From Verrucomicrobiota bacterium (lineage in GTDB: Bacteria; Verrucomicrobiota; Verrucomicrobiia; Limisphaerales; SXTU01): 64,000 nucleotides of DNA. The position numbers were made by a program, and so were the translations under genes. Numbering within the stretch: position 1 is the stretch's first letter; each line of letters starts with the position of its first letter. Below, piece after piece: positions 1 to 64,000 of this stretch. The DNA lies in NCBI GenBank assembly GCA_039796295.1, contig JBDKJY010000021.1, forward strand, positions 34,868 through 98,867, written 5' to 3'. The notes beneath the pieces are model-generated. The model was not told where the DNA came from, did not search any database, and saw nothing but the letters and a program-made list of their open reading frames with translations.

Positions 1-473
1 TTGAGCGGACGAAACGCCCAGTAGTCGCGGCCCTGCGGGATGCTGATTTCGCGGCGGGCCTTCGCCACCTCGCCGGTGCGCGGGTCCGGCGCGCCCATCG
101 CGATCCACTTCTCGAAGTCCGCGATGACCTCGGGCGACAACTTCTTCTTCGGTGGCATGTGCAGGTCTTCGCGCGACCAGCGCATGGCTTTGATGAGCAA
201 ACTGTCGTCGGGCTTGCCGGGCACGATGGTCGCCCCTTCGTCGCCGCCGGCTAGCAGCGCGGCGCGCGTGTCGAGGAAGAGACCGCCTTTAAGCTTCCCC
301 TTGGTTTTCGCCTCGGTCGAATGGCATTCGTAGCAAGCCGAGACCAGCACGGGCCGAATCTTCTGCTCGAAGAAGGCGACGCCTTCGGGCGAAGGAGTGG
401 CAGTCGCGGCAGCAGCGTGGGCGATGGGGAATGCCAGCAGAAGGGCGGCGGCGAAGGTCAGTTGGGGCGTCAT
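1..473 (-). CDS. PSCyt1/DUF1549-type (Planctomycete cytochrome c domain) protein, N-terminal part; 3' end runs off the window
   Basis: Own translation of the minus strand from ATG 473-471 gives MTPQLTFAAALLLAFPIAHA (signal peptide), then FFEQKIRPVLVSACYECHS and LHMPPKKKLSPEVIADFEKWI. The frame stays open to nt 1. It is absent from the ORF track because there is no stop inside the window. Confidence 0.75.
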   Translation of the reverse strand, partial: MTPQLTFAAALLLAFPIAHAAAATATPSPEGVAFFEQKIRPVLVSACYECHSTEAKTKGKLKGGLFLDTRAALLAGGDEGATIVPGKPDDSLLIKAMRWSREDLHMPPKKKLSPEVIADFEKWIAMGAPDPRTGEVAKARREISIPQGRDYWAFRPL

Positions 474-665
474 GCGAGTTGGAACCTGAAAATGCAACGG
501 GCGCTTGGACGGCGAGTGCGGCGTCGGGCATGAAGGAAAGTTTGACCGCCTCCGCAGAAGCCTCCGCAGCCGGTGCTTGAACCGCTGAAACGTGCTGCAG
601 ACGTCGGCGTCCGCACGCCAAGCGTCGGACTTCCCGTCCCACTGCTGCTCCGGCAAAGATGCCCC

Positions 666-1517
666 GTGCCTGAACTGCCTGAAGTCGAAGTGCTCGTCCG
701 CCATCTTGCGCCGGTCCTGCGGAACAAAGTCGTCCGCAGCGTGCTGGTGCGGAAGGCGAAGGTGTGTCGGCCCACGACCGAGAGCGCGCTACGGGCCGCG
801 CTGACCGGTGCGCGGTTCGTTGGACTTGAGCGGCGGGGTAAGTATCTGGTGTTCACTTGGCGGCGGCCGGGTAGGGCAGGGGAAGTCACCGTCACCGGAC
901 ACCTCGGCATGACGGGGCGGATGTATCTACTGCCGAAGCGTGCGCCGCTGCCGAAGCACGCGGTCGTCGTGCTGGGGTTGTGCCGGAACAACTTCGTCTA
1001 TGAAGACCCACGGCAGTTCGGGCGGTTCACGCTGGCGGATGACGCGGTGCAAGCGCTGGGGCCGGAGCCACTGGGAGAGGGATTTTCCGTGGAGGTTTTC
1101 GCTGGGGCGCTCCGCCGTTCCGCTCAAGCCATCAAGGTAAAGCTGCTCGACCAGTCGCTCGTGGCGGGCATCGGCAACATCTACGCAAGTGAAGCGCTCT
1201 TCCGCGCAGGCGTGTCACCCCGACGCACGGCGCGGCGGGTGAAGCCAGCGGAGGTCGCGCGGTTGCACGCGGCCATCCGCGAGGTGCTGGCGGAGGCGAT
1301 TGAGTCTGGCAGCACCATCCCGTTGGACTTCGTTGGCGCTGGGAAGCGCGACGGGTTGTTCTACTACGGGGCGGTGGAGGGCAACTCGGCGTTCTACCAA
1401 GAGCGGCTGCGCGTTTACGACCGCGCGGGCCAGCCGTGTGTGAACTGCGCCGCGCCCATCAGGCGACTCGTGCAAGCGGCGCGGAGCACGTTCTACTGTC
1501 CGGGGTGCCAGAAGTAG
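666..1517 (+). CDS. mutM: formamidopyrimidine-DNA glycosylase
   Basis: A GTG at 666 gives (M)PELPEVEVLVRHL, the catalytic N-terminal Pro motif. Also present are GIGNIYASEALFRAGVSP and the C-terminal zinc finger CVNC...YCPGCQK. The ORF-track start at 573 is a 5' over-extension. Confidence 0.9.
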   Translation: MPELPEVEVLVRHLAPVLRNKVVRSVLVRKAKVCRPTTESALRAALTGARFVGLERRGKYLVFTWRRPGRAGEVTVTGHLGMTGRMYLLPKRAPLPKHAVVVLGLCRNNFVYEDPRQFGRFTLADDAVQALGPEPLGEGFSVEVFAGALRRSAQAIKVKLLDQSLVAGIGNIYASEALFRAGVSPRRTARRVKPAEVARLHAAIREVLAEAIESGSTIPLDFVGAGKRDGLFYYGAVEGNSAFYQERLRVYDRAGQPCVNCAAPIRRLVQAARSTFYCPGCQK

Positions 1518-1570
1518 AGCAGGCGATTGCCAGTGCGTTCCCCACGAATCTCGATGGGATTGGCGGCGGC

Positions 1571-1645
1571 CCCGTGCCGGCGGCTTGCAGCCGCCGCCCG
1601 GAGCTTCCGTGCCAACCGACGGCGACTGCAAGTCGCCGGCACGGG
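1571..1645. terminator. nested hairpins between convergent mutM and the giant ORF (putative bidirectional terminator)
   Basis: Outer inverted repeat CCCGTGCCGGCG (1571-1582) / CGCCGGCACGGG (1634-1645). Inner stems are 1578-1584/1590-1596 (CGGCGGC..GCCGCCG) and 1620-1627/1631-1638 (CGGCGACT..AGTCGCCG). There is no clear T-tract. Confidence 0.4.
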
Positions 1646-1647
1646 CA

Positions 1648-4600
1648 TCACGCCGCTCGCCGTTGGGCGAACACCGCGACGGCCACCCACAGCGCGAGGA
1701 AAGCAGCGATGGTCAGCGCGATGGGCTTGAGCCAGCCGCTGGCCTTTTGATTTCGGGCGGTGAACTCCACGGTCATGGGCTTGTTCACCTCGGTCTGGAG
1801 GACTTGCGTGAAGGCGTGGCGCTGGCCGCGCAACGGGAGGTTCACCCGCAGCGGCTGCACGGTGGCGACGGTCACTTCCTGCGCCTTCTGGAGCTTCTCC
1901 AACTGCTGCTCGGCGGCGTCGGTGTCGTAGCGCGACAGTTGTTGCTGCGTCACCTTTCCATCGCCAGAGGGCGAGACACTGGGACTTGTCGCATCTTCAA
2001 ACGCCGCTCCAAATTTCTTCGCGTTGTCCAACGAGTAAGCCTGCTGTGCCTGCACGAGGTTGCTCGCCTGCGAGCGGCGGAGCTGCACTTCGACTTCCTT
2101 CAACTGCCGCATCTCGTCCACCTCGGCTCCCTTATTGCCGCCGCCTTGTCCGGGGTTGCGCTTGAAGTTGAACCACTCGTTGTTCGCCTCGTTTAGCTTA
2201 CCGGACGAGAGCAGGCTGTTGAGTCTTCCGAGGCTCGACTTCGACTCGCTGTCGCGGTCAGCGCGCACCTTCGCCTCTTGCTTGGAATACTCCGCCGCCG
2301 AGTAGTTCACGGTCACGACCGTCGCGCCGCTCAGGTCGCGGCCCATCGTGCCGGCGAACTCCGTGTATTCGTAGTCCGGCGGCAGCAGCAGCTCCCAGCG
2401 CGCGTTCTTCAGCGGCACGTCGAACTTCGGCGAGGCGAAGGCCACGTGGCCCTTGCGCTTCGGGAACTTGTCCGCTGCGACGTAGGTGAACTCGATGGGC
2501 AACGCCGCGTCGCCGCCGGCCTGCTCCATCGGCAACAGCAGCTTGCCGCCCTGCTTGGTCGGGCGCACGGGCTGGCCGTTCACGAAGGCGCTCCAGACAA
2601 TCGCCCCCGTCGGCAACTCCACTTCGAGGAACTGCCGGCCGTTGTTGCGCATGGACAACGAAACCTCCGTCATCATTTGCCCGTCGTCGGCCACGACGGT
2701 CGTGAGCCGCGCGCTGTCCACGAGCGCCTGCAAGACCGCCGCTTCGGCGAAGCGCTGCGGGGTCACCGCCAGCTTCCAGCCGGGTCGCAGGTAACGCCAC
2801 GCCAGCACCACTTGCTCGCCCTTCGCGCCGGTCGCGTAGGCCGCCGCCCACTCAGGCAGCTCGCGCGCGTCGATGCGCACCAGCTCCGTGCTCGCGGACT
2901 TCTCGGACACTTGCAGCGGCGGCTTGGCGAGGATGGCCACCGACCCCGTCTCGCGCTCGACACCCACGGCCTCGACCGCCGGCACTTCCACGGGCGCGTT
3001 CGTCTTCGCGGCACGCGGTTGCTCCCACGTCACCATGAACGTGTGCTGGCCGCGCAGTTTGTGCTGCAGCTCCACGCGCCACACCTCGCCCGTCTGGTCG
3101 CGGCGGCGGATGTTCGGCCCGGTGATGTCCACGTTCGTGACGGTCAGCGGAATCTTCAGCCGGAACTCCTTCACCGGCGCATTGGCGATGTCCAGCCGCA
3201 CCAGCGCGCGCCCGCTCACGAGCGTCTCGGACACGCTGATGAGGTTCACCACCTCGGCGCGCACCCACGACTCGAGCTGCTCCGTCGCCACGCCCAGCTT
3301 CCAAGCAGGCATCGGCGTCGGGTCGGGGGAAAGGAACTTGAAGGCCAGCGTCGGAATCTCGCTCGACCCTTTGTAGATGCCGACCGGCATGGACGCGGCG
3401 GGAACTTCCGTCAAGCCGTCGAAGCTCTCGGTCTTCACCGAGATGCCCGCCTCGGTGGAGACGGAGACGAAGCCATTCAGCTTGTGGACGCCCAGCGGAT
3501 GCACGGCCGGGACCGCGAGGGTCTTGGGCGCTTCCTTCACCGTCCGCGCGAGCACGACCAGCAGCGAGACCTGGCCCTGCGTGCGTTCGCGCAGCGGCAC
3601 TTCGAGCACGCGCACTCCGGCCTCCGTCTTCTCGGTCCAGTTGTTGATGGGCATCAACGCGCTGCCCTTGGCCCGCAACGTGGCGTCCGCGTAGGCGACG
3701 GTTTCAATCCGCCAGCCCACGGGAATCTGCGCGCGCAACTGGAAGATGCCGGCCTTCTTCACCGTGTAGCTGAACTCTGCCGCGAGCGTGAGCTGCTCCG
3801 CGCCGAGCCGCAGCCGTTGCAGCACCAGCGCCTCGACCTGCGGCTGCACGGCCTCGGCCTTCACCGTCAGTTGAAACGTGCTGCGCAGGTAGCGGAACGC
3901 GCTGACGAGGTCGGTGTAGTTGAGCTTGCTGGCGCGGTTGAACTCGGCGAGTTCCACGCGCTGGAGGTCCTCGGCGGTCTCCACCGCCAGACTCGTCTCC
4001 TCCGCGCCGCGCGCGGCGACCAGGCCCGCCTCGCGGCGCACGTCCTGCACCACGGGCACTTCCACCTTCACCGTCGCGGGCAGCGTGGGCAGCGGCTTCT
4101 CGGTCTCGATGGTCAAGCGCCAGTTCGCGGTCGCGCCCTTGAGCAGGTCCACGGAGAGAACTTCCGCGCCGCCCTCCGTCAGGAGTTCCCAGGTGCGGAT
4201 GCCCTCGCCTTCGACGCGCAGCAGGCGCTGCCCGGCGGGCAGGCGGACCTTGGCCTGGCGCAGCTCGCCCTGCGCGATTTGGTAGTCCACCACCGCGCGC
4301 GAGTTCACTACGCCACCGCCGACGGTCACGAGCGTGGCGGTCTGCGCGAACACGGTGGCCTCCATCTCGGCGAGGCGTTTCATGCGCGGCGTCCAGGCGA
4401 GGTCCACGCGGTCGGTGCTGCCGATGATGGCCTCGACGCGCGTCTGCTTGCCGGCGGGCGTGCGCTTGAAGGCCACGGCGCTGGGGAACTCGACATCCGC
4501 GTCCGGCTCGTCAATGAGCGCGGTGAACTGGCTGGCCAGCGCGGGCGGCAGGCCGAAGCCGAGCCGGCGCTTGGTGACATCGCCGTCGAGGCGGACGAAC

Positions 4601-7600
4601 AGCTTCAACTCCACCGTGACTGCGCCGCTCTTGGGCAACCACACGCGGGCGAAGCCGCCTTCGCGCACGAGCCGCGCCTCGCCGGTCTTGGCGGTGAAGC
4701 TCTGGATGGCCACGTCCTCGCCGAAGAGCGTGAAGGTCTGGTTCGTGCCGGTGGAACTGACCACCAGCGTGGCGGTGAACTCAGCGGCCTTCTCCCGGAT
4801 GGTGCCGGTGTAGGTGGCTGATTGCAGGGTGACGGGTGAATTGTGAATGGTGAGGGGTGAGGAGTAAGGAGTCGGCTGGGCGAGCGCGCTGGTGGTCAGG
4901 AGCGCGAAGGCCAGCAGCGCCGCAGCCGGAGGAACTGGACCCGAGCCGCTGTCCGCAACGGACGGCTTCGATTCAGCCATCGGCACCGGCGTCACGCTGC
5001 CTTCACTCCTCACCATTTTCTCCTCACCATTCACCTTCCCACGCGGCCAAAACCTCCACGCCAGCCAGCACAGCAACGCCGCCCCAGCCAACGGCACGGC
5101 AGCGATTAGAACCCAATGCAGCGTCCTGGCCGACAGCCCCAGCCACACGACGCCCGCGAGCGCGAGCGCTAGTCCGAGCGCGATGCCGAAGGAGCTGCGG
5201 TCAGCGCGCCGCCAGTGGATGAGTGCCCACAGCAGCCCGCCGAGGAAGAGCGCGAGCTGCCCGGCGGACTGCGCCGCGCGGAACTTGCCCAGCGGCATGA
5301 GCGACATCTCGATGCCCAGCGGCTCGGACTTGAGGTTGAGCACCTTGGTGAACGTGAACGCCTGCCCGCTGCGCGGGATGTCGATGCGGATGGAGCGCAT
5401 CCCCACCGCCGTCTGCGCGGCTTCGCCATCGGCCCGCGCGAAGCCGAACCCGCCACTGCCTGCGCCGCCGCCGCCCGCTACTCCGGCGGCAAGCATCCCG
5501 AGTTGGAAGGCCCCGCTCTGGTCCTTCGAGTCGCTTAGAACACTGCGACTCAAGGAATTAACCGCATCGCTGCCCGCAACGGCTGTTCCATTGGCCGACA
5601 AAAAGCCAAGGGTTACGGTGCCGGGGGAACCGCCCGCCCGCTGAACCTGAAGTGAGTTTTGAATGGCCGGAACTGAAAAATTCCTAGTCTCAATGCCATC
5701 GGCGAGCGAAAGCGCTCCGGCCGCTGTGAGTGGCTCGGGAACGGGTGATGCGACAGGCGGCGGTGTCATTGGCATTGGCCCGGAAGCGGCCTTACGCTCG
5801 GCGGCCATGCGACTTGCTACCTCAGCCGGGGTGGCGACTTTTGCCTTCTCACTCCACTTCGCCGTCACTTCTACGCCCCGTCCGGCTGCCATTGGTTCCT
5901 GGCGGGCCGCCTCGAGCCGGTCACTGAGCTTGTCCACTCGGGCCAACTGCTCGACTTCGCCAGACTCACGCCTTTTGTCCGCCATCTGTTTGGCCATCGG
6001 CTTGGCTGGCGCGTTGCCTGGGGCGTCAGCCGTTCTGTAACTAGAGTCCAAAGAGCCATCCGCGTTCAGCCGTTTGATGCGGCCCCGGGCGGCGACTCCG
6101 TTGAAGGTGCTGAAGCCCCCCCCGACCAAAGCGTTGCCGTCCGATTGCAAGGCCAGCGCCTGCACATCCTTCTTCATCCCCACGCCCTGGGCCTGGCGCA
6201 CGGCGGACTGGGCTACGATTTGCGCGTCCTTCTGCTGGGCTTGCGCGAAGTCGGAACTGCTGAGTTGCCGCACGCTGCCGTCGGCGAAGACCGCGTTGCG
6301 CCCGCCGTTGTCCACGGGCGAGTAGGCGAGCAGGGCGTCGCCGTGCTCGGGCTTGCCCGCGCCGACCCAGACGTAGCGCTCGCCGCTGTCCGGGTCGGTG
6401 AGGATTTTGTCGCTGCCCAGCTCGTTCATCATCTCCTCGAAGTTGTCGGGGAAACGGTCCGCGTTGTCGTTGGCGAAGACCCGCGCTCCGAGGCCGATTT
6501 GCTTGAGGTTGCTCACCGACTTGATGCGGCTGGCCTTGGCCTTCGCCTTGGACAGTGCGGGCAACAGCATTCCCCCCATGATGGCGCAGACGAACAGCAC
6601 CACGGCGGCGGTGCCGAAGCCCTTCATCCCATTCTTCTTCACCGAGCGCGCGATGAAGTAAACGACCGCGAGGAACGCCAGACCGCCGAGGAGTTGGCCC
6701 CACACGTCTTCCCACCACGAGAGGAAGCGGTCCCACGCCTCGCGCAGGCCGTAGGTGGTCCCGCGTGCAATGCTCATGGTGCCGCCGAAGCTGGAGACGC
6801 GCTTCGTGGCGGGGACGAAGAGCTGCCACTCGGCGTAGGTGTTGGGCACGTCGGTGGCCGGCGCGGTGAGGGCGACGTGCTGCGGCAGCCACTGGTCCAG
6901 CGCGGCGAGCTTCTGCGCATACACGATGTCCACGGCGAAGGCCTCGTCGCGGTTCTCGCCGCGCGGCAGCGGGATTTGCAGCCAGTCGCCGTCGCGCTCG
7001 GCCTTGCTGGGCTGGTTGTTCACGTAGCAGCCCCAGAAGTTCGCGCCCGCCGGGAGCTTGAAGCGCTGGAACTGCTTCTCGTTGTTCTTCACCATGAAGC
7101 TGGCCTGCGTGAGCATCTCGGCCGCCTCGGTCACGACGCTGGTGATTTGCGTGCGGTCGGCCACGGCGTCGAGCACGCGCTCCTCGTCGAAGCGCGCCGC
7201 GTCCGCTGTGAGCGCGTAGCCGCCGCCGGTGTAGCGATACGCCAGCAGCACGGGCCGCGTGATGAGCGCGCGGTCGGTCTCGGCCAGCTCGGTCTGGTCA
7301 ATGGCCCGCAACGGCTCGGCGGCGGGCTTGGGCTGGAGTTTCAGGTTCGCGGCGGCGGTCACGGCCAGCGAACCGGTCTCGCGCTCGACGCCGTCGCAAT
7401 GCGCGCCCGCGAGGTCGAGCACGGCCTTCTTCGGGTCGAACTGGTAGTCGTAGGTGACGACGAGCGTGTAGCCGCCCCAGGCTTTGTCTTGGAGGGAGAT
7501 GGTCCAGATATTGGTCACAGGCGGGACGCCCGCGCTCCCCAGCTCCTTGCGCCGGATATTCGGCCCGGTGAACTCGACGTTCTTCCAATGCGCCGGGAGC

Positions 7601-9978
7601 GACACTTTGAACTCCTGCACGCCCTGATTCAGAATGCCAAAGCGAATCGTCGCGCTGCCGCCCACGAGGCCGTCGCCGACGGTGACGAGGTTGAACACCT
7701 CGGCGACCGCGCGCGCAGGCAGTCGCTCGGTGGCGAGGGCGAGCTTCCAGTCCGGCGCTTCGGCGGTGAAGGCGAGCGCTTCGTCGCCGGCGCGTTGATT
7801 GAGTTGCGCGATGGGAATCTCCCTTGCATTGGTCAGCTCGGCGGTCTTGAGCCGGATGCCCGCCGCCGAGGCCGCGCCGATGAAGGCGGTCTCCTTCGTC
7901 GCACCCGTGACGCGCACGGCTCCGACGTTGATTTGCGCGGGGAAGGTCTTGTGCGGCTGCTCCAGCGTGAGGTCGAGGCGATGCACACCGAGCACGCGCT
8001 GGGTGAAGTTCACCTTCAGCTTGCCGCCCGTGGCCTTCCAGTCCTCCACGTTCCCGCCGCGCACATCGGTCACGTTGAAGTTCGTCGGGTAAGTCAGCTC
8101 GACGGTGTAGATGCCGGCCTTGAGCACGCTGAGGTTCACCGCGTGGCTCACCACGAGGCGCGATTCCTCCAGCCGCGCCGTGACGCGCGCGGCCGTTTCC
8201 AGCACTGGCTCGATGCGTTTGAGCCGCGCCGCGATGCTGAACGGCCGGGCGTTGAAGCGCCACGCGAAGAGCGTGCCGGTGCTGGCGTTGACCTGCCGCA
8301 CGCCGGTCGTGGACTCGACCTCGACCACGGTGTCGTCCGCCGCGAGGGTGAACGTGCCGGACTCGCGCTCGATGTCGAGGGGCTGCGGGACGAGGAGCGT
8401 GGCGAGGAGCGGCGTGGCCTCGACGGGCTGCTCGGTGGCGAGCGTGAGAGAGTAAGTTTTTTCCACTGGCTTGGCGAAGTCCACGGTGAGGACGGACCAG
8501 TCCGCCGGCACGCGGGCCGCCGCCGTGGCCTTGGCCGTGGACCAATCGCGGATGCCGTCGCCCTGCACGCGCGTGAGCGTGTGGCCCGGCGGCAGGCCGA
8601 CGGTGAGGCGCGAGACACTGGCCTGGAGCAGCTCGTAGTGGAGCACCGTGGTGAACTTGATGACCGTGGGCGAGACCACCGCGCTGGCGGCGGTGTCCAC
8701 CGTGATCAGGGACTTGCGCGCAATCTCCGTGGTCTTGCTCTGCCAGCGCAGCGAGACGACGCGGTCCGCGCCGACGATGCCGGCAATGGAGGAACTGGCC
8801 TTCGCCGTCGCGCCTGAGCCTTCCAGCAACGCGCCGTTGAGGAGTTCAAGTTCCACGCCGGCGTTGCCCTCCACCTTGAGGCTGGCGACGGACGCGGGCG
8901 GGCCGTTGAAGCTGATGTGGTTCCACGGCTCGGCCTTGGTGATACGCGCGATGACTTCGAGCTTGAGCGTGTGGACGCCGGACTTGGCACAGTGCAGGCG
9001 GTAGGTGCCGGAGCGCGGGCTGATCGAGACCGCCTTGCCGAGCGTTCGCTCCGCCGACTCCCGCGTGAGGCGGATGCCCGCCGGCAACTCCGGCGCGAAG
9101 ACGGCCACGTCGCCTTGGAAGAGAACTGCGCTGACCTCGTTCGTCGTGAGTGACTCGACCTCGACTGTCGCCGTGAAGCGCGCCTCGGAGTCTGTGACTT
9201 TTCCTTCGTAGCGCACCTCGCGGACGATGAGGTTTGTGTAGGTCGCGGGCGGCGGCAGCGTGGCGACGCCGATGGTCTTGGGCGGGCTGGAGCCGCGGGA
9301 GATGATTTGCAGGCCGTTGAGCACCGCCACGCCGCCCGGTCCGGGCGCGACCTCGATAATGACGGGTTGTCCGGCCTCCACCGGCACGTCGCGGAACACG
9401 ATGAACTGCCGGCCTTCTTGCCAGCCCAAGGAAGCCTTCCAGCCACCGGCCGAACCAACCGCCAGCGGACCGAGGGTGTTCGTGCCGCTGCGGAGGGTGA
9501 ACACGGAGTTTTGCTCTGGGGTGGCATCGGGATCAGCATGACCGTAGAGGTAGCTATGATAGCGCCCCGCCTCCAGCGCGCGGACGGTCACAAGGATGTT
9601 CGAGCCGTTCGGCGCGAAGACGAACGAGTCAAACATCGGGTCACCCGAGGCGTTGCCCCAGACACCGGGGGCGTTGCTGACAGCGATGGACACGGCGGAG
9701 TCGGACTTGTCGGAGAGCTTGAGCCCGGAGGTCGTGTGGTTCGGCACCGGCGGCTGGCCAGGTGTGAAGCGCGGGTTGTAATGCGCGTGCAGGTTCCAGA
9801 AGTCATTCGTCGCGAGCCCCGTCGCGGCAAAGCCCACCTTCCCGCTCGCCGCTCCGACACCGAAGTCCACGTTGAGGAGGACTTGGGCTTGGGCCGGGGC
9901 GAGGCGGAGCAGGATTAAGCTTAGGATTACGAGCAGGAAGGGGGACGGGAAGCGGCGGGAGGCGGGCGTGGTCTTCAT
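1648..9978 (-). CDS. giant membrane-anchored secreted protein of unrecognised family (2,776 codons); two paralogous halves in one frame
   Basis: Start chosen at ATG 9978 (MKTTPASRRFPSPFLLVILSLILLRLAPAQAQ, signal peptide). Upstream ORF-track residues 1-143 lie in a repeat-filled intergenic region. High GC3 is kept throughout with no in-frame stop. There are internal TM clusters at about 6560-6700 and 5040-5270 and a C-terminal TM at about 1660-1730. Confidence 0.65.
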   Translation of the reverse strand: MKTTPASRRFPSPFLLVILSLILLRLAPAQAQVLLNVDFGVGAASGKVGFAATGLATNDFWNLHAHYNPRFTPGQPPVPNHTTSGLKLSDKSDSAVSIAVSNAPGVWGNASGDPMFDSFVFAPNGSNILVTVRALEAGRYHSYLYGHADPDATPEQNSVFTLRSGTNTLGPLAVGSAGGWKASLGWQEGRQFIVFRDVPVEAGQPVIIEVAPGPGGVAVLNGLQIISRGSSPPKTIGVATLPPPATYTNLIVREVRYEGKVTDSEARFTATVEVESLTTNEVSAVLFQGDVAVFAPELPAGIRLTRESAERTLGKAVSISPRSGTYRLHCAKSGVHTLKLEVIARITKAEPWNHISFNGPPASVASLKVEGNAGVELELLNGALLEGSGATAKASSSIAGIVGADRVVSLRWQSKTTEIARKSLITVDTAASAVVSPTVIKFTTVLHYELLQASVSRLTVGLPPGHTLTRVQGDGIRDWSTAKATAAARVPADWSVLTVDFAKPVEKTYSLTLATEQPVEATPLLATLLVPQPLDIERESGTFTLAADDTVVEVESTTGVRQVNASTGTLFAWRFNARPFSIAARLKRIEPVLETAARVTARLEESRLVVSHAVNLSVLKAGIYTVELTYPTNFNVTDVRGGNVEDWKATGGKLKVNFTQRVLGVHRLDLTLEQPHKTFPAQINVGAVRVTGATKETAFIGAASAAGIRLKTAELTNAREIPIAQLNQRAGDEALAFTAEAPDWKLALATERLPARAVAEVFNLVTVGDGLVGGSATIRFGILNQGVQEFKVSLPAHWKNVEFTGPNIRRKELGSAGVPPVTNIWTISLQDKAWGGYTLVVTYDYQFDPKKAVLDLAGAHCDGVERETGSLAVTAAANLKLQPKPAAEPLRAIDQTELAETDRALITRPVLLAYRYTGGGYALTADAARFDEERVLDAVADRTQITSVVTEAAEMLTQASFMVKNNEKQFQRFKLPAGANFWGCYVNNQPSKAERDGDWLQIPLPRGENRDEAFAVDIVYAQKLAALDQWLPQHVALTAPATDVPNTYAEWQLFVPATKRVSSFGGTMSIARGTTYGLREAWDRFLSWWEDVWGQLLGGLAFLAVVYFIARSVKKNGMKGFGTAAVVLFVCAIMGGMLLPALSKAKAKASRIKSVSNLKQIGLGARVFANDNADRFPDNFEEMMNELGSDKILTDPDSGERYVWVGAGKPEHGDALLAYSPVDNGGRNAVFADGSVRQLSSSDFAQAQQKDAQIVAQSAVRQAQGVGMKKDVQALALQSDGNALVGGGFSTFNGVAARGRIKRLNADGSLDSSYRTADAPGNAPAKPMAKQMADKRRESGEVEQLARVDKLSDRLEAARQEPMAAGRGVEVTAKWSEKAKVATPAEVASRMAAERKAASGPMPMTPPPVASPVPEPLTAAGALSLADGIETRNFSVPAIQNSLQVQRAGGSPGTVTLGFLSANGTAVAGSDAVNSLSRSVLSDSKDQSGAFQLGMLAAGVAGGGGAGSGGFGFARADGEAAQTAVGMRSIRIDIPRSGQAFTFTKVLNLKSEPLGIEMSLMPLGKFRAAQSAGQLALFLGGLLWALIHWRRADRSSFGIALGLALALAGVVWLGLSARTLHWVLIAAVPLAGAALLCWLAWRFWPRGKVNGEEKMVRSEGSVTPVPMAESKPSVADSGSGPVPPAAALLAFALLTTSALAQPTPYSSPLTIHNSPVTLQSATYTGTIREKAAEFTATLVVSSTGTNQTFTLFGEDVAIQSFTAKTGEARLVREGGFARVWLPKSGAVTVELKLFVRLDGDVTKRRLGFGLPPALASQFTALIDEPDADVEFPSAVAFKRTPAGKQTRVEAIIGSTDRVDLAWTPRMKRLAEMEATVFAQTATLVTVGGGVVNSRAVVDYQIAQGELRQAKVRLPAGQRLLRVEGEGIRTWELLTEGGAEVLSVDLLKGATANWRLTIETEKPLPTLPATVKVEVPVVQDVRREAGLVAARGAEETSLAVETAEDLQRVELAEFNRASKLNYTDLVSAFRYLRSTFQLTVKAEAVQPQVEALVLQRLRLGAEQLTLAAEFSYTVKKAGIFQLRAQIPVGWRIETVAYADATLRAKGSALMPINNWTEKTEAGVRVLEVPLRERTQGQVSLLVVLARTVKEAPKTLAVPAVHPLGVHKLNGFVSVSTEAGISVKTESFDGLTEVPAASMPVGIYKGSSEIPTLAFKFLSPDPTPMPAWKLGVATEQLESWVRAEVVNLISVSETLVSGRALVRLDIANAPVKEFRLKIPLTVTNVDITGPNIRRRDQTGEVWRVELQHKLRGQHTFMVTWEQPRAAKTNAPVEVPAVEAVGVERETGSVAILAKPPLQVSEKSASTELVRIDARELPEWAAAYATGAKGEQVVLAWRYLRPGWKLAVTPQRFAEAAVLQALVDSARLTTVVADDGQMMTEVSLSMRNNGRQFLEVELPTGAIVWSAFVNGQPVRPTKQGGKLLLPMEQAGGDAALPIEFTYVAADKFPKRKGHVAFASPKFDVPLKNARWELLLPPDYEYTEFAGTMGRDLSGATVVTVNYSAAEYSKQEAKVRADRDSESKSSLGRLNSLLSSGKLNEANNEWFNFKRNPGQGGGNKGAEVDEMRQLKEVEVQLRRSQASNLVQAQQAYSLDNAKKFGAAFEDATSPSVSPSGDGKVTQQQLSRYDTDAAEQQLEKLQKAQEVTVATVQPLRVNLPLRGQRHAFTQVLQTEVNKPMTVEFTARNQKASGWLKPIALTIAAFLALWVAVAVFAQRRAA
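5004..5031. repeat. 14-bp tandem duplication at the junction of the two paralogous halves
   Basis: CACTCCTCACCATT (5004-5017) is followed directly by TTCTCCTCACCATT (5018-5031), 12/14 identical. See findings. Confidence 0.8.
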
Positions 9979-10230
9979 GGAGTGATTCCGGGTTGCGGGT
10001 GAGCGTAGGCAAGTCTTGGGCGCGAAGTCATCGGGTAAAAACCGGAGCGGCGGGCGGGTGGCGGAGCGCATCGGGCGTGGGACGGGAACGCGTGGCGCTT
10101 GCTCCCGGCCACACCGGCTGGGAGCGAGGGCATGGAAGCGGGCGGTGCGTAGCAGCGGAGCCGTTGAACGGTCACGGCAAGCCGGAAGCGGAAAGCCGTC
10201 CGTCCGTTTGGAGTCGGACCCATTCTTTAG

Positions 10231-10360
10231 CCACGATGGAACACGGATGGAACACGGGTGGGAGCCAGGAGTTGAACGCGCCTCCCAATCGGTGGCGACG
10301 CCGCAGCCGTGCAGCGGCAAGCCTTCGCCTGTTACGCCGTGTTTCATCCGTGACTCAATT
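10231..10360. repeat. palindromic intergenic element (GGATGGAACACGG family)
   Basis: CGGATGGAACACGG (10244-10257) pairs with CCGTGTTTCATCCG (10337-10350), 13/14 complementary. It is related in motif to the long hairpin at 50570-50685. Confidence 0.5.
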
Positions 10361-10520
10361 GCATGATTCCGGCTCACCACCCAGCTTCCGCGATCATTTT
10401 GCGTCACTTTGTGTTCTTTGCGGCCAATTCAATTCCAGCCGCCCTTCTGCGCGTGGGACGCTGCGGGTTAGTCGCACTTGCCCGTTGTCACCGGCAGTGG
10501 CTCCGCTAGTCTCCCGCCCC

Positions 10521-11693
10521 ATGAAGCCACTGAGTTTGATTCTCCTCGGCACCACGCTGGCCCTCTCGGCCCAGGCCGATTTCAAGTCCGACATCGCCGC
10601 CATCCGCCAGGTCGGCGCGGAGGGGAAGGGGAACCCGCCCGCCGCCGCCGCGTGGAAGAACCTCGCGAAGGCCGACGCCAAGTCCCTCGTCCCGCTGCTC
10701 ACCGCGATGGACGACGCGAACGACCTCGCCGCGAATTACCTCCGCTCCGTCGTGGACGCCATCGCCGACCGCGAGCTGGCGGCGGGGCGCACGTTGCCGC
10801 AGGCGGACTTGGAGAAGTTCCTCGCGGAGAAGCAGCACAATCCCCGCGCGCGGCGGCTGGCTTACGAGTTGATTGCGCGCGTGTCGCCGGCCACGGGGGA
10901 GAAGCTGCTGCCCACGTTCGCCAACGACCCGAGCGTCGAGCTGCGGCGCGACGCCGTGCAGCGACTGATTGACGCGGCGGACAAGGCGCTCGCGGCGCAA
11001 GACAAGGCCGCTGCCACGAAGGAGTTTTCCAACGCGCTGACCTACGCGCGCGACGAGGCGCAAATCAAGAAAGTCGCGGGCGAACTGCGGAAGCTCGGGC
11101 AGGAGGTGGACTTGCCGAAACACTTCGGTTTCCTCACGCACTGGAAGCTCCTCGGCGCGTTCGACAACACGAAGCTCGTGGGCTTCGACACCGCGTATCC
11201 GCCGGAGAAGACGGTGGACCTCGCGGCGACTTACGACGGCAAACTCGACAAGGCGCGCTGGGTGGACGTAGCGACGGCGCACGACTACGGGATGGTGGAT
11301 TTCAACAAGTCGTTCGGCGACCTCAAGGGCGTGACGGGCTACGCGTTCACGGAGTTCAACGCGGCGACGGCGGGGCTGGCGGAGCTCCGGTTGGGCTGCA
11401 AGAACGGCTGGAAGGTCTGGTTCAACGGCGCGTTGCTCTTCGGGCGCGACGAGTATCACCGTGGCTCGCGCATTGACCAATATCGGCTGCCGGTCACGCT
11501 GAAGGCGGGCAAGAACACCATTCTCGTGAAGGCCTGCCAGAACGAGGAGGTGAAGGACTGGACGAAGGAATGGGAGTTTCAGCTCCGCGTCTGCGACGCG
11601 AGCGGGACGGCGATTCTGGCGAAGGATAGGCCGGCGACGCCGAAGGCCCAGGCGGGCGCGGCGAAGGTGGATGACAAGAAAGGAACGAAGTAA
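10521..11693 (+). CDS. secreted protein, N-terminal helical (HEAT-like) repeats plus C-terminal beta-sandwich-like domain; function unknown
   Basis: ATG at 10521 gives MKPLSLILLGTTLALSAQA (signal peptide). The helical region is rich in A/L/D/R. The C-terminus reads GWKVWFNGALLFGRDEYHRG...LKAGKNTILVKACQNEE. The ORF-track start at 9993 is an over-extension. Confidence 0.65.
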   Translation: MKPLSLILLGTTLALSAQADFKSDIAAIRQVGAEGKGNPPAAAAWKNLAKADAKSLVPLLTAMDDANDLAANYLRSVVDAIADRELAAGRTLPQADLEKFLAEKQHNPRARRLAYELIARVSPATGEKLLPTFANDPSVELRRDAVQRLIDAADKALAAQDKAAATKEFSNALTYARDEAQIKKVAGELRKLGQEVDLPKHFGFLTHWKLLGAFDNTKLVGFDTAYPPEKTVDLAATYDGKLDKARWVDVATAHDYGMVDFNKSFGDLKGVTGYAFTEFNAATAGLAELRLGCKNGWKVWFNGALLFGRDEYHRGSRIDQYRLPVTLKAGKNTILVKACQNEEVKDWTKEWEFQLRVCDASGTAILAKDRPATPKAQAGAAKVDDKKGTK

Positions 11694-11740
11694 TGAACAA
11701 CGTGAAACTGGTAACGGGCGGCGCGGAGTCGCGGCAGCGT

Positions 11741-11811
11741 CTTGGAGTGCGGCAGTCCGCTGCCGCTTTCGAGCGCGTCGGAAAAGCGCCAGAGGGCTGG
11801 CGCACTCCAAA
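11741..11811. repeat. palindromic element, TTGGAGTGCG...CGCACTCCAA family (copy 1)
   Basis: Perfect 10-bp terminal inverted repeat 11742-11751 / 11801-11810. A second copy lies at 55531-55642. Confidence 0.7.
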
Positions 11812-11839
11812 ACCTGGCGGAAGCCTTGCGCGCGTCGCG

Positions 11840-13030
11840 ATGTTGAGCTGGCTGACGGTCGCCAGCTTCACCGTCACCGCCGCCGACTGGCTTCAGTTTC
11901 GTGGTCCGGGCGGCACCGGCATTGCCACCGAGGCCCAGCTCCCAACGCACCTCGATGCGAAGAGTGTCGCCTGGAAAATCGCCTTGCCCGGACGCGGCCT
12001 CTCCAGCCCGGTCATCGTCGGCGACAAGGTGTTCGTCACCGCGTCGAGCGGCACGGAGCAGGACCGGCTGCACGTCCTTTGTTTCAGCGCGAAGAGCGGC
12101 GCGAAGCTGTGGGAGCGGCAGTTCTGGGCCACGGGTCGCACGATGACGTTTCCGAAAACCTGCGTCGCCGCCAACTCGCCGTGCAGCGACGGCCAGCGGC
12201 TCTTCTGCCTCTTCTCTTCGAACGACCTACTCTGCCTCGACCTCGACGGCAACGTGCTCTGGCTGCGCGGGCTGACGCGCGATTATCCGAACGCGAGCAA
12301 CAGCCTCGGCATGGCGGCGTCGCCCATCGTGGTGGGCGACACGCTCGTGGTGCCGGTGGAGAACGACAGCGAATCGTTCACGGCGGGCATCGACGTGGCG
12401 ACCGGCGCGAACCGCTGGAAGAACAACCGCCCCAAGGTCGCGTGCTGGGCGACGCCCGTGGTCGTGCCTGACGCGAAGTCCGGCCAGCCGCTCGTCGTGT
12501 TGCAGTCCGGCCCCGGCCTGAGCGTGGTGGACGCGCGCACCGGAGTGGAGGCGTGGTATTTCACCGACGGCGCTTCGACGATGTCGTCGAGCGTGCTGGT
12601 GGGCGGCGTCCTGTATGTGCCCTCGAAAGGCATGACGGCGATGAAGCCCGGCGCGGCGGGCGCGCATCCGGAAGTGCTTTGGCAGAACGCGCAACTCTCT
12701 CCCTCCACCGCCAGTCCGGTGGTGCTAGGGGACAAGGTGTTCACGTTGAACGCCGCCGGCATTCTCAGCGCGGCGGGCCTTGCGGACGGCAAACGTCTCT
12801 GGCAGCTCCGCACCACGGGCCCTTACAGCGCCACGCCGGTGGGCGTCGGCAAGTTCCTCTACCTCGCGAACGAGAAGGGCCTCGTGCAAGTCGTGGACAC
12901 CGCCGCTCCCGAAGGCGCGGTGGTCAGCTCGCTCGACTTGAAGGACACCTTCATTGGCACGCCCAGCATCGGCGCGGGCGCGCTCTTTATTCGCAGTGAC
13001 AAGGCGCTGGTGAAGGTGGGTGGCTCGTGA
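11840..13030 (+). CDS. PQQ-like beta-propeller repeat protein (BamB-like fold), secreted
   Basis: MLSWLTVASFTVTAADWLQFRGPGGTG, then repeated motifs such as SSPVIVGDKVFV, AKSGAKLWE, VATGANRWK, ARTGVEAWY and LADGKRLWQ. The alternative start at 11693 (TAATG overlap with the upstream gene) would translate the repeat element. Confidence 0.75.
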   Translation: MLSWLTVASFTVTAADWLQFRGPGGTGIATEAQLPTHLDAKSVAWKIALPGRGLSSPVIVGDKVFVTASSGTEQDRLHVLCFSAKSGAKLWERQFWATGRTMTFPKTCVAANSPCSDGQRLFCLFSSNDLLCLDLDGNVLWLRGLTRDYPNASNSLGMAASPIVVGDTLVVPVENDSESFTAGIDVATGANRWKNNRPKVACWATPVVVPDAKSGQPLVVLQSGPGLSVVDARTGVEAWYFTDGASTMSSSVLVGGVLYVPSKGMTAMKPGAAGAHPEVLWQNAQLSPSTASPVVLGDKVFTLNAAGILSAAGLADGKRLWQLRTTGPYSATPVGVGKFLYLANEKGLVQVVDTAAPEGAVVSSLDLKDTFIGTPSIGAGALFIRSDKALVKVGGS

Positions 13031-13040
13031 GATTGGGCAC

Positions 13041-14519
<1,479 letters not shown>

Positions 14520-14650
14520 CCGAGCGCCTGAGTCCGAGCGGTTACTGCCTCCGCACGATGCACTGTTCGGCGGCTACGGTTTTCCCCCGGAGAATGAGTA
14601 GCCCCAATTTCCAAAGACAATTGGTGCTTTGCCGTTCGTTGGTCCCTTCC

Positions 14651-14777
14651 CCCTCACCCCAACCCTCCCTCCGAGAGAGCGGCGCTTCGCCGCCGGCTCG
14701 TGAATCAACACGGTCTGATAGTTCGAGATGTGGCCTGCGTGGCTCCCTCTCTCAGCGGGAAAGGGTTGGGGTGAGGG
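14651..14777. repeat. palindromic intergenic element (CCCTCACCCCAACCCT arms)
   Basis: A perfect 16-bp inverted repeat: 14651-14666 CCCTCACCCCAACCCT pairs with 14762-14777 AGGGTTGGGGTGAGGG. Confidence 0.7.
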
Positions 14778-14903
14778 AGAACAGCCACGCACGCTCAACC
14801 AAGTTGTAAGAAACTGCGATGCGCGCTCCGGGCAGCGGCTGGGGAAGCCTGCTGTTGTTATCCTGCCCGCGCCGCTGCTAGCTTCGGCCATCGCTATCCG
14901 CGC

Positions 14904-16343
14904 ATGAACTTTTTCAACGCCATCGCCGTTGGGCTGAAGGAGATTTGGGCGAACAAGTTTCGCTCCCTCCTCACCATGCTGGGCATCATCCTGGGCGTCT
15001 CCAGCCTCGTGGCCATGTCCGCGCTCGTGAAGGGCATGGAGAACGGCATGAAGGAAGCGCTCATCGCCATCGGCGGACTCGAGAAGGTGCGCGTCGAGGA
15101 GCAGGACATTCCCGTCTGGCAACAGCACATGGCGGATCAGGCCGTCGGCACCACCATGGCCGATGTCCACGCGCTCCTGCACAGCGCGCCCCTCATCACG
15201 ATGGTCGTGCCCGAGATGCGCACGCGGAACATCACCATGACCCGCATGGGCAAGAGCATCAGCCCGTGGAACTTCATCGGCACCTGGCCCAACGCCGTGG
15301 AGCTGAACCAGCACATCGTCGCGCACGGGCGGATGTTCAATGAGATCGACGACGAGAACGCGCGCAACGTGTGCGTCATCGGCACCGCGGTGCGCAATGC
15401 CCTCTTCGGTTCGCCGGAGCAGATTGGCCGCGAGATCATCCCCATCGGCGAGTTCATCAACATCAACAACCAGCGCTTCAAAGTCATCGGCATGTTCGAG
15501 CACTACGAGGCCGAGCAAGACCGGAAGGCGCGCGAGCTCCAGAAGGACAAGCCGGCGGAAACCAAGGGCGGGCCGGAGCGCAGCAAGGGCTACGGCAGCG
15601 GCAAGGGCAGCAGCCGCAGCGGGGGCTTCGTTTTCGACCTGAAGAACAACACCGTTTACATCCCGCTGAACACGATGTGGCTGCGGTTCCGCGCGGCCAC
15701 GGGCACCTCGGGCAGCGGCTCCGGCAGCTACGGGCGGAGCAGCAGCTCCAGCGTGACTTCGGGCAGCACGGCGGAGTTCGTTCCCGATCCGCGCCTGTCC
15801 ACGCTCTCCATCAAGATCGCGGACATCGACAAGATGGATGAGGCGCTCCAGCAGGCGAAGAACGTGATGTTGCACACCCACAAGGGCATCGAGGACTTCT
15901 CCTTCCGCACGCAGGAGAACTGGTCCGAAACCATCACCAGCTCCATCAGCAACGCGCGCATGAGCGGCGGCATCATCTCGGCCATCAGCCTGCTGGTCGG
16001 CGGCATCGGCATCATGAACATCATGCTGGCCAGCATCACCGAGCGGGTGCGCGAGATCGGCATCCGCAAGGCTATTGGCGCGACGTTCTTCGACGTGTTC
16101 ACGCAAATCCTCGTCGAGAGCGTGGTCATCGCGATCATCGGCGGGGTGGCGGGCTTGTTCGCCTCGGACCTGCTGGTGAAGCTCCTCGTGGCGATGTCGC
16201 CCACGGAGAACACGCCGATGATCACGGCGGAGAGCATGGTGATGGCGTTCGCGTTCAGCGTGGCGGTGGGCGTCATCGCGGGGCTGTTCCCCGCGTTCAA
16301 GGCGGCGAAGCTCAACCCGATTCAGGCGCTGCGCTACGAGTAG
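14904..16343 (+). CDS. ABC transporter permease, MacB/FtsX family
   Basis: N-terminal FRSLLTMLGIILGVSSLVAM, then a MacB periplasmic domain, then a C-terminal FtsX 4-TM core (GGIGIMNIMLASITERVREIGIRKAIGA). Low-complexity G/S-rich insertions lie at about 15505-15780. Confidence 0.85.
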   Translation: MNFFNAIAVGLKEIWANKFRSLLTMLGIILGVSSLVAMSALVKGMENGMKEALIAIGGLEKVRVEEQDIPVWQQHMADQAVGTTMADVHALLHSAPLITMVVPEMRTRNITMTRMGKSISPWNFIGTWPNAVELNQHIVAHGRMFNEIDDENARNVCVIGTAVRNALFGSPEQIGREIIPIGEFININNQRFKVIGMFEHYEAEQDRKARELQKDKPAETKGGPERSKGYGSGKGSSRSGGFVFDLKNNTVYIPLNTMWLRFRAATGTSGSGSGSYGRSSSSSVTSGSTAEFVPDPRLSTLSIKIADIDKMDEALQQAKNVMLHTHKGIEDFSFRTQENWSETITSSISNARMSGGIISAISLLVGGIGIMNIMLASITERVREIGIRKAIGATFFDVFTQILVESVVIAIIGGVAGLFASDLLVKLLVAMSPTENTPMITAESMVMAFAFSVAVGVIAGLFPAFKAAKLNPIQALRYE

Positions 16344-16360
16344 GGCAGGACGGCACCACG

Positions 16361-16463
16361 GAGTTGAACCACTAACCGGCACTGACTGGCACTAATGAAG
16401 ACAGCCAGGCAACGCACATCTCCCCCTTCGGATGAGTGCTGGTTAGTGGGTTAACCCGAACTC
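16361..16463. repeat. palindromic intergenic element (CCACTAACC arms)
   Basis: GTTGAACCACTAACC (16364-16378) versus GGTTAGTGGGTTAAC (16441-16455); an imperfect inverted repeat. Confidence 0.45.
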
Positions 16464-16474
16464 CGAAGTTTAGC

Positions 16475-16591
16475 CGCGAAAGGGCCCAAAGAACACAAAG
16501 AAGCCGAGGTGAAAACGACAGGGGGCGGGACTATTGCTCCCCGTGGCACTTACCAGAAGCTTGGCTTTGCGCTCTTTGCTCCCTTTCGTGG
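16475..16591. repeat. palindromic intergenic element (GAAAGGG..CAAAGAACACAAAG arms)
   Basis: CGCGAAAGGGCCCAAAGAACACAAAGAAGCC (16475-16505) versus GGCTTTGCGCTCTTTGCTCCCTTTCGTGG (16563-16591); an imperfect inverted repeat. Confidence 0.5.
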
Positions 16592-16653
16592 TCATCCCAT
16601 TTGGGAATTCGGGTTTAATGAGCACGGTCGGCGCGCCAGCTTGTGGCTCCGGT

Positions 16654-18744
16654 TCACGCCGCCTTCGCCTTCGCCAGCCACTCGCCCACCCCACTCCGCA
16701 ACGCCGTCCGCTCCGGCCCACTCAAGCCCAGCGGGTCAAAGCGCAGGCGGTAGTGCAGGGCGAGCAGTTGGCGCAGCGGGGTGACTGGAAGTTTCGCGAG
16801 CGGTTCGATGCGCGCCAGCCAGTCGGCCAAGGTTTCGCCCGCGCGGCGGCCCAAGCCCAATTCCTCCAGTCGCACTTCGATGCGGTAGAACTCCGAGTCC
16901 GTGCCGGGGCGATGCAGCCATTCCTCGATACCCGCCACCTCGGCCTTGCGGCGTCGCCGTTGCCGCGCCAGCACGCGCCACGCGAGCAGCGCCAGCAACA
17001 GCAGCAGCGCCCCGAGCAAGTAGCCTTGCCACGCGTCCGCCCCGCCATAGACACGCCACCGCGAGAACCCGAACCACGCGCGCGACCAGCGGTCGGTGAG
17101 CGGCTCCAAGAAGGACGCGTTTTCGTTCTCCGTCCCGACCCAGTTGCTCGGCGTGGTGTCGAGGTCCACCCAGGACTTGTTCGCCGCGTTCCAATACACG
17201 CACCACGCGTGGGCATGGCGTTCGCGGACGACGTAGGCATTCGAGTTGGTCTCCGGCTCCTGCACGCTCCAACCGTAGATGTAGCGCGCTGAGATACCGG
17301 CTTGGCGCAGTAACAGCACTGTGGCGGTAGCGTAATATTCGCAGTGCCCCACGCGGTTCTTTAGCAGGAAGAAGCTCAACGGCGTCATGCCCTGCGGCAC
17401 TTGCGTGAGCGAGCTGGGCAGGAAGGAACCATACTTGAACTCCTCGGCGAAGAAGCGTTGCACCCGCCGCGCGACCTCGTGGTCCGCCTGCCCGGCCAGC
17501 GCCAGTTCGTCCGCGATGCGCTTCACGGCCGGCTGTTCACTCAAGGGCACGGCTAGGTCAGGCGCCGACTTTCCTTGTTCCGCTGGCCACGGTTCCTCGC
17601 CCAACGTCAGGCCCGGGCCGTGCAGCGCACGGACCTGAAGGAAGTCCGGCACCCCGGTCACGCGCACGACGCCGACGCGATTGGTGAAGACCTCGTTGGC
17701 GAGCAGGTTTTCCAACGTCGCGGTGCCGGGGGGAAGGGCGAGCACCGCCTGCCCGCGCGCGGCGAAGGAGGAGATGAGCACCGCGTTCGTCGCAACCTTC
17801 TTCAGCAGGGGAAAGGTCGTGCTGCCCCCGGAAATTTCCACCTTCGCCTCAGCGATGCGTGGCGGGTTGAACCAGCGCGGGCTTTCAAAGCGACTGAACG
17901 ACGCATCCCGCAGCAACGGCGGCACCGGCCCGGCCTCTCGCTCGACGCGTAGCACGATTTTGCCCGAGAGCTTGAGCTGGCCGATGCGCCCGATGGCCGT
18001 GCTGGACTCGGTCCGGTCGAGCGAGCGACGCGCCCAGTTACTCATCCACGAAAGAATTTTCCCCTCCACCTGAGACTGCAATTCGCTCAGGCCCTTGTGG
18101 CCGAGATACCCGGCCTTCGTCACCCCGATGAGCACGCAGACCCAGATGACGTTCGAGAAGCGTCGCGGTCGCAGCGGCCACAGCCCCCACGCCACCGCAG
18201 CGCACACGGCGAAGTAAAACCACGGCGTGCGCTGGTTCGCCATCGCCGCCGAGAACAGCACGACCGCGAGGTAGGGATAGCCGAGGTGGAACGCGGGCGT
18301 GAGCGGCTGCGGCTGCTTCGCACGGGCGTAGCGGCGGCGTTGGAAGAACGAGAAGCACGAGAGCGGCACCTGTTCCCGCGCGCTGTAGGCCAGCGCCGCC
18401 ACCGCCGGGAAGATGAGCATTGGCAGCCATTGCAGGAACACGAACGTGGTCTGCGAAACGCCCTTCATCGCCTGCTCGCGCCCGGAGAGGCTCGTGGTCT
18501 GGAAGAACTCCATCACCTGGTTCCCCGTCTCGCGGGTGAGGATGCAATAGACCATCGCCACCGCTGCCAGCACCGTGCAGAGGTCGGCGATGCGGTTGAA
18601 GTCCGGCACGTCGAACTCCAGCCGCCACTCAATCCACCGCGCCGCCTCCAGCACCACCGCCAGCAGCAGCGCGATGGGCAACAGGCTCGTCTGCCAGCCC
18701 CAGAGGAGGAGGGCGAAGGCGAGGAGGAAGGGTGGCGGTTTCAT
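16654..18744 (-). CDS. transglutaminase-like membrane protein (TgpA-like)
   Basis: Multi-TM N-terminus, with a transglutaminase core GHCEYYATATVLLLRQAGISARYIYG...RHAHAWCVYW...WVDLDTT (Cys-His-Asp). It is the third gene of the MoxR-DUF58 operon. Confidence 0.85.
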   Translation of the reverse strand: MKPPPFLLAFALLLWGWQTSLLPIALLLAVVLEAARWIEWRLEFDVPDFNRIADLCTVLAAVAMVYCILTRETGNQVMEFFQTTSLSGREQAMKGVSQTTFVFLQWLPMLIFPAVAALAYSAREQVPLSCFSFFQRRRYARAKQPQPLTPAFHLGYPYLAVVLFSAAMANQRTPWFYFAVCAAVAWGLWPLRPRRFSNVIWVCVLIGVTKAGYLGHKGLSELQSQVEGKILSWMSNWARRSLDRTESSTAIGRIGQLKLSGKIVLRVEREAGPVPPLLRDASFSRFESPRWFNPPRIAEAKVEISGGSTTFPLLKKVATNAVLISSFAARGQAVLALPPGTATLENLLANEVFTNRVGVVRVTGVPDFLQVRALHGPGLTLGEEPWPAEQGKSAPDLAVPLSEQPAVKRIADELALAGQADHEVARRVQRFFAEEFKYGSFLPSSLTQVPQGMTPLSFFLLKNRVGHCEYYATATVLLLRQAGISARYIYGWSVQEPETNSNAYVVRERHAHAWCVYWNAANKSWVDLDTTPSNWVGTENENASFLEPLTDRWSRAWFGFSRWRVYGGADAWQGYLLGALLLLLALLAWRVLARQRRRRKAEVAGIEEWLHRPGTDSEFYRIEVRLEELGLGRRAGETLADWLARIEPLAKLPVTPLRQLLALHYRLRFDPLGLSGPERTALRSGVGEWLAKAKAA

Positions 18745-18746
18745 AG

Positions 18747-18835
18747 CCGGGGCAGGGAATGGGGAATAGGGAATAGGGGATAGGGGGACGGACCACGCTC
18801 GGCCCTATTACCTATTCCCCATTCCCTATTCCCGG
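18747..18835. repeat. palindromic element between the DUF58 and transglutaminase genes
   Basis: AGGGAATGGGGAATAGGGAATAGGGG on the left pairs with CCCTATTACCTATTCCCCATTCCCT on the right (about 26/27 complementary by eye). The element fills the 100-nt gap inside the operon. Confidence 0.65.
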
Positions 18836-18844
18836 TGTTCTGGT

Positions 18845-20275
18845 TCATAGCTTCGCCAGTCCCTCCGCCACCTTCCCGACTTCCAGCCGCCGGAAGCGCT
18901 CCGGTTCCGACGCCATCGGTCCCGGCGCGGGCGGCGGTGCGCCGGCTTCGGTGACGACGAAGACCATCAGCGGCACGCCTAGCTCGCGCAAGTGGCGGAC
19001 GAACTCGCGCCGTTGCTCGTCCCATTGCACGAACACGCACAGGCAACCGCTCAACTCGCCCGCGTGCTGGAGCACGAGTTGCAGCAAGGACCGAAACTCG
19101 CGGTCACGGCAGGGCTGCACGGAGGCGAGGATTTCCAGCAGTTGCTCCAAGTGCCCGACGCCCCGGCCCATCGTGAAGCAATACGCCTGCGGCCCGACGA
19201 ACATCAGGTCCAGCAGCGACTCCTGCGCCTGCACCGTGCAGGCCAGCGATGCCGCCACGCTCACCGCTTCCTCGAACACCTCGCTCGCCGCCACTGGCAG
19301 GAACGTGTCGAGGATGAGCGCGTGGCGCGTGAAGAACTCGTCCTGAAACTCCTTCACGATGGGCCGGCCGGTCTTCGCCCAGCTCGGCCAGTGAATGTGC
19401 CGGAGCGCGTCGCCGGGCCGGTAGTCGCGCAACGCGACGAACTCCTCGGACTCGCCCACGCTGGCCGCGAGCGCCACGCCGCCTTGCTGGTATTTCAACA
19501 GGCCGGGCAGCGCCAGCGGCGGGAGCGGGTAACGCTTCGGCAGGATGAGCAACGACTGCGGCAGCGGCACGCGGACGAACGTGCGGAACAACCCGAACGG
19601 GTCCGGGCACGCGACCGCCACGGCATCGAAGCGCAACACGCCGCGCCGGAGCGGAAGCAGTTCGAGCTGCACGTCAGCGGAGCCGTTGGGCGGCAGGACA
19701 GGGCAGGGGACTTCGTTGACCTTGCCCCGGACGTTCTGCCGCAAGAGCCAGCTCCAGCGGTAGAAGCCGTTATTGCGGTCATACCAGTTGCGCCGCTCCT
19801 CACCCGGTTCCGGCGTGGAGATGAATTGCGCCAGCGTCGGGCGCGGGTCGGCGAGGTCTTCGGTGACGGAGAGGCCACGCTGGGGTTTAGCCGTGAGGTT
19901 CTTCAGCGTCACGCGGTAGCTGATGGGCAGCCCGACAGAACCAAACCTCGGCAACCCGCGTTCCGCCTCCACGCGCGTCCGCGAGAACTGCGTCCCCGCC
20001 AGTGCCGCGATGAGCAGGAAGCAGAGGAAGACGAAAGCCTGGTAAGCCAGCGAGAGGTTTGTGTCCGCGCCCATCAACCCCGTGATGATGATACCGAGGA
20101 AGACGAGCCAGCCGCCCTTCGTGAAGCGCCGTCGCCACCACCAGGTGAAGGCAGCGGTGAGCCGATAGCTCGCGTAGAGGCGGCGCTGGAGCCAGGTGGG
20201 CGGAGCAGGTGAGAGAGGCTGAGGGTGTGAGGGTGTGAGCGAGGGGCCGTTTCGGTTGGGAGCTTCGGCGTTCAC
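18845..20275 (-). CDS. DUF58 domain protein
   Basis: N-terminal TM pair, then FVALRDYRPGDALRHIHWPSWAKTGRPIVKEFQDEF (the DUF58 signature). GTG start at 20275; the first 18 or so codons overlap a GTGAG-rich repeat arm, so the exact start is uncertain. Confidence 0.8.
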   Translation of the reverse strand: MNAEAPNRNGPSLTPSHPQPLSPAPPTWLQRRLYASYRLTAAFTWWWRRRFTKGGWLVFLGIIITGLMGADTNLSLAYQAFVFLCFLLIAALAGTQFSRTRVEAERGLPRFGSVGLPISYRVTLKNLTAKPQRGLSVTEDLADPRPTLAQFISTPEPGEERRNWYDRNNGFYRWSWLLRQNVRGKVNEVPCPVLPPNGSADVQLELLPLRRGVLRFDAVAVACPDPFGLFRTFVRVPLPQSLLILPKRYPLPPLALPGLLKYQQGGVALAASVGESEEFVALRDYRPGDALRHIHWPSWAKTGRPIVKEFQDEFFTRHALILDTFLPVAASEVFEEAVSVAASLACTVQAQESLLDLMFVGPQAYCFTMGRGVGHLEQLLEILASVQPCRDREFRSLLQLVLQHAGELSGCLCVFVQWDEQRREFVRHLRELGVPLMVFVVTEAGAPPPAPGPMASEPERFRRLEVGKVAEGLAKL

Positions 20276-20312
20276 GTTTTCACTCTCTCACTCTCATGCC
20301 CTCGCACTCTCA
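20221..20312. repeat. imperfect inverted repeat (GTGTGAGGGTGTG arm / CTCAC-rich arm) spanning the moxR-DUF58 junction
   Basis: GTGTGAGGGTGTG at 20225-20237 is identical to the 13-mer at 46781-46793. The opposing CACTCTCTCACTCTC...CTCTCACACC arm is at 20281-20316. Confidence 0.4.
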
Positions 20313-21257
20313 CACCGGGACTCTCAGCTTCTTCATCAACTCCTCCACGACCCCGCGTGCCGTCACGCCGCTGAAGCGCGCTTGAGGGTCCATCACCATG
20401 CGGTGCGCGACGACGGACATGGCCATCTGCCGGATGTGCTCCGGAGTTACAAACTCGCTGCCGTCGAAGAGCGCCGAGGCTTGCGCCACCTTCATCAGCG
20501 AGAGTGACGCGCGCGGGCTGGCTCCGAGCGAGACGCCGCTGGCCGTGCGCGTGGCGGAGACGAGGTCCACGATATAGCGCTTCAGCTCCGCGCTGATGCG
20601 CACCTCGGTCACGGCGCGCTTGAGCGCGAGCACGTCGTCCTTGGTGACGACCGCGCCGGCCTTGTCCAACGGGTGCGACCGTTCTTGCGCGGACAAGATG
20701 GCGACCTCCTCCGCCGCGCTCACGTAGCCGAGGCTGAATTGCAGCGCGAAGCGGTCCATCTGCGCCTCGGGCAACGGATACGTGCCCCGAAACTCCACTG
20801 GGTTCTGCGTCGCGATGACGAAGAAGAGGCTCTCCAAATCCCGCCGGTCGCCCTCCACGCTGACTTGGCCCTCGCCCATCGCCTCGAGCAGCGCCGACTG
20901 CGTGCGCGGCGAAGCGCGGTTGATTTCGTCAGCCAGCAGGATGTTCGTGAAGATGGGGCCGGAGCGGAACTCGAAGCTCTGGTCGCGCTGGTTGAAGATG
21001 GAGACGCCGAGGATGTCGCTGGGCAACAGGTCGGGCGTGAACTGCACGCGCTTGAAGCTGGCGCTGATGCTGCGGGCAAGCGTCTTGGCCAGCGTGGTCT
21101 TGCCGGTGCCGGGATAATCCTCGAGCAGCACATGGCCGCCGCTGGCGAAGGCCGTGAGCAGCTTGCGCACGGCTGGCCCTTGCCCGTGCATGACGGTCTC
21201 GATGTTGGCGGCGATGGTGCGGAAGGTCTTCTGCGCGGCGGCGAGTGAGTCAGTCAT
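20310..21257 (-). CDS. MoxR-family AAA+ ATPase
   Basis: Walker A LLEDYPGTGKTTLAK, Walker B ILLADEINRASPRTQSALLEAM, and VIATQNPVEFRGTYPLPEAQMDRF. ATG at 21257 is preferred over the TTG at 21278. Confidence 0.9.
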   Translation of the reverse strand: MTDSLAAAQKTFRTIAANIETVMHGQGPAVRKLLTAFASGGHVLLEDYPGTGKTTLAKTLARSISASFKRVQFTPDLLPSDILGVSIFNQRDQSFEFRSGPIFTNILLADEINRASPRTQSALLEAMGEGQVSVEGDRRDLESLFFVIATQNPVEFRGTYPLPEAQMDRFALQFSLGYVSAAEEVAILSAQERSHPLDKAGAVVTKDDVLALKRAVTEVRISAELKRYIVDLVSATRTASGVSLGASPRASLSLMKVAQASALFDGSEFVTPEHIRQMAMSVVAHRMVMDPQARFSGVTARGVVEELMKKLRVPV

Positions 21258-21383
21258 GCGGTTCGGGTTGCTGCCCAAGGGAAGCGGAAGCGGCGGCGGA
21301 AGCCAAGCCTGCGGTTCGCTGGAGAAGGAATGCGGGAGTTAATTCCTTCCCGCCCACCGCCCCTTCGCCTACAACCGCCGGCC

Positions 21384-22190
21384 ATGACTTTGCGAGAACA
21401 GCTCCGCGCCTTGACCACTGCCACCACCGCCGCCCGCGCTGCCGGGAAGCTGATGCGGCAGAACCTTTCGCGTCCCAAGCGCGTCAACGAATCCTCGCAG
21501 CACGACATCAAGCTCGAGCTGGATGTGCGTTGCCAGAAGCTCATCGAACGCACGCTACGCCGCGCGTTCCCGACCATCGCGATCCTCGGCGAGGAAGGCA
21601 TCCTCGGCGACCCGGCGTCTGCCGCGCGCTGGGTGGTGGACCCGATTGATGGCACGGTGAACTTCACCTACGGCATCCCGCACGCGTGCGTCTCCATCGC
21701 CCTGCAAGTGCGCGATGACCAGTCGCCGCACGCCGGCTGCCCTTTGCGCGGCTACACCACGCTCGTGGGCGTGGTGTATGACCCGTTCCTCGATGAGATG
21801 TGGACCGCCGTGCGCGGGCAGAAGGCGAAGCTCAACGGGAAGCCAATCCAAGTGAGCACCCGCAGCAAGCTCGACGAAGCCATCATCGCGATGGGCTTCG
21901 CGAAATACACCAAGACGCTGGCGCTCATGCTGCCGGTGTTCAACCGCCTCGTGCACCGCGTCCGCAAGGTCCGCCTGCTCGGAGCCGCCGCGCTCTCCAT
22001 GACCTGGACGGCGAGCGGCCGGCTGGACGCCTACATCGAGAACGGCGTGCGCCTCTGGGACGTAGCGGCAGGCGGCCTCATCGTGGAGTGCGCGGGCGGC
22101 GAGTTTTGGTGGCAGCCGGTCGAGGGTGATTACGCCGTGGAAATTTGCGTGAGCAACGGGAAGCTGCGGAAGAAGCTGATGGCTCAGTAA
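21384..22190 (+). CDS. inositol monophosphatase family protein
   Basis: ILGEEG and WVVDPIDGTVNFTYGIPHACVSIAL are IMPase motifs. ATG at 21384 (MTLREQLRAL). Confidence 0.85.
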   Translation: MTLREQLRALTTATTAARAAGKLMRQNLSRPKRVNESSQHDIKLELDVRCQKLIERTLRRAFPTIAILGEEGILGDPASAARWVVDPIDGTVNFTYGIPHACVSIALQVRDDQSPHAGCPLRGYTTLVGVVYDPFLDEMWTAVRGQKAKLNGKPIQVSTRSKLDEAIIAMGFAKYTKTLALMLPVFNRLVHRVRKVRLLGAAALSMTWTASGRLDAYIENGVRLWDVAAGGLIVECAGGEFWWQPVEGDYAVEICVSNGKLRKKLMAQ

Positions 22191-22220
22191 CGGCCGGGAC
22201 CGTTTCACTCAGGAGCAATT

Positions 22221-22299
22221 TCTTGTCTTCATCTTGTGCCCTCATGTTCCTGACTCACCGGAGCGGTCAGCAACATGGGGGCAGAAAGATGAAGGTAAG
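22221..22299. repeat. palindromic intergenic element (CTTCATCTT..CATGTT arms)
   Basis: TCTTGTCTTCATCTTGTGCCCTCATGTTCCTGAC (22221-22254) versus GTCAGCAACATGGGGGCAGAAAGATGAAGGTAAG (22266-22299); an imperfect inverted repeat. Confidence 0.55.
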
Positions 22300-22357
22300 C
22301 TGGGTTGCGAGCGCCGGACTTGCGCCACGGCTGCGGAACGGCTGAACTCTCGGGCAC

Positions 22358-25159
22358 ATGAAACTGCCCCGTCTCGCCTTGTCCGTCGCTGCGCTCGCTG
22401 GCGTTTGCTTCGTCACCCAGGCCGCCGACCCTGCGCCGGCGCCCACGCACGTCCCGACGAACTTGTTCAAGCTCTCCGACCCGGACTTGGAAATCACCGT
22501 CTGGGCCACCTCGCCCATGTTGAAGAATCCGACCAACATGGACACCGACCAGCACGGGCGCATCTGGGTGGCCGAGGGCGTGAACTATCGCAGCCACTCG
22601 AAGCGCCAGCCCGAGGGCGACCGCATCGTGGTGCTGGAGGACACGGACGGCGATGGGAAGGCGGACAAGTCGTGGACCTTTGTGCAAGAGCCGTTCCTGC
22701 TCGCGCCGATGGGCATCTGCGTCATTGATAACAAGGTCATCGTCTCAATGACGCCGGACCTCATTGTTTACACGGATGTGAACCGTAACGCGAAGTTCGA
22801 CCCCGGCGTGGACAAACGGGAAGTCATTCTCAGTGGCTTCAACGGGCGCATCCACGACCACTCGCTGCACAGCGTCACGGTCGGGCCGGATGGGCAGTGG
22901 TATTGGAACGCGGGCAACAGCGGCGCGCAGTTCACCGACAAATCCGGCAAGACCTTCCGCATCGGCAGTGCCTACGACCCTTACTACGGGCGCACGAATC
23001 CCGGCGACCTCGGCTGGAACCCGCGCGAAATCGCCGGCTCGAAGAGCGACGACGGCTTTGTGTGGATTGGCGGCTTCGCGGCGCGCATGAACCCCGATGG
23101 CTCCGGCGTGCGCATCCTCGGCCACAACTTCCGCAACAGTTACGAGCAGACGGTGAACGCGTTCGGCGACGTGTTCCAAAACGACAACGACGACCCGCCC
23201 GCGTGCCGTGTCGCGTTCTTGCCCGAGGGCGGCAACGCGGGTTTCTGCTCCGCTGATGGCAAGCGCACTTGGCAGGCGGACCGTCGGCCCGGCCAGACGG
23301 TGCCGACGGCGCAGTGGCGGCAGGAAGACCCGGGCACGATGCCGAGCGGCGATGTGTATGGCGGCGGTTCACCCACGGGCATTGCGTTCGTGGAGGACAG
23401 CGCGTTGGGCGCGAAACACCGGGGCTTGCTGCTGAGTTGCGAGCCGGGGCGCAACACGGTTTTCGGTTACTACCCGAAGCCGGATGGCGCGGGCTTCAAG
23501 CTGGAGCGCTTTGATTTCCTCACGAGCAATGCCGAGGGCAAGTTCGCCGGCAGCGACTTCCTCGGCGGCACCGCGAGTGTCACGAGCGAGCTGCACACGC
23601 ACTTCCGCCCGAGCGACGTGATGGTCGGCGCGGACGGCGCGATTTATGTGTCGGACTGGTTTGACCCGCGCGTCGGCGGGCACGCGGACATGGATGCGTC
23701 CATGAGCGGCACCATCTACCGCATCGCGCCGAAGGGCTTTAAGTCATCCGTGCCGAAGGTGGACTTGAGCACGCCGGAGGGCGCGGTGGCGGCTTTGAAA
23801 AGCCCGGCAGTGAACGTGCGCGGCGCGGCCTTTGCGGCGGTGAAGGAGTTCGGCGTCAAGGCCCAGCCGGCGCTGGAGAAGCTGTTGAAGGACGAGCAAC
23901 CGCACGTTCGCGCCCGCGCCATTTGGCTGCTCAGTCACTTGCCCCGCGCGAAGGCCCGGCTCCTCCAGCTCATGGAGGACAAGGACGACAACATCCGCCT
24001 CGTGACCTTGCGCGCCATCCGTCAGCTCGAAGACCGCGCGGGCAGTGGCTTGCCGCATCCCTTCGAGGGCGACATGCGCGGTGCGGGCACGAACGACGGT
24101 CCGTGGTATGCGTGGCAGTCGGTGAAAGTTTGGACCGACCCCTCCGCCGCAGTGCGCCGCGAGGCCGCGCTGGGCTTGCGGGATGTGGTGTGGCAGACGA
24201 TGGGCGCGGGGCGGAACTTCTACACGCAGGACGCGCAGCAGGCGTTCATCGCGCTGGCGCAGCGCTTCGATGGCAAGGACCGCGCTTATCTCGACGCGCT
24301 GGGCCTTTCCGTGCGCGGGCGCGAAGCAAAGGGTTACGACCTGCTCAAGCCTTCGTTGGGCAACGCCGACCCGCTGAAGTGGTCGCCGCGCTGGGCTTGG
24401 ATTGCGTGGCGCTTGCACCCGCCGCAGAGCATCGCGGACTTCAAGGTGCGCGCGCTCGCGCCGAGTTTGCCGGACGCGGAACGCAAGCGGGCGTTGACCG
24501 CCATCGCCTTCAACAACACGCGCGAAGCCGCCGAGGCGATGCTCGAAATCGCCGCTGCGACGGACAAGCTCGTGAAGGTCGAAGCCATCTGGTGGCTGCT
24601 GAACCGCAAGGACAACGACTGGGCTGGCCATGGGCTGGCCAACGCGCTCAAGACGCGCGGCATCTATGACCCGGACAAGATTCAACTCACCGCCGTGGTC
24701 ATCCCTGAGCCGGCGAAGGAATCCAAACTCCCACCGCTCGCGGACATCGCGAAACTCAAGGGCGACGTGAAGCGCGGCGGGCAGTTTGCCACGGCGTGTT
24801 ACACCTGCCATCGCGTGGGCAAGGAAGGCGTGGAGTTCGCGCCGGACCTCACCGGCTGGGCCAGCCGCCAGCCGCTCGAAGTGGTGTTGCGCTCCATCAT
24901 CGAGCCGAGCGCGGACATCGCGCACGGCTTCGGCGGCACCGAGTTGACCTTGAAGGACGGCGCCGTCATCCACGGCCTCCTGCTCGCGGACGCCGACCCG
25001 GTCATCATCATGTCCACCGGCGCGGTGACGCAGACCGTCCCGAAGAACCGCATCAAGGAGAAGAAGCCGCTGGGTCGCTCGCTGATGTTGAGCGCGGAGC
25101 AGATGGGCCTGGACGCGCAAGCCCTGGCGGACATCGCGGCGTTCCTGCGGACGAAGTAG
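22358..25159 (+). CDS. PVC-type membrane-bound dehydrogenase-domain / HEAT-repeat / C-terminal heme-binding (CxxCH) protein
   Basis: Signal peptide, then an N-terminal beta-propeller-like region (DQHGRIWVAEGVNYR...LEDTDGDGKADK). The middle holds HEAT-like repeats. The C-terminus has GGQFATACYTCHRVGKEGVEFAPDL (a cytochrome c motif of the Pirellula/Verrucomicrobium type). Confidence 0.8.
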   Translation: MKLPRLALSVAALAGVCFVTQAADPAPAPTHVPTNLFKLSDPDLEITVWATSPMLKNPTNMDTDQHGRIWVAEGVNYRSHSKRQPEGDRIVVLEDTDGDGKADKSWTFVQEPFLLAPMGICVIDNKVIVSMTPDLIVYTDVNRNAKFDPGVDKREVILSGFNGRIHDHSLHSVTVGPDGQWYWNAGNSGAQFTDKSGKTFRIGSAYDPYYGRTNPGDLGWNPREIAGSKSDDGFVWIGGFAARMNPDGSGVRILGHNFRNSYEQTVNAFGDVFQNDNDDPPACRVAFLPEGGNAGFCSADGKRTWQADRRPGQTVPTAQWRQEDPGTMPSGDVYGGGSPTGIAFVEDSALGAKHRGLLLSCEPGRNTVFGYYPKPDGAGFKLERFDFLTSNAEGKFAGSDFLGGTASVTSELHTHFRPSDVMVGADGAIYVSDWFDPRVGGHADMDASMSGTIYRIAPKGFKSSVPKVDLSTPEGAVAALKSPAVNVRGAAFAAVKEFGVKAQPALEKLLKDEQPHVRARAIWLLSHLPRAKARLLQLMEDKDDNIRLVTLRAIRQLEDRAGSGLPHPFEGDMRGAGTNDGPWYAWQSVKVWTDPSAAVRREAALGLRDVVWQTMGAGRNFYTQDAQQAFIALAQRFDGKDRAYLDALGLSVRGREAKGYDLLKPSLGNADPLKWSPRWAWIAWRLHPPQSIADFKVRALAPSLPDAERKRALTAIAFNNTREAAEAMLEIAAATDKLVKVEAIWWLLNRKDNDWAGHGLANALKTRGIYDPDKIQLTAVVIPEPAKESKLPPLADIAKLKGDVKRGGQFATACYTCHRVGKEGVEFAPDLTGWASRQPLEVVLRSIIEPSADIAHGFGGTELTLKDGAVIHGLLLADADPVIIMSTGAVTQTVPKNRIKEKKPLGRSLMLSAEQMGLDAQALADIAAFLRTK

Positions 25160-25233
25160 TTGCGCAGGTCGCAGCGGCCAACTTCGCGAGCGCCAGCCTT
25201 GCCCTCCGTCCCGCCGCCCCGTAGAAAGCGCGC

Positions 25234-26799
25234 GTGTCAAAACCTGTTGTCCCCGCTCCTGCTGCGCTTTCCACGGGCTTGCGCCGCTTCCTTTACGGCA
25301 CGGCCGCCACCACGGGCGCGGCCATCCTCGTAGTCGAGATTCTCGGCGCGAAGATGCTTTCCCCCTACGTCGGCACGTCGCACTTCGTCTGGACGGCGCA
25401 AATCACCGTCACCCTCCTCTCGCTCGCGGCGGGCTACTGGTTCGGCGGCTGGCTCGTGGACCGCTCGCCCAACCTCCGTCGGCTCTACACCTGCATCCTG
25501 CTGGCCGGCGTGTATCTCGCCTTCACCGTGCCCTTCACGGCGAAGGTCGCGTTCGCCTGCCTGAAATTCCCGCTCGCCGTCGGCTCGTTGCTCGCGGCGC
25601 TGTTTCTCTTCTTCGTGCCGCTCACGCTGCTGGCGACGGTCGGGCCGTTCGTCATCCGCGTGCTGACCTCGGTGGTCGCGGGCGTTGGCGGCACGGTGGG
25701 CCGCCTCTCCGCGATCAGCACGTTGGGTAGCGTGCTGGGCACGGTGCTCATCGGCTACGTGCTGATTCCTTTCCTGCCGAACTCGGTGACGATGTTCATC
25801 ACGGCGGGCGTGCTCATGGCGTTGCCGGCGGTTTACTTCGTCGTCTGGCGCGCGGAAGGCGACTCCTTCAATGGGCCGGTCGTCGCGATTGCCCTCGGCT
25901 TGTTCGCTGGCTGGGCGGGCGTTCGTGCGGATGCCAAGTCACCGTCGGACTCGATGGAAGAAGTCGCCCGGCGCAACTCCAATTTCGGCCAGATGCAAGT
26001 CTTCGAGACCTTCGGCGGCGGGCGCCGTTACTACCTCAACGACTACCTCACGCAAAACACCTACGACCCCGAGGCCAAGCAAAGCGTGTCCCTCTTTACC
26101 TACGGCCTGCACGGACTGGCGAACGTTTACACGCCCGCCATCAAGGACGTGCTCTGCATCGGTATGGGTGTGGGCATCGTGCCCATGCAGTTCGCCCGTG
26201 AAGGCGCGACGGTGGACGTGGTGGAAATCAACGACGTCATCACGGACATGGCCAAGGCGCACTTCGACCTCGAACCGGAGAAGCTGAACATCACCATCGG
26301 CGACGGCCGCCAGTTCGTGAACGCTGCCACGAAGCAATATGACGCGGTTATTCTCGACGCGTTCCTCGGCGACTCCTCGCCCTCGCACTTGATGACCCAG
26401 GAAGCCTTCGCCGCCATGCACCGAGTGCTGCGGCCCAACGGCGTGCTGGTCATCAACAGCTTCGGCGACTTCGAGCCGGGGCAGGACTTTTTCGCCGCGT
26501 CGCTGGACAAGACTTTGAAAGCCGTCTTCGGCACCGTGCGCATCCACGCCAACGGCAACGGCAACGTCTTCTTCGTCGCCACGCCCGCGAAGGAGTTGGT
26601 GCAGCACCGCACGATGGACTTCGACAAGATGCATGCGACGGTGCGCCAGCAGGCCCGCGACGCGTTGGCGGGCATCAAGGAGGCGAACCCCAAGAGCGGC
26701 ATCGTGCTGACGGATGATTTCAACCCGGTGGAGTTCCACGACGCGAAGAACCGCGAGCAGTTCCGCCGGCAGCTCGCTTTCTCGATGAAACCGAAGTGA
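25234..26799 (+). CDS. fused membrane domain / spermidine synthase-like methyltransferase
   Basis: About 7 TM helices at the N-terminus. The C-terminus has VLCIGMGVGIVPMQFAREGATVDVVEIND...YDAVILDAF (PABS-like SAM-binding fold). GTG start. Confidence 0.75.
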   Translation: MSKPVVPAPAALSTGLRRFLYGTAATTGAAILVVEILGAKMLSPYVGTSHFVWTAQITVTLLSLAAGYWFGGWLVDRSPNLRRLYTCILLAGVYLAFTVPFTAKVAFACLKFPLAVGSLLAALFLFFVPLTLLATVGPFVIRVLTSVVAGVGGTVGRLSAISTLGSVLGTVLIGYVLIPFLPNSVTMFITAGVLMALPAVYFVVWRAEGDSFNGPVVAIALGLFAGWAGVRADAKSPSDSMEEVARRNSNFGQMQVFETFGGGRRYYLNDYLTQNTYDPEAKQSVSLFTYGLHGLANVYTPAIKDVLCIGMGVGIVPMQFAREGATVDVVEINDVITDMAKAHFDLEPEKLNITIGDGRQFVNAATKQYDAVILDAFLGDSSPSHLMTQEAFAAMHRVLRPNGVLVINSFGDFEPGQDFFAASLDKTLKAVFGTVRIHANGNGNVFFVATPAKELVQHRTMDFDKMHATVRQQARDALAGIKEANPKSGIVLTDDFNPVEFHDAKNREQFRRQLAFSMKPK

Positions 26800-27938
26800 C
26801 GATTTACTTCGACTACAACGCCACCACGCCGCTGGACCCGCTGGTCCGCGCGGCGATGCTGCCGTTCCTCGACGAGGTTTGGGGTAACCCCTCGAGTGTC
26901 CACCACATCGGCCGCCGCGCGCGCGCCTTGCTGGATGACGCGCGTGACCGCACCGCAGCCGTGCTCGGTTGCAAAGGGAGCGAAGTCGTCTTCACCAGCG
27001 GCGGCACGGAGAGCAGTAACCTCGCGGTCTTCGGCACGGCGCGCTTGCTCCGCGACAAGGGCCGGCACCTCATCACCTCCAGCGTCGAGCACCACGCCGT
27101 GTTGCACTGCTTCGATTACTTGGAGCGCAAGGAAGGCTTCACTGTCACGCGCTTGTCCGTGGACGCCACGGGTCGCGTGAGCGTGGACGATCTCCGCCGC
27201 GCGCTCCGCCCCGACACCACGCTCGTCAGCGTCATGGCCGCGAACAACGAGACCGGCACGCTGCAACCCGTCGCGGCACTCGGCGCGCTTTGCCGCGAGC
27301 GGGGCGTGCTCTTCCACACCGACGCCGTGCAGTGGTTCGGCAAGGAGACGTTCGCGAACATCCAGCAGTTCAATGCTGACCTGGTCTCCATCTGCGCACA
27401 CAAGTTCCACGGGCCGAAGGGCGCAGGCGCGCTCTTCATCCGCTCGGCGTTGCTGCCGGACCCGGTGCAGTTCGGCGGTGCGCATGAGAACGAGCGCCGC
27501 GCTGGCACGGAGAACCTGCCCGCCATCATTGGCTTCACGGACGCGCTGGAACGCTTCGTGCGTGTGCCGGTGTTCGACCGGAACCATCTTGCTCCGCTCA
27601 CCGCGCAGCTGCTGGCGGCGGTGGAGGGCATCGAAGGCGCACACTTCCGTGGTTCGCGGGAGCATCGGCTGGCGAACACGGTGTCCTTCACCGTGGCGGG
27701 CACGGACAGCATCGCACTGATGGCGGTGCTGGACCTGGAAGGCGTGTGCGCGTCGAGCGGTTCGGCGTGCTCGGCGGGGTCGCTGGAGCCGTCGCACGTC
27801 ATGCTGGCGATGGGCGCGCCCGCCGCCGAGGCCAACGCCCTCGTGCGCCTCTCGCTGGGGCGAGGCACCACCGCCGAGGAAGTGGAAATCGTTTGCGCCC
27901 TGTTGCCGCGCGTGCTCCGGCAGGTTCGGCGCGCGTAG
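26796..27938 (+). CDS. cysteine desulfurase (NifS/IscS family, class V aminotransferase)
   Basis: IYFDYNATTPLDP, FTSGGTESSNLA, SICAHKFHGPKG (PLP lysine) and SSGSACSAGS (active-site Cys). GTGA overlap with the upstream stop. Confidence 0.9.
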   Translation: MTIYFDYNATTPLDPLVRAAMLPFLDEVWGNPSSVHHIGRRARALLDDARDRTAAVLGCKGSEVVFTSGGTESSNLAVFGTARLLRDKGRHLITSSVEHHAVLHCFDYLERKEGFTVTRLSVDATGRVSVDDLRRALRPDTTLVSVMAANNETGTLQPVAALGALCRERGVLFHTDAVQWFGKETFANIQQFNADLVSICAHKFHGPKGAGALFIRSALLPDPVQFGGAHENERRAGTENLPAIIGFTDALERFVRVPVFDRNHLAPLTAQLLAAVEGIEGAHFRGSREHRLANTVSFTVAGTDSIALMAVLDLEGVCASSGSACSAGSLEPSHVMLAMGAPAAEANALVRLSLGRGTTAEEVEIVCALLPRVLRQVRRA

Positions 27939-28059
27939 CGAGCTTCTTGGCTGGGCGTGGTTCAGTCCGAGATGCTCGCTCTGCTCGAGATGGGGCTCGA
28001 CGGAGTCTCGCCCTACCGGGCGTGGGTGGCGGCGCGGCGGCGCAGCCACGATTTCCCGC

Positions 28060-28256
28060 TCGCACTCTTGATCCTCGTCCTGCTCCTCCGTGGGGGAAGC
28101 GAACCTCCGGCCCGCCAACAGCCGCGATTCCAGCGCCTGAACTTGGTAGGCCTGTGCTGCTGCGCGGCCTCGGCTATCGGAGGCACGCGGTGGCCGACCA
28201 GCAGGTCGGCCCTACCAAGTTCATGGGGGGGGCAGGATTAGGATCAGGATTACGAG
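28060..28256. repeat. composite nested palindromic element
   Basis: Outer arms are CTCTTGATCCTCGTCCTGCTCC (about 28066-28087) and GGCAGGATTAGGATCAGGATTACGAG (28231-28256). Inner arms are CCTGAACTTGGTAGGCC (28136-28152) and GGCCCTACCAAGTTCATGG (28208-28226). Confidence 0.55.
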
Positions 28257-28277
28257 CCGGCTGCGGACGCGCGCGGT

Positions 28278-29192
28278 TCAGCGCACGGCGCGGACTTGGC
28301 GGACGGAGAGGGTCTGGAGCATGTAGCCCGCGTCGGGATACTCCCGGAAGTCGGAGGGCAACGCGAAGAGGTTCGCCATCCGCACGGCGGTTTCCTGAGC
28401 GTCCAGATTCGCGAGACTTTGCAACGAACGCAGCCGCACCGTGACCAGGCTGTCGCCGACATCGAACTGAATCTGGATCGGCTTCGCCCCGGTGGCTGGC
28501 GCGGACCGCCACACGCGGGCGTCCCGCTTCTCGCCATTGGGATAGGTGAGCGTGGCGAGAAACCGCTCGCAGGCGAAACCGTGCAACGTGTCCGGTCCCA
28601 ACAGCCGGTTTTCGAGCCGGACGAGGGACGGCAGCTCCTGTGCCGACAGCGGCTGGGTCAGGTAGGATTTCACCTCGGGGAACAACTGGTAGCTAAGGCG
28701 CACGGTCGAGTTGAACACGGTGAGGTTGACGAGGCGTGAGATCCCCACCTGCCGGAAGGGCGTGAAGGGGCCGCTCAAGTTGGCCCGCAGCGGCACGGAG
28801 CGGATGTCCAGCTCGGTGCGCACGCGGCCTTCCATGATGTGCAAGACCAGCGGCAGGGTGGTCACCTCGACCTTGCCGGAGTTGGTCATGCTCAACTCAA
28901 ACTCGCCTTGCGCCGTGACCGTCTTGAAATCGGCCAAGAGCCGGGCCAGCGCGGTATCGAGATTGAAGGGCCGCGGCTCGTCCCGGCCAGACGAGGCCGA
29001 CAGTGGTGCTGGGGCGACCGGCTGATTCTGGGGCGCGAGGAAGGGTGCGTTCGGCACCGTGGGAGCATTGCGCGGCACCGGCGTGCGGGCCGGCGTCTCG
29101 ATGCGCCGGGTCCCGGCCTGCGCCCAGCCGTTGCCAGCGGCGAATTCGAGCCCGCCGACCACGATGAGTAGGATGGATAAAAACGACTTCAT
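28278..29192 (-). CDS. hypothetical secreted protein
   Basis: ATG 29192 gives MKSFLSILLIVVGGLEFAAGNGWAQA (signal peptide). High-GC3 frame; no recognised motif. Confidence 0.6.
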   Translation of the reverse strand: MKSFLSILLIVVGGLEFAAGNGWAQAGTRRIETPARTPVPRNAPTVPNAPFLAPQNQPVAPAPLSASSGRDEPRPFNLDTALARLLADFKTVTAQGEFELSMTNSGKVEVTTLPLVLHIMEGRVRTELDIRSVPLRANLSGPFTPFRQVGISRLVNLTVFNSTVRLSYQLFPEVKSYLTQPLSAQELPSLVRLENRLLGPDTLHGFACERFLATLTYPNGEKRDARVWRSAPATGAKPIQIQFDVGDSLVTVRLRSLQSLANLDAQETAVRMANLFALPSDFREYPDAGYMLQTLSVRQVRAVR

Positions 29193-29287
29193 CAAACTGG
29201 GTTGGTTCACACTACCGGCAGCCTAGCGAACAGAAACCCGACGGCCAGAGGGAATTTCTGTTCACCCGGACGGGTGGGCGGGGAAAG

Positions 29288-29351
29288 TGTTCAGTATCCA
29301 GTGTTCAGTGAGGTGTCGCCCTCGCCAGACTGCTTACTGAATACTGAACAC
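29288..29351. repeat. palindromic element, CAGTGTTCAGTG / CTGAATACTGAAC family (copy 1)
   Basis: GTGTTCAGTATCCAGTGTTCAGTG (29288-29311) versus CTTACTGAATACTGAACAC (29333-29351). A second copy lies at 48054-48137. Confidence 0.6.
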
Positions 29352-29363
29352 GGCCTACTCCCC

Positions 29364-30164
29364 TCACAGTCGCACCACGGCGCACTGCCGTTGCGTGAAG
29401 CGGCACCAGTGCGTGTAACCGACGGAGGTCGCGAGCTGGAGCGCCTGATTCCAGTCCGCACCCACATCGCCGGGCGCATGGGCGTCGGAGCCGAAGGTGA
29501 TCGGGACCCCGGCGCGGTAGGCGAGCTGGAGGAAATAGCGGCTGGGGTAAATCTCTTGGCAGTCCTTGCGCAAGCCAGCGGTGTTCAGCTCGATGGCCGT
29601 GCCGCTGGCCTTCGCCGCGCGGAGAAACGGGTCGAACAGCCGCGTGCAATCGCGGTCGGGGTAATACTTGAACTTCTTCGGCAGGTCCGCGTGGCCGATA
29701 ATTTCAAACAGCCCGCTCGCCGCCGCCATTGTCAACCGCTCGAAATAGACCGACCACACCTCGAAGGCATCGCGCGACTTCCACTGCGAGAGCTTCTCGG
29801 GGTTGTCCACATCCCACGCGTCGGAGACGTAGTGGACGGAGCCGATGAAGTAATCCCACGGGTGCCGCGCCGCCAACTCGCGAATCCACTCCTCGTGCCC
29901 CGGCAGGTAATCCACTTCGAGCGCGAGCTTGATGGTGAGCTGAGGGAACTCGCGTTGGGCGCGGCGGACCTTCTCCACGTATTCGTCGAGCTGGCTGGCG
30001 AGCATGCGCCAGTTGTCGAAGTCATCGCGGCGCATCGGCGAGTGGTCACTGAAGCCGATTTCCGTCAGTCCGGCAGCGACCGCCCGGGCGGCGTATTCCA
30101 CCGGCTCGCCCGCCGCGTGGCGGCAGAGCGGCGTGTGCATATGGTAGTCAGCGGGGAGCGACAT
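29364..30164 (-). CDS. histidinol-phosphatase, PHP family (HisJ-type)
   Basis: MSLPADYHMHTPLCRHA, GFSDHSP, IGSVHYV, IGHADL and FGSDAH: the PHP metal-binding histidine/aspartate pattern. Confidence 0.8.
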   Translation of the reverse strand: MSLPADYHMHTPLCRHAAGEPVEYAARAVAAGLTEIGFSDHSPMRRDDFDNWRMLASQLDEYVEKVRRAQREFPQLTIKLALEVDYLPGHEEWIRELAARHPWDYFIGSVHYVSDAWDVDNPEKLSQWKSRDAFEVWSVYFERLTMAAASGLFEIIGHADLPKKFKYYPDRDCTRLFDPFLRAAKASGTAIELNTAGLRKDCQEIYPSRYFLQLAYRAGVPITFGSDAHAPGDVGADWNQALQLATSVGYTHWCRFTQRQCAVVRL

Positions 30165-30274
30165 GGCGGCAAGGTAAGGCGGCGGCGGCGGCGGTTTACA
30201 GGAGATTTACAACGTGGAGGTTGACCGCTCCCGGCGACCGGCTACCTTACGCCCAGCCCTAACCAACCGATGCC

Positions 30275-31021
30275 ATGAAGTCATCTCCGTCCCGAACTCA
30301 ATCACTCCGCGCCTTCACCCTCATCGAGCTGCTCGTTGTCATCGCCATCATCGCGATTTTGGCCGGGATGCTCTTGCCCGCGCTGTCCAAGGCGAAGGAA
30401 AAGGCCAAGTCGGTGTCCTGCCTGAGCAATCAGCGGCAGCTTGGGATCGCCTTCCGGCTTTATGCAGACGACCAGGATGGGCGTTTGGTCCAGCTCGCGC
30501 GCGTGGGTGCGCCGCCCGCCACGGCGATGGTCCCAGACCCCGCCAACGGAGCGACCAGTTGGCCGGACATCCTGGCCGCCTACGCTCCTGGCCAGAAGAG
30601 CTACAACTGCGCCTCCCAACGCGTGCCTACCATCAACGGCAACACGAACACCTTCGGCATCGGCATCAACTATCCCGACATTGGCGTCTATCTCGGCCAG
30701 CCCATCGTCCGCGAGCAGATGGTGGCCAAGCCCTCGGCCACAGTCGCTTTTGCCGACACTTCCTGGATTGGCAACCCCGCCGTGACCAACCCCGACCTGT
30801 GGACCGCCACCGCCCAGACCAGCGTCAACCCCTGGGATGCCCTCTGCTTCCGCACCCAGAACAATGCGTTCTATGCCACGCTCCCGTCGCGGACCATCAG
30901 CCGCCACAACGGACGCTGCAACACCACCCACGTGGACGGCCACGCCGAGAGCATGAAAAACAGCGACATCGGTCTCGACAAACTGAACGGTGATCCGTTG
31001 GCGCAGTGGGACCGCGAGTGA
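30275..31021 (+). CDS. prepilin-type N-terminal cleavage/methylation domain protein with H-X9-DG motif (DUF1559-like)
   Basis: [46 protein letters not shown], and C-terminal [13 protein letters not shown]. Confidence 0.85.
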
Positions 31022-31132
31022 TTCCCCCCAAGCCGCAGCGAGGTTGGGGGCGCGCGCTTGGGCGGCGGTGCGTGATTGCGCCTGCCGATTGGCCGACTAG
31101 ATTCAGCGCTGAAATATGTGCGCACCCAATCT

Positions 31133-33520
31133 ATGAAGCCTTCCCCTAGAGGCTCCCGCTTTCGCTGCTTCACGGTCCTCGCCACGGTGCCCCTTGTGCT
31201 GGGCGCAGCGTTGAACTCGCCCGCCGCGCCGACGTTGGACAACCACGCCGGTGCGTTCCTCAAGGAGCATTGCCTCCGCTGCCACGGGCCGGAGAAGGCG
31301 AAGGGCGACTTGCGGCTCGACCAGTTGGACACGGATTTTTCCAAACCCAGCACCTTCGAGCGCTGGCGCGAGGTCGTGACGCGTGTGCAGTCTGGCGAGA
31401 TGCCGCCGAAGAAGGAGCCACGTCCGCCGGCGGCACAGGTGCAGACGTTTGTGCGGCAGTTGAACGCGCAGCTCGAAGCGGCCTCCGCCAAGCAGCGGGC
31501 AGAGGGGCGCGTGGTTCTGCGCCGGCTCAATCGCGTGGAATACGAGAACACGGTGCGCGACCTCTTCGCCGTGGACGCTCGCGTGAAGGAGATCTTGCCG
31601 GAGGACGCCATCGCGCAGGGCTTCGACAACGTCGGCGCGGCGCTGAACATCTCGCCGGTGCTCATGGAGCGCTATCTCGAAGCGGCGGACGCGGTCATCA
31701 CGGCGGCGCTGTTGCCGGTGCACAAGCTGGAGAGCAAACAGGAGCGGTTTGATTTCTACGAGTCGCTGCCCAAGTGGTTCGCCAACGGCGTTTACAAGCA
31801 GGCCGACGGCGTGGTGCTTTTTCGCGGCGGGGCGACGGATGTGCGGCAGTTCAAGGCACCGGCGCCGGGCCGCTACAAATTCCGCATCGCGGTGTCCGCG
31901 CACAACTCGCTGACGCCGCTGCCGCTGGGCTTGCTGGTGGGCAACTTCGTCGTGAGCGGCAATTACGCGCGGCACCTGGGCTACTTCGACGCGCCACCCG
32001 GCCCGCAGCCGACGGTCATCGAGTTCGAGGAGCGGCTCGGCGCGAAGAACGACACCGTGAAGCTCATGCCGATGGCGCTGCCGTTCGTGTATCTCAAGCA
32101 GGAGACGATGGCGGAGTATCCGGGGCCGGGGCTGAAAGTGCATTGGGTGGAGACGGAAGGGCCGTTCCCCGAGGCGTGGCCGACGGAGAGTTATCGCCGC
32201 GTGTTCGGCGAGGCGGACCCGAAGCAGGGCACGCTGGCGGACGCGGAGAAGTTGCTGCGGGTGCTGCTGCCACGGGCGTTCCGTCGTCCGGTGGCGGAGG
32301 ATGAAGTGAAGCCGTTCGTCGCGCTCGTGGCGAAGTCGCTGGAGATGGGGCAACCGTTCGAGGCGGCCTTGCGGGCGGGCTACAAGGCGGTGCTGGCGTC
32401 GCCAAAATTCCTCTTCCTCCGCGAGCCGACCGGACCGCTCGACGACCACGCGCTGGCGGCGCGGCTCTCGTATTTCCTCTGGAGCACGATGCCGGATGAG
32501 ACGCTGGCGGCGCTGGCGGCGAAGGGTGAGTTGCGCAAGCCCGACGTGCTCCGCGCACAGGTCGAGCGCATGCTGAAGCACCCGAAGGCGCGGGCATTCA
32601 CGGAGAACTTCACCGGTCAGTGGCTCAGTCTGCGCTACATCGAAGCCACCACGCCGGACAAGGCGTTGTATCCCGAGTGGGAGGAGTTGTTGCAATGGTC
32701 GGCGGTGCGGGAGACGCAGTTGTTCTTCGAGGAGTTGCTCAAGCAAAACCTGAGCGTGAAGAACTTCGTGGACTCGGACTTCGCCCTGCTGAACGGACGG
32801 CTCGCGCAGCACTACGGCATCCCGGACGTGCACGGCGTGGCCTTCCGCAAAGTGGCGTTGAAGCCCGAGTGGCATCGTGGCGGCGTGCTGACCCACTCGA
32901 GCGTGCTCAAGGTCACGGCCAACGGCACGACGACCTCGCCGGTCTTGCGCGGCGTGTGGGTGTTGGACCGAATCCTGGGCCGGCCCGCGCCGCCGCCGCC
33001 GCCCAACGTCCCCGCCGTCGAGCCGGACATCCGCGGCGCGACGACCATCCGCGACCAGCTCGCGAAGCATCGCGCGACGGAGAATTGCGCCGGCTGCCAC
33101 GCGCGAATCGACCCACCTGGCTTCGCGTTGGAGAACTACGATGTGATCGGCGGCTGGCGCGAGCGCTACCGCATCGTTACCGAGCAGAAGAACCGGGTGA
33201 ACAACCGCGTCGGCCCGCTGGCGAAGTATCTCGCCGCCCATCAATACGGCCTCGGCCTGCCCGTGGACGCGGGGGATGCACTTCTGGACGGGCGGAAGTT
33301 CGCGGACCTGGCGGAGTTCAAGCAACTGCTGCTCACTGACCCCGAGCAAATCGCTCGCTGCCTGACTGAGAAGCTCGTGACCTACGCGACCGGGCAGCCG
33401 GTGGGCTTCGGCGACCACGCGGCGGTGGGCCGCATCCTCGCCGAGGCGAAGGGGGCGGACTACGGCCTGCGCTCGCTGGTCCATGCGGTCGTGGCGAGCG
33501 AATTGTTTCGGAGCAAGTGA
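31133..33520 (+). CDS. DUF1587/DUF1592/DUF1595/DUF1588/DUF1585-type protein with N-terminal cytochrome-c-like CxxCH
   Basis: FLKEHCLRCHGPEKAKGDLRLD, LRRLNRVEYENTVRDLF, and C-terminal CAGCHARIDPPGFALENYDVIGGWR. ATG at 31133. Confidence 0.8.
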   Translation: MKPSPRGSRFRCFTVLATVPLVLGAALNSPAAPTLDNHAGAFLKEHCLRCHGPEKAKGDLRLDQLDTDFSKPSTFERWREVVTRVQSGEMPPKKEPRPPAAQVQTFVRQLNAQLEAASAKQRAEGRVVLRRLNRVEYENTVRDLFAVDARVKEILPEDAIAQGFDNVGAALNISPVLMERYLEAADAVITAALLPVHKLESKQERFDFYESLPKWFANGVYKQADGVVLFRGGATDVRQFKAPAPGRYKFRIAVSAHNSLTPLPLGLLVGNFVVSGNYARHLGYFDAPPGPQPTVIEFEERLGAKNDTVKLMPMALPFVYLKQETMAEYPGPGLKVHWVETEGPFPEAWPTESYRRVFGEADPKQGTLADAEKLLRVLLPRAFRRPVAEDEVKPFVALVAKSLEMGQPFEAALRAGYKAVLASPKFLFLREPTGPLDDHALAARLSYFLWSTMPDETLAALAAKGELRKPDVLRAQVERMLKHPKARAFTENFTGQWLSLRYIEATTPDKALYPEWEELLQWSAVRETQLFFEELLKQNLSVKNFVDSDFALLNGRLAQHYGIPDVHGVAFRKVALKPEWHRGGVLTHSSVLKVTANGTTTSPVLRGVWVLDRILGRPAPPPPPNVPAVEPDIRGATTIRDQLAKHRATENCAGCHARIDPPGFALENYDVIGGWRERYRIVTEQKNRVNNRVGPLAKYLAAHQYGLGLPVDAGDALLDGRKFADLAEFKQLLLTDPEQIARCLTEKLVTYATGQPVGFGDHAAVGRILAEAKGADYGLRSLVHAVVASELFRSK

Positions 33521-33789
33521 GGGGTCGCGGCGGCGGGTCACGAAGAAGGCGCGTTCCCATCCGCAGCAAAAGCATTGACACGCAATGCGGCCTTCGACAG
33601 CTTGCGCGCGAATTAACCGCCAGATTCCCGTCGGCCCAAAAGTGTCGCGCGGGTTAATCCTCAGCAGAAATTCCCCGGTCGTAGTTATCGCGTTTGATTG
33701 AACGCGCTGCTACGGCAGCTAGTCGAAACACAGCTCACCGGCAGGCTTAGTTGGTCTGCCTACAACACAACTTAGTTCCCGTTCCCCGT

Positions 33790-35400
<1,611 letters not shown>

Positions 35401-35422
35401 AGTCCGCCACATCCACTCCCAG

Positions 35423-35465
35423 AACGCAAAGGCGCGAGCGATTCGCCCTTTGCGTTTTGCTTTGG
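35423..35465 (+). terminator. intrinsic terminator downstream of rho
   Basis: Stem AACGCAAAGGCG (35423-35434) / CGCCCTTTGCGTT (35444-35456, one bulge), followed by TTTTGCTTTGG. Confidence 0.6.
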
Positions 35466-35713
35466 CCGGCCGGGTTTCCAAGTCTTGAACCTGGCAAGGC
35501 ACGCTGCTGCGCGGCCTTGGTTGGCTGGGAATACAGCAGGATCGGCCCTACCAAGCTGGAGTTTACTGACCGACCCAAGGTGTGCCCGCGCATCACCGCA
35601 GACCGCAAAGCCAGTTGCCAAGTCTGCGCGGTTTCGCCCACACTCCCGCCCTTGATTGGCTGCCCACGCACGGCATGACGCCCGCAGACGCAGCTTTCCC
35701 ATCCAACACGAAC

Positions 35714-36796
35714 ATGAGCACTGGTTTGAACATTAAGAAAGACGGCGCCCTCGACTTCCTCTCCCTCGGCGCCCTGGTCCACCGCCTTGACCCCGGCATC
35801 ATCCCGTTCCGCAAGGCCTCGCACTGCGACATCCACGTCAGCGGCGGCGAGTTCAACGTCTCGGCCAACCTCTCCGACTGCTTCCGCCTCAACACCGGCG
35901 TGGCCAGCGCCATGGTGGACTACCCCATCGGCGACCTCATCGCCGAGCGCGTCCGCGCCATGGGCGTGAAACCCTTCTACAAGCAGTTCAAGCACGACGG
36001 CGTGCGCGGCCCGAACATGGCCACCGTCTTCAGCGACCGCGGCCAAGGCGTCCGCGCCCCCGTCGTCTTCTACAACCGCAGCAACGAAGCCGCCGGCCAG
36101 CTCAAGGCGGGTGACTTCAATTGGAATGAAATTTTCGGTAACGGCGTGCGCTGGTTCCACAGCGGTGGCATCTTCGCCGCGCTCTCCGAGACCACTGGCG
36201 AACTCATCATCGAAGCGATGAAGACCGCCAAGGCCCACGGCGCGATCACCTCCTTCGACCTCAACTACCGCCAGAAGCTCTGGGACATCTGGGGCGGCCA
36301 GTCCAAGGCCGTCGGCGTGCTGGAACGCATCGTCGAGCACGTGGACGTCCTCGTGGGCAACGAGGAAGACCTTCAGAAGGGCCTCGGCGTCGAAGGCCAG
36401 GACGTGGAAAGCAAAGGCAAGCTCGACCCCTCGGCGTTCTACGCCGTCATCGAGAAGGCCACGAAGAAATTCCCGAACGTCAAAGCCGTCGCCACCACGC
36501 TCCGGGAAGTCCACTCCACCAACCGCCACACCTGGGGCGCGGTCGCGTGGGTCAACGGCAAGACCTACCAATCTCCGATGTGCGAACTCGACGTCGTGGA
36601 CCGCGTGGGCGGCGGCGATGGCTACGCGGCGGGTTTCTTCTACGGCCTGCTCTCCGGCGCGTCCGAGCAAGTGTCCGTGAACCTCGGCTGGTCGCACGGC
36701 GCGCTGCTCACCACCTTCCCCGGTGACACCACGATGGCGACCGTCGAGCAGGTGAAGGCGTTTGCGAAGGGCGGCTCCGCCCGCATCCAGCGCTGA
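35714..36796 (+). CDS. PfkB-family sugar kinase (2-dehydro-3-deoxygluconokinase-like)
   Basis: MSTGLNIKKDGALDFLSLGALVHRLDPG, and VVDRVGGGDGYAAGFFYGLLSG (PfkB C-terminal signature). The ORF-track start at 35582 is an over-extension. Confidence 0.8.
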   Translation: MSTGLNIKKDGALDFLSLGALVHRLDPGIIPFRKASHCDIHVSGGEFNVSANLSDCFRLNTGVASAMVDYPIGDLIAERVRAMGVKPFYKQFKHDGVRGPNMATVFSDRGQGVRAPVVFYNRSNEAAGQLKAGDFNWNEIFGNGVRWFHSGGIFAALSETTGELIIEAMKTAKAHGAITSFDLNYRQKLWDIWGGQSKAVGVLERIVEHVDVLVGNEEDLQKGLGVEGQDVESKGKLDPSAFYAVIEKATKKFPNVKAVATTLREVHSTNRHTWGAVAWVNGKTYQSPMCELDVVDRVGGGDGYAAGFFYGLLSGASEQVSVNLGWSHGALLTTFPGDTTMATVEQVKAFAKGGSARIQR

Positions 36797-36817
36797 ACTC
36801 AGCGCCAACCAATTGCG

Positions 36818-36850
36818 AAGGCCCGGCAGTGATGTCGGGCCTTTTGCTTT
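36818..36850 (+). terminator. intrinsic terminator downstream of the sugar kinase gene
   Basis: 8-bp stem AAGGCCCG (36818-36825) / CGGGCCTT (36836-36843), then TTTTGCTTTGG, the same tail as the rho terminator. Confidence 0.55.
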
Positions 36851-36863
36851 GGTGATTACCGAG

Positions 36864-37110
36864 TTACAGCGCGCCGAGGGCGAGGGCGGCGAGGGTGTCG
36901 TCCTTCTCCTTGCACTTGGGGATGAAGTCCAGCGCGCGGAGGAAACGGGCTTTGTCCGGGGCCGGGGTCTTCGCGTCGAGGATGAGCTTGGCCAGCAGCG
37001 GGGCGGCGGCGGGGGTGCGGCTGCGCCAGATGATGTCGCGACCGGCGGGGGTGTTCCAGTTGGCCCCGGCGGCAGTCTGCCAAGCGGCGAAGGTCGCGGC
37101 TTCGTTGCGG
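36864..37110 (-). pseudogene. C-terminal gene remnant (HEAT-like tail), no plausible start
   Basis: The minus frame has high GC3 and reads ...NEAATFAAWQTAAGANWNTPAGRDIIWRSRTPAAAPLLAKLILDAKTPAPDKARFLRALDFIPKCKEKDDTLAALALGAL-stop. Upstream of about 37110 this frame loses coding character. Confidence 0.35.
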
Positions 37111-37119
37111 TCGGCGGGT

Positions 37120-37481
37120 TCTCGCGCGGAGCCATTGACTGCAACTACCTCGGCCTCCACGACGACGAGACGGCGAAGTTGTGGTGCGGCTTCCTCGCCT
37201 ACAGCCACTACGACGGCGTCCGCGCGTGGCCCTATCCCGGTTCGGATCGCGCATCGGCGCTCACACGGTTGTAACGGCTCGGCAGCCGCCCGCAGTTCAC
37301 CTGCGGCGAGGGCGGGAACGCGGTTGAGACGGAGAAGTATCTGAAGCCGCTGCTGCCCGACGCGCAGCTCAACTTCCTCAGCACCGGCTTCCTCAATCAC
37401 AACGACGCGTGGACGCTGCTCCCCAGTCCGGCCCGCGACGCGGCCCGCGCGTGGCTGGCGCGCGTCACGGCGGCGCAGTGA
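37120..37481 (+). pseudogene. coding-like plus-strand fragment interrupted by an in-frame TAA (37272-37274); no start codon
   Basis: The frame has very high GC3 and reads ...AIDCNYLGLHDDETAKLWCGFLAYSHYDGVRAWPYPGSDRASALTRL-TAA-RLGSRPQFTCGEGGNAVETEKYLKPLLPDAQLNFLSTGFLNHNDAWTLLPSPARDAARAWLARVTAAQ-TGA. Confidence 0.35.
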
Positions 37482-37601
37482 AGCCCGGCCCCGCCGCCGC
37501 CCCGCCTCGAGCGCGGACGCAAGCCTACTGAGACCAACCGCAGGTCGGCCCTATCAGGTTCATGGAGAGGGAGCCAACCGGTCTCGCACGCCATCGGGCG
37601 C

Positions 37602-39074
37602 TCAAAAATTCAGCGTCGTCTGGAGGTAGAACCAGTTCGCGTCCGTCGCGCCCTGGTTGGCCGCGGTCCTGAACGTGGATTGCAGGTAGCCGCCGGTGAA
37701 GAAGTGGCCGAAACCGGCTTCGAGGGAGGCGAACTTCGTCAACGAATAGCCGGCGATGAGGTCAATCTCGCCGCCGACAAACTTGCTGTAGCCGGAGTTC
37801 AGGCCATAGCCCGTGCCCGCCGTGCTGGTAAGCCCACCGCGCGGCGTGCCGTTGACGGCGTAGAGGCTGTCGCGGTCGTCGGCGAGCCAGAAGAGGTGGC
37901 CTTCGAGCGCGAGGCTGAGGCGCGGCGTGGGCTTGGCGGTGATCATCATGCGCACGTCGTGGAGGTTCTGGAGCGAGAAGAAATCCATGTAGCCGTAGAA
38001 CTTGTGGTTCGTGGGGAACAGGTTTTCAAAGGTCTCGTGCTTGCCATCGGTCGGGTCGCTGTCGCCGCTGGCGTAGCTGTATTCGAGGCCGAGGCGCGGG
38101 GTCCACGGCGCGTCGGCGAAGGTGTAGCCGCCGTTCAGCACGAGGGCGTAAGCCTCCTGCTCTTGGCTGCGGAAGGTCGCGCCCAAGCGCTCGTTGAAGT
38201 GGCCGAACTGGAACATCGCTTCGTAGGTGTAATCCCAGCCGCCGTAAGCGCCGGGGTCGGACTTGCCGCGCGTGCCGAGGGTGTAGATGTCGCGGGCGGA
38301 TGGGCCTTGCAGGGCGGCGGCGAGGCCGACGCCGAGTGCGTTGGGCGAACCGGCGGAGGCGTTGCGCGCCAGGAAATAGAAGTCCGAGGTCTGCTTCGGG
38401 ACGGCCTTGGTCGTGACGTAGAGGCCACTGAAGAGGTCGTAGTCGTTGCTGACGTTCGCGTTGTTGTCGTCCGGGATGACGACGCGGCTGGTGAAGGCCT
38501 CGGCGGTGAAGTGCTCGTGCTGCCAGCGGACTTTCGCGGCGTCGAAGACGCGCCCAATGTTGTTCCACGCAAATGCGCCGACGAGGCGCTCGTCACCGTA
38601 GCTGAGTTCCTGACGACCGACCTTCAGCGACACGGGGAACTCCTTGTGGTTGCCCACGGTCACGAAGGCTTGGTGCAAGTCCAGCGGGCCGTCGGACTCG
38701 GCGTTGGGGTTGCGGTCATCACCGGTCGTGGTGCTGCTGCGGCCTTGCAGGAAGGCGCTCCACCACTTGTCCGTGTAGCCGGTGCGCAGCAGCAGCTTGG
38801 ACATGAAATACGAGTTGTTGTTGTCCACGCCGGCCTTGCGGAAGTCGCCGCCGAAGCCGGCGGCAGTGAAACCGGCGTTGTCCTTGCTCTCGAAGCGGAG
38901 GCGAAGCAGGCCGCCGAAATCCCAGTTGGCCCAATACGGGTCGGCGGCGCGCAGTTCCTGATTCAGGAAGCCAGGGAACGGCTGCGTGGGCGGCGGCGCC
39001 GCGTATTGCGCGGTGGCGGTGGTGGTGGCCAGCGCAAGCGCGCCGGTCGTGAGCAGGGGCAGGGTTTGTTTCAT
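37602..39074 (-). CDS. alginate-export-family outer-membrane beta-barrel porin
   Basis: Signal peptide MKQTLPLLTTGALALATTTATAQ, then WDFGGLLRLRFE, LKVGRQELSYGDERLVGAFAWNNIGRVFDAAKV, and a C-terminal ...TTLNF beta-barrel terminus. It is the last gene of the nitrate-type operon, 10 nt after the ATPase stop. Confidence 0.75.
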   Translation of the reverse strand: MKQTLPLLTTGALALATTTATAQYAAPPPTQPFPGFLNQELRAADPYWANWDFGGLLRLRFESKDNAGFTAAGFGGDFRKAGVDNNNSYFMSKLLLRTGYTDKWWSAFLQGRSSTTTGDDRNPNAESDGPLDLHQAFVTVGNHKEFPVSLKVGRQELSYGDERLVGAFAWNNIGRVFDAAKVRWQHEHFTAEAFTSRVVIPDDNNANVSNDYDLFSGLYVTTKAVPKQTSDFYFLARNASAGSPNALGVGLAAALQGPSARDIYTLGTRGKSDPGAYGGWDYTYEAMFQFGHFNERLGATFRSQEQEAYALVLNGGYTFADAPWTPRLGLEYSYASGDSDPTDGKHETFENLFPTNHKFYGYMDFFSLQNLHDVRMMITAKPTPRLSLALEGHLFWLADDRDSLYAVNGTPRGGLTSTAGTGYGLNSGYSKFVGGEIDLIAGYSLTKFASLEAGFGHFFTGGYLQSTFRTAANQGATDANWFYLQTTLNF

Positions 39075-39084
39075 GGGTTCAGTT

Positions 39085-39951
39085 TCAGGAGACAGGAACA
39101 GGTTCAGTGGTGGGGACAGGGTTCAAAGCGGGTTGCGGCGTGAGGTCCGTGGGTGCGGGCCCCGGAGTCTTGCGTTTGTGCGCGTGGATTTCGAGGAACT
39201 CGATGAGCCGCTCGCGCAGCGGGTAATAGTCCGGGTGGTCCATGACCACCTGGCGTTCGCGCGGGCGGGGGAAGTTCACCGGGATGATGTCGCCGACCTC
39301 GGCCGCCGGGCCGTCGGTCATGCAAATGACGCGGTCGCTGAGGTAGAGCGCTTCGTCCACATCGTGCGTGACCATTAGCGTGGTGATGCGGTTCTCGCGC
39401 CAGAGCTTGAGCAGCACGGCTTGCAGCTCGTAGCGCGTGAGCGAGTCGAGCATGCCGAACGGCTCGTCGAGCAACAGCATCTTGGGCTTGAGGGCGAAGG
39501 CGCGGGCGATGCCGACGCGCTGTCGCATGCCTTGGGAAAGTTCCGCCGGACGTTTATGCATCGCGTCGCCCAGCCCGACGACGGTGAGGTAATACTCCAC
39601 AATCTCCCGGCGCTCCTCGGCTCTGGCGGTGAAGAAAACCTGCTCCACGCCGAGCATGACATTCTCAAACGCGGTGAACCACGGTAGCAGCGAGGGCGAT
39701 TGGAAAACGACGCCCCGGTCCGGCCCCGCACCGACGAGTTCCTTGCCACCCAGGACGATGACGCCGTCGGTGATGTCGTTCAGCCCGGCGAGCATGGAGA
39801 GCACGGTGGATTTGCCGCAGCCGGAGTGGCCGATGAGGGTGACGAACTCGCCCTTCGCAATGCGGAGGTTGAAGTCCTTCACAATGACGTTCGGCCCCTT
39901 GGGCGTGAAATAGACTTTGGAGAGGTCGGATAGTTCGACGTGGTGGCTCAT
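39085..39951 (-). CDS. ABC transporter ATP-binding protein, nitrate/sulfonate/bicarbonate (NitT/TauT) family, NrtD-like
   Basis: GHSGCGKST (Walker A), [14 protein letters not shown] (signature), [11 protein letters not shown] (Walker B). ATG 39951 lies one nt after the upstream stop. Confidence 0.85.
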
Positions 39952-39952
39952 G

Positions 39953-40867
39953 TCAGGAAGGAATTTCGACAACGGCTTCTTTGCGCTCACTGGAACGCAA
40001 CGGGCGGCTGCGCCCGAGCATCGAGAGCGGGATGTTCAAGTCCTCCGGCTCGATGTCCGGCAAAGTGAGTTTGCGCAGGACGGTTTGGTGCCGCTCGCGG
40101 CGGGAGTTCAAGAGATACTCGGAGATGTCCCGGCGCAACTGGCGGAAACGCGGGTTTTGATTGAGCGCCTTGCGGTCGCGCGGATGCGGGAGGTCCACGA
40201 TGAACGACTCGCCCAGCGTGGCGTTCGGTCCGGCGGTGAGCGGGACGACGCGGTCGGCGAGCAGGATGGCTTCGTCGGGGTCGTTGGTGATGAGGACGAC
40301 GGTCTGCTTGTGGAGCGTGCGGATGCGGGTGATTTCGTCTTGGAGGTTTGCGCGAGTGAGCGCGTCGAGCGCGCTCAACGGCTCGTCGAGTAAAAGAACC
40401 TTGGGGTTCGTCGCGAGCGTGCGGGCGACGCTGACGCGCTGCCTCATGCCGCCGGACAGCTCGTGCGGCCGCTTGTCGCGGGCTGGAGCGAGGTTCACCA
40501 GCTCGATGAACTCCAGCGTGTGCGCGACGCGTTCGGCCTCGGACTTCTCGGGGAAGACCTGGTCCACGGCGAGCCGGACGTTCTCGAACACGGTGAGCCA
40601 CGGGAGCAGTGAGTAGTTCTGGAACACCAGGCCGCGGTCGGGGCCGGGGCCGCTCATCTCGCGGCCTTCGAGCGTGACGCTGCCGGTGTCGGGGCGAATC
40701 AGCCCGGCGAGAATGGACATGAGCGTGGTCTTGCCTGCGCCGGAGTAGCCGACAATGGCGACGAACTCGCCTTGCTCGATGGCGAGGTTGACGTTCTCTA
40801 GAACCTCGTTGCGCGAGCCGTTCACGCCGTAGGCTTTGGAGACGGATTTTAGTTCAAGGTAGGGCAT
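39953..40867 (-). CDS. ABC transporter ATP-binding protein, NitT/TauT family, NrtC-like (no C-terminal NrtA-like domain)
   Basis: [23 protein letters not shown] and [11 protein letters not shown]. Confidence 0.85.
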
Positions 40868-40883
40868 GGAAAGAAAAGGGCAT

Positions 40884-40994
40884 CACGCAAAGGCCTCGGG
40901 GTGCGCAGTGATGTGGAAGCGGACGGTGGGGTGGGGTGTCCGACATGAGGGAAGGAATCCCATTCCTCCTTAGCGCACTCTGTGCCTTTGCGTG
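40884..40994. repeat. palindromic element inside the nitrate-type operon
   Basis: Perfect 11-bp inverted repeat CACGCAAAGGC (40884-40894) / GCCTTTGCGTG (40984-40994), with an inner hairpin AGGAATCCCATTCCT. Confidence 0.55.
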
Positions 40995-41020
40995 AAGCGT
41001 TGCTGATTTCATGTTGCGAT

Positions 41021-41617
41021 TCACTTCACCGACAAAACGGAGTTCCAGCCGCCGAATGGGTTCGGCGCGGCCTCGTGGGCGGCGGGGTCGGGCAGCCAGG
41101 TGCCGTCCACGACGAAGAGGTATTCGTAGCGGCCGGGGGAGAGCTTCAACTCACCTTGCCACTCGCCGCCTTTGGCAGGGTGCAGCGGCGTCGCGCCGAC
41201 CTGCCAGCCGTTGAACGAGCCGGCGACGCAGACTGCCTTGGCCGCCGGCGCGCGCAGCTTGAGCGCGACGGGCGCGGGCGTGGCAGTGGCGGTTTGCATC
41301 GCAGCCGTGGGGTTTTTCAACAGCCGCACGACCTGACCGAGCGCGGTGGCGGATTGCTTCGCGGGTGAGCGCGTGGCCTTCGGCGAACTGGTGGCGGCTT
41401 TTGGTGGTTTCATAGCTTCGGGCGGCTTTGAAACGGCTGCCTTGGCCGCAGGCGCGCGCGGCTTGGGCGCGACTGGCGCGGGCGCGGGCGCGGCGGTTTG
41501 CATCGCAGCCGTGGGGCTCTTCACCCCCCGCACCACCTGACCGAGCGCGGTGGCGGCCGACTTCGCGGGAGCCTGCGTGGCCTTCGGTGAGCTGGAGGAG
41601 GCTTTGGGAGTTTTCAT
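41021..41617 (-). CDS. CBM48 / glycogen-binding (AMPK beta-like, early-set) domain protein with duplicated Lys/Ala/Pro-rich N-terminus
   Basis: The C-terminus VCVAGSFNGWQVGATPLHPAKGGEWQGELKLSPGRYEYLFVVDGTWLPDP matches the CBM48 pattern. The N-terminus is two 68-aa repeats. Confidence 0.7.
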   Translation of the reverse strand: MKTPKASSSSPKATQAPAKSAATALGQVVRGVKSPTAAMQTAAPAPAPVAPKPRAPAAKAAVSKPPEAMKPPKAATSSPKATRSPAKQSATALGQVVRLLKNPTAAMQTATATPAPVALKLRAPAAKAVCVAGSFNGWQVGATPLHPAKGGEWQGELKLSPGRYEYLFVVDGTWLPDPAAHEAAPNPFGGWNSVLSVK

Positions 41618-41639
41618 AGGTTCAGGCGGTCTTGAAGCG
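41232..41639. repeat. 204-bp tandem duplication (about 2.1 copies)
   Basis: GGTTTGCATC at 41291 and 41495, CAT (start codons) at 41411-41413 and 41615-41617, and GCCTTGGCCGC at 41235 and 41439 are all offset by exactly 204 nt. Confidence 0.8.
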
Positions 41640-42407
41640 TGACTCCACGAGGCTCATCAGGCGGTCGAGGATGAAGCCCACGACGCCAATCGTGATGATG
41701 CACAGGATGATGTGCTCGTAGATGAGCGCGTTGTATTCCTGCCAGAGGAAGCCGCCCACGCCGGGCCGACCCGTAAGCATCTCGGCGGCGACGATGACGA
41801 GCCACGCGATACCCAAGCTGAGGCGGAAGCCGGTGAACATGTAGGGCAGCGTCGCGGGGATGAGCACCTTGGTGAGCGTCTTCCAGCGCGAGAGTTTCAG
41901 GACTTTCGCCACGTTCAGGTAGTCCTGCGGCACGGCGCGGACGCCTACTGCCGTGTTCAGCACCGTGGGCCACATCGCGCAGATGGCGATGGTGAAGAGT
42001 GCGCCCAGCTCGCTCGCTTGCTTGCCCGCGCCAAGAAACAACACTAACCCGAGCGGCAGCCACGCAAGCGGCGAGACTGGACGTAAAACTTGGATGATGG
42101 GGTCGAAGGTCTTGGTGAACGCCTTCGACAACCCGAGGAAGAAACCAATCGGCGTGCCCACGATGAGCGCGAGTGCGTAGCCCTTTGCGACCAGCACGAG
42201 CGAATACCAGGTGAAGCGCAGGATGCCCTGGTCCATCTCGCCGCGCTTCTCGAACGGCTTCAGCACGTAGTCCTTGCTGGCGTCCCAAGTCTTGCTGGGC
42301 GAGGGCAGCTCCTTCGCCCATGTCTTGCTGGAGATTTGCCACGCGAGGAGGACCACGGCGATGCCGAGGAGGGGGAGGATGAGCCAGTCGAATTTGAATG
42401 CTTTCAT
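41622..42407 (-). CDS. nitrate-type ABC transporter permease (NrtB-like)
   Basis: 6-TM binding-protein-dependent permease with LVAKGYALALIVGTPIGFFLG and RPVSPLAWLPLGLVLFG. Confidence 0.85.
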   Translation of the reverse strand: MKAFKFDWLILPLLGIAVVLLAWQISSKTWAKELPSPSKTWDASKDYVLKPFEKRGEMDQGILRFTWYSLVLVAKGYALALIVGTPIGFFLGLSKAFTKTFDPIIQVLRPVSPLAWLPLGLVLFLGAGKQASELGALFTIAICAMWPTVLNTAVGVRAVPQDYLNVAKVLKLSRWKTLTKVLIPATLPYMFTGFRLSLGIAWLVIVAAEMLTGRPGVGGFLWQEYNALIYEHIILCIITIGVVGFILDRLMSLVESRFKTA

Positions 42408-42434
42408 GGTGGGGATTGAGGAATGGGAGCGGGG

Positions 42435-42695
42435 TCAAGATTGAAGCTGTTCTTCGGTGCGTTGCACCCAGGTCTCGGCGGCGGACACCAGCACGAGCGC
42501 GAAGCCAATCAGCGGAGAGACAATGCTCTTGAGGAGAACCGTCCCGTCCACCGAGCCGCTCATCCAGTGGTCGCCCTGGTTGACGACTGCCTGAAGGAAA
42601 CCGACGGACAGGCCCAGCCGGAGCGCGCGCAGCCAAACGGAGCGCTGGCGGAAGGCCTGCGCCCAAAGCGCGCGGGGACTGGTGTTGGGGTTCAT
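42435..42695 (-). CDS. small 2-TM protein, NrtS-like (copy 2)
   Basis: MNPNTSPRALWAQAFRQRSVWLRALRLGLSVGFLQAVVNQGDHWMSG...VSPLIGFALVLVSAAETW. The ATG overlaps the stop of copy 1 (ATGA). The longer ORF-track version (to 42968) is rejected. Confidence 0.55.
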   Translation of the reverse strand: MNPNTSPRALWAQAFRQRSVWLRALRLGLSVGFLQAVVNQGDHWMSGSVDGTVLLKSIVSPLIGFALVLVSAAETWVQRTEEQLQS

Positions 42696-42955
42696 GGCTT
42701 CGAGGTTTCTGATTCTGCGGGCGACCGTCGCTGCTGTTCCACCCACACACCGGCGGCGGAGATGAGCGCCACGGAGAAGGTTACCAGCGGCGAGACGAGC
42801 ATTTTGACCACCGTGCCGGCCGTCTGCTCGTGGCGCTGCCACACGTCGCCCTGATTGATGACGGCCTGCAATAAACCGATCGGAAGTCCGACCATCGCTG
42901 CGCGACGCCAGACGGAAGCCTGCCGAAATGCTTGCATCCAGAGGGATTGGCGCAT
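42692..42955 (-). CDS. small 2-TM protein, NrtS-like (copy 1)
   Basis: MRQSLWMQAFRQASVWRRAAMVGLPIGLLQAVINQGDVWQRHEQ...VSPLVTFSVALISAAGVW. It is a clear paralog of copy 2. Confidence 0.55.
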   Translation of the reverse strand: MRQSLWMQAFRQASVWRRAAMVGLPIGLLQAVINQGDVWQRHEQTAGTVVKMLVSPLVTFSVALISAAGVWVEQQRRSPAESETSKP

Positions 42956-43025
42956 GGCGAAGAATCATTTAGAGGTCAGGCACCGCGGGTTGCGCGGGTC
43001 ACGCGCAACCCGCGGCATGGTTTGG

Positions 43026-44312
43026 TCAGCCTTTCAAACCGCTCACGGGGAAGCCCTTGGCGTAAGCTTCGAGGTCCCCCTTCGGGTCGAACTTGAAGCC
43101 GTCGAACATCTCCCAGCCGGAGTCATCCTGCGTGCGGTCAGTCACGCCGATTTCCTTCATGGCCTCGGTGTAGATGTCGCCGCGCATGACCTGCTTGGCG
43201 ACGCCGTCATAGTCGGGCTTGCCCGTGACCATGCCCCACCGGCGGAACTGCGTGAGCCACCACTTGGCGAACTTAGGCTGCGGGAAGTTGCAGTTGCGCT
43301 TGCTGAAGTGCATGTAGAACTCGTCTTGCGCGGTGCGTCCGTCGCCGTAGTCGAGCTTGCCGAGAAGGCGACCGAGGATGATGTCCTTGTCGCAGTTGAT
43401 GTAGTTGGGCTTGCTGACGATGTCGCACTGCTCGGGGCGGTTCTTCAGGTCGTCGAGCCACACGCTGGCCTCGTGCAGGCCCTTGAGCACGGCCTTGACG
43501 GTCTTCGGATTTTTCTCCGCGAACTCAGCGGTGAACGCGCAGACCTTCTCCGGGTGGTCCTTCCACATATCCTGCGTGGTGACGCTGGTGAACCCAATCT
43601 TGTCCGCGATGGCACGGGCGTTCCACGGCTCGCCGACGCAGTAGCCGTCCATCTTGCCGATCTTCATGTTTGCCACCATCTGCGGCGGCGGGACGGTGAT
43701 GAGGGACACGTCCTTGTCCGGGTTGATGCCGCCGGCGGCGAGGTAGTAGCGCATCCACATCGCGTGCGTGCCGGGCGGGAACGTCATCGCGAAGGTGAGT
43801 GGTTCGCCGAGCTTCTTGGCCTTCTCGACGAAGGGTTTTAACGCCTTCGGGTCCGCGCCGACTTTGCCTTTCAACTCGGCCTTGAGCGTGATGGCCTGAC
43901 CGTTGCGGTTGACGAGCCAAGGAATGATCATCGGCTTCTTCGGCGAACCGAGGAGACCCATCGTGCTGGCAATGGGCATCCCGACGAGCATGTGCGTGAA
44001 CTGGTTGTCGCCCGAGGAGAGCGAGTCGCGGATGGCCGCCCAGTTCGCGCCCTTGGCCACGGTCACGTCCAGACCGTATTTCTTGAAGAAGCCCTTCTCC
44101 GCGCCGATGACGAACGGCGAGCAGTCCGTCAGCGCAATCATGCCGCAGCGGAGCTTGGCGGTTTCCGGCGCGTCGCTGGCATACACACTACCGACCCAAC
44201 CGCGCGGCAGGCCGCCGAGCAGGGCGCCCGCACCGAGGGTTTGGCCGACACGCGCGAGGAAGCGGCGGCGGGAGGAAGTGAGGGTGAGGCTGCTATGGGT
44301 AGGCTTGTTCAT
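43026..44312 (-). CDS. NrtA/CmpA-family ABC substrate-binding protein (Tat signal)
   Basis: TSSRRRFLARVGQTLGAGALLGG (twin-arginine signal), then LRCGMIALTDCSPFVIGAEKGFFKKYGLDV, typical of NrtA/CmpA. Confidence 0.85.
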   Translation of the reverse strand: MNKPTHSSLTLTSSRRRFLARVGQTLGAGALLGGLPRGWVGSVYASDAPETAKLRCGMIALTDCSPFVIGAEKGFFKKYGLDVTVAKGANWAAIRDSLSSGDNQFTHMLVGMPIASTMGLLGSPKKPMIIPWLVNRNGQAITLKAELKGKVGADPKALKPFVEKAKKLGEPLTFAMTFPPGTHAMWMRYYLAAGGINPDKDVSLITVPPPQMVANMKIGKMDGYCVGEPWNARAIADKIGFTSVTTQDMWKDHPEKVCAFTAEFAEKNPKTVKAVLKGLHEASVWLDDLKNRPEQCDIVSKPNYINCDKDIILGRLLGKLDYGDGRTAQDEFYMHFSKRNCNFPQPKFAKWWLTQFRRWGMVTGKPDYDGVAKQVMRGDIYTEAMKEIGVTDRTQDDSGWEMFDGFKFDPKGDLEAYAKGFPVSGLKG

Positions 44313-44424
44313 GTTCAGCTAGGTTTTCAACGAGTGTGGTTCACTCGGGGCAGGCTTTAGCGAGCGCGATGCCAATCGTGCCACCCACTGGCCCGCTGGC
44401 TGCTGAAAGAGATTCCAGTTTCGG

Positions 44425-45372
44425 ATGAACCAAATTCTTAGCATGAGTGAACCACTTGATAGCCGACAGCTCCGCGCCTTCGTCACCCTAGCAAACACAG
44501 GCAGTTTCACGCGCACTGGGAAGGATTTATTCCTCACCCAGTCCGCCATCAGCCACGCCATCAAGGCGCTGGAGGAGGATGTGGGCTGTCGTCTTTTTGA
44601 CAGGGTGGGCAAGTCCGTGGCCCTCACGCCAGCGGGTGAGCAGCTCCTGCATCACGCCAAAGGAATTCTCGACGAAATGACGCGCGCGCGGGAAGCGCTG
44701 GAGCACCTAGGCAAGTGGGGCCGCACGCACCTGCGGCTGGCCACGAGCGAGGCCGCGTGCGAGGCGTTACTGCCGAACGTCCTCGTGGCGCAGAAGGACA
44801 AGTATCCGCAATGCCAAGTCACCGTAGCCTCGGCGGACATGAGCGAGGCGATTGAACTCCTCCACAACGGCCACGCGGACTTGGTGCTGAGTTTGGAACC
44901 GGGACCGGAGGCGGGCGTGGAGTTCATCCCGCTGTTCAGCGATGAGTTGCAGTTCCTCGTGAGTGCCCAGCATCCGTGGGCGGTCGCGGGGCGTGTGGTG
45001 CGCGAGGAAATTCCCACGCAGCCTTACATCCTCTACAGCCGGTCGAGCTACACCTCGCGGCTCGTGGAAGGCTACTTCCGCCACGAGGACATGACGCTGC
45101 TCAAGATGATGGAGGTCGGCAGCATGAACGCCATTCGTGAAATGGTCGGGCGCGGTCTGGGCGTGAGCATCCTCGCGCCGTGGGTGGCACGGGACGACAT
45201 CGCCAGCGGCAAGCTCGTGGCGCTGCCGCTCGGTCGCCGCAAGCTCACACGCAACTGGGGCGTGCTCCATCGGCGCGGTCGGCGGCTGAGTTTGTCCGAG
45301 GAGGAGTTCGTCACGCTGTGCCGCCGGGAGGGGGCGCAGTTGTTTGGTGGGAGCGTCGGCAAGGCAGTGTAG
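44425..45372 (+). CDS. LysR-family transcriptional regulator, divergent from the nitrate-type operon
   Basis: HTH LRAFVTLANTGSFTRTGKDLFLTQSAISHAIKALEEDVG, plus a LysR substrate-binding domain. The alternative start is ATG 44443. Confidence 0.85.
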   Translation: MNQILSMSEPLDSRQLRAFVTLANTGSFTRTGKDLFLTQSAISHAIKALEEDVGCRLFDRVGKSVALTPAGEQLLHHAKGILDEMTRAREALEHLGKWGRTHLRLATSEAACEALLPNVLVAQKDKYPQCQVTVASADMSEAIELLHNGHADLVLSLEPGPEAGVEFIPLFSDELQFLVSAQHPWAVAGRVVREEIPTQPYILYSRSSYTSRLVEGYFRHEDMTLLKMMEVGSMNAIREMVGRGLGVSILAPWVARDDIASGKLVALPLGRRKLTRNWGVLHRRGRRLSLSEEEFVTLCRREGAQLFGGSVGKAV

Positions 45373-45431
45373 CAGGGGCCTTGCGCAGCGGTCGTATCTC
45401 GCGAGCGAGAAACTGGATTTCAGTTCCGCCC

Positions 45432-46715
45432 CTACTCGTGCCGCAGTGCCTCGATGGGGTCCAGCGCCGCCGCCCGCGACGCCGGGTAGATGCCGAACAC
45501 GATCCCCACCGCGCCGGAGATGCCGAAGGAGATCAGCACCGACATCGGCGTCACGATGGTCTTCATGTCCGTGAGCTGCGAGACCAGCAGCGGCGTCAAC
45601 ACGCCCACGACGACCCCAATCAACCCGCCACCCACCGAGAGCACCACCGTCTCGACCAAGAACTGCGTGATGATGTCCTGCTTCTTCGCGCCCAGCGCGC
45701 GGCGGATGCCGATCTCGCGCGTCCGCTCGGTGACGGTGGCGAGCATGATGTTCATGATGCCAATGCCGCCGACGACCAGCGAGATGGCCGCGATGGAACC
45801 GAGCACGATGTTGAAGATGCGCTTAGTCGCCTCGGCCTGCCGCAGCAGCTCCAGCGGCACGATGACCTCGTAGTCGGTCTTGGGGTGGAAGCGCTTGAAG
45901 AGCGTGCGAATCATCGGCACCGCCACCTCGACATCCTCGACGGTGTTGAACTGCACCGTGACTTGGTGGAGCTGCACCTTCTCGGCCTCGTAGGAGCCAG
46001 CGCTACGCTTGAAGATGGTTTCGCCGAAGCGGCTCTTGGTCGTGGACAGCGGCACGTAGAGGTTGCTGTCGAGCGGCTGGCCTTCCGACTGGCCGGCTTG
46101 CGGGCGTTTGTCCGCCGTGCTGCGCTCGCGCACGAGACCGACGACGGTGAGGTAGTCGGAGCCAATCTTCACCTCCTGTTCGAGCGGGTCCTGATAGGGA
46201 AACAAGCTCTCGGCGAGGGTCACCGTGAGCACGCAGACGTTGTTGTGATGAATCTCATCCGTCTCCGTAAGGAAGCGCCCGCGCAGAATGTCCACGCCGT
46301 TCAGCTCGGCGTAAATCGGGTGCGTGCCGATGATTTGCGCCTGCTGGACCAGGGTGTTGAACCGCACCTCATCGCGGATGATGCGCATGGGCAGGACGCG
46401 CTTGATGCCGGGAATGGTGCTTTCCAGCCGGGTCACGTCGCCGTAGGTGATGCCGTATTCGTTGACGTAACTGCGCCCGGCGTTGGCCTTCGAGTCCTGC
46501 GGCGGCTTGATGCTGCGGAGGATAATGTTGCTCGAGCCGAGCTTTTTGATCGCCTCCTGCGCCTCGTAGCTCGCGCCCTCGCCGATGGCGAGCATGGCGA
46601 TGACCGAGCACACGCCGAAGATGATGCCCAGCATGGTCAGCCCCGAACGCATCTTATGGAGCAAGAGGCTCTTGATGCCGAGCTGGACGATGCGGATGAG
46701 TGAACGGGCGCGCAT
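45432..46715 (-). CDS. ABC transporter permease, MacB/FtsX family (second copy)
   Basis: MRSGLTMLGIIFGVCSVIAMLAIG and GGIGIMNIMLATVTERTREIGIRRALGA, ending ...IEALRHE like the 14904 paralog. Confidence 0.85.
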   Translation of the reverse strand: MRARSLIRIVQLGIKSLLLHKMRSGLTMLGIIFGVCSVIAMLAIGEGASYEAQEAIKKLGSSNIILRSIKPPQDSKANAGRSYVNEYGITYGDVTRLESTIPGIKRVLPMRIIRDEVRFNTLVQQAQIIGTHPIYAELNGVDILRGRFLTETDEIHHNNVCVLTVTLAESLFPYQDPLEQEVKIGSDYLTVVGLVRERSTADKRPQAGQSEGQPLDSNLYVPLSTTKSRFGETIFKRSAGSYEAEKVQLHQVTVQFNTVEDVEVAVPMIRTLFKRFHPKTDYEVIVPLELLRQAEATKRIFNIVLGSIAAISLVVGGIGIMNIMLATVTERTREIGIRRALGAKKQDIITQFLVETVVLSVGGGLIGVVVGVLTPLLVSQLTDMKTIVTPMSVLISFGISGAVGIVFGIYPASRAAALDPIEALRHE

Positions 46716-46777
46716 GGTTGCGGGGCGGAGCGTAACGGATCGGCGCGAGGCACGGCGAGAGAAAGGTGCGGGTGGAG

Positions 46778-46850
46778 CAGGTGTGAGGGTGTGAGAGTGA
46801 GGGGGAGGAACTTGCTCTCTCCCACACCCTCACACGCTCACACCTCCTGC
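46778..46850. repeat. hairpin element (GTGTGAGGGTGTG stem)
   Basis: Perfect 13-bp stem 46781-46793 GTGTGAGGGTGTG / 46823-46835 CACACCCTCACAC. It is followed by CCCACTTTC direct repeats (46853-46890). Confidence 0.6.
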
Positions 46851-46905
46851 CCGCCCACTTTCCCACTTTCCCACCCTCCCACTTTCCCCCTACCTTCGCC
46901 GCCTC

Positions 46906-48052
46906 ATGTTCGACCTAGTGAAAGTCCAGTTAGTCGCCACCGCCGAGAAGCTCGCGCAGTTACGGAGGTTTCTTTGACTTGCCCGGCACGCAGAAACGCC
47001 TAGCCGAGCTGGACTCCGTGATGGCACAGGAGTCGTTCTGGAATAATCGCGAGCAGGCGCAGAAGTCCATTGATGAGGCGAACGGCCTCCGCAAGAAGCT
47101 CGACCCGCTCCTGGCCGCCGAGAAGCAACTCGACGACCTCCGCATGATGGTCGAACTGGGTGAGGCCGAGCCGGTCGAAGCCCAGCCCACCGTCCTCCGC
47201 GACCTCACGCGCGACCTCGACAAGTTCGTCAAGGACCTCGACGCGCTGGAACTCAGCTTCTTGCTCAAAGGCCCGCACGACAAGAACGGCTGCATCCTCA
47301 GCATCAACGCCGGCGCGGGTGGCACCGAGGCGCAGGATTGGGCGAACATGCTCTTGCGCATGTATCAGCGCTGGGCCGAACTGCGCGGCTGGAAGGCGGA
47401 GGTCACTGACATTCTCCAGGGCGAAGTCGCCGGCGTGAAGAGCGCGACCATGACCATCGAGGGTGAGAACGCTTACGGCTTCGTCAAGGCCGAGCGCGGC
47501 GTCCACCGGCTCGTCCGCATCTCGCCGTTCGACTCGAACGGCCGCCGCCACACGAGCTTCGCCAGCGTGGATGTCATCGCGGAGATTGAGGAAGCGGGCG
47601 ACATCGTCATCAACCCGATTGACCTGAAGACCGACACCTTCCGCTCCGGCGGCAAGGGCGGGCAGAACGTGAACAAGGTCGAGACCGCCGTCCGCATCAC
47701 GCATGTGCCCACCGGCATTATCGTCGCTTCGCAAGGCCAGCGCTCGCAGCACCAGAACCGCGCGACGTGCATGAAGATGCTGCTGGCGAAGCTCTACGCG
47801 TTGCGCGAGGACCAGCAGAAGTCCGAGATGGAACGCTTCTACGGCGAGAAAGGCGCGATTGGTTTCGGCCAGCAGATTCGCAGCTACGTTTTCCAGCCTT
47901 ACCGCATGGTGAAGGATCTCCGCACCGGCGTGCAGACCAGCAACGTCCAAGGCGTGATGGACGGCGCGCTGGATGACTACGTGAACGGTTGGCTCCGCGC
48001 GGGCTGTCCGGCGAAGCGGATGCAGGGGGTGCCGGATGAAGCCGAGGAGTAA
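46906..48052 (+). CDS. prfB: peptide chain release factor 2, requires programmed +1 frameshift (join 46906..46974, 46976..48052)
   Basis: Frame 0 reads [26 protein letters not shown]. After the +1 shift it reads [24 protein letters not shown]... and contains GGTEAQDWA and [16 protein letters not shown] (GGQ). Confidence 0.9.
46964..46978 (+). other. RF2 programmed +1 frameshift site
   Basis: GGAGG (46964-46968) is followed by TTT, then CTT TGA C (46972-46978). The internal SD and 3-nt spacing match the classical E. coli prfB site. Confidence 0.85.
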
Positions 48053-48053
48053 G

Positions 48054-48137
48054 CAGTGTTCAGTGTTCAGTCGCGAACGCGGCTCGACGACCGACCGAAC
48101 TCTGGCTACTGAATACTGAACGCTGGTTACTGAATAC
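48054..48137. repeat. palindromic element, CAGTGTTCAGTG / CTGAATACTGAAC family (copy 2)
   Basis: CAGTGTTCAGTGTTCAGTC (48054-48072) versus CTACTGAATACTGAACGCTGGTTACTGAATAC (48106-48137). Confidence 0.6.
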
Positions 48138-48142
48138 TTCTC

Positions 48143-48949
48143 TTGGCCACCATCCTCGACACCATCTTCGCTCAGAAGCGGCTCGAAATCGCCAAGCTCC
48201 CGAACGAGCCCGTGACGGCTGCCGGATTGCGTGCGGCACTGAAGCAGCGCGGCCTGCGCGACTTCTTCGGTGCCCTCCGCCAGCCCCGGCGCGGCGATGT
48301 GGCACTCATCGCCGAGGTGAAGAAAGCCTCGCCGTCCAAGGGCGTTATTCGCGCGGACTTCGACCCGGTGAAGATTGCCTTGGAGTATCAAGCCGCTGGC
48401 GCGAGCTGCCTCTCCGTGCTGACCGACGAAAAGTTCTTCCAAGGCTCGCTCGACTACCTCGCCGCCATCCGCGCCGCCGTGGGCCTGCCGCTGCTGCGCA
48501 AGGACTTCATCATTGATGCTCGGCAAATTCGCGAGGCCGTCCAGTGGGGTGCGGATGCCGTTTTGCTCATCGTGGCGATTCTCGATGACCGCCAGCTCTA
48601 CGAATTCCACCAGCTCGCCACCGAGGCCGGTCTGGCTGCACTGGTGGAGGTGCATGACGAGCGCGAACTGGAGCGGGCTCTCGCCGTCGGCGCGCAGCTC
48701 ATCGGCGTGAACAACCGCAACTTGAAAACCTTCACCGTGGACATGGCCACCACCGAGCGCATCGCTACGCGGCTCTTCTCCGGTCCTGGCACGCGACACG
48801 GAGCATTGCTCGTAGCCGAGAGCGGCATTCACACGCGGGCCGACGTGCTCCGGCTCAAGCGCGGCGGCGCGCGCGCCATCCTCGTCGGCGAGTCGCTCAT
48901 GCGCGAAGCGGACCTAGGGGCTAAAGCCCGGGAGTTGTTAGGCACCTGA
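48143..48949 (+). CDS. trpC: indole-3-glycerol phosphate synthase
   Basis: ALIAEVKKASPSKG, SVLTDEKFFQGS, LLRKDFIID and IGVNNRNLKTF. TTG start. Confidence 0.9.
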   Translation: MATILDTIFAQKRLEIAKLPNEPVTAAGLRAALKQRGLRDFFGALRQPRRGDVALIAEVKKASPSKGVIRADFDPVKIALEYQAAGASCLSVLTDEKFFQGSLDYLAAIRAAVGLPLLRKDFIIDARQIREAVQWGADAVLLIVAILDDRQLYEFHQLATEAGLAALVEVHDERELERALAVGAQLIGVNNRNLKTFTVDMATTERIATRLFSGPGTRHGALLVAESGIHTRADVLRLKRGGARAILVGESLMREADLGAKARELLGT

Positions 48950-48969
48950 GTTTTGCTTAAGCTGCCGCC

Positions 48970-50499
48970 ATGAAAACACCCTTGCGCGTCCTCGTGGTCG
49001 AAGACTCCGAGTTCGACGCCAAGATGCTCATCCGCCTGCTGGACCGCGGCGGCTACGCCACGACCTATGAGCGCGTCCAGACGGCCGAAGACATGGCGGC
49101 CGCGCTCGCGAACAAGCTCTGGGACCTAGTCCTCTCCGATTACAATCTCCCTGGGTTCAACGCCACGCTCGCGCTCCAGCTTCTCCTCGCCACGAAGCTC
49201 GACCTGCCCTTCATCATTGTCTCCGGCGGCATCGGTGAAGACATCGCCGTGGCGGCGATGAAGTCCGGCGCGAGCGATTACCTGATGAAGGGCAACCTCG
49301 CGCGCCTCGTGCCCGCCGTGGAGCGCGAGTTGCGCGACGCCGCCGGACGCGCGGCCCGCCGGCGTGCCGAGAGCGAGCTGCGAGAGAGCGAGCAGCGCTA
49401 CCGCCTCCTCTGGGAGACCGCCCCCGACGCCATTCTGCTGCTGGACGCAAAGAGCGACATCCTCTTCGCCAACCCGGCGGTGCAAAACGTTTTCGGCTAC
49501 ACATCAGCGGAACTGGTTGGCAAGAACCTGACACTACTCCTGCCGGAGAAGCTCGGCGCGACCTCGGACACCGCGCTGCACCGGAAGGTCGGACATATCG
49601 TGACGGCTGCCCAGCGCCACTCGATCGAAACCGCCGGCGTGAAGCGCGACGGCTCCGAAGTCCTGCTGGAGCTCGCCTTCAACGACATGGAGCTCGGTGG
49701 CCAGCGGCTCTTCGTCGCCTTCATCCGTGACATCACCGAGCGCGAGCGCAACCGCCGCGAGTTGCTGGAGCACGCCGAACAGTTCCGCGTCGCGCGCGAG
49801 ATTCAGCAGCACTTGTTTCCCAAATCGGCGCCGCACTTGCCCGGCTTCGACATCGCGGGCGCGGCCTTCCCGGCGGCGGCGGCGGGCGGGGACTACTTCG
49901 ACTTCATGCCGATGGCTGACAATGGCCTCGGCCTCGTGGTCGGCGACGTGACCGGCCACGGCATCGGCCCCGCGCTCCTCATGGCCGAGACGCGCGCCTA
50001 CGTGCGCATCGCCGCGCTGAACCGCGCCGACCCCGGCGAAGTCCTCACACGCACCAACATCGCGCTGGCGGAGGACATCGGGAACGAGCGCTTCGTGACC
50101 CTGTTTCTGGGCCGGTTGGATGCTGCGCACCGTCGCCTCACCTACGTCAGCGCCGGCCATCCGCCCGGTTACCTGCTCGCCCCCGACGGCAGCGTGCGGA
50201 TGGAACTGCGCCGCACTGGCGTCCCGCTCGGGATGCGCCCGAACACGGAGTATCGCAACGCGCCCATCATCACGTTGGAACCGGGCGAAGTGGCGCTACT
50301 GCTCACCGATGGCATCGAGGAGGCGATGGGACCGGGCGACGAAATGTTTGGCACCGACCGGATGCTGGGCGTCCTGCGGGCCAATCGTGACCAGCCCGCT
50401 ACGCGCATCGTGGACGCGCTCTACTTGGCCGTGCGCGAGTTCTGCAAAGGCACCGAGCAGCAGGACGACGTGACGTGCATCGTAATGAAGGTGCTGTGA
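48970..50499 (+). CDS. response-regulator receiver / PAS / PP2C (SpoIIE-RsbU-type) phosphatase
   Basis: VLVVEDSEFD...LVLSDYNLPG (receiver domain), a PAS region (LLWETAPDAILLLD), and GGDYFDF...VVGDVTGHGIGPALLMA...DDVTCIVMKV (PPM). Confidence 0.85.
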   Translation: MKTPLRVLVVEDSEFDAKMLIRLLDRGGYATTYERVQTAEDMAAALANKLWDLVLSDYNLPGFNATLALQLLLATKLDLPFIIVSGGIGEDIAVAAMKSGASDYLMKGNLARLVPAVERELRDAAGRAARRRAESELRESEQRYRLLWETAPDAILLLDAKSDILFANPAVQNVFGYTSAELVGKNLTLLLPEKLGATSDTALHRKVGHIVTAAQRHSIETAGVKRDGSEVLLELAFNDMELGGQRLFVAFIRDITERERNRRELLEHAEQFRVAREIQQHLFPKSAPHLPGFDIAGAAFPAAAAGGDYFDFMPMADNGLGLVVGDVTGHGIGPALLMAETRAYVRIAALNRADPGEVLTRTNIALAEDIGNERFVTLFLGRLDAAHRRLTYVSAGHPPGYLLAPDGSVRMELRRTGVPLGMRPNTEYRNAPIITLEPGEVALLLTDGIEEAMGPGDEMFGTDRMLGVLRANRDQPATRIVDALYLAVREFCKGTEQQDDVTCIVMKVL

Positions 50500-50569
50500 G
50501 CGGCGCGATATGGAGTGCGGCGGCAGAGCGCAGCGGCGACGCCGTTTTCGGCCTGAAGGTGGAGTTTTG

Positions 50570-50685
50570 GCCACAGATGAACACAGATGAAACACAGATG
50601 GTTCCAAGTGCGGGGCGCTTTGTGCCCCAGTTACGCCTGCCTTCTACCGCCACCTATCTGTGTTTCATCTGTGCTCATCTGTGGC
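50570..50685. repeat. long hairpin element (32-nt arms)
   Basis: GCCACAGATGAACACAGATGAAACACAGATGG (50570-50601) versus CCTATCTGTGTTTCATCTGTGCTCATCTGTGGC (50653-50685), nearly perfectly complementary. The loop has its own GGGGC..GCCCC stem. Confidence 0.75.
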
Positions 50686-50716
50686 TAAAATATCGGGTCT
50701 GGCTGCCAAACGCGTC

Positions 50717-51703
50717 GTGAACCGCTTCCCCCAAGCCCTCGCCGCGCGCGGCCTCACCCTCCGGCGCGCCCCGCTGCACACGCTCCAAATCAACGTCGGG
50801 CGTAAGTGCAACCAAGCCTGCCGCCACTGTCATGTGGACGCCGCGCCGTGGCGCACCGAGATGATGGACGCGCCCACCGCCCAGCGCGTCGCTGAGTGGA
50901 TTCGTGCGCATCGGCCCGCCGTCGTGGACCTCACGGGCGGCGCGCCGGAATTGAGCGAGCACTTCCGCTTCCTCGTCGAAACCGCGCGCGCGTGCGGCTG
51001 CCATGTCATTGACCGCAACAACCTCACCATCATCGAGACCGAGGCGTTCGGCTGGCTGCCGGAGTTTCTCGCGGCGAACCAAGTGGAAGTCATCGCCTCG
51101 TTGCCCTGCTACTTGGAGGAGAACGTGAACGCCCAACGCGGCGACGGCGTCTTCGCCAAGAGCCTTCGCGCGCTGCGGAAGCTCAACGCCCTCGGCTACG
51201 GCTCGCGCCTGCCGCTGAACTTGGTTTACAACCCGCTCGGCCCGACGCTCCCGCCGCCGCAAGCCGAGCTGGAGGCCGACTACAAAACCGAGTTGCGCGC
51301 CCGCTTCGGCATCGAGTTCACCGGCCTTTTCACGATTACGAACCAACCCATCGCGCGCTTCGCCGAAGACCTGCGCGCGCTCGGCGAGTGGGACGCTTAC
51401 CTAGAGTTGCTCGCCAACGCCTTCAACCCCGCGACCGTCCCCGGCCTCATGTGCCGCAGCACGTTGAGCGTCGGCTGGCGTGGTGAACTCTACGACTGTG
51501 ACTTCAATCAGATGCTGGGGATGGCGATGAGTGCGGAATGCGGAATGCGGAATGCGGAGTCCCCCGGTCAGCCGCTTCATCTCTGGGAGGTCACGCCAGC
51601 AGAACTGACTGACCGTGCCATCCTGACCGGAGAACACTGTCTCGCCTGCACGGCGGGCGCGGGGAGCAGTTGTGGTGGGGCCGTGGTGGTCAACCCAGCT
51701 TGA
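50717..51703 (+). CDS. radical SAM / Cys-rich domain protein, ArsS-like (arsenosugar-biosynthesis type)
   Basis: LQINVGRKCNQACRHCHV (CxxxCxxC), LTGGAPEL, VGWRGELYDCDFNQML, and C-terminal HCLACTAGAGSSCGG. The start is uncertain: the GTG at 50660 lies inside the hairpin arm, so the GTG at 50717 is preferred. Confidence 0.7.
   Translation: MNRFPQALAARGLTLRRAPLHTLQINVGRKCNQACRHCHVDAAPWRTEMMDAPTAQRVAEWIRAHRPAVVDLTGGAPELSEHFRFLVETARACGCHVIDRNNLTIIETEAFGWLPEFLAANQVEVIASLPCYLEENVNAQRGDGVFAKSLRALRKLNALGYGSRLPLNLVYNPLGPTLPPPQAELEADYKTELRARFGIEFTGLFTITNQPIARFAEDLRALGEWDAYLELLANAFNPATVPGLMCRSTLSVGWRGELYDCDFNQMLGMAMSAECGMRNAESPGQPLHLWEVTPAELTDRAILTGEHCLACTAGAGSSCGGAVVVNPA
51533..51560 (+). repeat. heptanucleotide tandem repeat inside the ArsS-like CDS
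   Basis: GCGGAAT x3 (51533-51553) plus GCGGAGT (51554-60). It encodes AECGMRNAES. Confidence 0.8.
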
Positions 51704-51737
51704 GCAGGGCCGGTTCCGTCGCCGTCTGTAAGCGCAC

Positions 51738-54059
51738 ATGAATTCAAGCACCTGGCCCACGCTCGCGCTGTCGCTGCTCTTCGCGCTGCTGGTGAACCTT
51801 CCCTTGCACGCCGCCACGCTCGTAAAGAACGGCCAGCCCACGGCGGTGCTCGCGCTGCCGGCGGACCCGGACGCGTCGGAGAAACTTGCCGCGAAGGAAC
51901 TCACCGAGCACTTGGAGAAAATCTCCGGCGCGAAGTTGGAGAAGGTCACGGTCAGCGCCGCGGAGGTCGGCGACTTCATCAAGCAGAGCAAGGCGGCGGG
52001 TCGCGTCCCCATCTTCCTCGGGCGCAATGTCCGCGAGCGCGTGGGCCTGGCCGCGACCGCCGTGCGCGGCGCGTTTGCCCTGCACGTCACGGCGGACGCG
52101 GTGATGATTGCGGGCGTCGAGGAAGGCACGCACTTCGGCGCGATGGAGCTGCTCGAACAGCTCGGCTGCCGGTGGTTCATGCCCGGCCCGCTCGGCACCG
52201 TCATTCCCAAGCTCGCCACCGTGGATGCGCGTGTGCAGCAGACCGCGCAGTCGCCGTCGTTTCCTTCGCGCTGGTTTCAGATGCCGGACCGCGATTGGCA
52301 GGTGCGCGTGCGCTGCGGCGGCACGGTGTTCCTCGGCGGTCACGGCCTCCCGGCTCCCAAGGTCACGTTGAACAAGGCCACCAAGGCAATCGAGGACAAG
52401 GATGCGGCTGAGATGTTCGCGCTGGTTAAAGGCCAGCGCACGACGCGACAGCACTGCTTGTCGAACCCCAAGCTCCTCGAGTTTGCCATCAACCATGTGA
52501 AGCAGGCGCGCAAGGCCGGACGCGGGCCGGTCATCGGCATGGGGCCGAACGACGGCGGCGGCTTCTGCGAGTGCGAGCGTTGCCACGCGCTGGACGGCGG
52601 CGACTTCGATCCGTTCTCGAACGAGCTGTCCGTCACCGACCGCTACATCTGGTTCTTCAATCAGGTGCTCAAGGGCGTCGAGGGCGAGTTCCCGGACACG
52701 AAGCTCGCGTTCTACATCTACCACTCCTACATGCGGCCGCCGAAGCGCTGGAAGCCCGACGTGCGCATCATGGGCGCGCTCGCACCCATCGCGCTCGACC
52801 GCGTGCATGGCTTCTCGAATCCCATCGCGCCGGAGAAGAGTTACGTGCGTTCGCTCTACGAAGATTGGGGCAAGCTGCTGCCGGAACTCTACGACCGCGG
52901 CTACTGGAGCAACCTCGCCGACCCCGGCTTCCCGTTCATCATCGTCCACCGGCTGCGCGATGAAATCCCCGCGTGCCACGCGCTCGGCGTGAAGGGCTGG
53001 CGCGTCGAGACCTTCCCCAACTACGCGGCGCAGTTCCCCTCCATGTATATCGCCGCGAAGCTCATGTGGAATCATCAGGCGGACGTGGATGCGTTGCTGA
53101 AGGATTGCCACACCCAGTTCTTCGGCCCCGCCGCCGGGCCGATGGGCGAGTATCTCACGCTCATGGACGCGGCGTTGCGCGACGGCGACTTCTCCACTGG
53201 CTGCGCGTGGGATATGCCGCACTTCTACCCGCCGGCCTTGCGTGCGAAAGCCCGGGCGCTCCTCACGCAGGCAACCCAGCTCGCGCCCGCCGGCAGCGAC
53301 TACGCCGCGCGCGTAAAACTCCTCGGCCAAACCCTGGACATGCTCGATGCGTTTAACACGATGATGGACGCCCGCGTGCGCGTGGACTTCGTCACGGCGA
53401 AAGCCGAGCTGACCAAGCTCGACGCCGTGGCTGAGGAACTCATGGGCTTGAAGCCGGTGGCGATGGTTTCCGCCGGGCGCTTCAGCACCTACGTGAATTA
53501 CATGAAGCGCTTCTACCGCCCTTGCACCGAGCAGGGTTTCAAGCGCGTCACCGACGGAAACCAGCTCATCGCCGCCGCGCCGGACGAGTGGCAGTTCCAG
53601 ATTGACCCGGCAAAAATCGGCGAGGACATCGGTCTGTGGCGGGCGGAAACCACCGGCGGCAACTGGCAGCGGCTCAAGACCTCCAGTTCCTCGTGGAGCA
53701 ACCAGGGCCTTCGCTACTACAAGGGCCTCGCGTGGTATCGCACGACGGTGGACGTGCCCGCGAAGTTCGCCGGGCAACGGGTCTTCCTCTGGTGCGGCGG
53801 TGTGGACGAGGCGGCGAAGGTCTGGGTGAACGGCCAGCATCTCGGCAACAGCCCCGGCGCGGCCTTCTACCCGTTCGAGATGGACGCCACGGAAGCGGTG
53901 AAGCCGGGGAAGAACACCCTCGTGGTCTGCATCTCGAACCAAGTCGTGAACGAACTCGGCACCGGCGGCATTGTCGCGCCGGTCATCCTCTACGCGCCGG
54001 CGCTCGGCAAGGAGGCGAAGCTGGAGAACATCCGCGACCTGAAGCCGACGTTTCCGTGA
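51738..54059 (+). CDS. DUF4838-like secreted glycoside-hydrolase-related protein with a C-terminal galactose-binding-like domain
   Basis: Signal peptide, then GAMELLEQLGCRWFMPG, DGGGFCECERCHALD, and C-terminal YYKGLAWYRTTVDVPAKFAGQRVFLWCGGVDEAAKVWVNGQHLG. Confidence 0.6.
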   Translation: MNSSTWPTLALSLLFALLVNLPLHAATLVKNGQPTAVLALPADPDASEKLAAKELTEHLEKISGAKLEKVTVSAAEVGDFIKQSKAAGRVPIFLGRNVRERVGLAATAVRGAFALHVTADAVMIAGVEEGTHFGAMELLEQLGCRWFMPGPLGTVIPKLATVDARVQQTAQSPSFPSRWFQMPDRDWQVRVRCGGTVFLGGHGLPAPKVTLNKATKAIEDKDAAEMFALVKGQRTTRQHCLSNPKLLEFAINHVKQARKAGRGPVIGMGPNDGGGFCECERCHALDGGDFDPFSNELSVTDRYIWFFNQVLKGVEGEFPDTKLAFYIYHSYMRPPKRWKPDVRIMGALAPIALDRVHGFSNPIAPEKSYVRSLYEDWGKLLPELYDRGYWSNLADPGFPFIIVHRLRDEIPACHALGVKGWRVETFPNYAAQFPSMYIAAKLMWNHQADVDALLKDCHTQFFGPAAGPMGEYLTLMDAALRDGDFSTGCAWDMPHFYPPALRAKARALLTQATQLAPAGSDYAARVKLLGQTLDMLDAFNTMMDARVRVDFVTAKAELTKLDAVAEELMGLKPVAMVSAGRFSTYVNYMKRFYRPCTEQGFKRVTDGNQLIAAAPDEWQFQIDPAKIGEDIGLWRAETTGGNWQRLKTSSSSWSNQGLRYYKGLAWYRTTVDVPAKFAGQRVFLWCGGVDEAAKVWVNGQHLGNSPGAAFYPFEMDATEAVKPGKNTLVVCISNQVVNELGTGGIVAPVILYAPALGKEAKLENIRDLKPTFP

Positions 54060-54071
54060 GTTTGTTTGGAG

Positions 54072-54091
54072 CCCGGACGCCTACGTCCGGG
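54072..54091 (+). terminator. hairpin downstream of the DUF4838-like gene
   Basis: CCCGGACG-CCTA-CGTCCGGG. A second hairpin GCGGACG-TGGG-CGTCCGC lies at 54117-54134. There is no T-tract. Confidence 0.35.
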
Positions 54092-54193
54092 TGGCCAAAG
54101 TGCTACGGCAGCGGCTGCGGACGTGGGCGTCCGCGCTCCAAATCGGGCCACTTCCCGTTTGACGCGCCTTTGTGTTCTGTAAAAGTCGCCGCC

Positions 54194-55213
54194 ATGAAAT
54201 CACTGTTCCGCACTGCCCCAGCCCTTGCCTTCGCCACGTTGCTCGCCGCCCCGCTCGCCCACGCCGAGGTGAACGTCGTCGAGAAGGTTGCCACCGACGT
54301 TTACTTCCACGAGGGCGACATCGGTCGCCACGGGCATTGCAACAACGGCTGGATCGTCTTCAGCGACTACGTGCTCGTCATTGACGCGAACTTCCCCTCG
54401 GGCGCGCAGGTCGTGCTCCCGAAAATCAAGGCGCTCACCGACAAACCCATCAAGTTCGCCTTCGACACCCATCACCACGGCGACCACGCCTACGGCAACC
54501 AAGTCATGCACGAAGCCGGCGCGACCATCGTCGGGCACGCGGGCGTGCTGGCGGAGATGAAGAAATACGAGACGAACTTCTTTACTGGCAAAGGCCCGGG
54601 CCGTTGGGAAGACGCCGCGAAGGGCCGCAAGGATGTCGCCGCCAGCAAGCTCCGCCCGCCCAGCCTGCTGTTCGAGGAGAAGATGGCCTTCGACGACGGC
54701 ACGCACCGCGTGGAACTGCTGCACCTCGGCGTCGCGCACACGCACGGCGACGGCTGGGCTTGGCTGCCGAAGGAGCGCATCGTCTTCACCGGCGACGCTT
54801 GCGTGAACGGCCCCTACAACTACATCGGCGACGGCAACATCCACGAGTGGATTAAGACCCTCGACAAGGTCATCGCGCTCAAGCCGCTGAAGGTTTGCCC
54901 CGCGCATGGCCCGAGCGGCGGCCCCGAGGTGCTGGCGAACCAACAGCACTATTTCAAATCTCTCCTCGCCGAGGTGAAGAAGCTCAAGGACGCCGGCAAG
55001 ACCGCCGCCGAAGTGCAGGCCGCTTCCAACACGATCAAGGAAACCCTCCGCAAGGACGAGCGCATCGCCCACTACATCGGCCAGTTCATCGACGCGCAGG
55101 TGCAGAAGGCGTGGACCGAGATGGGCGGCGCGGCCTTCCCGGCGAAGAAGCAGGCGCAGGCGGAGCCGGTGAAGCTGAAGGCCCGGGAACTTCTCGCGGT
55201 CGCGCGGGAGTGA
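54194..55213 (+). CDS. MBL-fold metallo-hydrolase, secreted
   Basis: MKSLFRTAPALAFATLLAAPLAHA, then FDTHHHGDHAYGN (HxHxDH). The ORF-track start at 53636 is an over-extension. Confidence 0.8.
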   Translation: MKSLFRTAPALAFATLLAAPLAHAEVNVVEKVATDVYFHEGDIGRHGHCNNGWIVFSDYVLVIDANFPSGAQVVLPKIKALTDKPIKFAFDTHHHGDHAYGNQVMHEAGATIVGHAGVLAEMKKYETNFFTGKGPGRWEDAAKGRKDVAASKLRPPSLLFEEKMAFDDGTHRVELLHLGVAHTHGDGWAWLPKERIVFTGDACVNGPYNYIGDGNIHEWIKTLDKVIALKPLKVCPAHGPSGGPEVLANQQHYFKSLLAEVKKLKDAGKTAAEVQAASNTIKETLRKDERIAHYIGQFIDAQVQKAWTEMGGAAFPAKKQAQAEPVKLKARELLAVARE

Positions 55214-55230
55214 CCGCCAGCGGGGGAAAA

Positions 55231-55461
55231 GCAGGTGACAGGCTGTTTCAGGCAGGTTCCTGAGCCGTCCGGGAGGTTGCCCGCGTGACTCAGGCAGCTG
55301 TCCGAACAGAAAAGGCAGCCGCCCAAACGGACAAGACAACTGCCCCAACTGAAAAGACAGTTGCCCGAGCATAAAAGGCACCTGCCCGAATGAAAAAGGC
55401 AGCCTCCCGATCTAAAAAGGCAGTCGACCGAACCTCCCCGGCAGCTCCCGGGACCGCTCAG
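55231..55461. repeat. 11-unit tandem array of a 21-bp repeat, approximate consensus GCAGCTGCCCGAANNGAAAAG
   Basis: Units start at 55231, 55252, 55273, 55294, 55315, 55336, 55357, 55378, 55399, 55420 and 55441, with no indels in register. The central units end in AAAAG. Confidence 0.8.
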
Positions 55462-55530
55462 TCACTCGCCTGAGCCACAGCCAGTTGCCGCAACGACGCC
55501 GGCGAGGTGGATTCGATTCCTCGCGCCAGT

Positions 55531-55642
55531 GTCTTGGAGTGCGGCGGCCCTCCGCCGCTTTTTCGGGGGGCGCACGAACCTCCGCACATTCCCTTCCCGC
55601 ACGCCACGGGAAGAGCGCCCGAGAACTGGCGCACTCCAAGAC
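55531..55642. repeat. palindromic element, TTGGAGTGCG...CGCACTCCAA family (copy 2)
   Basis: Perfect 13-bp terminal inverted repeat GTCTTGGAGTGCG (55531-55543) / CGCACTCCAAGAC (55630-55642), with an inner hairpin CTTCCCG..CGGGAAG. Confidence 0.7.
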
Positions 55643-55737
55643 GCGTCGCGAGTCAGTGGGCCACCGCCGTTTGCCTCGTCCGGCAAGCCGCCCGAATTCC
55701 CTTCCCACCCATCGCGTCCATCCCGCCGCTTATCGCC

Positions 55738-57063
55738 ATGCTCGACATCCGCCTGAATCCAAACCCGCACCGCTTCTGCAACGGCTGGGCCCGCCGCGAC
55801 TTCCTCCGGGTCGGCGCGCTCGCCCCACTCGGCCTCGCGCTGCCGTCGCTGCTCGCGGCGGAGAAGGCCGCTGGCAACGACAAGAAAGCCCGCGCCAAGT
55901 CCGTCGTGCTCGTCTATCTCGGCGGCGGCCTCTCGCACCACGACAGCTTTGATCTGAAGCCCGACGCGTCCTCCGAGATTCGCGGCAAATACACCGAGAT
56001 TCCCACCAACGTCCCCGGCCTGCACATCGGCGAGTTGCTGCCCAAGATGGCCAAGACGATGGACAAGCTCACGCTCGTCCGCTCCGGCGCGCACAACAAC
56101 GACCATCACGAGACCGCCACGAACTGGGTGCTCTCCGGCCGCTTCGGCTCCGCGTTCGGCGATTACCCGGCGATGGGCGCGGTGGTCGCGGAGCGCACCG
56201 GTTTCCGGGGCGTGATGCCGCCTTACGTGGCCGTGCCGCGCAACCCGTCCTTCACCTGGGAGCTGGGGAAAAGCGCCTTCCTCGGCGGCCGCTGCGAATC
56301 CTTCAAAGCCGGCGATCCGAACGCGGAGAACTTCAAAGTCCGCGACCTCTCGCTGCCCGCCGACGTGAAGCGCGAGAACGCCGAGCGCCGCAAGTCCTTG
56401 CTCGGCGCGGTGGACAATCTCGCGAAGCGCATCGAGGGCAACGATCAGCTCGCGACCTATGGTGAGTTCCAGCAACGCGCCGCCGAGATGGTCCTCTCGC
56501 GTGAGGCGCAGAACGCCTTCGCCCTCGAACAGGAGACGGAGAAGCTGCGCGATGACTACGGGCGGAACACCTTTGGCCAAAGCGTTCTGCTCGCGCGTCG
56601 CCTCGTGCAGCACGGCGTGCGCTTCGTGACGGTGAACTACGGCGGCTGGGACCATCACGCGAAGATTTTCCCCGGCCTGGAGAAGAAGCTCCCCGAGTTT
56701 GATCAAGGTTTCTCGACCTTCCTCCACGACATGGACGCGCACGGTTTGCTGAAGGACACGCTGGTCCTGTGCATGGGCGAGTTCGGCCGCTCGCCGAAAA
56801 TCAACAAGGACATCGGGCGCGACCACTGGGGCCAGGCGGCGAGCCTGCTCTTCGCCGGTGCTGGCGTGGCGCGCGGCAAGGTCGTGGGCGCGACCGACCG
56901 CACCGGCGCCTTCGTGACTGACACGCCGGTAAAACCCGCCGATGTGGCGTGGACCATCTACGACAGCCTCGGCCTCGACCCGCGCGGCGAAATCCACACG
57001 CCGGATGGGCGGCCCGTGGGCATCCTCGATGAGGGGCGGCTGGTGACGGAGCTGTTCGGCTGA
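55738..57063 (+). CDS. DUF1501 domain protein (second copy)
   Basis: RRDFLRVGALAPLGLALPSLLA, SVVLVYLGGGLSHHDSFDLKPDA, GGWDHHA and GEFGRSP. ATG at 55738; the ORF-track start at 55507 lies in the repeat element. Confidence 0.85.
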   Translation: MLDIRLNPNPHRFCNGWARRDFLRVGALAPLGLALPSLLAAEKAAGNDKKARAKSVVLVYLGGGLSHHDSFDLKPDASSEIRGKYTEIPTNVPGLHIGELLPKMAKTMDKLTLVRSGAHNNDHHETATNWVLSGRFGSAFGDYPAMGAVVAERTGFRGVMPPYVAVPRNPSFTWELGKSAFLGGRCESFKAGDPNAENFKVRDLSLPADVKRENAERRKSLLGAVDNLAKRIEGNDQLATYGEFQQRAAEMVLSREAQNAFALEQETEKLRDDYGRNTFGQSVLLARRLVQHGVRFVTVNYGGWDHHAKIFPGLEKKLPEFDQGFSTFLHDMDAHGLLKDTLVLCMGEFGRSPKINKDIGRDHWGQAASLLFAGAGVARGKVVGATDRTGAFVTDTPVKPADVAWTIYDSLGLDPRGEIHTPDGRPVGILDEGRLVTELFG

Positions 57064-57098
57064 GTCGTAGCCGCCGAGGTAAGGAGGCGGATTCTCAA

Positions 57099-57878
57099 AT
57101 GCGCTTAACCCGATCGGTCCGCCTCCTCACGTCGGTGGCTATATTTGTTCTGGCCGCCGTCTCCTTCGTCTGCGCTCAAGACAAGAAGGCCGAAGACAAG
57201 TCCCCCAAGGCCATCCTCGCTGTCCCGCTCGGCATCCTCGCTGGCAAGACCAACACGGTGGAAATCCGCGGCTTGAACCTCGACACCGCCAAGGCGTTGC
57301 ACTTCACCAACCCCGCCGTGAGCTCCCGCATCGCCTCGAAGGGCAAGGCCGACGTGCCGCAGAACCAGAAGAAAGAGCGGCTTGGTGACACGCAGGTGAA
57401 GGCTGCGGTCTTCGTCCCCGCTGACTTCAAGGGCGACGAAGCCGTCTTCACCGTCGAGACGACGGACGGCCAGTCCGCGCCCGCGAAGCTCGCCGTGCTG
57501 CGCGCCGGCGCGTTCACCGAGGAAGTGGAGGACAACGGCTCTTTCGCCAAGCCGCAGGTTGTCGCGCTCCCCATCACCGTGCGCGGTGGCATCAAGGCCG
57601 CACAGGACGTGGACGTGTTCGCCTTCGAGGGCAAGGCGGGCCAGCGCGTGACCGCCGAAATCCTCGCTGCGCGCCTCGGCTCGCCCCTTGACGCCACGCT
57701 CACGCTCTGGAACGCCACCAACACCCTGCTCGCCTCCGCCGATGATTCGCCCGGCGACCGCGACCCGCGCCTCGCCTTCACGCTGCCCGCCGCTGGCCGC
57801 TACTTTCTCGTCGTGCAAGACGCGCACGATGCCGGCAGCGCTTTGCACGGTTACCTGCTCAAGGTCGAGGCGAAGTAA
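57099..57878 (+). CDS. secreted protein with a C-terminal pre-peptidase (PPC)-like domain
   Basis: Signal peptide, then DVDVFAFEGKAGQRVTAEILAARLGSPLDATLTLWNATNTLLASADDSPGDRDPRLAFTLPAAGRYFLVVQD, which fits the PPC pattern. Confidence 0.55.
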   Translation: MRLTRSVRLLTSVAIFVLAAVSFVCAQDKKAEDKSPKAILAVPLGILAGKTNTVEIRGLNLDTAKALHFTNPAVSSRIASKGKADVPQNQKKERLGDTQVKAAVFVPADFKGDEAVFTVETTDGQSAPAKLAVLRAGAFTEEVEDNGSFAKPQVVALPITVRGGIKAAQDVDVFAFEGKAGQRVTAEILAARLGSPLDATLTLWNATNTLLASADDSPGDRDPRLAFTLPAAGRYFLVVQDAHDAGSALHGYLLKVEAK

Positions 57879-57947
57879 GGCCGTTGCGCACCTGCTGCGC
57901 GAGGTTTGCACTTCGCGGCCTTGCGCGACTGCGCTAGGGTCTCCGGC

Positions 57948-58925
57948 ATGCGAATTTTGACGGGCATCCAACCTTCCGGGGCGTTGCACCTCGGCAACTA
58001 CTTCGGCGCCATGCGCCCCGCTATTGAGCTGCAAACCCAAGGCGAGGCCTTCTACTTCATCGCGAACTACCACTCGATGACCTCGCTCACCGACGCGAAG
58101 CTCCGCCGCCAATACACGCTCGACGTGGCGCTGGACTTCCTCGCCTGCGGCCTCGATCCCGCGCGCTGCGTCTTCTGGGTGCAGTCCGAAGTGCCGGAAG
58201 TTGCCGAACTCGCGTGGCTTCTCTCGACGGTCACACCTATGGGCCTGCTCGAACGTTGCCACAGCTTCAAGGACAAGGTCGCCAAGCTCGGCGATGGCGA
58301 GATCGGCTCGGTGAACCACGGCCTGTTCGCCTATCCCGTGCTCATGGCGGCGGACATTCTCCTCTTCGACTCGAACGTCGTCCCCGTCGGCAAGGACCAG
58401 AAGCAGCACCTTGAAGTCACGCGCGACATCGCCGGCAAGTTCAACCAGCTCTACGGCCAAACCTTCGTCATCCCCGAGCCGCGCATCCGCGAAGAAGGTG
58501 CCGCCGTGCCGGGCCTCGACGGCCAGAAGATGAGCAAGAGCTACGGCAACACCATCGAGCTTTTCGGCGAGGAAAAGGCCACGCGGAAGAAGATCATGGG
58601 CATCGTCATGGACTCGCGCACCCCCGCCGAGCCCAAGCCCGACGCGGACAAGAACCTCGCCGTCCAGCTCCTCAAGCTCGTCGCCCCTGCCGACGTGGCC
58701 ACCGACACCGAAAACCGCCTCCGCGCCGGCGGCCTTGGCTACGGCGACTTGAAGAAAGCCCTCTTTGAGCACTACTGGCAGCACTTCGCCGCCGCCCGCA
58801 CCAAGCGGGCCGAACTCGCCGCCAACCAAGACTACGTCCGCCAGATTCTCCGCGACGGAGCCGAAAAGGCCCGCGCCGTGGCCACGCAGGTCTTGCAGCG
58901 CGCGAAGACGGCGAGCGGGTTGTAG
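57948..58925 (+). CDS. trpS: tryptophan--tRNA ligase
   Basis: MRILTGIQPSGALHLGNYFGA (HIGH-type) and KMSKSYGN (KMSKS). Confidence 0.9.
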   Translation: MRILTGIQPSGALHLGNYFGAMRPAIELQTQGEAFYFIANYHSMTSLTDAKLRRQYTLDVALDFLACGLDPARCVFWVQSEVPEVAELAWLLSTVTPMGLLERCHSFKDKVAKLGDGEIGSVNHGLFAYPVLMAADILLFDSNVVPVGKDQKQHLEVTRDIAGKFNQLYGQTFVIPEPRIREEGAAVPGLDGQKMSKSYGNTIELFGEEKATRKKIMGIVMDSRTPAEPKPDADKNLAVQLLKLVAPADVATDTENRLRAGGLGYGDLKKALFEHYWQHFAAARTKRAELAANQDYVRQILRDGAEKARAVATQVLQRAKTASGL

Positions 58926-58931
58926 TCCCCG

Positions 58932-59003
58932 CTCGTAATCTTAATCCTGCTCTCTCCCGAAGCGTGGGAGGGGCAGGATTAAGTTCAGGATTACGATTAC
59001 GAA
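58932..59003. terminator. palindromic element between convergent trpS and the permease gene (GCAGGATTA..GGATTACGA family)
   Basis: CTCGTAATCTTAATCCTGCTCTCTCCC (58932-58958) versus GGGAGGGGCAGGATTAAGTTCAGGATTACGA (58966-58996). Same arm motif as 28231-28256. Confidence 0.5.
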
Positions 59004-59019
59004 CCGGAGGAGGCAGCCC

Positions 59020-60327
59020 TCACCATCCGAACATCACCAGCGCGATCAGGGCGAAGAGCGGCACCAGGATCGGCAGCGCGTAGTGGAGGAAGTATGCGCC
59101 GAAGGACGGCGTCTTGACCTTCGCGGCGTCGGCGATGGACTTGACCATGAAGTTTGGTCCGTTGCCGATGTAGGTCATCGCCCCGAAGAACACCGCGCCG
59201 AGCGAGATGGCGAGCAGTTCAGCGCCATGCTGCGTGCTGAAGGCCAGCACGTCCGTCGGCTGGCTCAAGCTCACGCCCTGCCGGCCCATCGCAGCGGCGA
59301 GGAAGGTCAGGTAGGTCGGCGCGTTGTCCAGCACGCCGGAGAGCGCGCCGGTGCACCAGTAGAACTTCAGCGCGCTGTTCAGGCCGAGCTGGGCGGCGTG
59401 GGTTTCGAGGTAGTCCAGCGCGGGCACCATCGTCGCGAAGATGCCCAGAAAGAGCCACGCAACTTCCTTCACCGGGGCGAAGGTGAAGTCATTCGCCTCA
59501 TGCACCGGCTTGGGCGTGGTGAAGTAGGAGCCGACGGCGGCGGCAACCATGAGCGCCTCGCTCAGGCCGGGCGGGTTGCGCAGGAAGACGGCGGCGAGGA
59601 TGAGGCCGAGGAAGGCGAGATTGTGCAGGCCGTCCACTTGCCACTTCTCCTGCGCGGTTTCCTTGTCGCGGACGGGTTTGGGCGCGCGGAGGAAGTTGCG
59701 GTGGTCGAGCACGTAGAAGACGCCGAGGAGGCCGAAGACGGCGATGCCCCAGGCCGGCCAGCAGTGCGTCAGCGTCCACCCGAACGGCACGCCGCGCAGG
59801 TAGCCGAGGAAGAGCGGCGGGTCGCCGATGGGCGTGAGGCAGCCGCCGACGTTGCTGACGATGAAGATGAAGAAGACGATGTGAAACGCGGTGATGCGAT
59901 ACTTGTTCATCCGAATCCACGGGCGGATGAGCAGCATGGACGCGCCGGTGGTGCCGACGAAGTTCGCCAACACCGCGCCGATGAGGAGAAAGACGCAGTT
60001 CACACCCGGCGTGGCCTCGCCCTTCACTCGGATGTGGATGCCCCCGCTCACGACGAAGAGCGAGCCGATGAGCGCGATGAAGCTGACGTATTCGTGCGCG
60101 ACGTGGAGCATCCGCACTGGCGCACCCAAACCGAGCACGTAGTAAAGCGTCGTGATGGTCCCCAGCCCGAGCGCGACATGATGGTAGTGATGCTCCCACC
60201 AGTGTTTGTTGAGGAAGGGACCGAGCGCGATGGCTGCCAGCAGCAGCGCGAACGGAAGTATCATGCCCGGATGCGGTTCAGACCCCGCGCCAGCAGCGGC
60301 GAGCAATGGTGAAATGGCGGTGAACAT
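59020..60327 (-). CDS. ArsB/NhaD-superfamily permease (putative sodium:proton antiporter / anion permease)
   Basis: About 11 TM helices, with WWEHHYHHVALGLG, LLIRPWIRMNKYR and GGCLTPIGDPPLFLGYL. ATG 60327 (MFTAISPLL) is preferred over the track start at 60480. Confidence 0.7.
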   Translation of the reverse strand: MFTAISPLLAAAGAGSEPHPGMILPFALLLAAIALGPFLNKHWWEHHYHHVALGLGTITTLYYVLGLGAPVRMLHVAHEYVSFIALIGSLFVVSGGIHIRVKGEATPGVNCVFLLIGAVLANFVGTTGASMLLIRPWIRMNKYRITAFHIVFFIFIVSNVGGCLTPIGDPPLFLGYLRGVPFGWTLTHCWPAWGIAVFGLLGVFYVLDHRNFLRAPKPVRDKETAQEKWQVDGLHNLAFLGLILAAVFLRNPPGLSEALMVAAAVGSYFTTPKPVHEANDFTFAPVKEVAWLFLGIFATMVPALDYLETHAAQLGLNSALKFYWCTGALSGVLDNAPTYLTFLAAAMGRQGVSLSQPTDVLAFSTQHGAELLAISLGAVFFGAMTYIGNGPNFMVKSIADAAKVKTPSFGAYFLHYALPILVPLFALIALVMFGW

Positions 60328-60405
60328 CGCGGCGGATGGTTCAGGAAGTCCGGGCGCGGGAGCAAGCGGCAATGCCAGCCGACTTCCTACCCCTGAACCG
60401 GCATC

Positions 60406-60455
60406 GAGTCCCGGCTTTAGCCGGAGGGACACCCGGCCAGCTAAAGCCGGGACTC
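60406..60455. repeat. REP-like hairpin pair, GAGTCCCGGCTTnAGCCGG family
   Basis: GAGTCCCGGCTTTAGCCGG (60406-60424) versus GGCCAGCTAAAGCCGGGACTC (60435-60455). Confidence 0.65.
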
Positions 60456-60610
60456 CATGCCCAAGCCACCGCCGGTTCAAGGGCCGAAATCGCGGCAGTT
60501 GGCGGGCCGTTGGTTCTCTCCCCGCTCCGGCGTAGTGGGGAGAGTGGGTTCACCGGCCGTGGTGCGGGTGCCAAGTTGCGCTCTTTCGGACCGCAGACTG
60601 GAATTGCCAA

Positions 60611-60639
60611 TTGACTTTTGGGCACCGGAAAATTGCAAT
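60611..60639 (+). promoter_or_regulatory. possible sigma70-like promoter of fabH
   Basis: TTGACT (60611-60616), a 17-nt spacer, then TGCAAT (60634-60639), 14 nt upstream of the ATG. Weak, motif-only evidence. Confidence 0.2.
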
Positions 60640-60652
60640 CCGCGCCACTTTA

Positions 60653-61690
60653 ATGAGCCCACTACCCGCTCGCGACTTCACCAATCCCCGCGCCAAGCAC
60701 GGCTTCCAAGGGCGCACCTGCTCTGTGACCGGCGTGGGGGCCTACGTGCCGGCACGCCGGGTGACCAACGCGGACATGGAGAAGCTCGTCGATACGACCG
60801 ACGAATGGATCACCAGCCGCACCGGCATCAAGGCCCGGCATTTCGCGGCTGACGACGAGTTCTGCTCCGACCTCGCCGCCAAGGCCGCTGAACGCGCCAT
60901 GGCCCAAGCCGGCGTCACCGCCGACCAGATTGACCTCATCATCGTCGCCACCATCACGCCGGACATGGCGTTCCCCTCCACCGCGTGCTTGGTGCAGCAC
61001 AAGATCGGGGCGAAGCGCGCGGCGGCCTTCGACCTGGAGGCGGCGTGCTCCGGCTTCATCTACGCGTTGGAAGTCGGCCAGCAGTTCATCATGTCACGCA
61101 CCAGCGAGTGCGTGCTGGTCATCGGCGCGGAGAAACTGTCCTCGATCATGGACTGGAAGGACCGCACTACTTGCGTGCTCTTCGGCGACGGCGCGGGCGC
61201 GGCGGTGCTCCAGCATCGGCCCGACTCGCACGGCTTGCTCACCGCCTGCATGGGCGCGGATGGCGGGAAGGCCGGGCTGCTCTCCCAACCCGGCGGCGGC
61301 TGCCGCTTTCCCGCCACGCACGAAAGCGTGGACCAGCGGCTGCACTACCTGAAAATGGACGGCAAAGAAGTCTTCAAGAACGCCGTCAACGCCATGTGCA
61401 CCGCCGCGCGCGAGGCCTTGGCGCGCTGCGAACTCACCGTCAGCCAGCTTAAGTGCATCATCCCGCACCAGGCCAACCAGCGCATCATCGACGCCGTGGT
61501 GGACCGGCTCGAAGCCAAGCCGGAGCAGATGTTCGTGAACCTCGACAAGTATGGGAACACCTCTGCCGCCAGCGTGGCCATCGCGTTGGACGAGGCGGTG
61601 AGCACCGGGAAGATCCAGCGCGGCGACCTCGTGCTGCTCGTCGTCTTCGGCGCGGGCCTGACGTGGGGCGCGGCGGTGATCGAGTGGTAG
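60653..61690 (+). CDS. fabH: beta-ketoacyl-ACP synthase III
   Basis: TDEWITSRTGI, AACSGFIYAL (active Cys), IPHQANQRII and GNTSAASVAIAL. Confidence 0.9.
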   Translation: MSPLPARDFTNPRAKHGFQGRTCSVTGVGAYVPARRVTNADMEKLVDTTDEWITSRTGIKARHFAADDEFCSDLAAKAAERAMAQAGVTADQIDLIIVATITPDMAFPSTACLVQHKIGAKRAAAFDLEAACSGFIYALEVGQQFIMSRTSECVLVIGAEKLSSIMDWKDRTTCVLFGDGAGAAVLQHRPDSHGLLTACMGADGGKAGLLSQPGGGCRFPATHESVDQRLHYLKMDGKEVFKNAVNAMCTAAREALARCELTVSQLKCIIPHQANQRIIDAVVDRLEAKPEQMFVNLDKYGNTSAASVAIALDEAVSTGKIQRGDLVLLVVFGAGLTWGAAVIEW

Positions 61691-61726
61691 GCGAGCGGCG
61701 CGTAGCTACCAACCCGCGCCCCGTTC

Positions 61727-61825
61727 GGAGTCCCGCCTTCAGGCGGCACCGTGTTCGAGCGCCCAAGACCGCTCCGCGCGACAGCGCCTATTGCTCCATG
61801 CGCCCTACCGGCTGAAGCCGGGACT
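61727..61825. repeat. REP-like pair (GGAGTCCCGCCTTCAGGCGG ... CCGGCTGAAGCCGGGACTC), copy A
   Basis: The left hairpin unit is at 61727-61746 and the inverted right unit at 61807-61825. Confidence 0.65.
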
Positions 61826-61863
61826 CTATACCGGCAGTCTCATCAAGCAGCCCGGCTCGAGCT

Positions 61864-62589
61864 TCAAGGGTTCGGCGTGGGCGTAGGCGTGGGCGTAGGC
61901 TCCGGGGTTGCGGCGTGCCCACCGCCGGTGTCCACGATGATCCGCGCCCGCTTCCACGCTTCGATGAAGCGCCGGCCCAGCTCCGACCCATCGAACTGCA
62001 ACACCAAGTCATCCAAGTCCCGCACCTGCTCCACCACGCTCGCCACATCCGTCTCCACCTCCTTGAGCAACGTGCTGCGGTTCACGATCTGCCCGCGCGG
62101 CGCGCTCATCAGCCCGCTGAAACTCGTGATCGCCCCCGTCAACACCGCCGTGCGCGCCGCCGTCACCCCACGCCCTGCCGCCCCCGGCTCCGCCTGCGCC
62201 GCCAACGCCAGATCCCGAATCTCCGTCGTCTTGGCGATCAAATCCTGATTCCGCAGCTCCACAATCTCCGTCTTCGTCACATCCACCTTCGCGCGATTCG
62301 TGAGATTGCCGGACTTCTTGAAATGATTCGCCAGCGCGCGGGCCAGGACATGGGCCGCATTCTCCAACGCCTCCTCCGCCACCGCCTTGGCATCCGCCGC
62401 CCCGCCGCCTGAGGCCTCCGCTTGGGCGGACTTGCTGATCACCGCCCCGTAATCTGCCCCGAGCTGCGCGATGTCTGCCTCGAAATCCGCCGGTTCCTTC
62501 CCGAGCCAGACCGGTTTGTAATCCGCACTGTTGGCGACCGTGAGGCAAGCCCCGGCCATGGTGAGTTGATTCGCGAGACGTAGGTTCAT
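61864..62589 (-). CDS. hypothetical all-alpha protein with a C-terminal (Thr-Pro)n tail
   Basis: High-GC3 frame MNLRLANQLTMAGACLTVANSADYKPVWLGK...TGGGHAATPEPTPTPTPTPNP. No motif recognised. Confidence 0.55.
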   Translation of the reverse strand: MNLRLANQLTMAGACLTVANSADYKPVWLGKEPADFEADIAQLGADYGAVISKSAQAEASGGGAADAKAVAEEALENAAHVLARALANHFKKSGNLTNRAKVDVTKTEIVELRNQDLIAKTTEIRDLALAAQAEPGAAGRGVTAARTAVLTGAITSFSGLMSAPRGQIVNRSTLLKEVETDVASVVEQVRDLDDLVLQFDGSELGRRFIEAWKRARIIVDTGGGHAATPEPTPTPTPTPNP

Positions 62590-62697
62590 AGAGCTGAGTG
62601 TTTTCGCTGACGGGTTAAGTTCTCGGTGACGGCAATAGTGAAGTGAATCTCAATCCGGCTGACAAGTAGGTTTTGGCCCCTGCACGGAATCCCCGCA

Positions 62698-62797
62698 CGG
62701 AGTCCCGCCTTCAGGCGGCGGGGCGTCCGAACTCCACCAACGCCGCCTACATAAACATCCCTGACTCCCTCCCTCCCACCGGCTGAAGCCGGGACTC
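62698..62797. repeat. REP-like pair, copy B
   Basis: CGGAGTCCCGCCTTCAGGCGG (62698-62718) and ACCGGCTGAAGCCGGGACTC (62778-62797), the same arms as copy A with an unrelated 60-nt core. Confidence 0.65.
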
Positions 62798-62805
62798 CGT
62801 GCCGC

Positions 62806-62993
62806 TCACCTCCCGTGCGTCTCGATCTCCCACTCGCGGTGGGCGAGGTAGCCCAGCCTGAGGAGAACCCCAAGCGCCACGAAGTTGAACGCCCACCCCG
62901 CCCCGCCGCTCCCCGCCGCGAAGGCCTTCCCATTGGCCGCGAGCTAACCACTCGCCACCACACTCAACAGCCGGAAGAACTGCCGCTTGGGAT
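62806..62993 (-). pseudogene. disrupted 3' continuation (TM tail) of the COR-domain gene
   Basis: A frame shifted by one nt relative to the COR ORF reads GVAVAVFVGMLVLNPKRQFFRLLSVVASG-TAG(62944-62946)-LAANGKAFAAGSGGAGWAFNFVALGVLLRLGYLAHREWEIETHGR-TGA(62806-62808), with high GC3. Confidence 0.4.
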
Positions 62994-64000
62994 TCAACAC
63001 CAGCATCCCGACAAACACCGCCACCGCCACCCCACCCACACCCAAGCCACGAGGCTGTTCAGCGTCAACAGCAGCCACGTGCCCGCCCCCGCCGCCACGC
63101 CCCCGCCCACCGACGCCACCACCCAGCTCTTCCACCACGGCGGCTTCGCAACCGGCGGCGAAATGGCGGGTTCAGCCGCCGGAGGGGATACGTTCGTGAT
63201 CGTTGGCTGCGTCAACGTCTGCCCGACCTGACTGCCAGTGACATTGCCGACCACTCGAATGCTCCGGTCATCGCCCATAAATTTTGGCTCGCTGCCGGGT
63301 GGATAGTTGTGGATGTGCGTCACCCCTCGGTCGCGCCGTTCCGCATCCCGGAAGTCCCGCTCTGTCGCTCCGTTCAACGCATCAGCCACACTCACCGGCA
63401 CAAGCTTTCCTTTTACCTTCACCTCATGCACAGCCGTCCCTTTGCCATCGAGCAACAGGAGCGTCTCGTAGTCGAGAAACTCTCCGAGGTATCCCGGCAC
63501 CGGCACCAGCTCCTCCACAGCGAGGTTGCCGCTGAAGGACCGGTGGATATCCGCCAGCGTCCCGCGAAAGAGCGCGAGGAACTCCCGCCGCTCCCGCCCG
63601 GTGCCGCCCCGGATCAGGATGTCCAGCCGCGCGTCTTCCGGCTCGCTGCGCACGAGCGCTTCACAGGCCCCCTGCTTGAACTTCGCCCCCGTCCGCCACA
63701 GGCAATGCCTCGCGATGAGCCCGTGCAGCCGCACCATCAGGCGGCCGATCACACTGCCGGGGAGCACCCCGTATTGGTAACGGAAGCCCAGCGCTTCCTG
63801 CCAGTCCCCCGTGTCCACCTCATCCTTGTGCAGCAGGTCGGGCAGGAACCACCGGTCCGGCTCCCCGTCAAAGGCGAAGCAAATCTCGAAGCGCCGCATC
63901 ATCGCGAGGATGAAGTCCTCTTTGTCCTGCGGATAGCGCTCCCGTCCTCCCGGCAGTTCCGCCAGCGAACGCCGCATATCGCCGCGCGTCAGCATTCCGC
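62994..64000 (-). CDS. Roco-type protein, COR (C-terminal of Roc) domain plus linker and TM segment; 5' end outside the window
   Basis: DKEDFILAMMRRFEICFAFDGEPDRWFLPDLL...LGFRYQYGVLPGSVIGRLMVRLH...CLWRTGAKF fits the COR pattern. The frame is still open at nt 64000. Confidence 0.65.
   Translation of the reverse strand, partial: GMLTRGDMRRSLAELPGGRERYPQDKEDFILAMMRRFEICFAFDGEPDRWFLPDLLHKDEVDTGDWQEALGFRYQYGVLPGSVIGRLMVRLHGLIARHCLWRTGAKFKQGACEALVRSEPEDARLDILIRGGTGRERREFLALFRGTLADIHRSFSGNLAVEELVPVPGYLGEFLDYETLLLLDGKGTAVHEVKVKGKLVPVSVADALNGATERDFRDAERRDRGVTHIHNYPPGSEPKFMGDDRSIRVVGNVTGSQVGQTLTQPTITNVSPPAAEPAISPPVAKPPWWKSWVVASVGGGVAAGAGTWLLLTLNSLVAWVWVGWRWRCLSGCWC

What the first reader, a model, noticed from the sequence alone, without database searches (positions are those of the whole stretch)
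6040..6780. An unprocessable pseudopilin-like module and a single delta-60-like repeat are embedded in the middle of the giant protein
Between the core and the tail of the first paralog there is a ~250-codon insertion that the second paralog lacks. It consists of two hydrophobic helices followed by [43 protein letters not shown] ... DNGGRNAVFADGSVRQLS. This parallels the stand-alone prepilin/H-X9-DG gene at 30275-31021 ([42 protein letters not shown] ... [18 protein letters not shown]). The match extends to the DNA: ATGCTGTTGCCCGCACTGTCCAAGGCGAAGG versus ATGCTCTTGCCCGCGCTGTCCAAGGCGAAGG, 29/31 identical. The prepilin cleavage/methylation motif (FTLIELLVV with Glu+5) is replaced by GFGTAAVVLF, so this module cannot be processed as a pilin. 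Next come one delta-60-like repeat (DGNALVGGGFSTFNGVAARGRIKRLNADGSLDSSY, ~6040-6150) and a Pro/Ala-rich linker. Such pilin-like modules normally form the N-terminus of small secreted proteins. An internal copy in a giant membrane protein is an architecture I do not recall being described.
Basis: partly seen in the sequence, partly recalled or inferred. Interest (0 to 1): 0.6.

Follow-up and report, generated by a model that had tools for sequence, protein, structure and literature searches.

The report
Pilin-derived domain inside giant envelope protein
A 2,776-residue membrane protein of an uncultured verrucomicrobium carries, in its middle, a membrane helix plus a small head domain that descend from a type IV pilin but have lost the pilin processing signal. 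The same arrangement is conserved in over a hundred related giant proteins, and the same head recurs in other membrane signalling proteins, so it looks like a re-used periplasmic domain rather than a pilus subunit.

Summary
Window 6040-6780 (- strand) encodes residues 1067-1313 of one 2,776-aa protein (gene 1648-9978, -). The order is TM1, a basic loop, then one ~54-residue helix (TM2 plus pilin-like alpha1), a ~108-aa head ending in D-X9-DG, and one delta-60/DUF5122 repeat.

The helix is homologous to type IV pilins and GspG (family profile against PDB sequences, E=1.4e-10). The prepilin cleavage/methylation model matches 0 of 53 family modules.

This is not a one-off. Of 120 cluster representatives of the giant family (2,358-2,798 aa apart from one 1,736-aa partial record; Verrucomicrobiota/Limisphaerales MAGs), 107 keep a complete head. 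The head is as conserved as the core domains. 24 representatives already carry pipeline names such as "pseudopilin PulG".

The capture is old and did not come from the neighbouring prepilin gene. The 29/31 DNA match reflects a shared peptide plus codon bias.

The nearest relatives of the head outside the family are also mostly not prepilins: proteins encoded just downstream of ECF sigma genes, BlaR1/M56 proteins with tandem heads, and small two-TM proteins. One canonical prepilin also carries it.

The delta-60 repeat occurs only in the closest relatives and is often truncated.

Most likely function: a tethered periplasmic binding or sensing head. This is inferred, not shown.

The parts
1648..9978 (-). 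Giant gene, 2,776 aa. It consists of a signal peptide, an N-domain, core 1, the module, a linker, tail 1, TM3-6, core 2, linker 2, tail 2 and TM7. The start is the MKTTPASRRF Met, not the longer ORF that runs to 10407.
   Evidence: ORF list and translation. It is 100% identical to P0121, a 2,776-aa NCBI/JGI protein, and the gene call on an independent contig agrees. The two halves are paralogous. Hydrophobic segments were mapped.
6706..6780 (-). Conserved post-core motif (residues 1067-1091, TMSIARGTTYGLREAWDRF...) that leads into TM1.
   Evidence: Mean identity to 37 orthologues is 0.50.
6646..6705 (-). TM1 (residues ~1092-1111), running from outside to inside. Its sequence is poorly conserved.
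   Evidence: Hydropathy 1.92. AF2 models helix 2-24 of the A1 model. Mean identity is 0.18.
6619..6645 (-). Short basic cytoplasmic loop RSVKKNGMK (residues 1112-1120). It contains the near-invariant Gly1117 (window 6628-6630).
   Evidence: There are 4 Lys/Arg in this stretch. Gly is present in 106/108 family members and is preceded by R/K-R/K.
6466..6627 (-). One continuous ~54-residue helix (residues 1118-1171). TM2 corresponds to pilin alpha1-N (to L1142, with Pro1140 as the Pro22 equivalent), followed by amphipathic alpha1-C (SKAKAKASRIKSVSNLKQIGLGARVFAND).
   Evidence: AF2 models helix 26-79 with model pLDDT 83.7. The family profile against PDB sequences hits GspG 5wda at E=1.4e-10, geopilin at 2.8e-9 and PilA at 2.6e-8, aligned to pilin residues 3-64. 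41 of 53 family modules hit TIGR01710 GspG.
6232..6552 (-). Pilin-like head (residues 1143-1249): alpha1-C, a loop with two short helices, three to four beta-strands, and the D-X9-DG turn.
   Evidence: The head HMM scores 148.5 bits here. The AF2 head model has pLDDT 86.5 and pTM 0.78. Mean identity to orthologues is 0.53-0.66, equal to the cores.
6259..6309 (-). Match to the H-X9-DG C-terminal motif model (residues 1224-1240). The actual sequence is D-NGGRNAVFA-DG.
   Evidence: TIGR04294 scores 20.3-20.6 bits against a cut-off of 19. The His column is Asp in 31/45 and His in 0/45; Gly is invariant.
6034..6168 (-). Single delta-60/DUF5122-like repeat (residues 1271-1315). It is a clade-specific insertion in the variable linker.
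   Evidence: PF17164 scores 30.5 bits (gathering score 27) and TIGR02608 scores 24-26 bits (cut-off 76.5). It is the only copy in the window. It is found in only 11 of 120 family members and is often truncated. This region is gapped in 94% of 37 aligned orthologues.
5404..6033 (-). Pro/Ala/Gly-rich variable linker (residues 1316-1525).
   Evidence: Mean identity is 0.09, with 63% gaps across orthologues.
5269..5403 (-). Conserved 'tail 1' (MRSIRIDIPRSGQAFTFTKVLN...), immediately before TM3-5. It is paralogous to tail 2 at the C-terminus.
   Evidence: Mean identity is 0.60.
30275..31021 (+). Stand-alone canonical prepilin of the H-X9-DG class, used as the comparison gene. It is not the donor of the module.
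   Evidence: PF07963 scores 27.3 bits, TIGR02532 26.6 bits and TIGR04294 20.7 bits. The leader reads RA|FTLIELLVV. The head HMM matches only positions 1-34 of the profile.

Best explanation
The segment is a conserved accessory module of a family of ~2,500-2,800-aa multi-pass envelope proteins found in Verrucomicrobiota/Limisphaerales.

**What it is.** It is a transmembrane hairpin. The second helix and the ~108-aa head that follows it derive from a type IV pilin / T2SS-pseudopilin-like protein of the DUF1559 class, in a 'mini-head' D-X9-DG variant.

**How it probably works (inferred).** The chain leaves the periplasm through TM1 and turns in a short basic cytoplasmic loop. It returns through TM2, which has the same N-in/C-out orientation as a prepilin helix. 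The module is not at the N-terminus and has no class III signal peptide. It is therefore most likely inserted as part of the polytopic protein, stays covalently tethered, and is not polymerised into a filament. The head then sits in the periplasm close to the inner membrane. There it most likely serves as a protein- or ligand-binding (sensor or adaptor) domain.

**Why binding or sensing.** The same head occurs in proteins whose architecture and gene context point to extracytoplasmic sensing. These are single-pass proteins encoded 8 bp downstream of ECF sigma genes, and BlaR1/M56-type proteins carrying 4-7 soluble tandem copies.

**Other points.**
- The capture is ancient (family-wide) and did not come from the prepilin gene 24 kb away.
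- The single delta-60 repeat is a recent, clade-restricted and decaying insertion in the variable linker. It cannot form a beta-propeller on its own.

**Shown:** homology of the helix, absence of the canonical processing motif, conservation, predicted topology, and recurrence in other architectures.
**Inferred:** lack of processing, periplasmic location, and the binding or sensing role.
For: - The gene is real, not a chimera. An identical 2,776-aa protein exists in NCBI/JGI, and 120 cluster representatives have the same two-half layout (2,358-2,798 aa apart from one 1,736-aa partial record).
- The helix is pilin-related. The family profile hits GspG at E=1.4e-10, geopilin at 2.8e-9 and PilA at 2.6e-8, in register with pilin residues 3-64. 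41/53 modules hit TIGR01710 and 32/53 hit PilA. 19/53 hit Pfam DUF1559. TIGR04294 scores 20.3-20.6 bits against a cut-off of 19.
- The prepilin signal is absent. TIGR02532 and PF07963 are missing from the hits of all 53 modules, while the local stand-alone prepilin scores 26.6 and 27.3 bits as a positive control.
- The pilin register is preserved. Pro22 is present in 108/108. Position 5 is Thr in 41, Glu in 29, Ser in 9 and Ala in 7.
- AF2 gives confident models (pLDDT 83.7 and 86.5). They show a ~54-residue helix followed by small helices and 3-4 strands.
- The topology is self-consistent under the positive-inside rule.
- The head is under constraint. Identity to 37 orthologues is 0.53-0.66, against 0.57-0.65 for the cores and 0.09 for the linker.
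- 107/120 members have a complete head. The 13 without it still keep the hairpin, and their deletion junctions differ.
- The head recurs in other contexts, in a search of 1.84 billion representatives. These are at least 56 proteins with a ~60-aa N-terminal cytoplasmic region, a TM helix and a head; 4 BlaR1/M56 proteins with tandem heads (Pfam confirmed); 7 other multi-head proteins; and two-TM-plus-head mini-proteins. One canonical prepilin, P0047 (KRG|FTLVE), has the same head.
- In 3 of 3 loci examined, the single-pass family lies directly downstream of an ECF sigma gene.
- The window's head groups with orthologous heads, not with local pilins.
Against: - The binding or sensing role rests on analogy with architectures whose own functions are untested. 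The N-terminal region of the ECF-linked family matches no Pfam anti-sigma domain.
- 13 of 120 family members have lost the head, so it is dispensable in some lineages.
- The near-invariant basic-basic-Gly motif before TM2, and Glu at position 5 in 27% of members, could still mean interaction with prepilin peptidase or with pilins.
- The neighbourhood of the giant gene is not conserved, and the window contains no T2SS or T4P genes. Gene context therefore gives no functional support.
- Monophyly of all the giant-family heads is not supported in a short-alignment NJ tree (1/100 bootstraps).
Confidence: 0.6

Rival explanations
1. The module is a docking or anchor pilin. The uncleaved pilin-like helix and head still pack against the alpha1 helices of the many stand-alone DUF1559 or other pseudopilins, or against the assembly platform. 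The giant protein would then be physically coupled to a type IV filament or T2SS-like machine, for example as a base subunit that cannot leave the membrane.
For: - The alpha1-N register is preserved to the residue: Pro22 in 108/108 and Glu at position 5 in 29/108.
- In filaments, Glu5 pairs with the N-terminal amine of the neighbouring pilin, and tip subunits lack Glu5 (PMC10191384).
- TM2 has prepilin topology.
- The genome encodes canonical H-X9-DG prepilins.
Against: - No T2SS or T4P genes lie near the giant gene in the window or in four other loci.
- Most family members, including this one, lack Glu5.
- The same head works as soluble tandem repeats with no helix anchor in BlaR1-like proteins. 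The head therefore does not need a filament context.
- The head has been lost in 13/120 members.
Confidence: 0.15
2. The module is an evolutionary relic with a purely topological role. The hairpin is needed only to carry the chain across the membrane and back, and the head is a tolerated passenger or spacer with no specific activity.
For: - The hairpin is retained in all 120 members, whereas the head has been deleted several times with different junctions.
- TM1 and the loop are poorly conserved.
- The paralogous second half functions without any such module.
Against: - The head is as conserved as the cores (0.53-0.66 against 0.57-0.65), while true spacers in the same protein fall to 0.09.
- About 15 head positions are at least 90% conserved across 45 diverse sequences.
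- The head is reused in several unrelated architectures.
Confidence: 0.17
3. The module is a cryptic prepilin-peptidase substrate. The conserved basic-basic-Gly at the cytoplasmic face of TM2 is cleaved, splitting the giant protein into an N-terminal fragment (core 1 plus TM1) and a C-terminal fragment that begins with a pilin-like helix.
For: - Gly is present in 106/108 members, preceded by Arg/Lys-Arg/Lys, at the cytoplasmic end of a helix with prepilin orientation.
- Prepilin peptidases act on the cytoplasmic face and cleave after Gly or Ala; Glu5 is frequent but not universal in pilins (PMC10191384).
- In the profile alignment to an unprocessed geopilin, this Gly aligns with Gly-1.
Against: - The Gly lies one residue further from position 5 than in canonical prepilins, and positions +1 and +2 are Lys/Arg/Gln and Gly/Arg rather than hydrophobic.
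- The cleavage/methylation models match 0 of 53 modules.
- The 'leader' would be 1,100 residues including a TM helix, for which I know of no precedent.
- A conserved Gly in a tight two-helix turn has a simple structural explanation.
Confidence: 0.05
4. The region is an artefact: a mis-assembled or frameshift-fused ORF that joins a pilin gene to unrelated genes.
For: Metagenome-assembled genome. High G+C content produces long shadow ORFs on both strands.
Against: - The identical protein was called on an independent Logan contig.
- More than 100 orthologues from different studies have the same order of parts.
- Frame-specific conservation runs across all junctions.
Confidence: 0.01

Closest known systems
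DUF1559 / H-X9-DG prepilin-type proteins of Planctomycetes-Verrucomicrobia (Pfam PF07596 SBP_bac_10, NCBIfam TIGR04294); local example at window 30275-31021
   Same: Both have the alpha1 block ...[12 protein letters not shown]......NLKQ.GLA..... and a C-terminal strand-turn ending in DG. TIGR04294 scores 20.3 bits on the module against a cut-off of 19, and 19/53 family modules hit PF07596. The taxonomic range is the same. The function of this family is itself unknown (PMC10632474).
   Different: - The module has no class III signal peptide and is not N-terminal.
- Its head is ~108 aa instead of ~200-300 aa.
- The His of the motif is Asp.
- The window module scores only 14.5 bits on PF07596, below the gathering score of 23.3.
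Type IV pilins and the T2SS major pseudopilin GspG
   Same: Both have a ~50-residue N-terminal-type helix with a hydrophobic first half, Pro22, and an amphipathic second half. The family profile hits GspG 5wda at E=1.4e-10, and 41/53 modules hit TIGR01710 at E<=0.01. The predicted order of secondary structure is helix, loop, then a small beta-sheet.
   Different: - The module is not a prepilin: there is no leader and no Glu5 here.
- It is not free to polymerise, being tethered on both sides.
- No significant structural match of the head to solved pilins was found.
- Scores are far below the GspG equivalog cut-off of 88.85.
Modular pilins, e.g. PilB of Streptococcus sanguinis (PMC8179133)
   Same: Both are multidomain proteins that contain a pilin module fused to other modules.
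   Different: Modular pilins are defined by an N-terminal IPR012902 pilin module with extra modules grafted at the C-terminus, and they are polymerised into pili. Here the pilin module is internal. It is preceded by ~1,090 residues and a TM helix, and it lacks IPR012902/TIGR02532.
Proteins found here that carry the same mini-head: an ECF-sigma-linked single-pass family (N-terminus MEPERKIEKLLR..LHPATRRLLQGEV), BlaR1/M56 proteins with 4-7 tandem heads, GYF_2-DUF4190-head proteins, and two-TM-plus-head mini-proteins
   Same: The head is the same: 85-160 bits against the family profile, with the D-X9-DG ending. None has a canonical prepilin signal. In the membrane-anchored ones the head directly follows a TM helix that keeps the pilin register. 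The two-TM mini-proteins reproduce the whole inserted cassette.
   Different: The partners differ: a cytoplasmic ~60-aa region beside an ECF sigma gene, or an M56 peptidase domain. The BlaR1-type copies are soluble repeats without the hydrophobic helix. None of these proteins has been characterised experimentally, as far as my searches show.
Delta-60 repeat / DUF5122 beta-propeller proteins (TIGR02608, PF17164)
   Same: One unit matches PF17164 above its gathering score (30.5 against 27). It is 53-68% identical to units of annotated delta-60 repeat proteins.
   Different: There is a single unit (two in P0136) instead of the many needed for a propeller. TIGR02608 scores 24-26 bits against a cut-off of 76.5. 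The unit is restricted to close relatives and often truncated.

Membership tests
Type IV prepilin (class III signal peptide; IPR012902 / TIGR02532 / PF07963) | Class III signal peptide at the protein N-terminus: a short hydrophilic leader ending in Gly or Ala, followed by a 20-25-residue hydrophobic stretch (PMC10191384) | tested here: not met
   The module starts at about residue 1092 of 2,776 and is preceded by a 1,060-aa exported region and TM1.
Type IV prepilin (class III signal peptide; IPR012902 / TIGR02532 / PF07963) | Match to the cleavage/methylation domain models | tested here: not met
   There is no hit for the window module at E<=1, and both models are absent from the hits of all 53 family modules at E<=0.01. 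As a positive control, gene 30275-31021 scores 27.3 and 26.6 bits.
Type IV prepilin (class III signal peptide; IPR012902 / TIGR02532 / PF07963) | Glu at position 5 of the mature helix (frequent, not universal) | tested here: not met
   The equivalent residue here is Thr1123. Across the family it is Thr 41, Glu 29, Ser 9 and Ala 7 of 108.
Type IV pilin superfamily (fold and homology) | A ~50-residue alpha1 helix, hydrophobic in its N-terminal half, homologous to pilin alpha1 | tested here: met
   AF2 models helix 26-79. The profile against PDB sequences hits GspG at 1.4e-10, geopilin at 2.8e-9 and PilA at 2.6e-8, in register. Pro22 is present in 108/108.
Type IV pilin superfamily (fold and homology) | Globular head built on an antiparallel beta-sheet packed on alpha1-C ('lollipop') | tested here: inconclusive
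Type IV pilin superfamily (fold and homology) | Processing by prepilin peptidase and polymerisation into a filament | not testable with these tools
   This needs biochemistry. The sequence argues against the canonical route.
DUF1559 / H-X9-DG (PF07596, TIGR04294) | Score at or above the curated cut-off of TIGR04294 (C-terminal H-X9-DG motif) | tested here: met
   The module scores 20.3-20.6 bits against a cut-off of 19. On the whole protein the score is 16.8 bits. 10 of 53 family modules hit at E<=0.01.
DUF1559 / H-X9-DG (PF07596, TIGR04294) | The conserved His of H-X9-DG | tested here: not met
   The residue is Asp1223 here. The column is Asp in 31, Glu in 4 and His in 0 of 45.
DUF1559 / H-X9-DG (PF07596, TIGR04294) | Pfam PF07596 at or above the gathering score, covering the ~268-position model | tested here: not met
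   The score is 14.5 bits against 23.3, and it matches only the last 18 model positions. The family matches weakly, 19/53 with a best E-value of 4.2e-6. The head is ~108 aa.
Delta-60 repeat / DUF5122 beta-propeller | Match to the repeat-unit model PF17164 | tested here: met
   The score is 30.5 bits on the segment and 27.6 bits on the whole protein, against a gathering score of 27.
Delta-60 repeat / DUF5122 beta-propeller | Several tandem units, enough to form a propeller (TIGR02608 cut-off 76.5) | tested here: not met
   There is one unit scoring 24-26 bits, and no other copy in the window.
Modular pilins (PMC8179133) | N-terminal IPR012902 pilin module with further modules grafted at the C-terminus | tested here: not met
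   The pilin module is internal and lacks the motif.

The most novel reading that the evidence does not exclude
The pilin-derived helix-plus-head is a so far undescribed class of periplasmic sensor or adaptor domain in PVC bacteria. It would link three kinds of membrane proteins (giant envelope proteins, ECF-sigma-coupled single-pass proteins and BlaR1-type proteases) to the large pool of DUF1559 pilins. It could do so by recognising the same ligand as those pilins. Alternatively, it could pack against mature pilins in the membrane through the retained alpha1 register. In that case the giant protein would be a non-extractable 'anchor pilin' that couples a type IV-like fibre to an envelope-spanning scaffold or to ECF signalling.
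Probability: 0.12. Interest if true: 0.75.

Novelty: new variant of a known kind. Interest (0 to 1): 0.42.

Why it matters
Type IV pilins are defined by their N-terminal class III signal peptide, and 'modular pilins' keep the pilin module at the N-terminus. This case shows the pilin helix plus head surviving without that signal as an internal, tethered domain. It is conserved in a large family of giant envelope proteins. The same head also occurs in ECF-sigma-linked and BlaR1-type proteins.

This bears on DUF1559, one of the largest unexplained paralogous families in Planctomycetes and Verrucomicrobia. Planctopirus limnophila has 68 copies, two of them essential (PMC10632474). The head evidently can work outside a filament, and the ECF-linked versions offer a possible experimental read-out for what it recognises.

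It also flags an annotation problem. Proteins of 2,500 aa are being named 'pseudopilin PulG' or 'type II secretion system protein' on the strength of a ~60-residue helix.

Tried and rejected
2. **Recent capture from the prepilin gene at 30275-31021.** Rejected. Similarity is confined to the helix. The DNA match consists of identical codons plus two synonymous changes. Orthologous heads are far closer.
3. **A vestigial head in the second paralogous half.** This was suggested by weak BLAST pairs. Rejected: hhalign probability 0.3%.
4. **Conserved gene neighbourhood of the giant gene.** None was found across the window and four other loci. One locus (L083) has an ECF sigma gene and a head-bearing gene as divergent neighbours of a family member. 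This is not repeated elsewhere.
5. **Relation of the cores to DUF4139.** Three DUF4139 genes lie upstream of the orthologue in L089. BLASTP found nothing. Pfam, NCBIfam and PDB sequence searches of the core also found nothing.
6. **Taxonomic survey in genome contigs.** The back-translated patterns were the pilin helix itself, so the scan was swamped by stand-alone pilins. Only 4 of 80 loci were true family members, all Verrucomicrobiota MAGs or mislabelled bins.
7. **First homologue search with the module alone.** It returned only proteins of 433 aa or less. It could not show long architectures, so searches were used instead.
8. **Internal translation start at Met1118 (MKG|FG...).** Rejected. 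The Met is not conserved (Leu, Ala or other residues in orthologues), and the frame is continuous in all homologues.


Full report
**1. What is at the coordinates**

The finding lies on the minus strand inside one very long ORF, 1648-10407. The likely start is the Met at 9978 (MKTTPASRRFPSPFLLVILSLILLRLAPAQAQ, a signal-peptide-like N-terminus), which gives 2,776 aa. A protein of exactly this length and sequence is on record as P0121, 'MAG: hypothetical protein RL514_2568 [Verrucomicrobiota bacterium]'. The same gene is called on an independent contig. Window 6040-6780 encodes residues 1067-1313.

The protein is a tandem in-frame fusion of two paralogous halves, 29% identical over 877 aa, E=6e-90. 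Each half has a ~850-aa core, a linker, a conserved ~45-aa 'tail' and membrane helices. Only the first half contains the module.

**2. Check of the observation**

- Hydropathy finds two hydrophobic segments, 1092-1111 and 1121-1142. They are separated by RSVKKNGMK, which carries four positive charges.
- The sequence then runs [41 protein letters not shown] ... DNGGRNAVFADGSVRQLS.
- Against the stand-alone prepilin gene 30275-31021, BLASTP gives 49% identity over 51 aa, E=1e-13, confined to the helix.
- The 31-nt match is 29/31, with none expected by chance. The two differences are synonymous (CTG/CTC Leu, GCA/GCG Ala). The match is what an identical decapeptide yields in a genome with strong codon bias.
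- NCBIfam TIGR04294 (H-X9-DG) scores 20.3 bits on the module against a cut-off of 19. Pfam DUF5122 scores 30.5 bits against a gathering score of 27. TIGR02608 (delta-60) scores 25.7 bits against a cut-off of 76.5 that presupposes many repeats.

There are two corrections. The 'H' of the motif is Asp here, and it is never His in 45 aligned family heads. Counted back from the invariant proline, the residue equivalent to pilin Glu5 is Thr1123.

**3. The architecture is a conserved family feature**

A search with the whole protein returned 120 cluster representatives. All are 2,358-2,798 aa apart from one 1,736-aa partial record. They are 50-83% identical over their best local alignment, which covers 40-100% of the query. 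The source names are almost all Verrucomicrobiota, Limisphaerales or Verrucomicrobiae.

Twenty-four of them already carry pipeline names that derive from the internal module: 19 'type II secretory pathway pseudopilin PulG', 2 'prepilin-type processing-associated H-X9-DG protein' and 3 'type II secretion system protein'.

An HMM of the head finds a complete head in 107 of the 120. The 13 without it still have both membrane helices and a pilin-like end to TM2. They lack the head through deletions with different junctions, which indicates repeated loss.

Mean identity of the window protein to 37 diverse orthologues, by region:

| Region | Mean identity | Note |
|---|---|---|
| Head | 0.53-0.66 | |
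| N-domain and the two cores | 0.57-0.65 | |
| TM1 | 0.18 | |
| Linker | 0.09 | 63% gaps |
| Delta-60 region | 0.03 | gapped in 94% of orthologues |

The head is therefore under the same constraint as the main body of the protein.

**4. Relation to pilins**

- A profile of 53 family modules (alignment A1) was searched against all PDB sequences. It hits the T2SS major pseudopilin GspG (5wda, E=1.4e-10), geopilin (2.8e-9, 5.3e-9) and PilA proteins (2.6e-8, 1.7e-6). The alignment is in register with mature pilin residues 3-64, and the weak consensus Glu of the profile sits on Glu5.
- Scanned one by one, 41 of 53 modules hit NCBIfam GspG, 32 hit PilA and 10 hit TIGR04294. None hits the prepilin cleavage/methylation domain TIGR02532.
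- 19 of 53 hit Pfam DUF1559, and none hits N_methyl.
- The helix keeps the pilin register exactly. Pro22 is present in 108/108. Position 5 is Thr in 41, Glu in 29, Ser in 9 and Ala in 7.
- A Gly preceded by two basic residues is present in 106/108. It sits one residue further from position 5 than the canonical Gly-1, and positions +1 and +2 are charged or Gly.
- AlphaFold2 models are confident: pLDDT 83.7 for hairpin plus head and 86.5 for the head alone. They show TM1, a turn, one continuous ~54-residue helix, two short helices, three to four strands and a C-terminal helix. This order of elements is that of a pilin 'lollipop' as described in PMC10191384.

I therefore treat homology of the helix as shown and the pilin fold of the head as likely but untested.

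**5. Topology (inferred)**

The predicted path through the membrane is as follows.

1. Signal peptide, then N-domain and core 1, outside.
2. TM1.
3. Basic loop, inside.
4. TM2.
5. Head, linker and tail 1, outside.
6. TM3.
7. RRADRSS, inside.
8. TM4, a short outside loop, then TM5.
9. A basic ~40-aa loop, inside.
10. TM6, which is signal-peptide-like.
11. Core 2, linker 2 and tail 2, outside.
12. TM7, ending in QRRAA, inside.

This path is self-consistent. It gives TM2 the N-in/C-out orientation of a prepilin before processing (PMC10191384).

**6. Where else the head occurs**

A profile search of 1.84 billion representative proteins listed 150 best hits. I classified the 135 of them that were new to the session; the other 15 had already been returned by earlier searches.

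- 40 are giant-family proteins or fragments of them.
- At least 56 belong to a 350-610-aa family. It has a conserved ~60-aa N-terminal region (MEPERKIEKLLRAYAKKRR...LHPATRRLLQGEVAR), one TM helix in pilin register (some with Glu at position 5), the head, and a further C-terminal domain.
- 4 are BlaR1/M56 peptidase proteins with 4-7 tandem heads and no hydrophobic helix. For the two scanned against Pfam (P0331, P0356), Peptidase_M56 scores E=4e-41 and 2e-37.
- 7 are other multi-head proteins.
- 28 are other or short fragments. These include four small proteins (172-194 aa) consisting of just TM1, a basic loop, TM2 and the head, which is the same cassette as the insertion.

Further contexts outside that set of 135 are GYF_2-DUF4190-head proteins (from the module search) and DUF3352-head proteins. 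One canonical prepilin, P0047 (MRHFKRG|FTLVELLVV...), among the 15 already-known hits, has the same head.

In 3 of 3 loci examined, the single-pass family lies directly downstream of an ECF sigma factor gene, with an 8-bp gap in the two loci that have intact gene calls. That is the usual position of an anti-sigma factor. However, its N-terminal region matches no Pfam family, so that assignment rests on context and topology only.

An NJ tree of heads places the window's head with its orthologues. Fifteen of 19 giant-family heads form one group next to the ECF-linked family and P0047. Four divergent heads, whose alpha1-C is more like PulG (IPNFVKAR...), fall elsewhere. Monophyly of all giant-family heads has no bootstrap support. 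The alignment is short, and I draw from it only that the window's head was inherited vertically within the family.

**7. The delta-60 repeat**

The window has one such unit. Within the family it occurs only in the closest relatives (P0122-P0126, P0129, P0131, P0132) and in P0136 and P0139, often truncated. It sits in the variable linker. A single unit cannot form a propeller. I read it as a recent, decaying insertion. It is not part of the conserved module.

**8. How it most likely works**

Four points are shown:
- a pilin-derived helix and its conserved head are built into a polytopic protein;
- they have no canonical prepilin signal;
- the predicted topology places the head in the periplasm;
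- the head recurs in other membrane proteins.

The rest is inferred. The module is probably inserted as part of the protein, stays tethered, and acts as a periplasmic binding or sensing head. This would match the ECF-linked and BlaR1-type proteins, whose architectures are those of extracytoplasmic signal receivers. I give this reading about 0.6. That is higher for 'what it is' and lower for the binding role.

Rivals:
- **A docking or anchor pilin** that still packs against free pilins or their assembly platform (0.15). The exact alpha1 register and Glu5 in 27% of members favour this. The absence of any linked T4F genes and the helix-less soluble copies argue against it.
- **A topological relic** (0.17). 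Repeated head loss favours this. Core-level conservation argues against it.
- **A cryptic prepilin-peptidase substrate** cleaved at the conserved Gly (0.05).
- **An assembly artefact** (0.01). This is refuted by family-wide conservation.

**9. Comparison with what is known, and novelty**

The module works like, and descends from, a type IV pilin of the DUF1559/H-X9-DG class. It is not a member of the prepilin family as defined: the N-terminal class III signal peptide was tested and not met. It is also not a modular pilin in the sense of PMC8179133, which requires an N-terminal IPR012902 module.

The library searches gave little:
- 'DUF1559' returned four papers, which treat it as a large paralogous family of unknown function.
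- 'H-X9-DG' returned one irrelevant paper.
- The other queries returned nothing relevant to internal copies.

The architecture is therefore common in sequence databases and loosely auto-annotated, but as far as I could search it has not been described. I rate it a new variant of a known kind, of moderate interest. The more interesting result is the wider pattern: a pilin head re-used as a periplasmic domain in several classes of membrane protein.

Noticed in passing
window 1648-9978 (-): The giant protein is an in-frame tandem of two paralogous ~1,000-aa units (29% identity over 877 aa). The second unit begins with its own signal-peptide-like helix (residues ~1681-1700, ...LLAFALLTTSALAQ). The fused layout is kept in all 120 homologues listed. 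Neither the cores nor the tails match any Pfam, NCBIfam or PDB sequence.
   Followed up: partly
L082 5164-6360; L083 3001-4239; L085 3001-4287: A family of 350-610-aa single-pass proteins has the N-terminus MEPERKIEKLLR..LHPATRRLLQGEVAR, a TM helix in pilin register, the same mini-head and a C-terminal domain ending ..NRIEINAVP. In 3 of 3 loci it lies directly downstream of an ECF sigma factor gene. It is a candidate new class of anti-sigma factor with a pilin-derived periplasmic domain.
   Followed up: partly
proteins P0331, P0356, P0371, P0373 (no locus fetched): BlaR1/M56 peptidase-domain proteins of 1,200-1,650 aa carry 4-7 tandem soluble copies of the same head (alpha1-C plus beta part, without the hydrophobic helix) at their C-terminus.
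   Followed up: partly
L083 1-2107 (-) with 2372-4239 (+): In one MAG (GCA_026225255.1) a giant-family member (52% identical over 705 aa) is the divergent neighbour of an ECF sigma gene and a head-bearing gene. The arrangement is not seen in the window or in three other loci.
   Followed up: yes
giant-family proteins P0127, P0134-P0136, P0139, P0140, P0150, P0181, P0202, P0217, P0219, P0230, P0237: Thirteen family members have lost the head but all keep the TM hairpin with a pilin-like ...LP.. end to TM2. The deletion junctions differ, which suggests several independent losses. P0136 and P0139 have delta-60-like units in its place.
   Followed up: partly
giant-family proteins P0170, P0203, P0205, P0209, P0214, P0231: Some family members have an alpha1-C of the classical PulG/GspG type (..IPNFVKAR...NLRQI..A...) instead of the DUF1559 type (..[17 protein letters not shown]). 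Their heads fall outside the main group in the NJ tree. Either they have diverged or the head has been replaced.
   Followed up: no
window 16654-21278 (-): A MoxR AAA+ ATPase (20310-21278), a DUF58 protein (18845-20275) and a transglutaminase-core/DUF4129 membrane protein (16654-18744) form a typical MoxR-DUF58-TgpA-like cluster. A 602-aa ORF with no family match (14574-16382) follows. The cluster is separated from the giant gene by plus-strand genes.
   Followed up: no
window 30275-33520 (+) and 13020-14519 (+): The stand-alone H-X9-DG prepilin gene is immediately followed by a PSCyt1/PSD2-5/PSCyt3 (DUF1585-1595) protein. A DUF1501 protein lies at 13020-14519. These are typical PVC-specific families.
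   Followed up: no
L089 1-4220 (+): Upstream of the giant-family gene P0164, on the same strand, lie three consecutive DUF4139 paralogues (~500 aa each) and a TPR protein. BLASTP shows no similarity between DUF4139 and the giant protein.
   Followed up: yes
window 62994-63995 (-): An ORF at the window edge matches the COR-A and COR-B domains (C-terminal of Roc), so it is part of a Roc-COR type GTPase protein. It is unrelated to the finding.
   Followed up: no
annotations: Proteins of ~2,500 aa are named 'type II secretory pathway pseudopilin PulG' or 'type II secretion system protein' on the basis of the ~60-residue internal helix alone. Several family members also sit in bins labelled Proteobacteria, Acidoferrum or Limnocylindrales, which is probably mis-binning or mislabelling.
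   Followed up: no

Follow-up and report, generated by a model that had tools for sequence, protein, structure and literature searches.

Several classes of short direct-repeat arrays are known from bacteria. Replication iterons of plasmids of the R6K, RK2, F, and pPS10 type are asymmetric direct repeats of approximately 17 to 22 bp, placed two helical turns apart, each with its conserved bases gathered in two blocks the size of a groove and separated by variable positions; the repeats co-vary with the plasmid's own Rep protein. Partition centromeres, such as sopC of F and parC of R1 and pSK41, are arrays of short repeats located upstream of the gene for the small protein that binds them. MIRU-type interspersed minisatellites of mycobacteria form intergenic arrays, sometimes within operons, at several loci per genome and with variable copy number. 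At the RNA level, the protein-titrating RNAs CsrB/RsmZ and CrcZ and the antitoxin RNA ToxI carry a short motif that is repeated on one strand. Here, we describe a 21-bp tandem array from a Verrucomicrobiota genome that has something in common with each of these systems.

The window is the whole stretch of DNA that was analyzed, 64,000 nucleotides in length, and all coordinates below are given on its plus strand. Tandem Repeats Finder detected a repeat with a period of 21 bp and 6.3 copies at 55292-55423, in which 72% of positions match and indels amount to 0%. Identity at a lag of 21 was 0.60 over 55231-55461 and 0.69 over 55290-55436; all other lags from 15 to 29 gave values of 0.22 to 0.36 within the array, and the highest identity reached over lags 5 to 59 in shuffled controls (n = 2,000) was 0.41. 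Across the 64 kb, 147-bp segments averaged a lag-21 identity of 0.318 (standard deviation, 0.05), and the next-best segment reached 0.48. Scanning the whole window with a degenerate unit pattern at up to two mismatches returned seven sites against a chance expectation of 1.7, six of them inside the array; a single array is present in the 64 kb available from this organism.

The first-pass annotation, made from the sequence alone, had counted 11 strictly phased units. All 11 starts were indeed in phase with no indels, but only six to seven units are well preserved and the flanks are decayed: the six central units match the consensus at 16 to 20 of 21 positions, and the five outer ones (three on the 5' side, two on the 3' side) at 10 to 14. 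The array core (55290-55436, plus strand) comprises seven 21-bp units when read in the register of the family, AAAGGCAnnTGCCCGAAnnnA, as delimited by Tandem Repeats Finder and lag-21 identity, and its consensus within the window is AAAGGCAGCTGCCCGAACAGA. Every core unit agrees with the wider family described below at 13 to 16 of 16 informative positions, which equals the agreement of the arrays at loci L069 and L070. Unit alignment placed degenerate in-phase units on the 5' side at 55231-55289 (10 to 12 of 21 matches to the consensus) and on the 3' side at 55437-55461 (12 to 14 of 21), both on the plus strand. The 5' degenerate stretch can alternatively be read, from inverted matches, as inverted unit-like sequence at approximately 55243-55263. 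A weak inverted repeat also brackets the good units, with 55431-55447 being 82% complementary to 55262-55278. The array is less GC-rich than its surroundings (GC of 0.53 to 0.56 versus 0.66 to 0.71 in the flanks). As the first-pass annotation had stated, it is not CRISPR-like: its units abut head to tail without spacers.

The array occupies part of a 524-bp spacer (55214-55737) between two plus-strand genes and, as had been stated, lies next to a palindromic element. Upstream is a gene for a secreted protein of the metallo-beta-lactamase fold (MBL; 54194-55213; signal peptide, MKSLFRTAPALAFATLLAAPLAHA), whose homology to relatives ends at the stop codon. Downstream is a DUF1501 gene encoding a Tat-type N terminus (55738-57063), for which homology to relatives sets in approximately 7 bp ahead of the ATG. 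A small plus-strand hairpin, GCGAGG-N11-CCTCGC, can be read from the sequence at 55502-55524, past the array and ahead of the palindromic element. A tRNA-fragment reading of GGATTCGATTCC at 55508-55520 was rejected, as the arms do not pair as a T-arm. The palindromic element itself spans 112 bp (55531-55642, plus strand) with the outer stem GTCTTGGAGTGCG / CGCACTCCAAGAC and encloses a terminator-like hairpin (55541-55558) followed by TTTTT, with hairpin and T-run together covering 55541-55563. The second copy lies at approximately 11738-11815, and the two copies differ by a compensatory change in the inner hairpin. Because the nonarray part of the spacer has a GC content of approximately 68% and the palindromic element has this second copy in the window, the spacer is, as judged from its sequence, native to the Verrucomicrobiota genome and not a misassembly. 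No sigma-70-like promoter was detected in the window, no DnaA box (TTATCCACA, at most one mismatch) was found in the spacer, and no Rfam covariance model matched near its gathering score in the window or at 13 array loci. Within approximately 12 kb on each side, the neighbors are housekeeping genes (release factor, IGPS, response-regulator phosphatase, radical SAM, GH/DUF4838, PPC, TrpRS, and FabH), and no rep, par, integrase, or transposase gene is present in these 24 kb.

Relatives were compared at 58 loci, 47 of which were retrieved via the MBL protein and 11 via the DUF1501 protein. All 47 MBL loci come from Pedosphaera/Limisphaerales-type Verrucomicrobiota metagenome-assembled genomes, 17 of them at 83 to 92% amino acid identity. 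The gene that follows MBL differs from that in the window at 47 of 47 loci, and nucleotide homology ends no more than approximately 10 bp past the stop codon. The DUF1501 relatives, at 94 to 95% identity, are instead preceded by a gene of the BlaI type or by one for a DUF7133 cytochrome. Neither tandem units nor the spacer was present at any of the 58 loci, and an exact-protein look-up returned no identical MBL or DUF1501 protein on record. By these alignments, the spacer is lineage specific and sits at a synteny breakpoint whose edges coincide exactly with the borders of the two genes. Since the array is absent from the sampled relatives, it does not serve the MBL or DUF1501 gene as a conserved regulator, and any role of the window copy would be specific to its lineage. 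Absence from close relatives, which was part of a refuting condition that the first-pass annotation had set in advance, is what was found among the sampled loci. That provision did not foresee conservation of the unit in distant bacteria.

Metagenome contigs were scanned once with the window-derived pattern AAAGRCANNTGCCCNANNNNAAAAGRCA, which covers 1.3 units. Fourteen stretches were returned, of which five were isolated chance matches and nine were tandem arrays of 3 to 16 units with exact 21-bp spacing and a common consensus (L060, L062, L063, L064, L066, L069, L070, L071, and L072). Four more arrays, at L082 and L083 and two on L084, emerged by an independent route, through open reading frames (ORFs) that had been miscalled on them. 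The sample thus consists of 14 arrays, these 13 and that of the window, and carries an ascertainment bias, as the scan pattern was taken from the window. Spacing is 21 bp or a multiple thereof throughout the family, with a single 22-bp unit in L083. The host contigs have a GC content of 32 to 56%, compared to 66% for the window genome, and the named hosts are Bacteroidales (Paludibacter for L060 and "Bacteroidales bacterium" for L082), an assignment that rests on the taxonomy of metagenomic contigs. The contigs, of the Bacteroidales type and others, represent gut and environmental bacteria unrelated to the window organism. The arrays have a polarity: the 5' end decays into AT-rich sequence, and the 3' end is sharp and often reads AAAGGnAGAT. 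In the searchable literature, nothing relevant was found for the unit sequence or for bacterial 21-bp or 21-nucleotide repeats, and the family is undescribed there. Overall, the window array is very probably a real, noncoding member of a dispersed family of 21-bp arrays with the unit AAAGGCAnnTnCCCGAAnnnA. The window copy is a single orphan inside a lineage-specific spacer at a rearrangement junction.

Across 94 units, A7 and C13 are invariant, positions 1 to 4, 10, 12 to 14, 16 to 17, and 21 are strongly conserved, and positions 8, 9, 11, and 18 to 20 vary freely. G15 and A17 agree between the window and the rest of the family, although neither was fixed in the search pattern. The conserved positions form two blocks, AAAGGCA and TnCCCGAA, which lie approximately ten positions, or about one helical turn, apart and recur every 21. 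In the window, with its 66% GC, conserved A/T positions retain their base at 84%, and in hosts with 32 to 35% GC, conserved G/C positions do so at 72 to 98%; the GC content of the variable positions is 31 to 41% in L069 and L070 and 69 to 74% in the window and L064. The conserved bases withstand the composition of the host whether it is GC-rich or GC-poor, which speaks for selection on the unit, or for its recognition, and against neutral persistence.

The core GGCAGCTGCC has a palindromic look, and an RNA hairpin, a palindrome, or a symmetric dimer site was considered for it. This was rejected, as no base-pair covariation was found: positions 6 and 11 can pair in 56% of units, a share equal to that of interunit and shifted controls, position 11 is free among G, A, and T, and positions 5 and 12 do not covary within or between units. 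The lack of any dyad or hairpin constraint fits asymmetric sites arranged head to tail. The low folding energy (z = −4.9) probably arises because the cores, being self-complementary, can pair from one unit to another.

One protein-coding gene, and only one, recurs as a neighbor of family arrays. It encodes a helical protein of 104 amino acids (103 to 104 across copies; MATKTYSxEITDTQVM...WKEFGIxDKR) and stands beside 6 of the 13 other arrays, namely, those at L063, L064, L066, and L069 and both arrays on L084. Transcription of the gene leads away from the array's decayed 5' end, with the start codon approximately 50 to 125 bp from the first unit. Homologues come from Prevotellaceae, Dysgonamonadaceae, and Tannerella, distant ones (45 to 48% identity) occur without an array, and a hidden Markov model search found none in the window or at the Verrucomicrobiota loci that were retrieved. 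No Pfam, PHROG, PADLOC, or NCBIfam family fits the protein convincingly, the isolated marginal matches being far below cutoff. An AlphaFold model (pLDDT, 93) predicts a long helical hairpin, for which there was no PDB match and in which no ribbon-helix-helix (RHH), helix-turn-helix (HTH), or other recognizable DNA-binding fold was seen. On L084, two modules of array and small gene lie between cassettes of a common orientation, whose products are an RHS C-terminal toxin (DUF4258) and the immunity protein Imm40. Cassette arrays of the rAID type in Bacteroidales consist of an XerD-like recombinase followed by co-oriented immunity cassettes split by a conserved repeat. Two reports describe rAID clusters as rows of cassettes with "conserved intergenic sequence motifs" (10.1101/471110; 10.1101/2025.05.03.651265). 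The arrangement on L084 resembles such rows of cassettes, and nothing similar to rAID is present in the window.

We favor, at a probability of roughly 0.45, a reading in which the units constitute an array of protein sites with a candidate sequence-specific reader and in which DNA rather than RNA would be the bound form. Each unit would be one recognition site for this putative protein, which may read AAAGGCA and TnCCCGAA in two successive major grooves about one helical turn apart. The two-turn repeat would then align protomers head to tail on one face of the duplex and, by analogy to plasmid iterons, could build a cooperative nucleoprotein array. Duplex DNA is favored because of the two-block geometry, the position of the arrays upstream of gene starts, and their inconsistent orientation to transcription: where neighbors are readable, 11 of 11 arrays lie within approximately 300 bp upstream of some gene start, with no fixed orientation to that gene. 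The candidate reader may be a host regulator or part of the machinery of a selfish element, and it is not encoded beside the window array. An array of protein sites on one helical face had already been put forward in the first-pass annotation; the two-block geometry and the absent covariation make that proposal plausible, but the binding protein was not identified, and the sole recurrent neighbor, the 104-amino-acid protein at 6 of 13 arrays, has no recognizable DNA-binding fold. Strand asymmetry, depletion of T at the variable positions 18 to 20, and the polarity of the arrays are less easily explained by binding to duplex DNA.

An element that acts as RNA is a possible but less probable explanation. 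The A-rich strand would be transcribed as the 3' untranslated region of MBL or as a small RNA ending at the terminator at 55541-55563, and the transcript would provide an unstructured platform of many sites that titrates or recruits an RNA-binding protein, as do the CsrB, RsmZ, and CrcZ sponges, or that serves as a protein-controlled leader. AT skew in the array of up to +0.66 (A over T) and the T-poor variable spacer positions are consistent with this, and the absence of pairing covariation would suit a single-stranded platform. In the window, the array is followed on the same strand by the intrinsic-terminator-like hairpin, and at L083 a hairpin and T-run lie between the array and the metNIQ-like operon upstream of which it is found. 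The array is also co-oriented with an upstream or downstream gene in several cases, lying past the 3' end of such a gene in the window, L062, and L071 and 30 bp upstream of an SDR gene in L072. Other loci are difficult to reconcile with a transcript of this kind. The array at L060 interrupts a trp operon on the strand opposite to its genes, with trpG on one side and trpD on the other; at six loci the array is antisense to both neighbors; and at neither L063 nor L070 was a terminator-like site detected past the array. Moreover, there is no match to an Rfam family, and the GGA or CA motifs of sponge RNAs are not general in the unit.

Our preferred reading, a protein-site array on DNA, also has to be weighed against the family being a functionless interspersed minisatellite, a slippage-prone repeat that arrived through recombination or horizontal transfer and survives as junk DNA within a spacer made by rearrangement, with no dedicated reader. 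We consider this unlikely. It would account for a lineage-specific spacer exactly at a synteny breakpoint, for the presence of another repeated element in that spacer, and for the decay of the outer units. Higher-order 42-bp variants within arrays are typical of unequal exchange, and the heterogeneous contexts, including the insertion in the trp operon, would likewise be expected of it. Against it, 14 to 16 positions are kept in hosts of 32 to 66% GC despite mutational bias in both directions. Where one assembly holds several arrays (L069 and L070 come from a single assembly, and the two on L084 share a contig), each keeps the consensus and differs from the others at variable positions only. 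The obvious vectors also lack the repeat, as BLAST searches of plasmid and phage collections, including 72,556 plasmid records, gave no match to the array and the pattern had no match in viral contigs.

Intrinsic curvature alone, with the phased A-tracts serving as a promoter upstream element or as a site for a nucleoid protein, is very unlikely to explain the family. An A4-5 tract does recur every 21 bp in the window array, and a wedge model predicted an axis deflection of 67 degrees for the window core compared to 35 ± 19 degrees in shuffled sequences, 16 of 300 of which reached 67. In the same model, the arrays at L066 and L069 are predicted to be strongly curved, whereas those at L060, L064, L070, and L072 are not above shuffled sequences, and curvature is therefore probably not the conserved property. 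The invariant G/C-rich blocks would also be left unexplained. With a modest predicted bend in the window and inconsistent curvature across the family, the earlier proposal of intrinsically bent DNA appears weak as the main explanation.

The coding potential of the array was likewise evaluated. Stops occur in five of the six frames of the window array, and those named previously (TGA in unit 2, TAA in unit 7, and a minus-strand TAG at 55412-55414) are where they were said to be. A third minus-strand frame, CLFxSGx, had been overlooked and is open across the whole array. No start codon for this frame lies near the array, and the frame extends through the MBL gene on the antisense strand, forming an ORF of 393 codons (54200-55381) of a kind typical of GC-rich DNA. 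Across the family, each of the six frames is stopped in at least one array, and frames that are open by chance lack start codons. With the open frame as the query, phmmer read 1.84 billion representative proteins and found no intact heptad-repeat homologue; its 15 matches at an E value of ≤1e-3 were weak, belonged to no real family, and consisted throughout of low-complexity heptad stretches from unrelated proteins, most of them eukaryote-like. When the +2 translations were searched as a profile, only seven miscalled ORFs were recovered. Although the unit length equals seven codons, the one minus-strand frame is open over the window array, and the variable positions 5, 8, 11, and 20 are third codon positions of the +2 and −2 frames, mean information differs little by codon phase (1.45, 0.94, and 1.06 bits), and the reading as a decayed heptad-repeat gene, which the first-pass annotation had entertained, was rejected as highly improbable on the grounds of frames, start codons, and two protein searches.

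An ordinary local minisatellite would imply nothing beyond its own locus; here the unit is instead common to Bacteroidales-type contigs of 32 to 56% GC and a Verrucomicrobiota genome of 66% GC. Conservation of the unit against opposite compositional pressures suggests that some factor reads its sequence. We therefore raise, tentatively and on sequence comparison, the idea that AAAGGCAnnTnCCCGAAnnnA could define a new class of horizontally spread chromosomal element, a multisite DNA or RNA platform for a putative conserved factor, which in Bacteroidales would be linked to the 104-amino-acid protein and to rows of RHS toxin and immunity genes and which would be kept under selection in a 66%-GC member of the Verrucomicrobiota. 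If so, the window copy would be the first sign of a system with a 21-nucleotide unit that crosses phylum boundaries. Discovery of the reader would add a novel type of chromosomal iteron or regulatory array, or a novel repeat RNA, to the repertoire of gut and freshwater bacteria, and the association with the 104-amino-acid protein and the RHS toxin/immunity genes gives experiments a concrete starting point. As far as the window is concerned, the message is more modest, that of an orphan, lineage-specific insertion at a rearrangement junction.

Compared to RNAs with a repeated motif, the array shares an A-rich repeat on one strand and, in the window, an intrinsic-terminator-like site after it. 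It differs in its inconsistent orientation to transcription and in the lack of an Rfam match. Unlike CsrB/RsmZ and CrcZ, it has GGA only in some arrays (L062, L064, and L072), no hairpin covariation, and no general CA motif. Unlike ToxI, it has a unit of 21 nucleotides instead of 34 to 48, and the next gene encodes a DUF1501 protein and not one of the ToxN/AbiQ type.

Similarity to the parC and sopC centromeres is found in the 6 of 13 arrays that lie just upstream of the gene for the 104-amino-acid protein. In contrast to those centromeres, there is no ATPase of the ParA/ParM type, the small protein shows neither an RHH nor an HTH fold, and its gene is missing from the window. Like MIRU elements, the family has tandem arrays scattered in intergenic regions, sometimes within an operon, with variable copy number and, in hosts other than that of the window, at two places in one assembly (L069 and L070) or on one contig (L084), but the sequence is unrelated, the unit is 21 bp rather than 46 to 101 bp, the range extends beyond one genus to both Bacteroidales and Verrucomicrobiota, and there are no small coupled ORFs.

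The array is similar to plasmid iterons in its period of 21, the absence of indels, the head-to-tail arrangement, and the two blocks with variable positions between them. It differs in that no Rep gene is nearby, the spacer has neither DnaA boxes nor an apparent AT-rich unwinding region (GC of approximately 68%), none of the 72,556 plasmid records matched, arrays reach up to 16 units, and the unit is found in different phyla. Together, and by analogy, the array would resemble iterons and repeat centromeres in how it works and MIRU elements in how it is distributed, but it lacks defining traits of each of these systems.

On the minus strand, a 393-codon open reading frame (54200-55381) runs antisense to the MBL gene and extends across the 21-bp array in the CLFxSGx frame, the heptad frame that is open through the repeats. 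This is almost certainly a spurious antisense ORF of GC-rich DNA, and one that gene callers could annotate.

The palindromic element of the window occurs in two copies (55531-55642 and approximately 11738-11815), each with a 13-bp outer stem (GTCTTGGAGTGCG/CGCACTCCAAGAC) that encloses a GC hairpin followed by a T-run. Between the two copies, the inner hairpin carries a compensatory change (GCGGCAG..CTGCCGC versus GCGGCGG..CCGCCGC). The element has no match in Rfam; its appearance suggests a structured repeat of this genome, either REP-like or carrying a terminator. Further intergenic stem-loops, with arms built of short tandem repeats, were located at 18754-18833, 20220-20295, 46780-46845, 48054-48138, and 50572-50683; in one example (GGGAATA)n lies opposite (TATTCCC)n, and in a second three copies of CACAGATGAA lie opposite three of TTCATCTGTG. 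Long hairpins with tandem-repeat arms seem to be a recurrent style at gene ends of this genome. Other repeats in the window comprise a 204-bp tandem duplication detected by TRF (41233-41636; 2.0 copies, 83% identity), which partly overlaps a minus-strand ORF; a perfect run of 3.9 copies of the heptamer TGCGGAA (51532-51558) immediately ahead of the DUF4838 glycoside-hydrolase gene; and, close to the window end, a C-rich cluster of short repeats (62890-63120; CCCCGC, CACCC, and a 20-mer present 2.2 times).

Two main-family arrays of the same WGS assembly (QMCD01), in L069 (4727-4768) and L070 (2459-2479), begin directly after a shared 18-nt sequence, TAATTAGTGTATCTTTTT, which could be a leader or promoter; the gene for the helical 104-aa protein is present in L069 only. 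In AT-rich hosts, several family arrays are adjoined by GC-rich islands with CCGCCCGAA/TTCGGGCGG motifs (oriented coordinates: L063, 1780-1960; L066, 1470-1556; L071, approximately 820-900), and this island motif resembles the TGCCCGAA block of the 21-bp unit.

Periodicity of 21 bp was also observed in sequence of other types. Loci L076 to L080 contain a 21-bp periodic stretch (approximately 3623-3928 in L076) with a GTACC core that differs from the main-family unit; its annotation is that of a heptad-repeat protein of 101 aa that lacks a Pfam assignment. This stretch lies directly upstream of, and on the same strand as, a gene for another 104-aa protein homologue; therefore, the small gene accompanies 21-bp arrays belonging to at least two sequence types. 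A GC-rich contig (L081, approximately 290-480) bears about nine tandem units of GTCAAGCAAWCGCCGCTGGCC, unrelated to the main family, and an SDR gene follows approximately 110 bp downstream. The main-family array of L072 is likewise near an SDR gene, ending 30 bp ahead of it.

In locus L084 (1643-5771), co-oriented cassettes form a row consisting of the 104-aa gene, an RHS C-terminal toxin with DUF4258, small putative immunity genes, and Imm40, where one main-family array precedes each cassette. This row may be related to clusters known from Bacteroidales, either the rAID clusters, immunity cassettes with conserved intergenic motifs, or the orphan toxin-immunity clusters.
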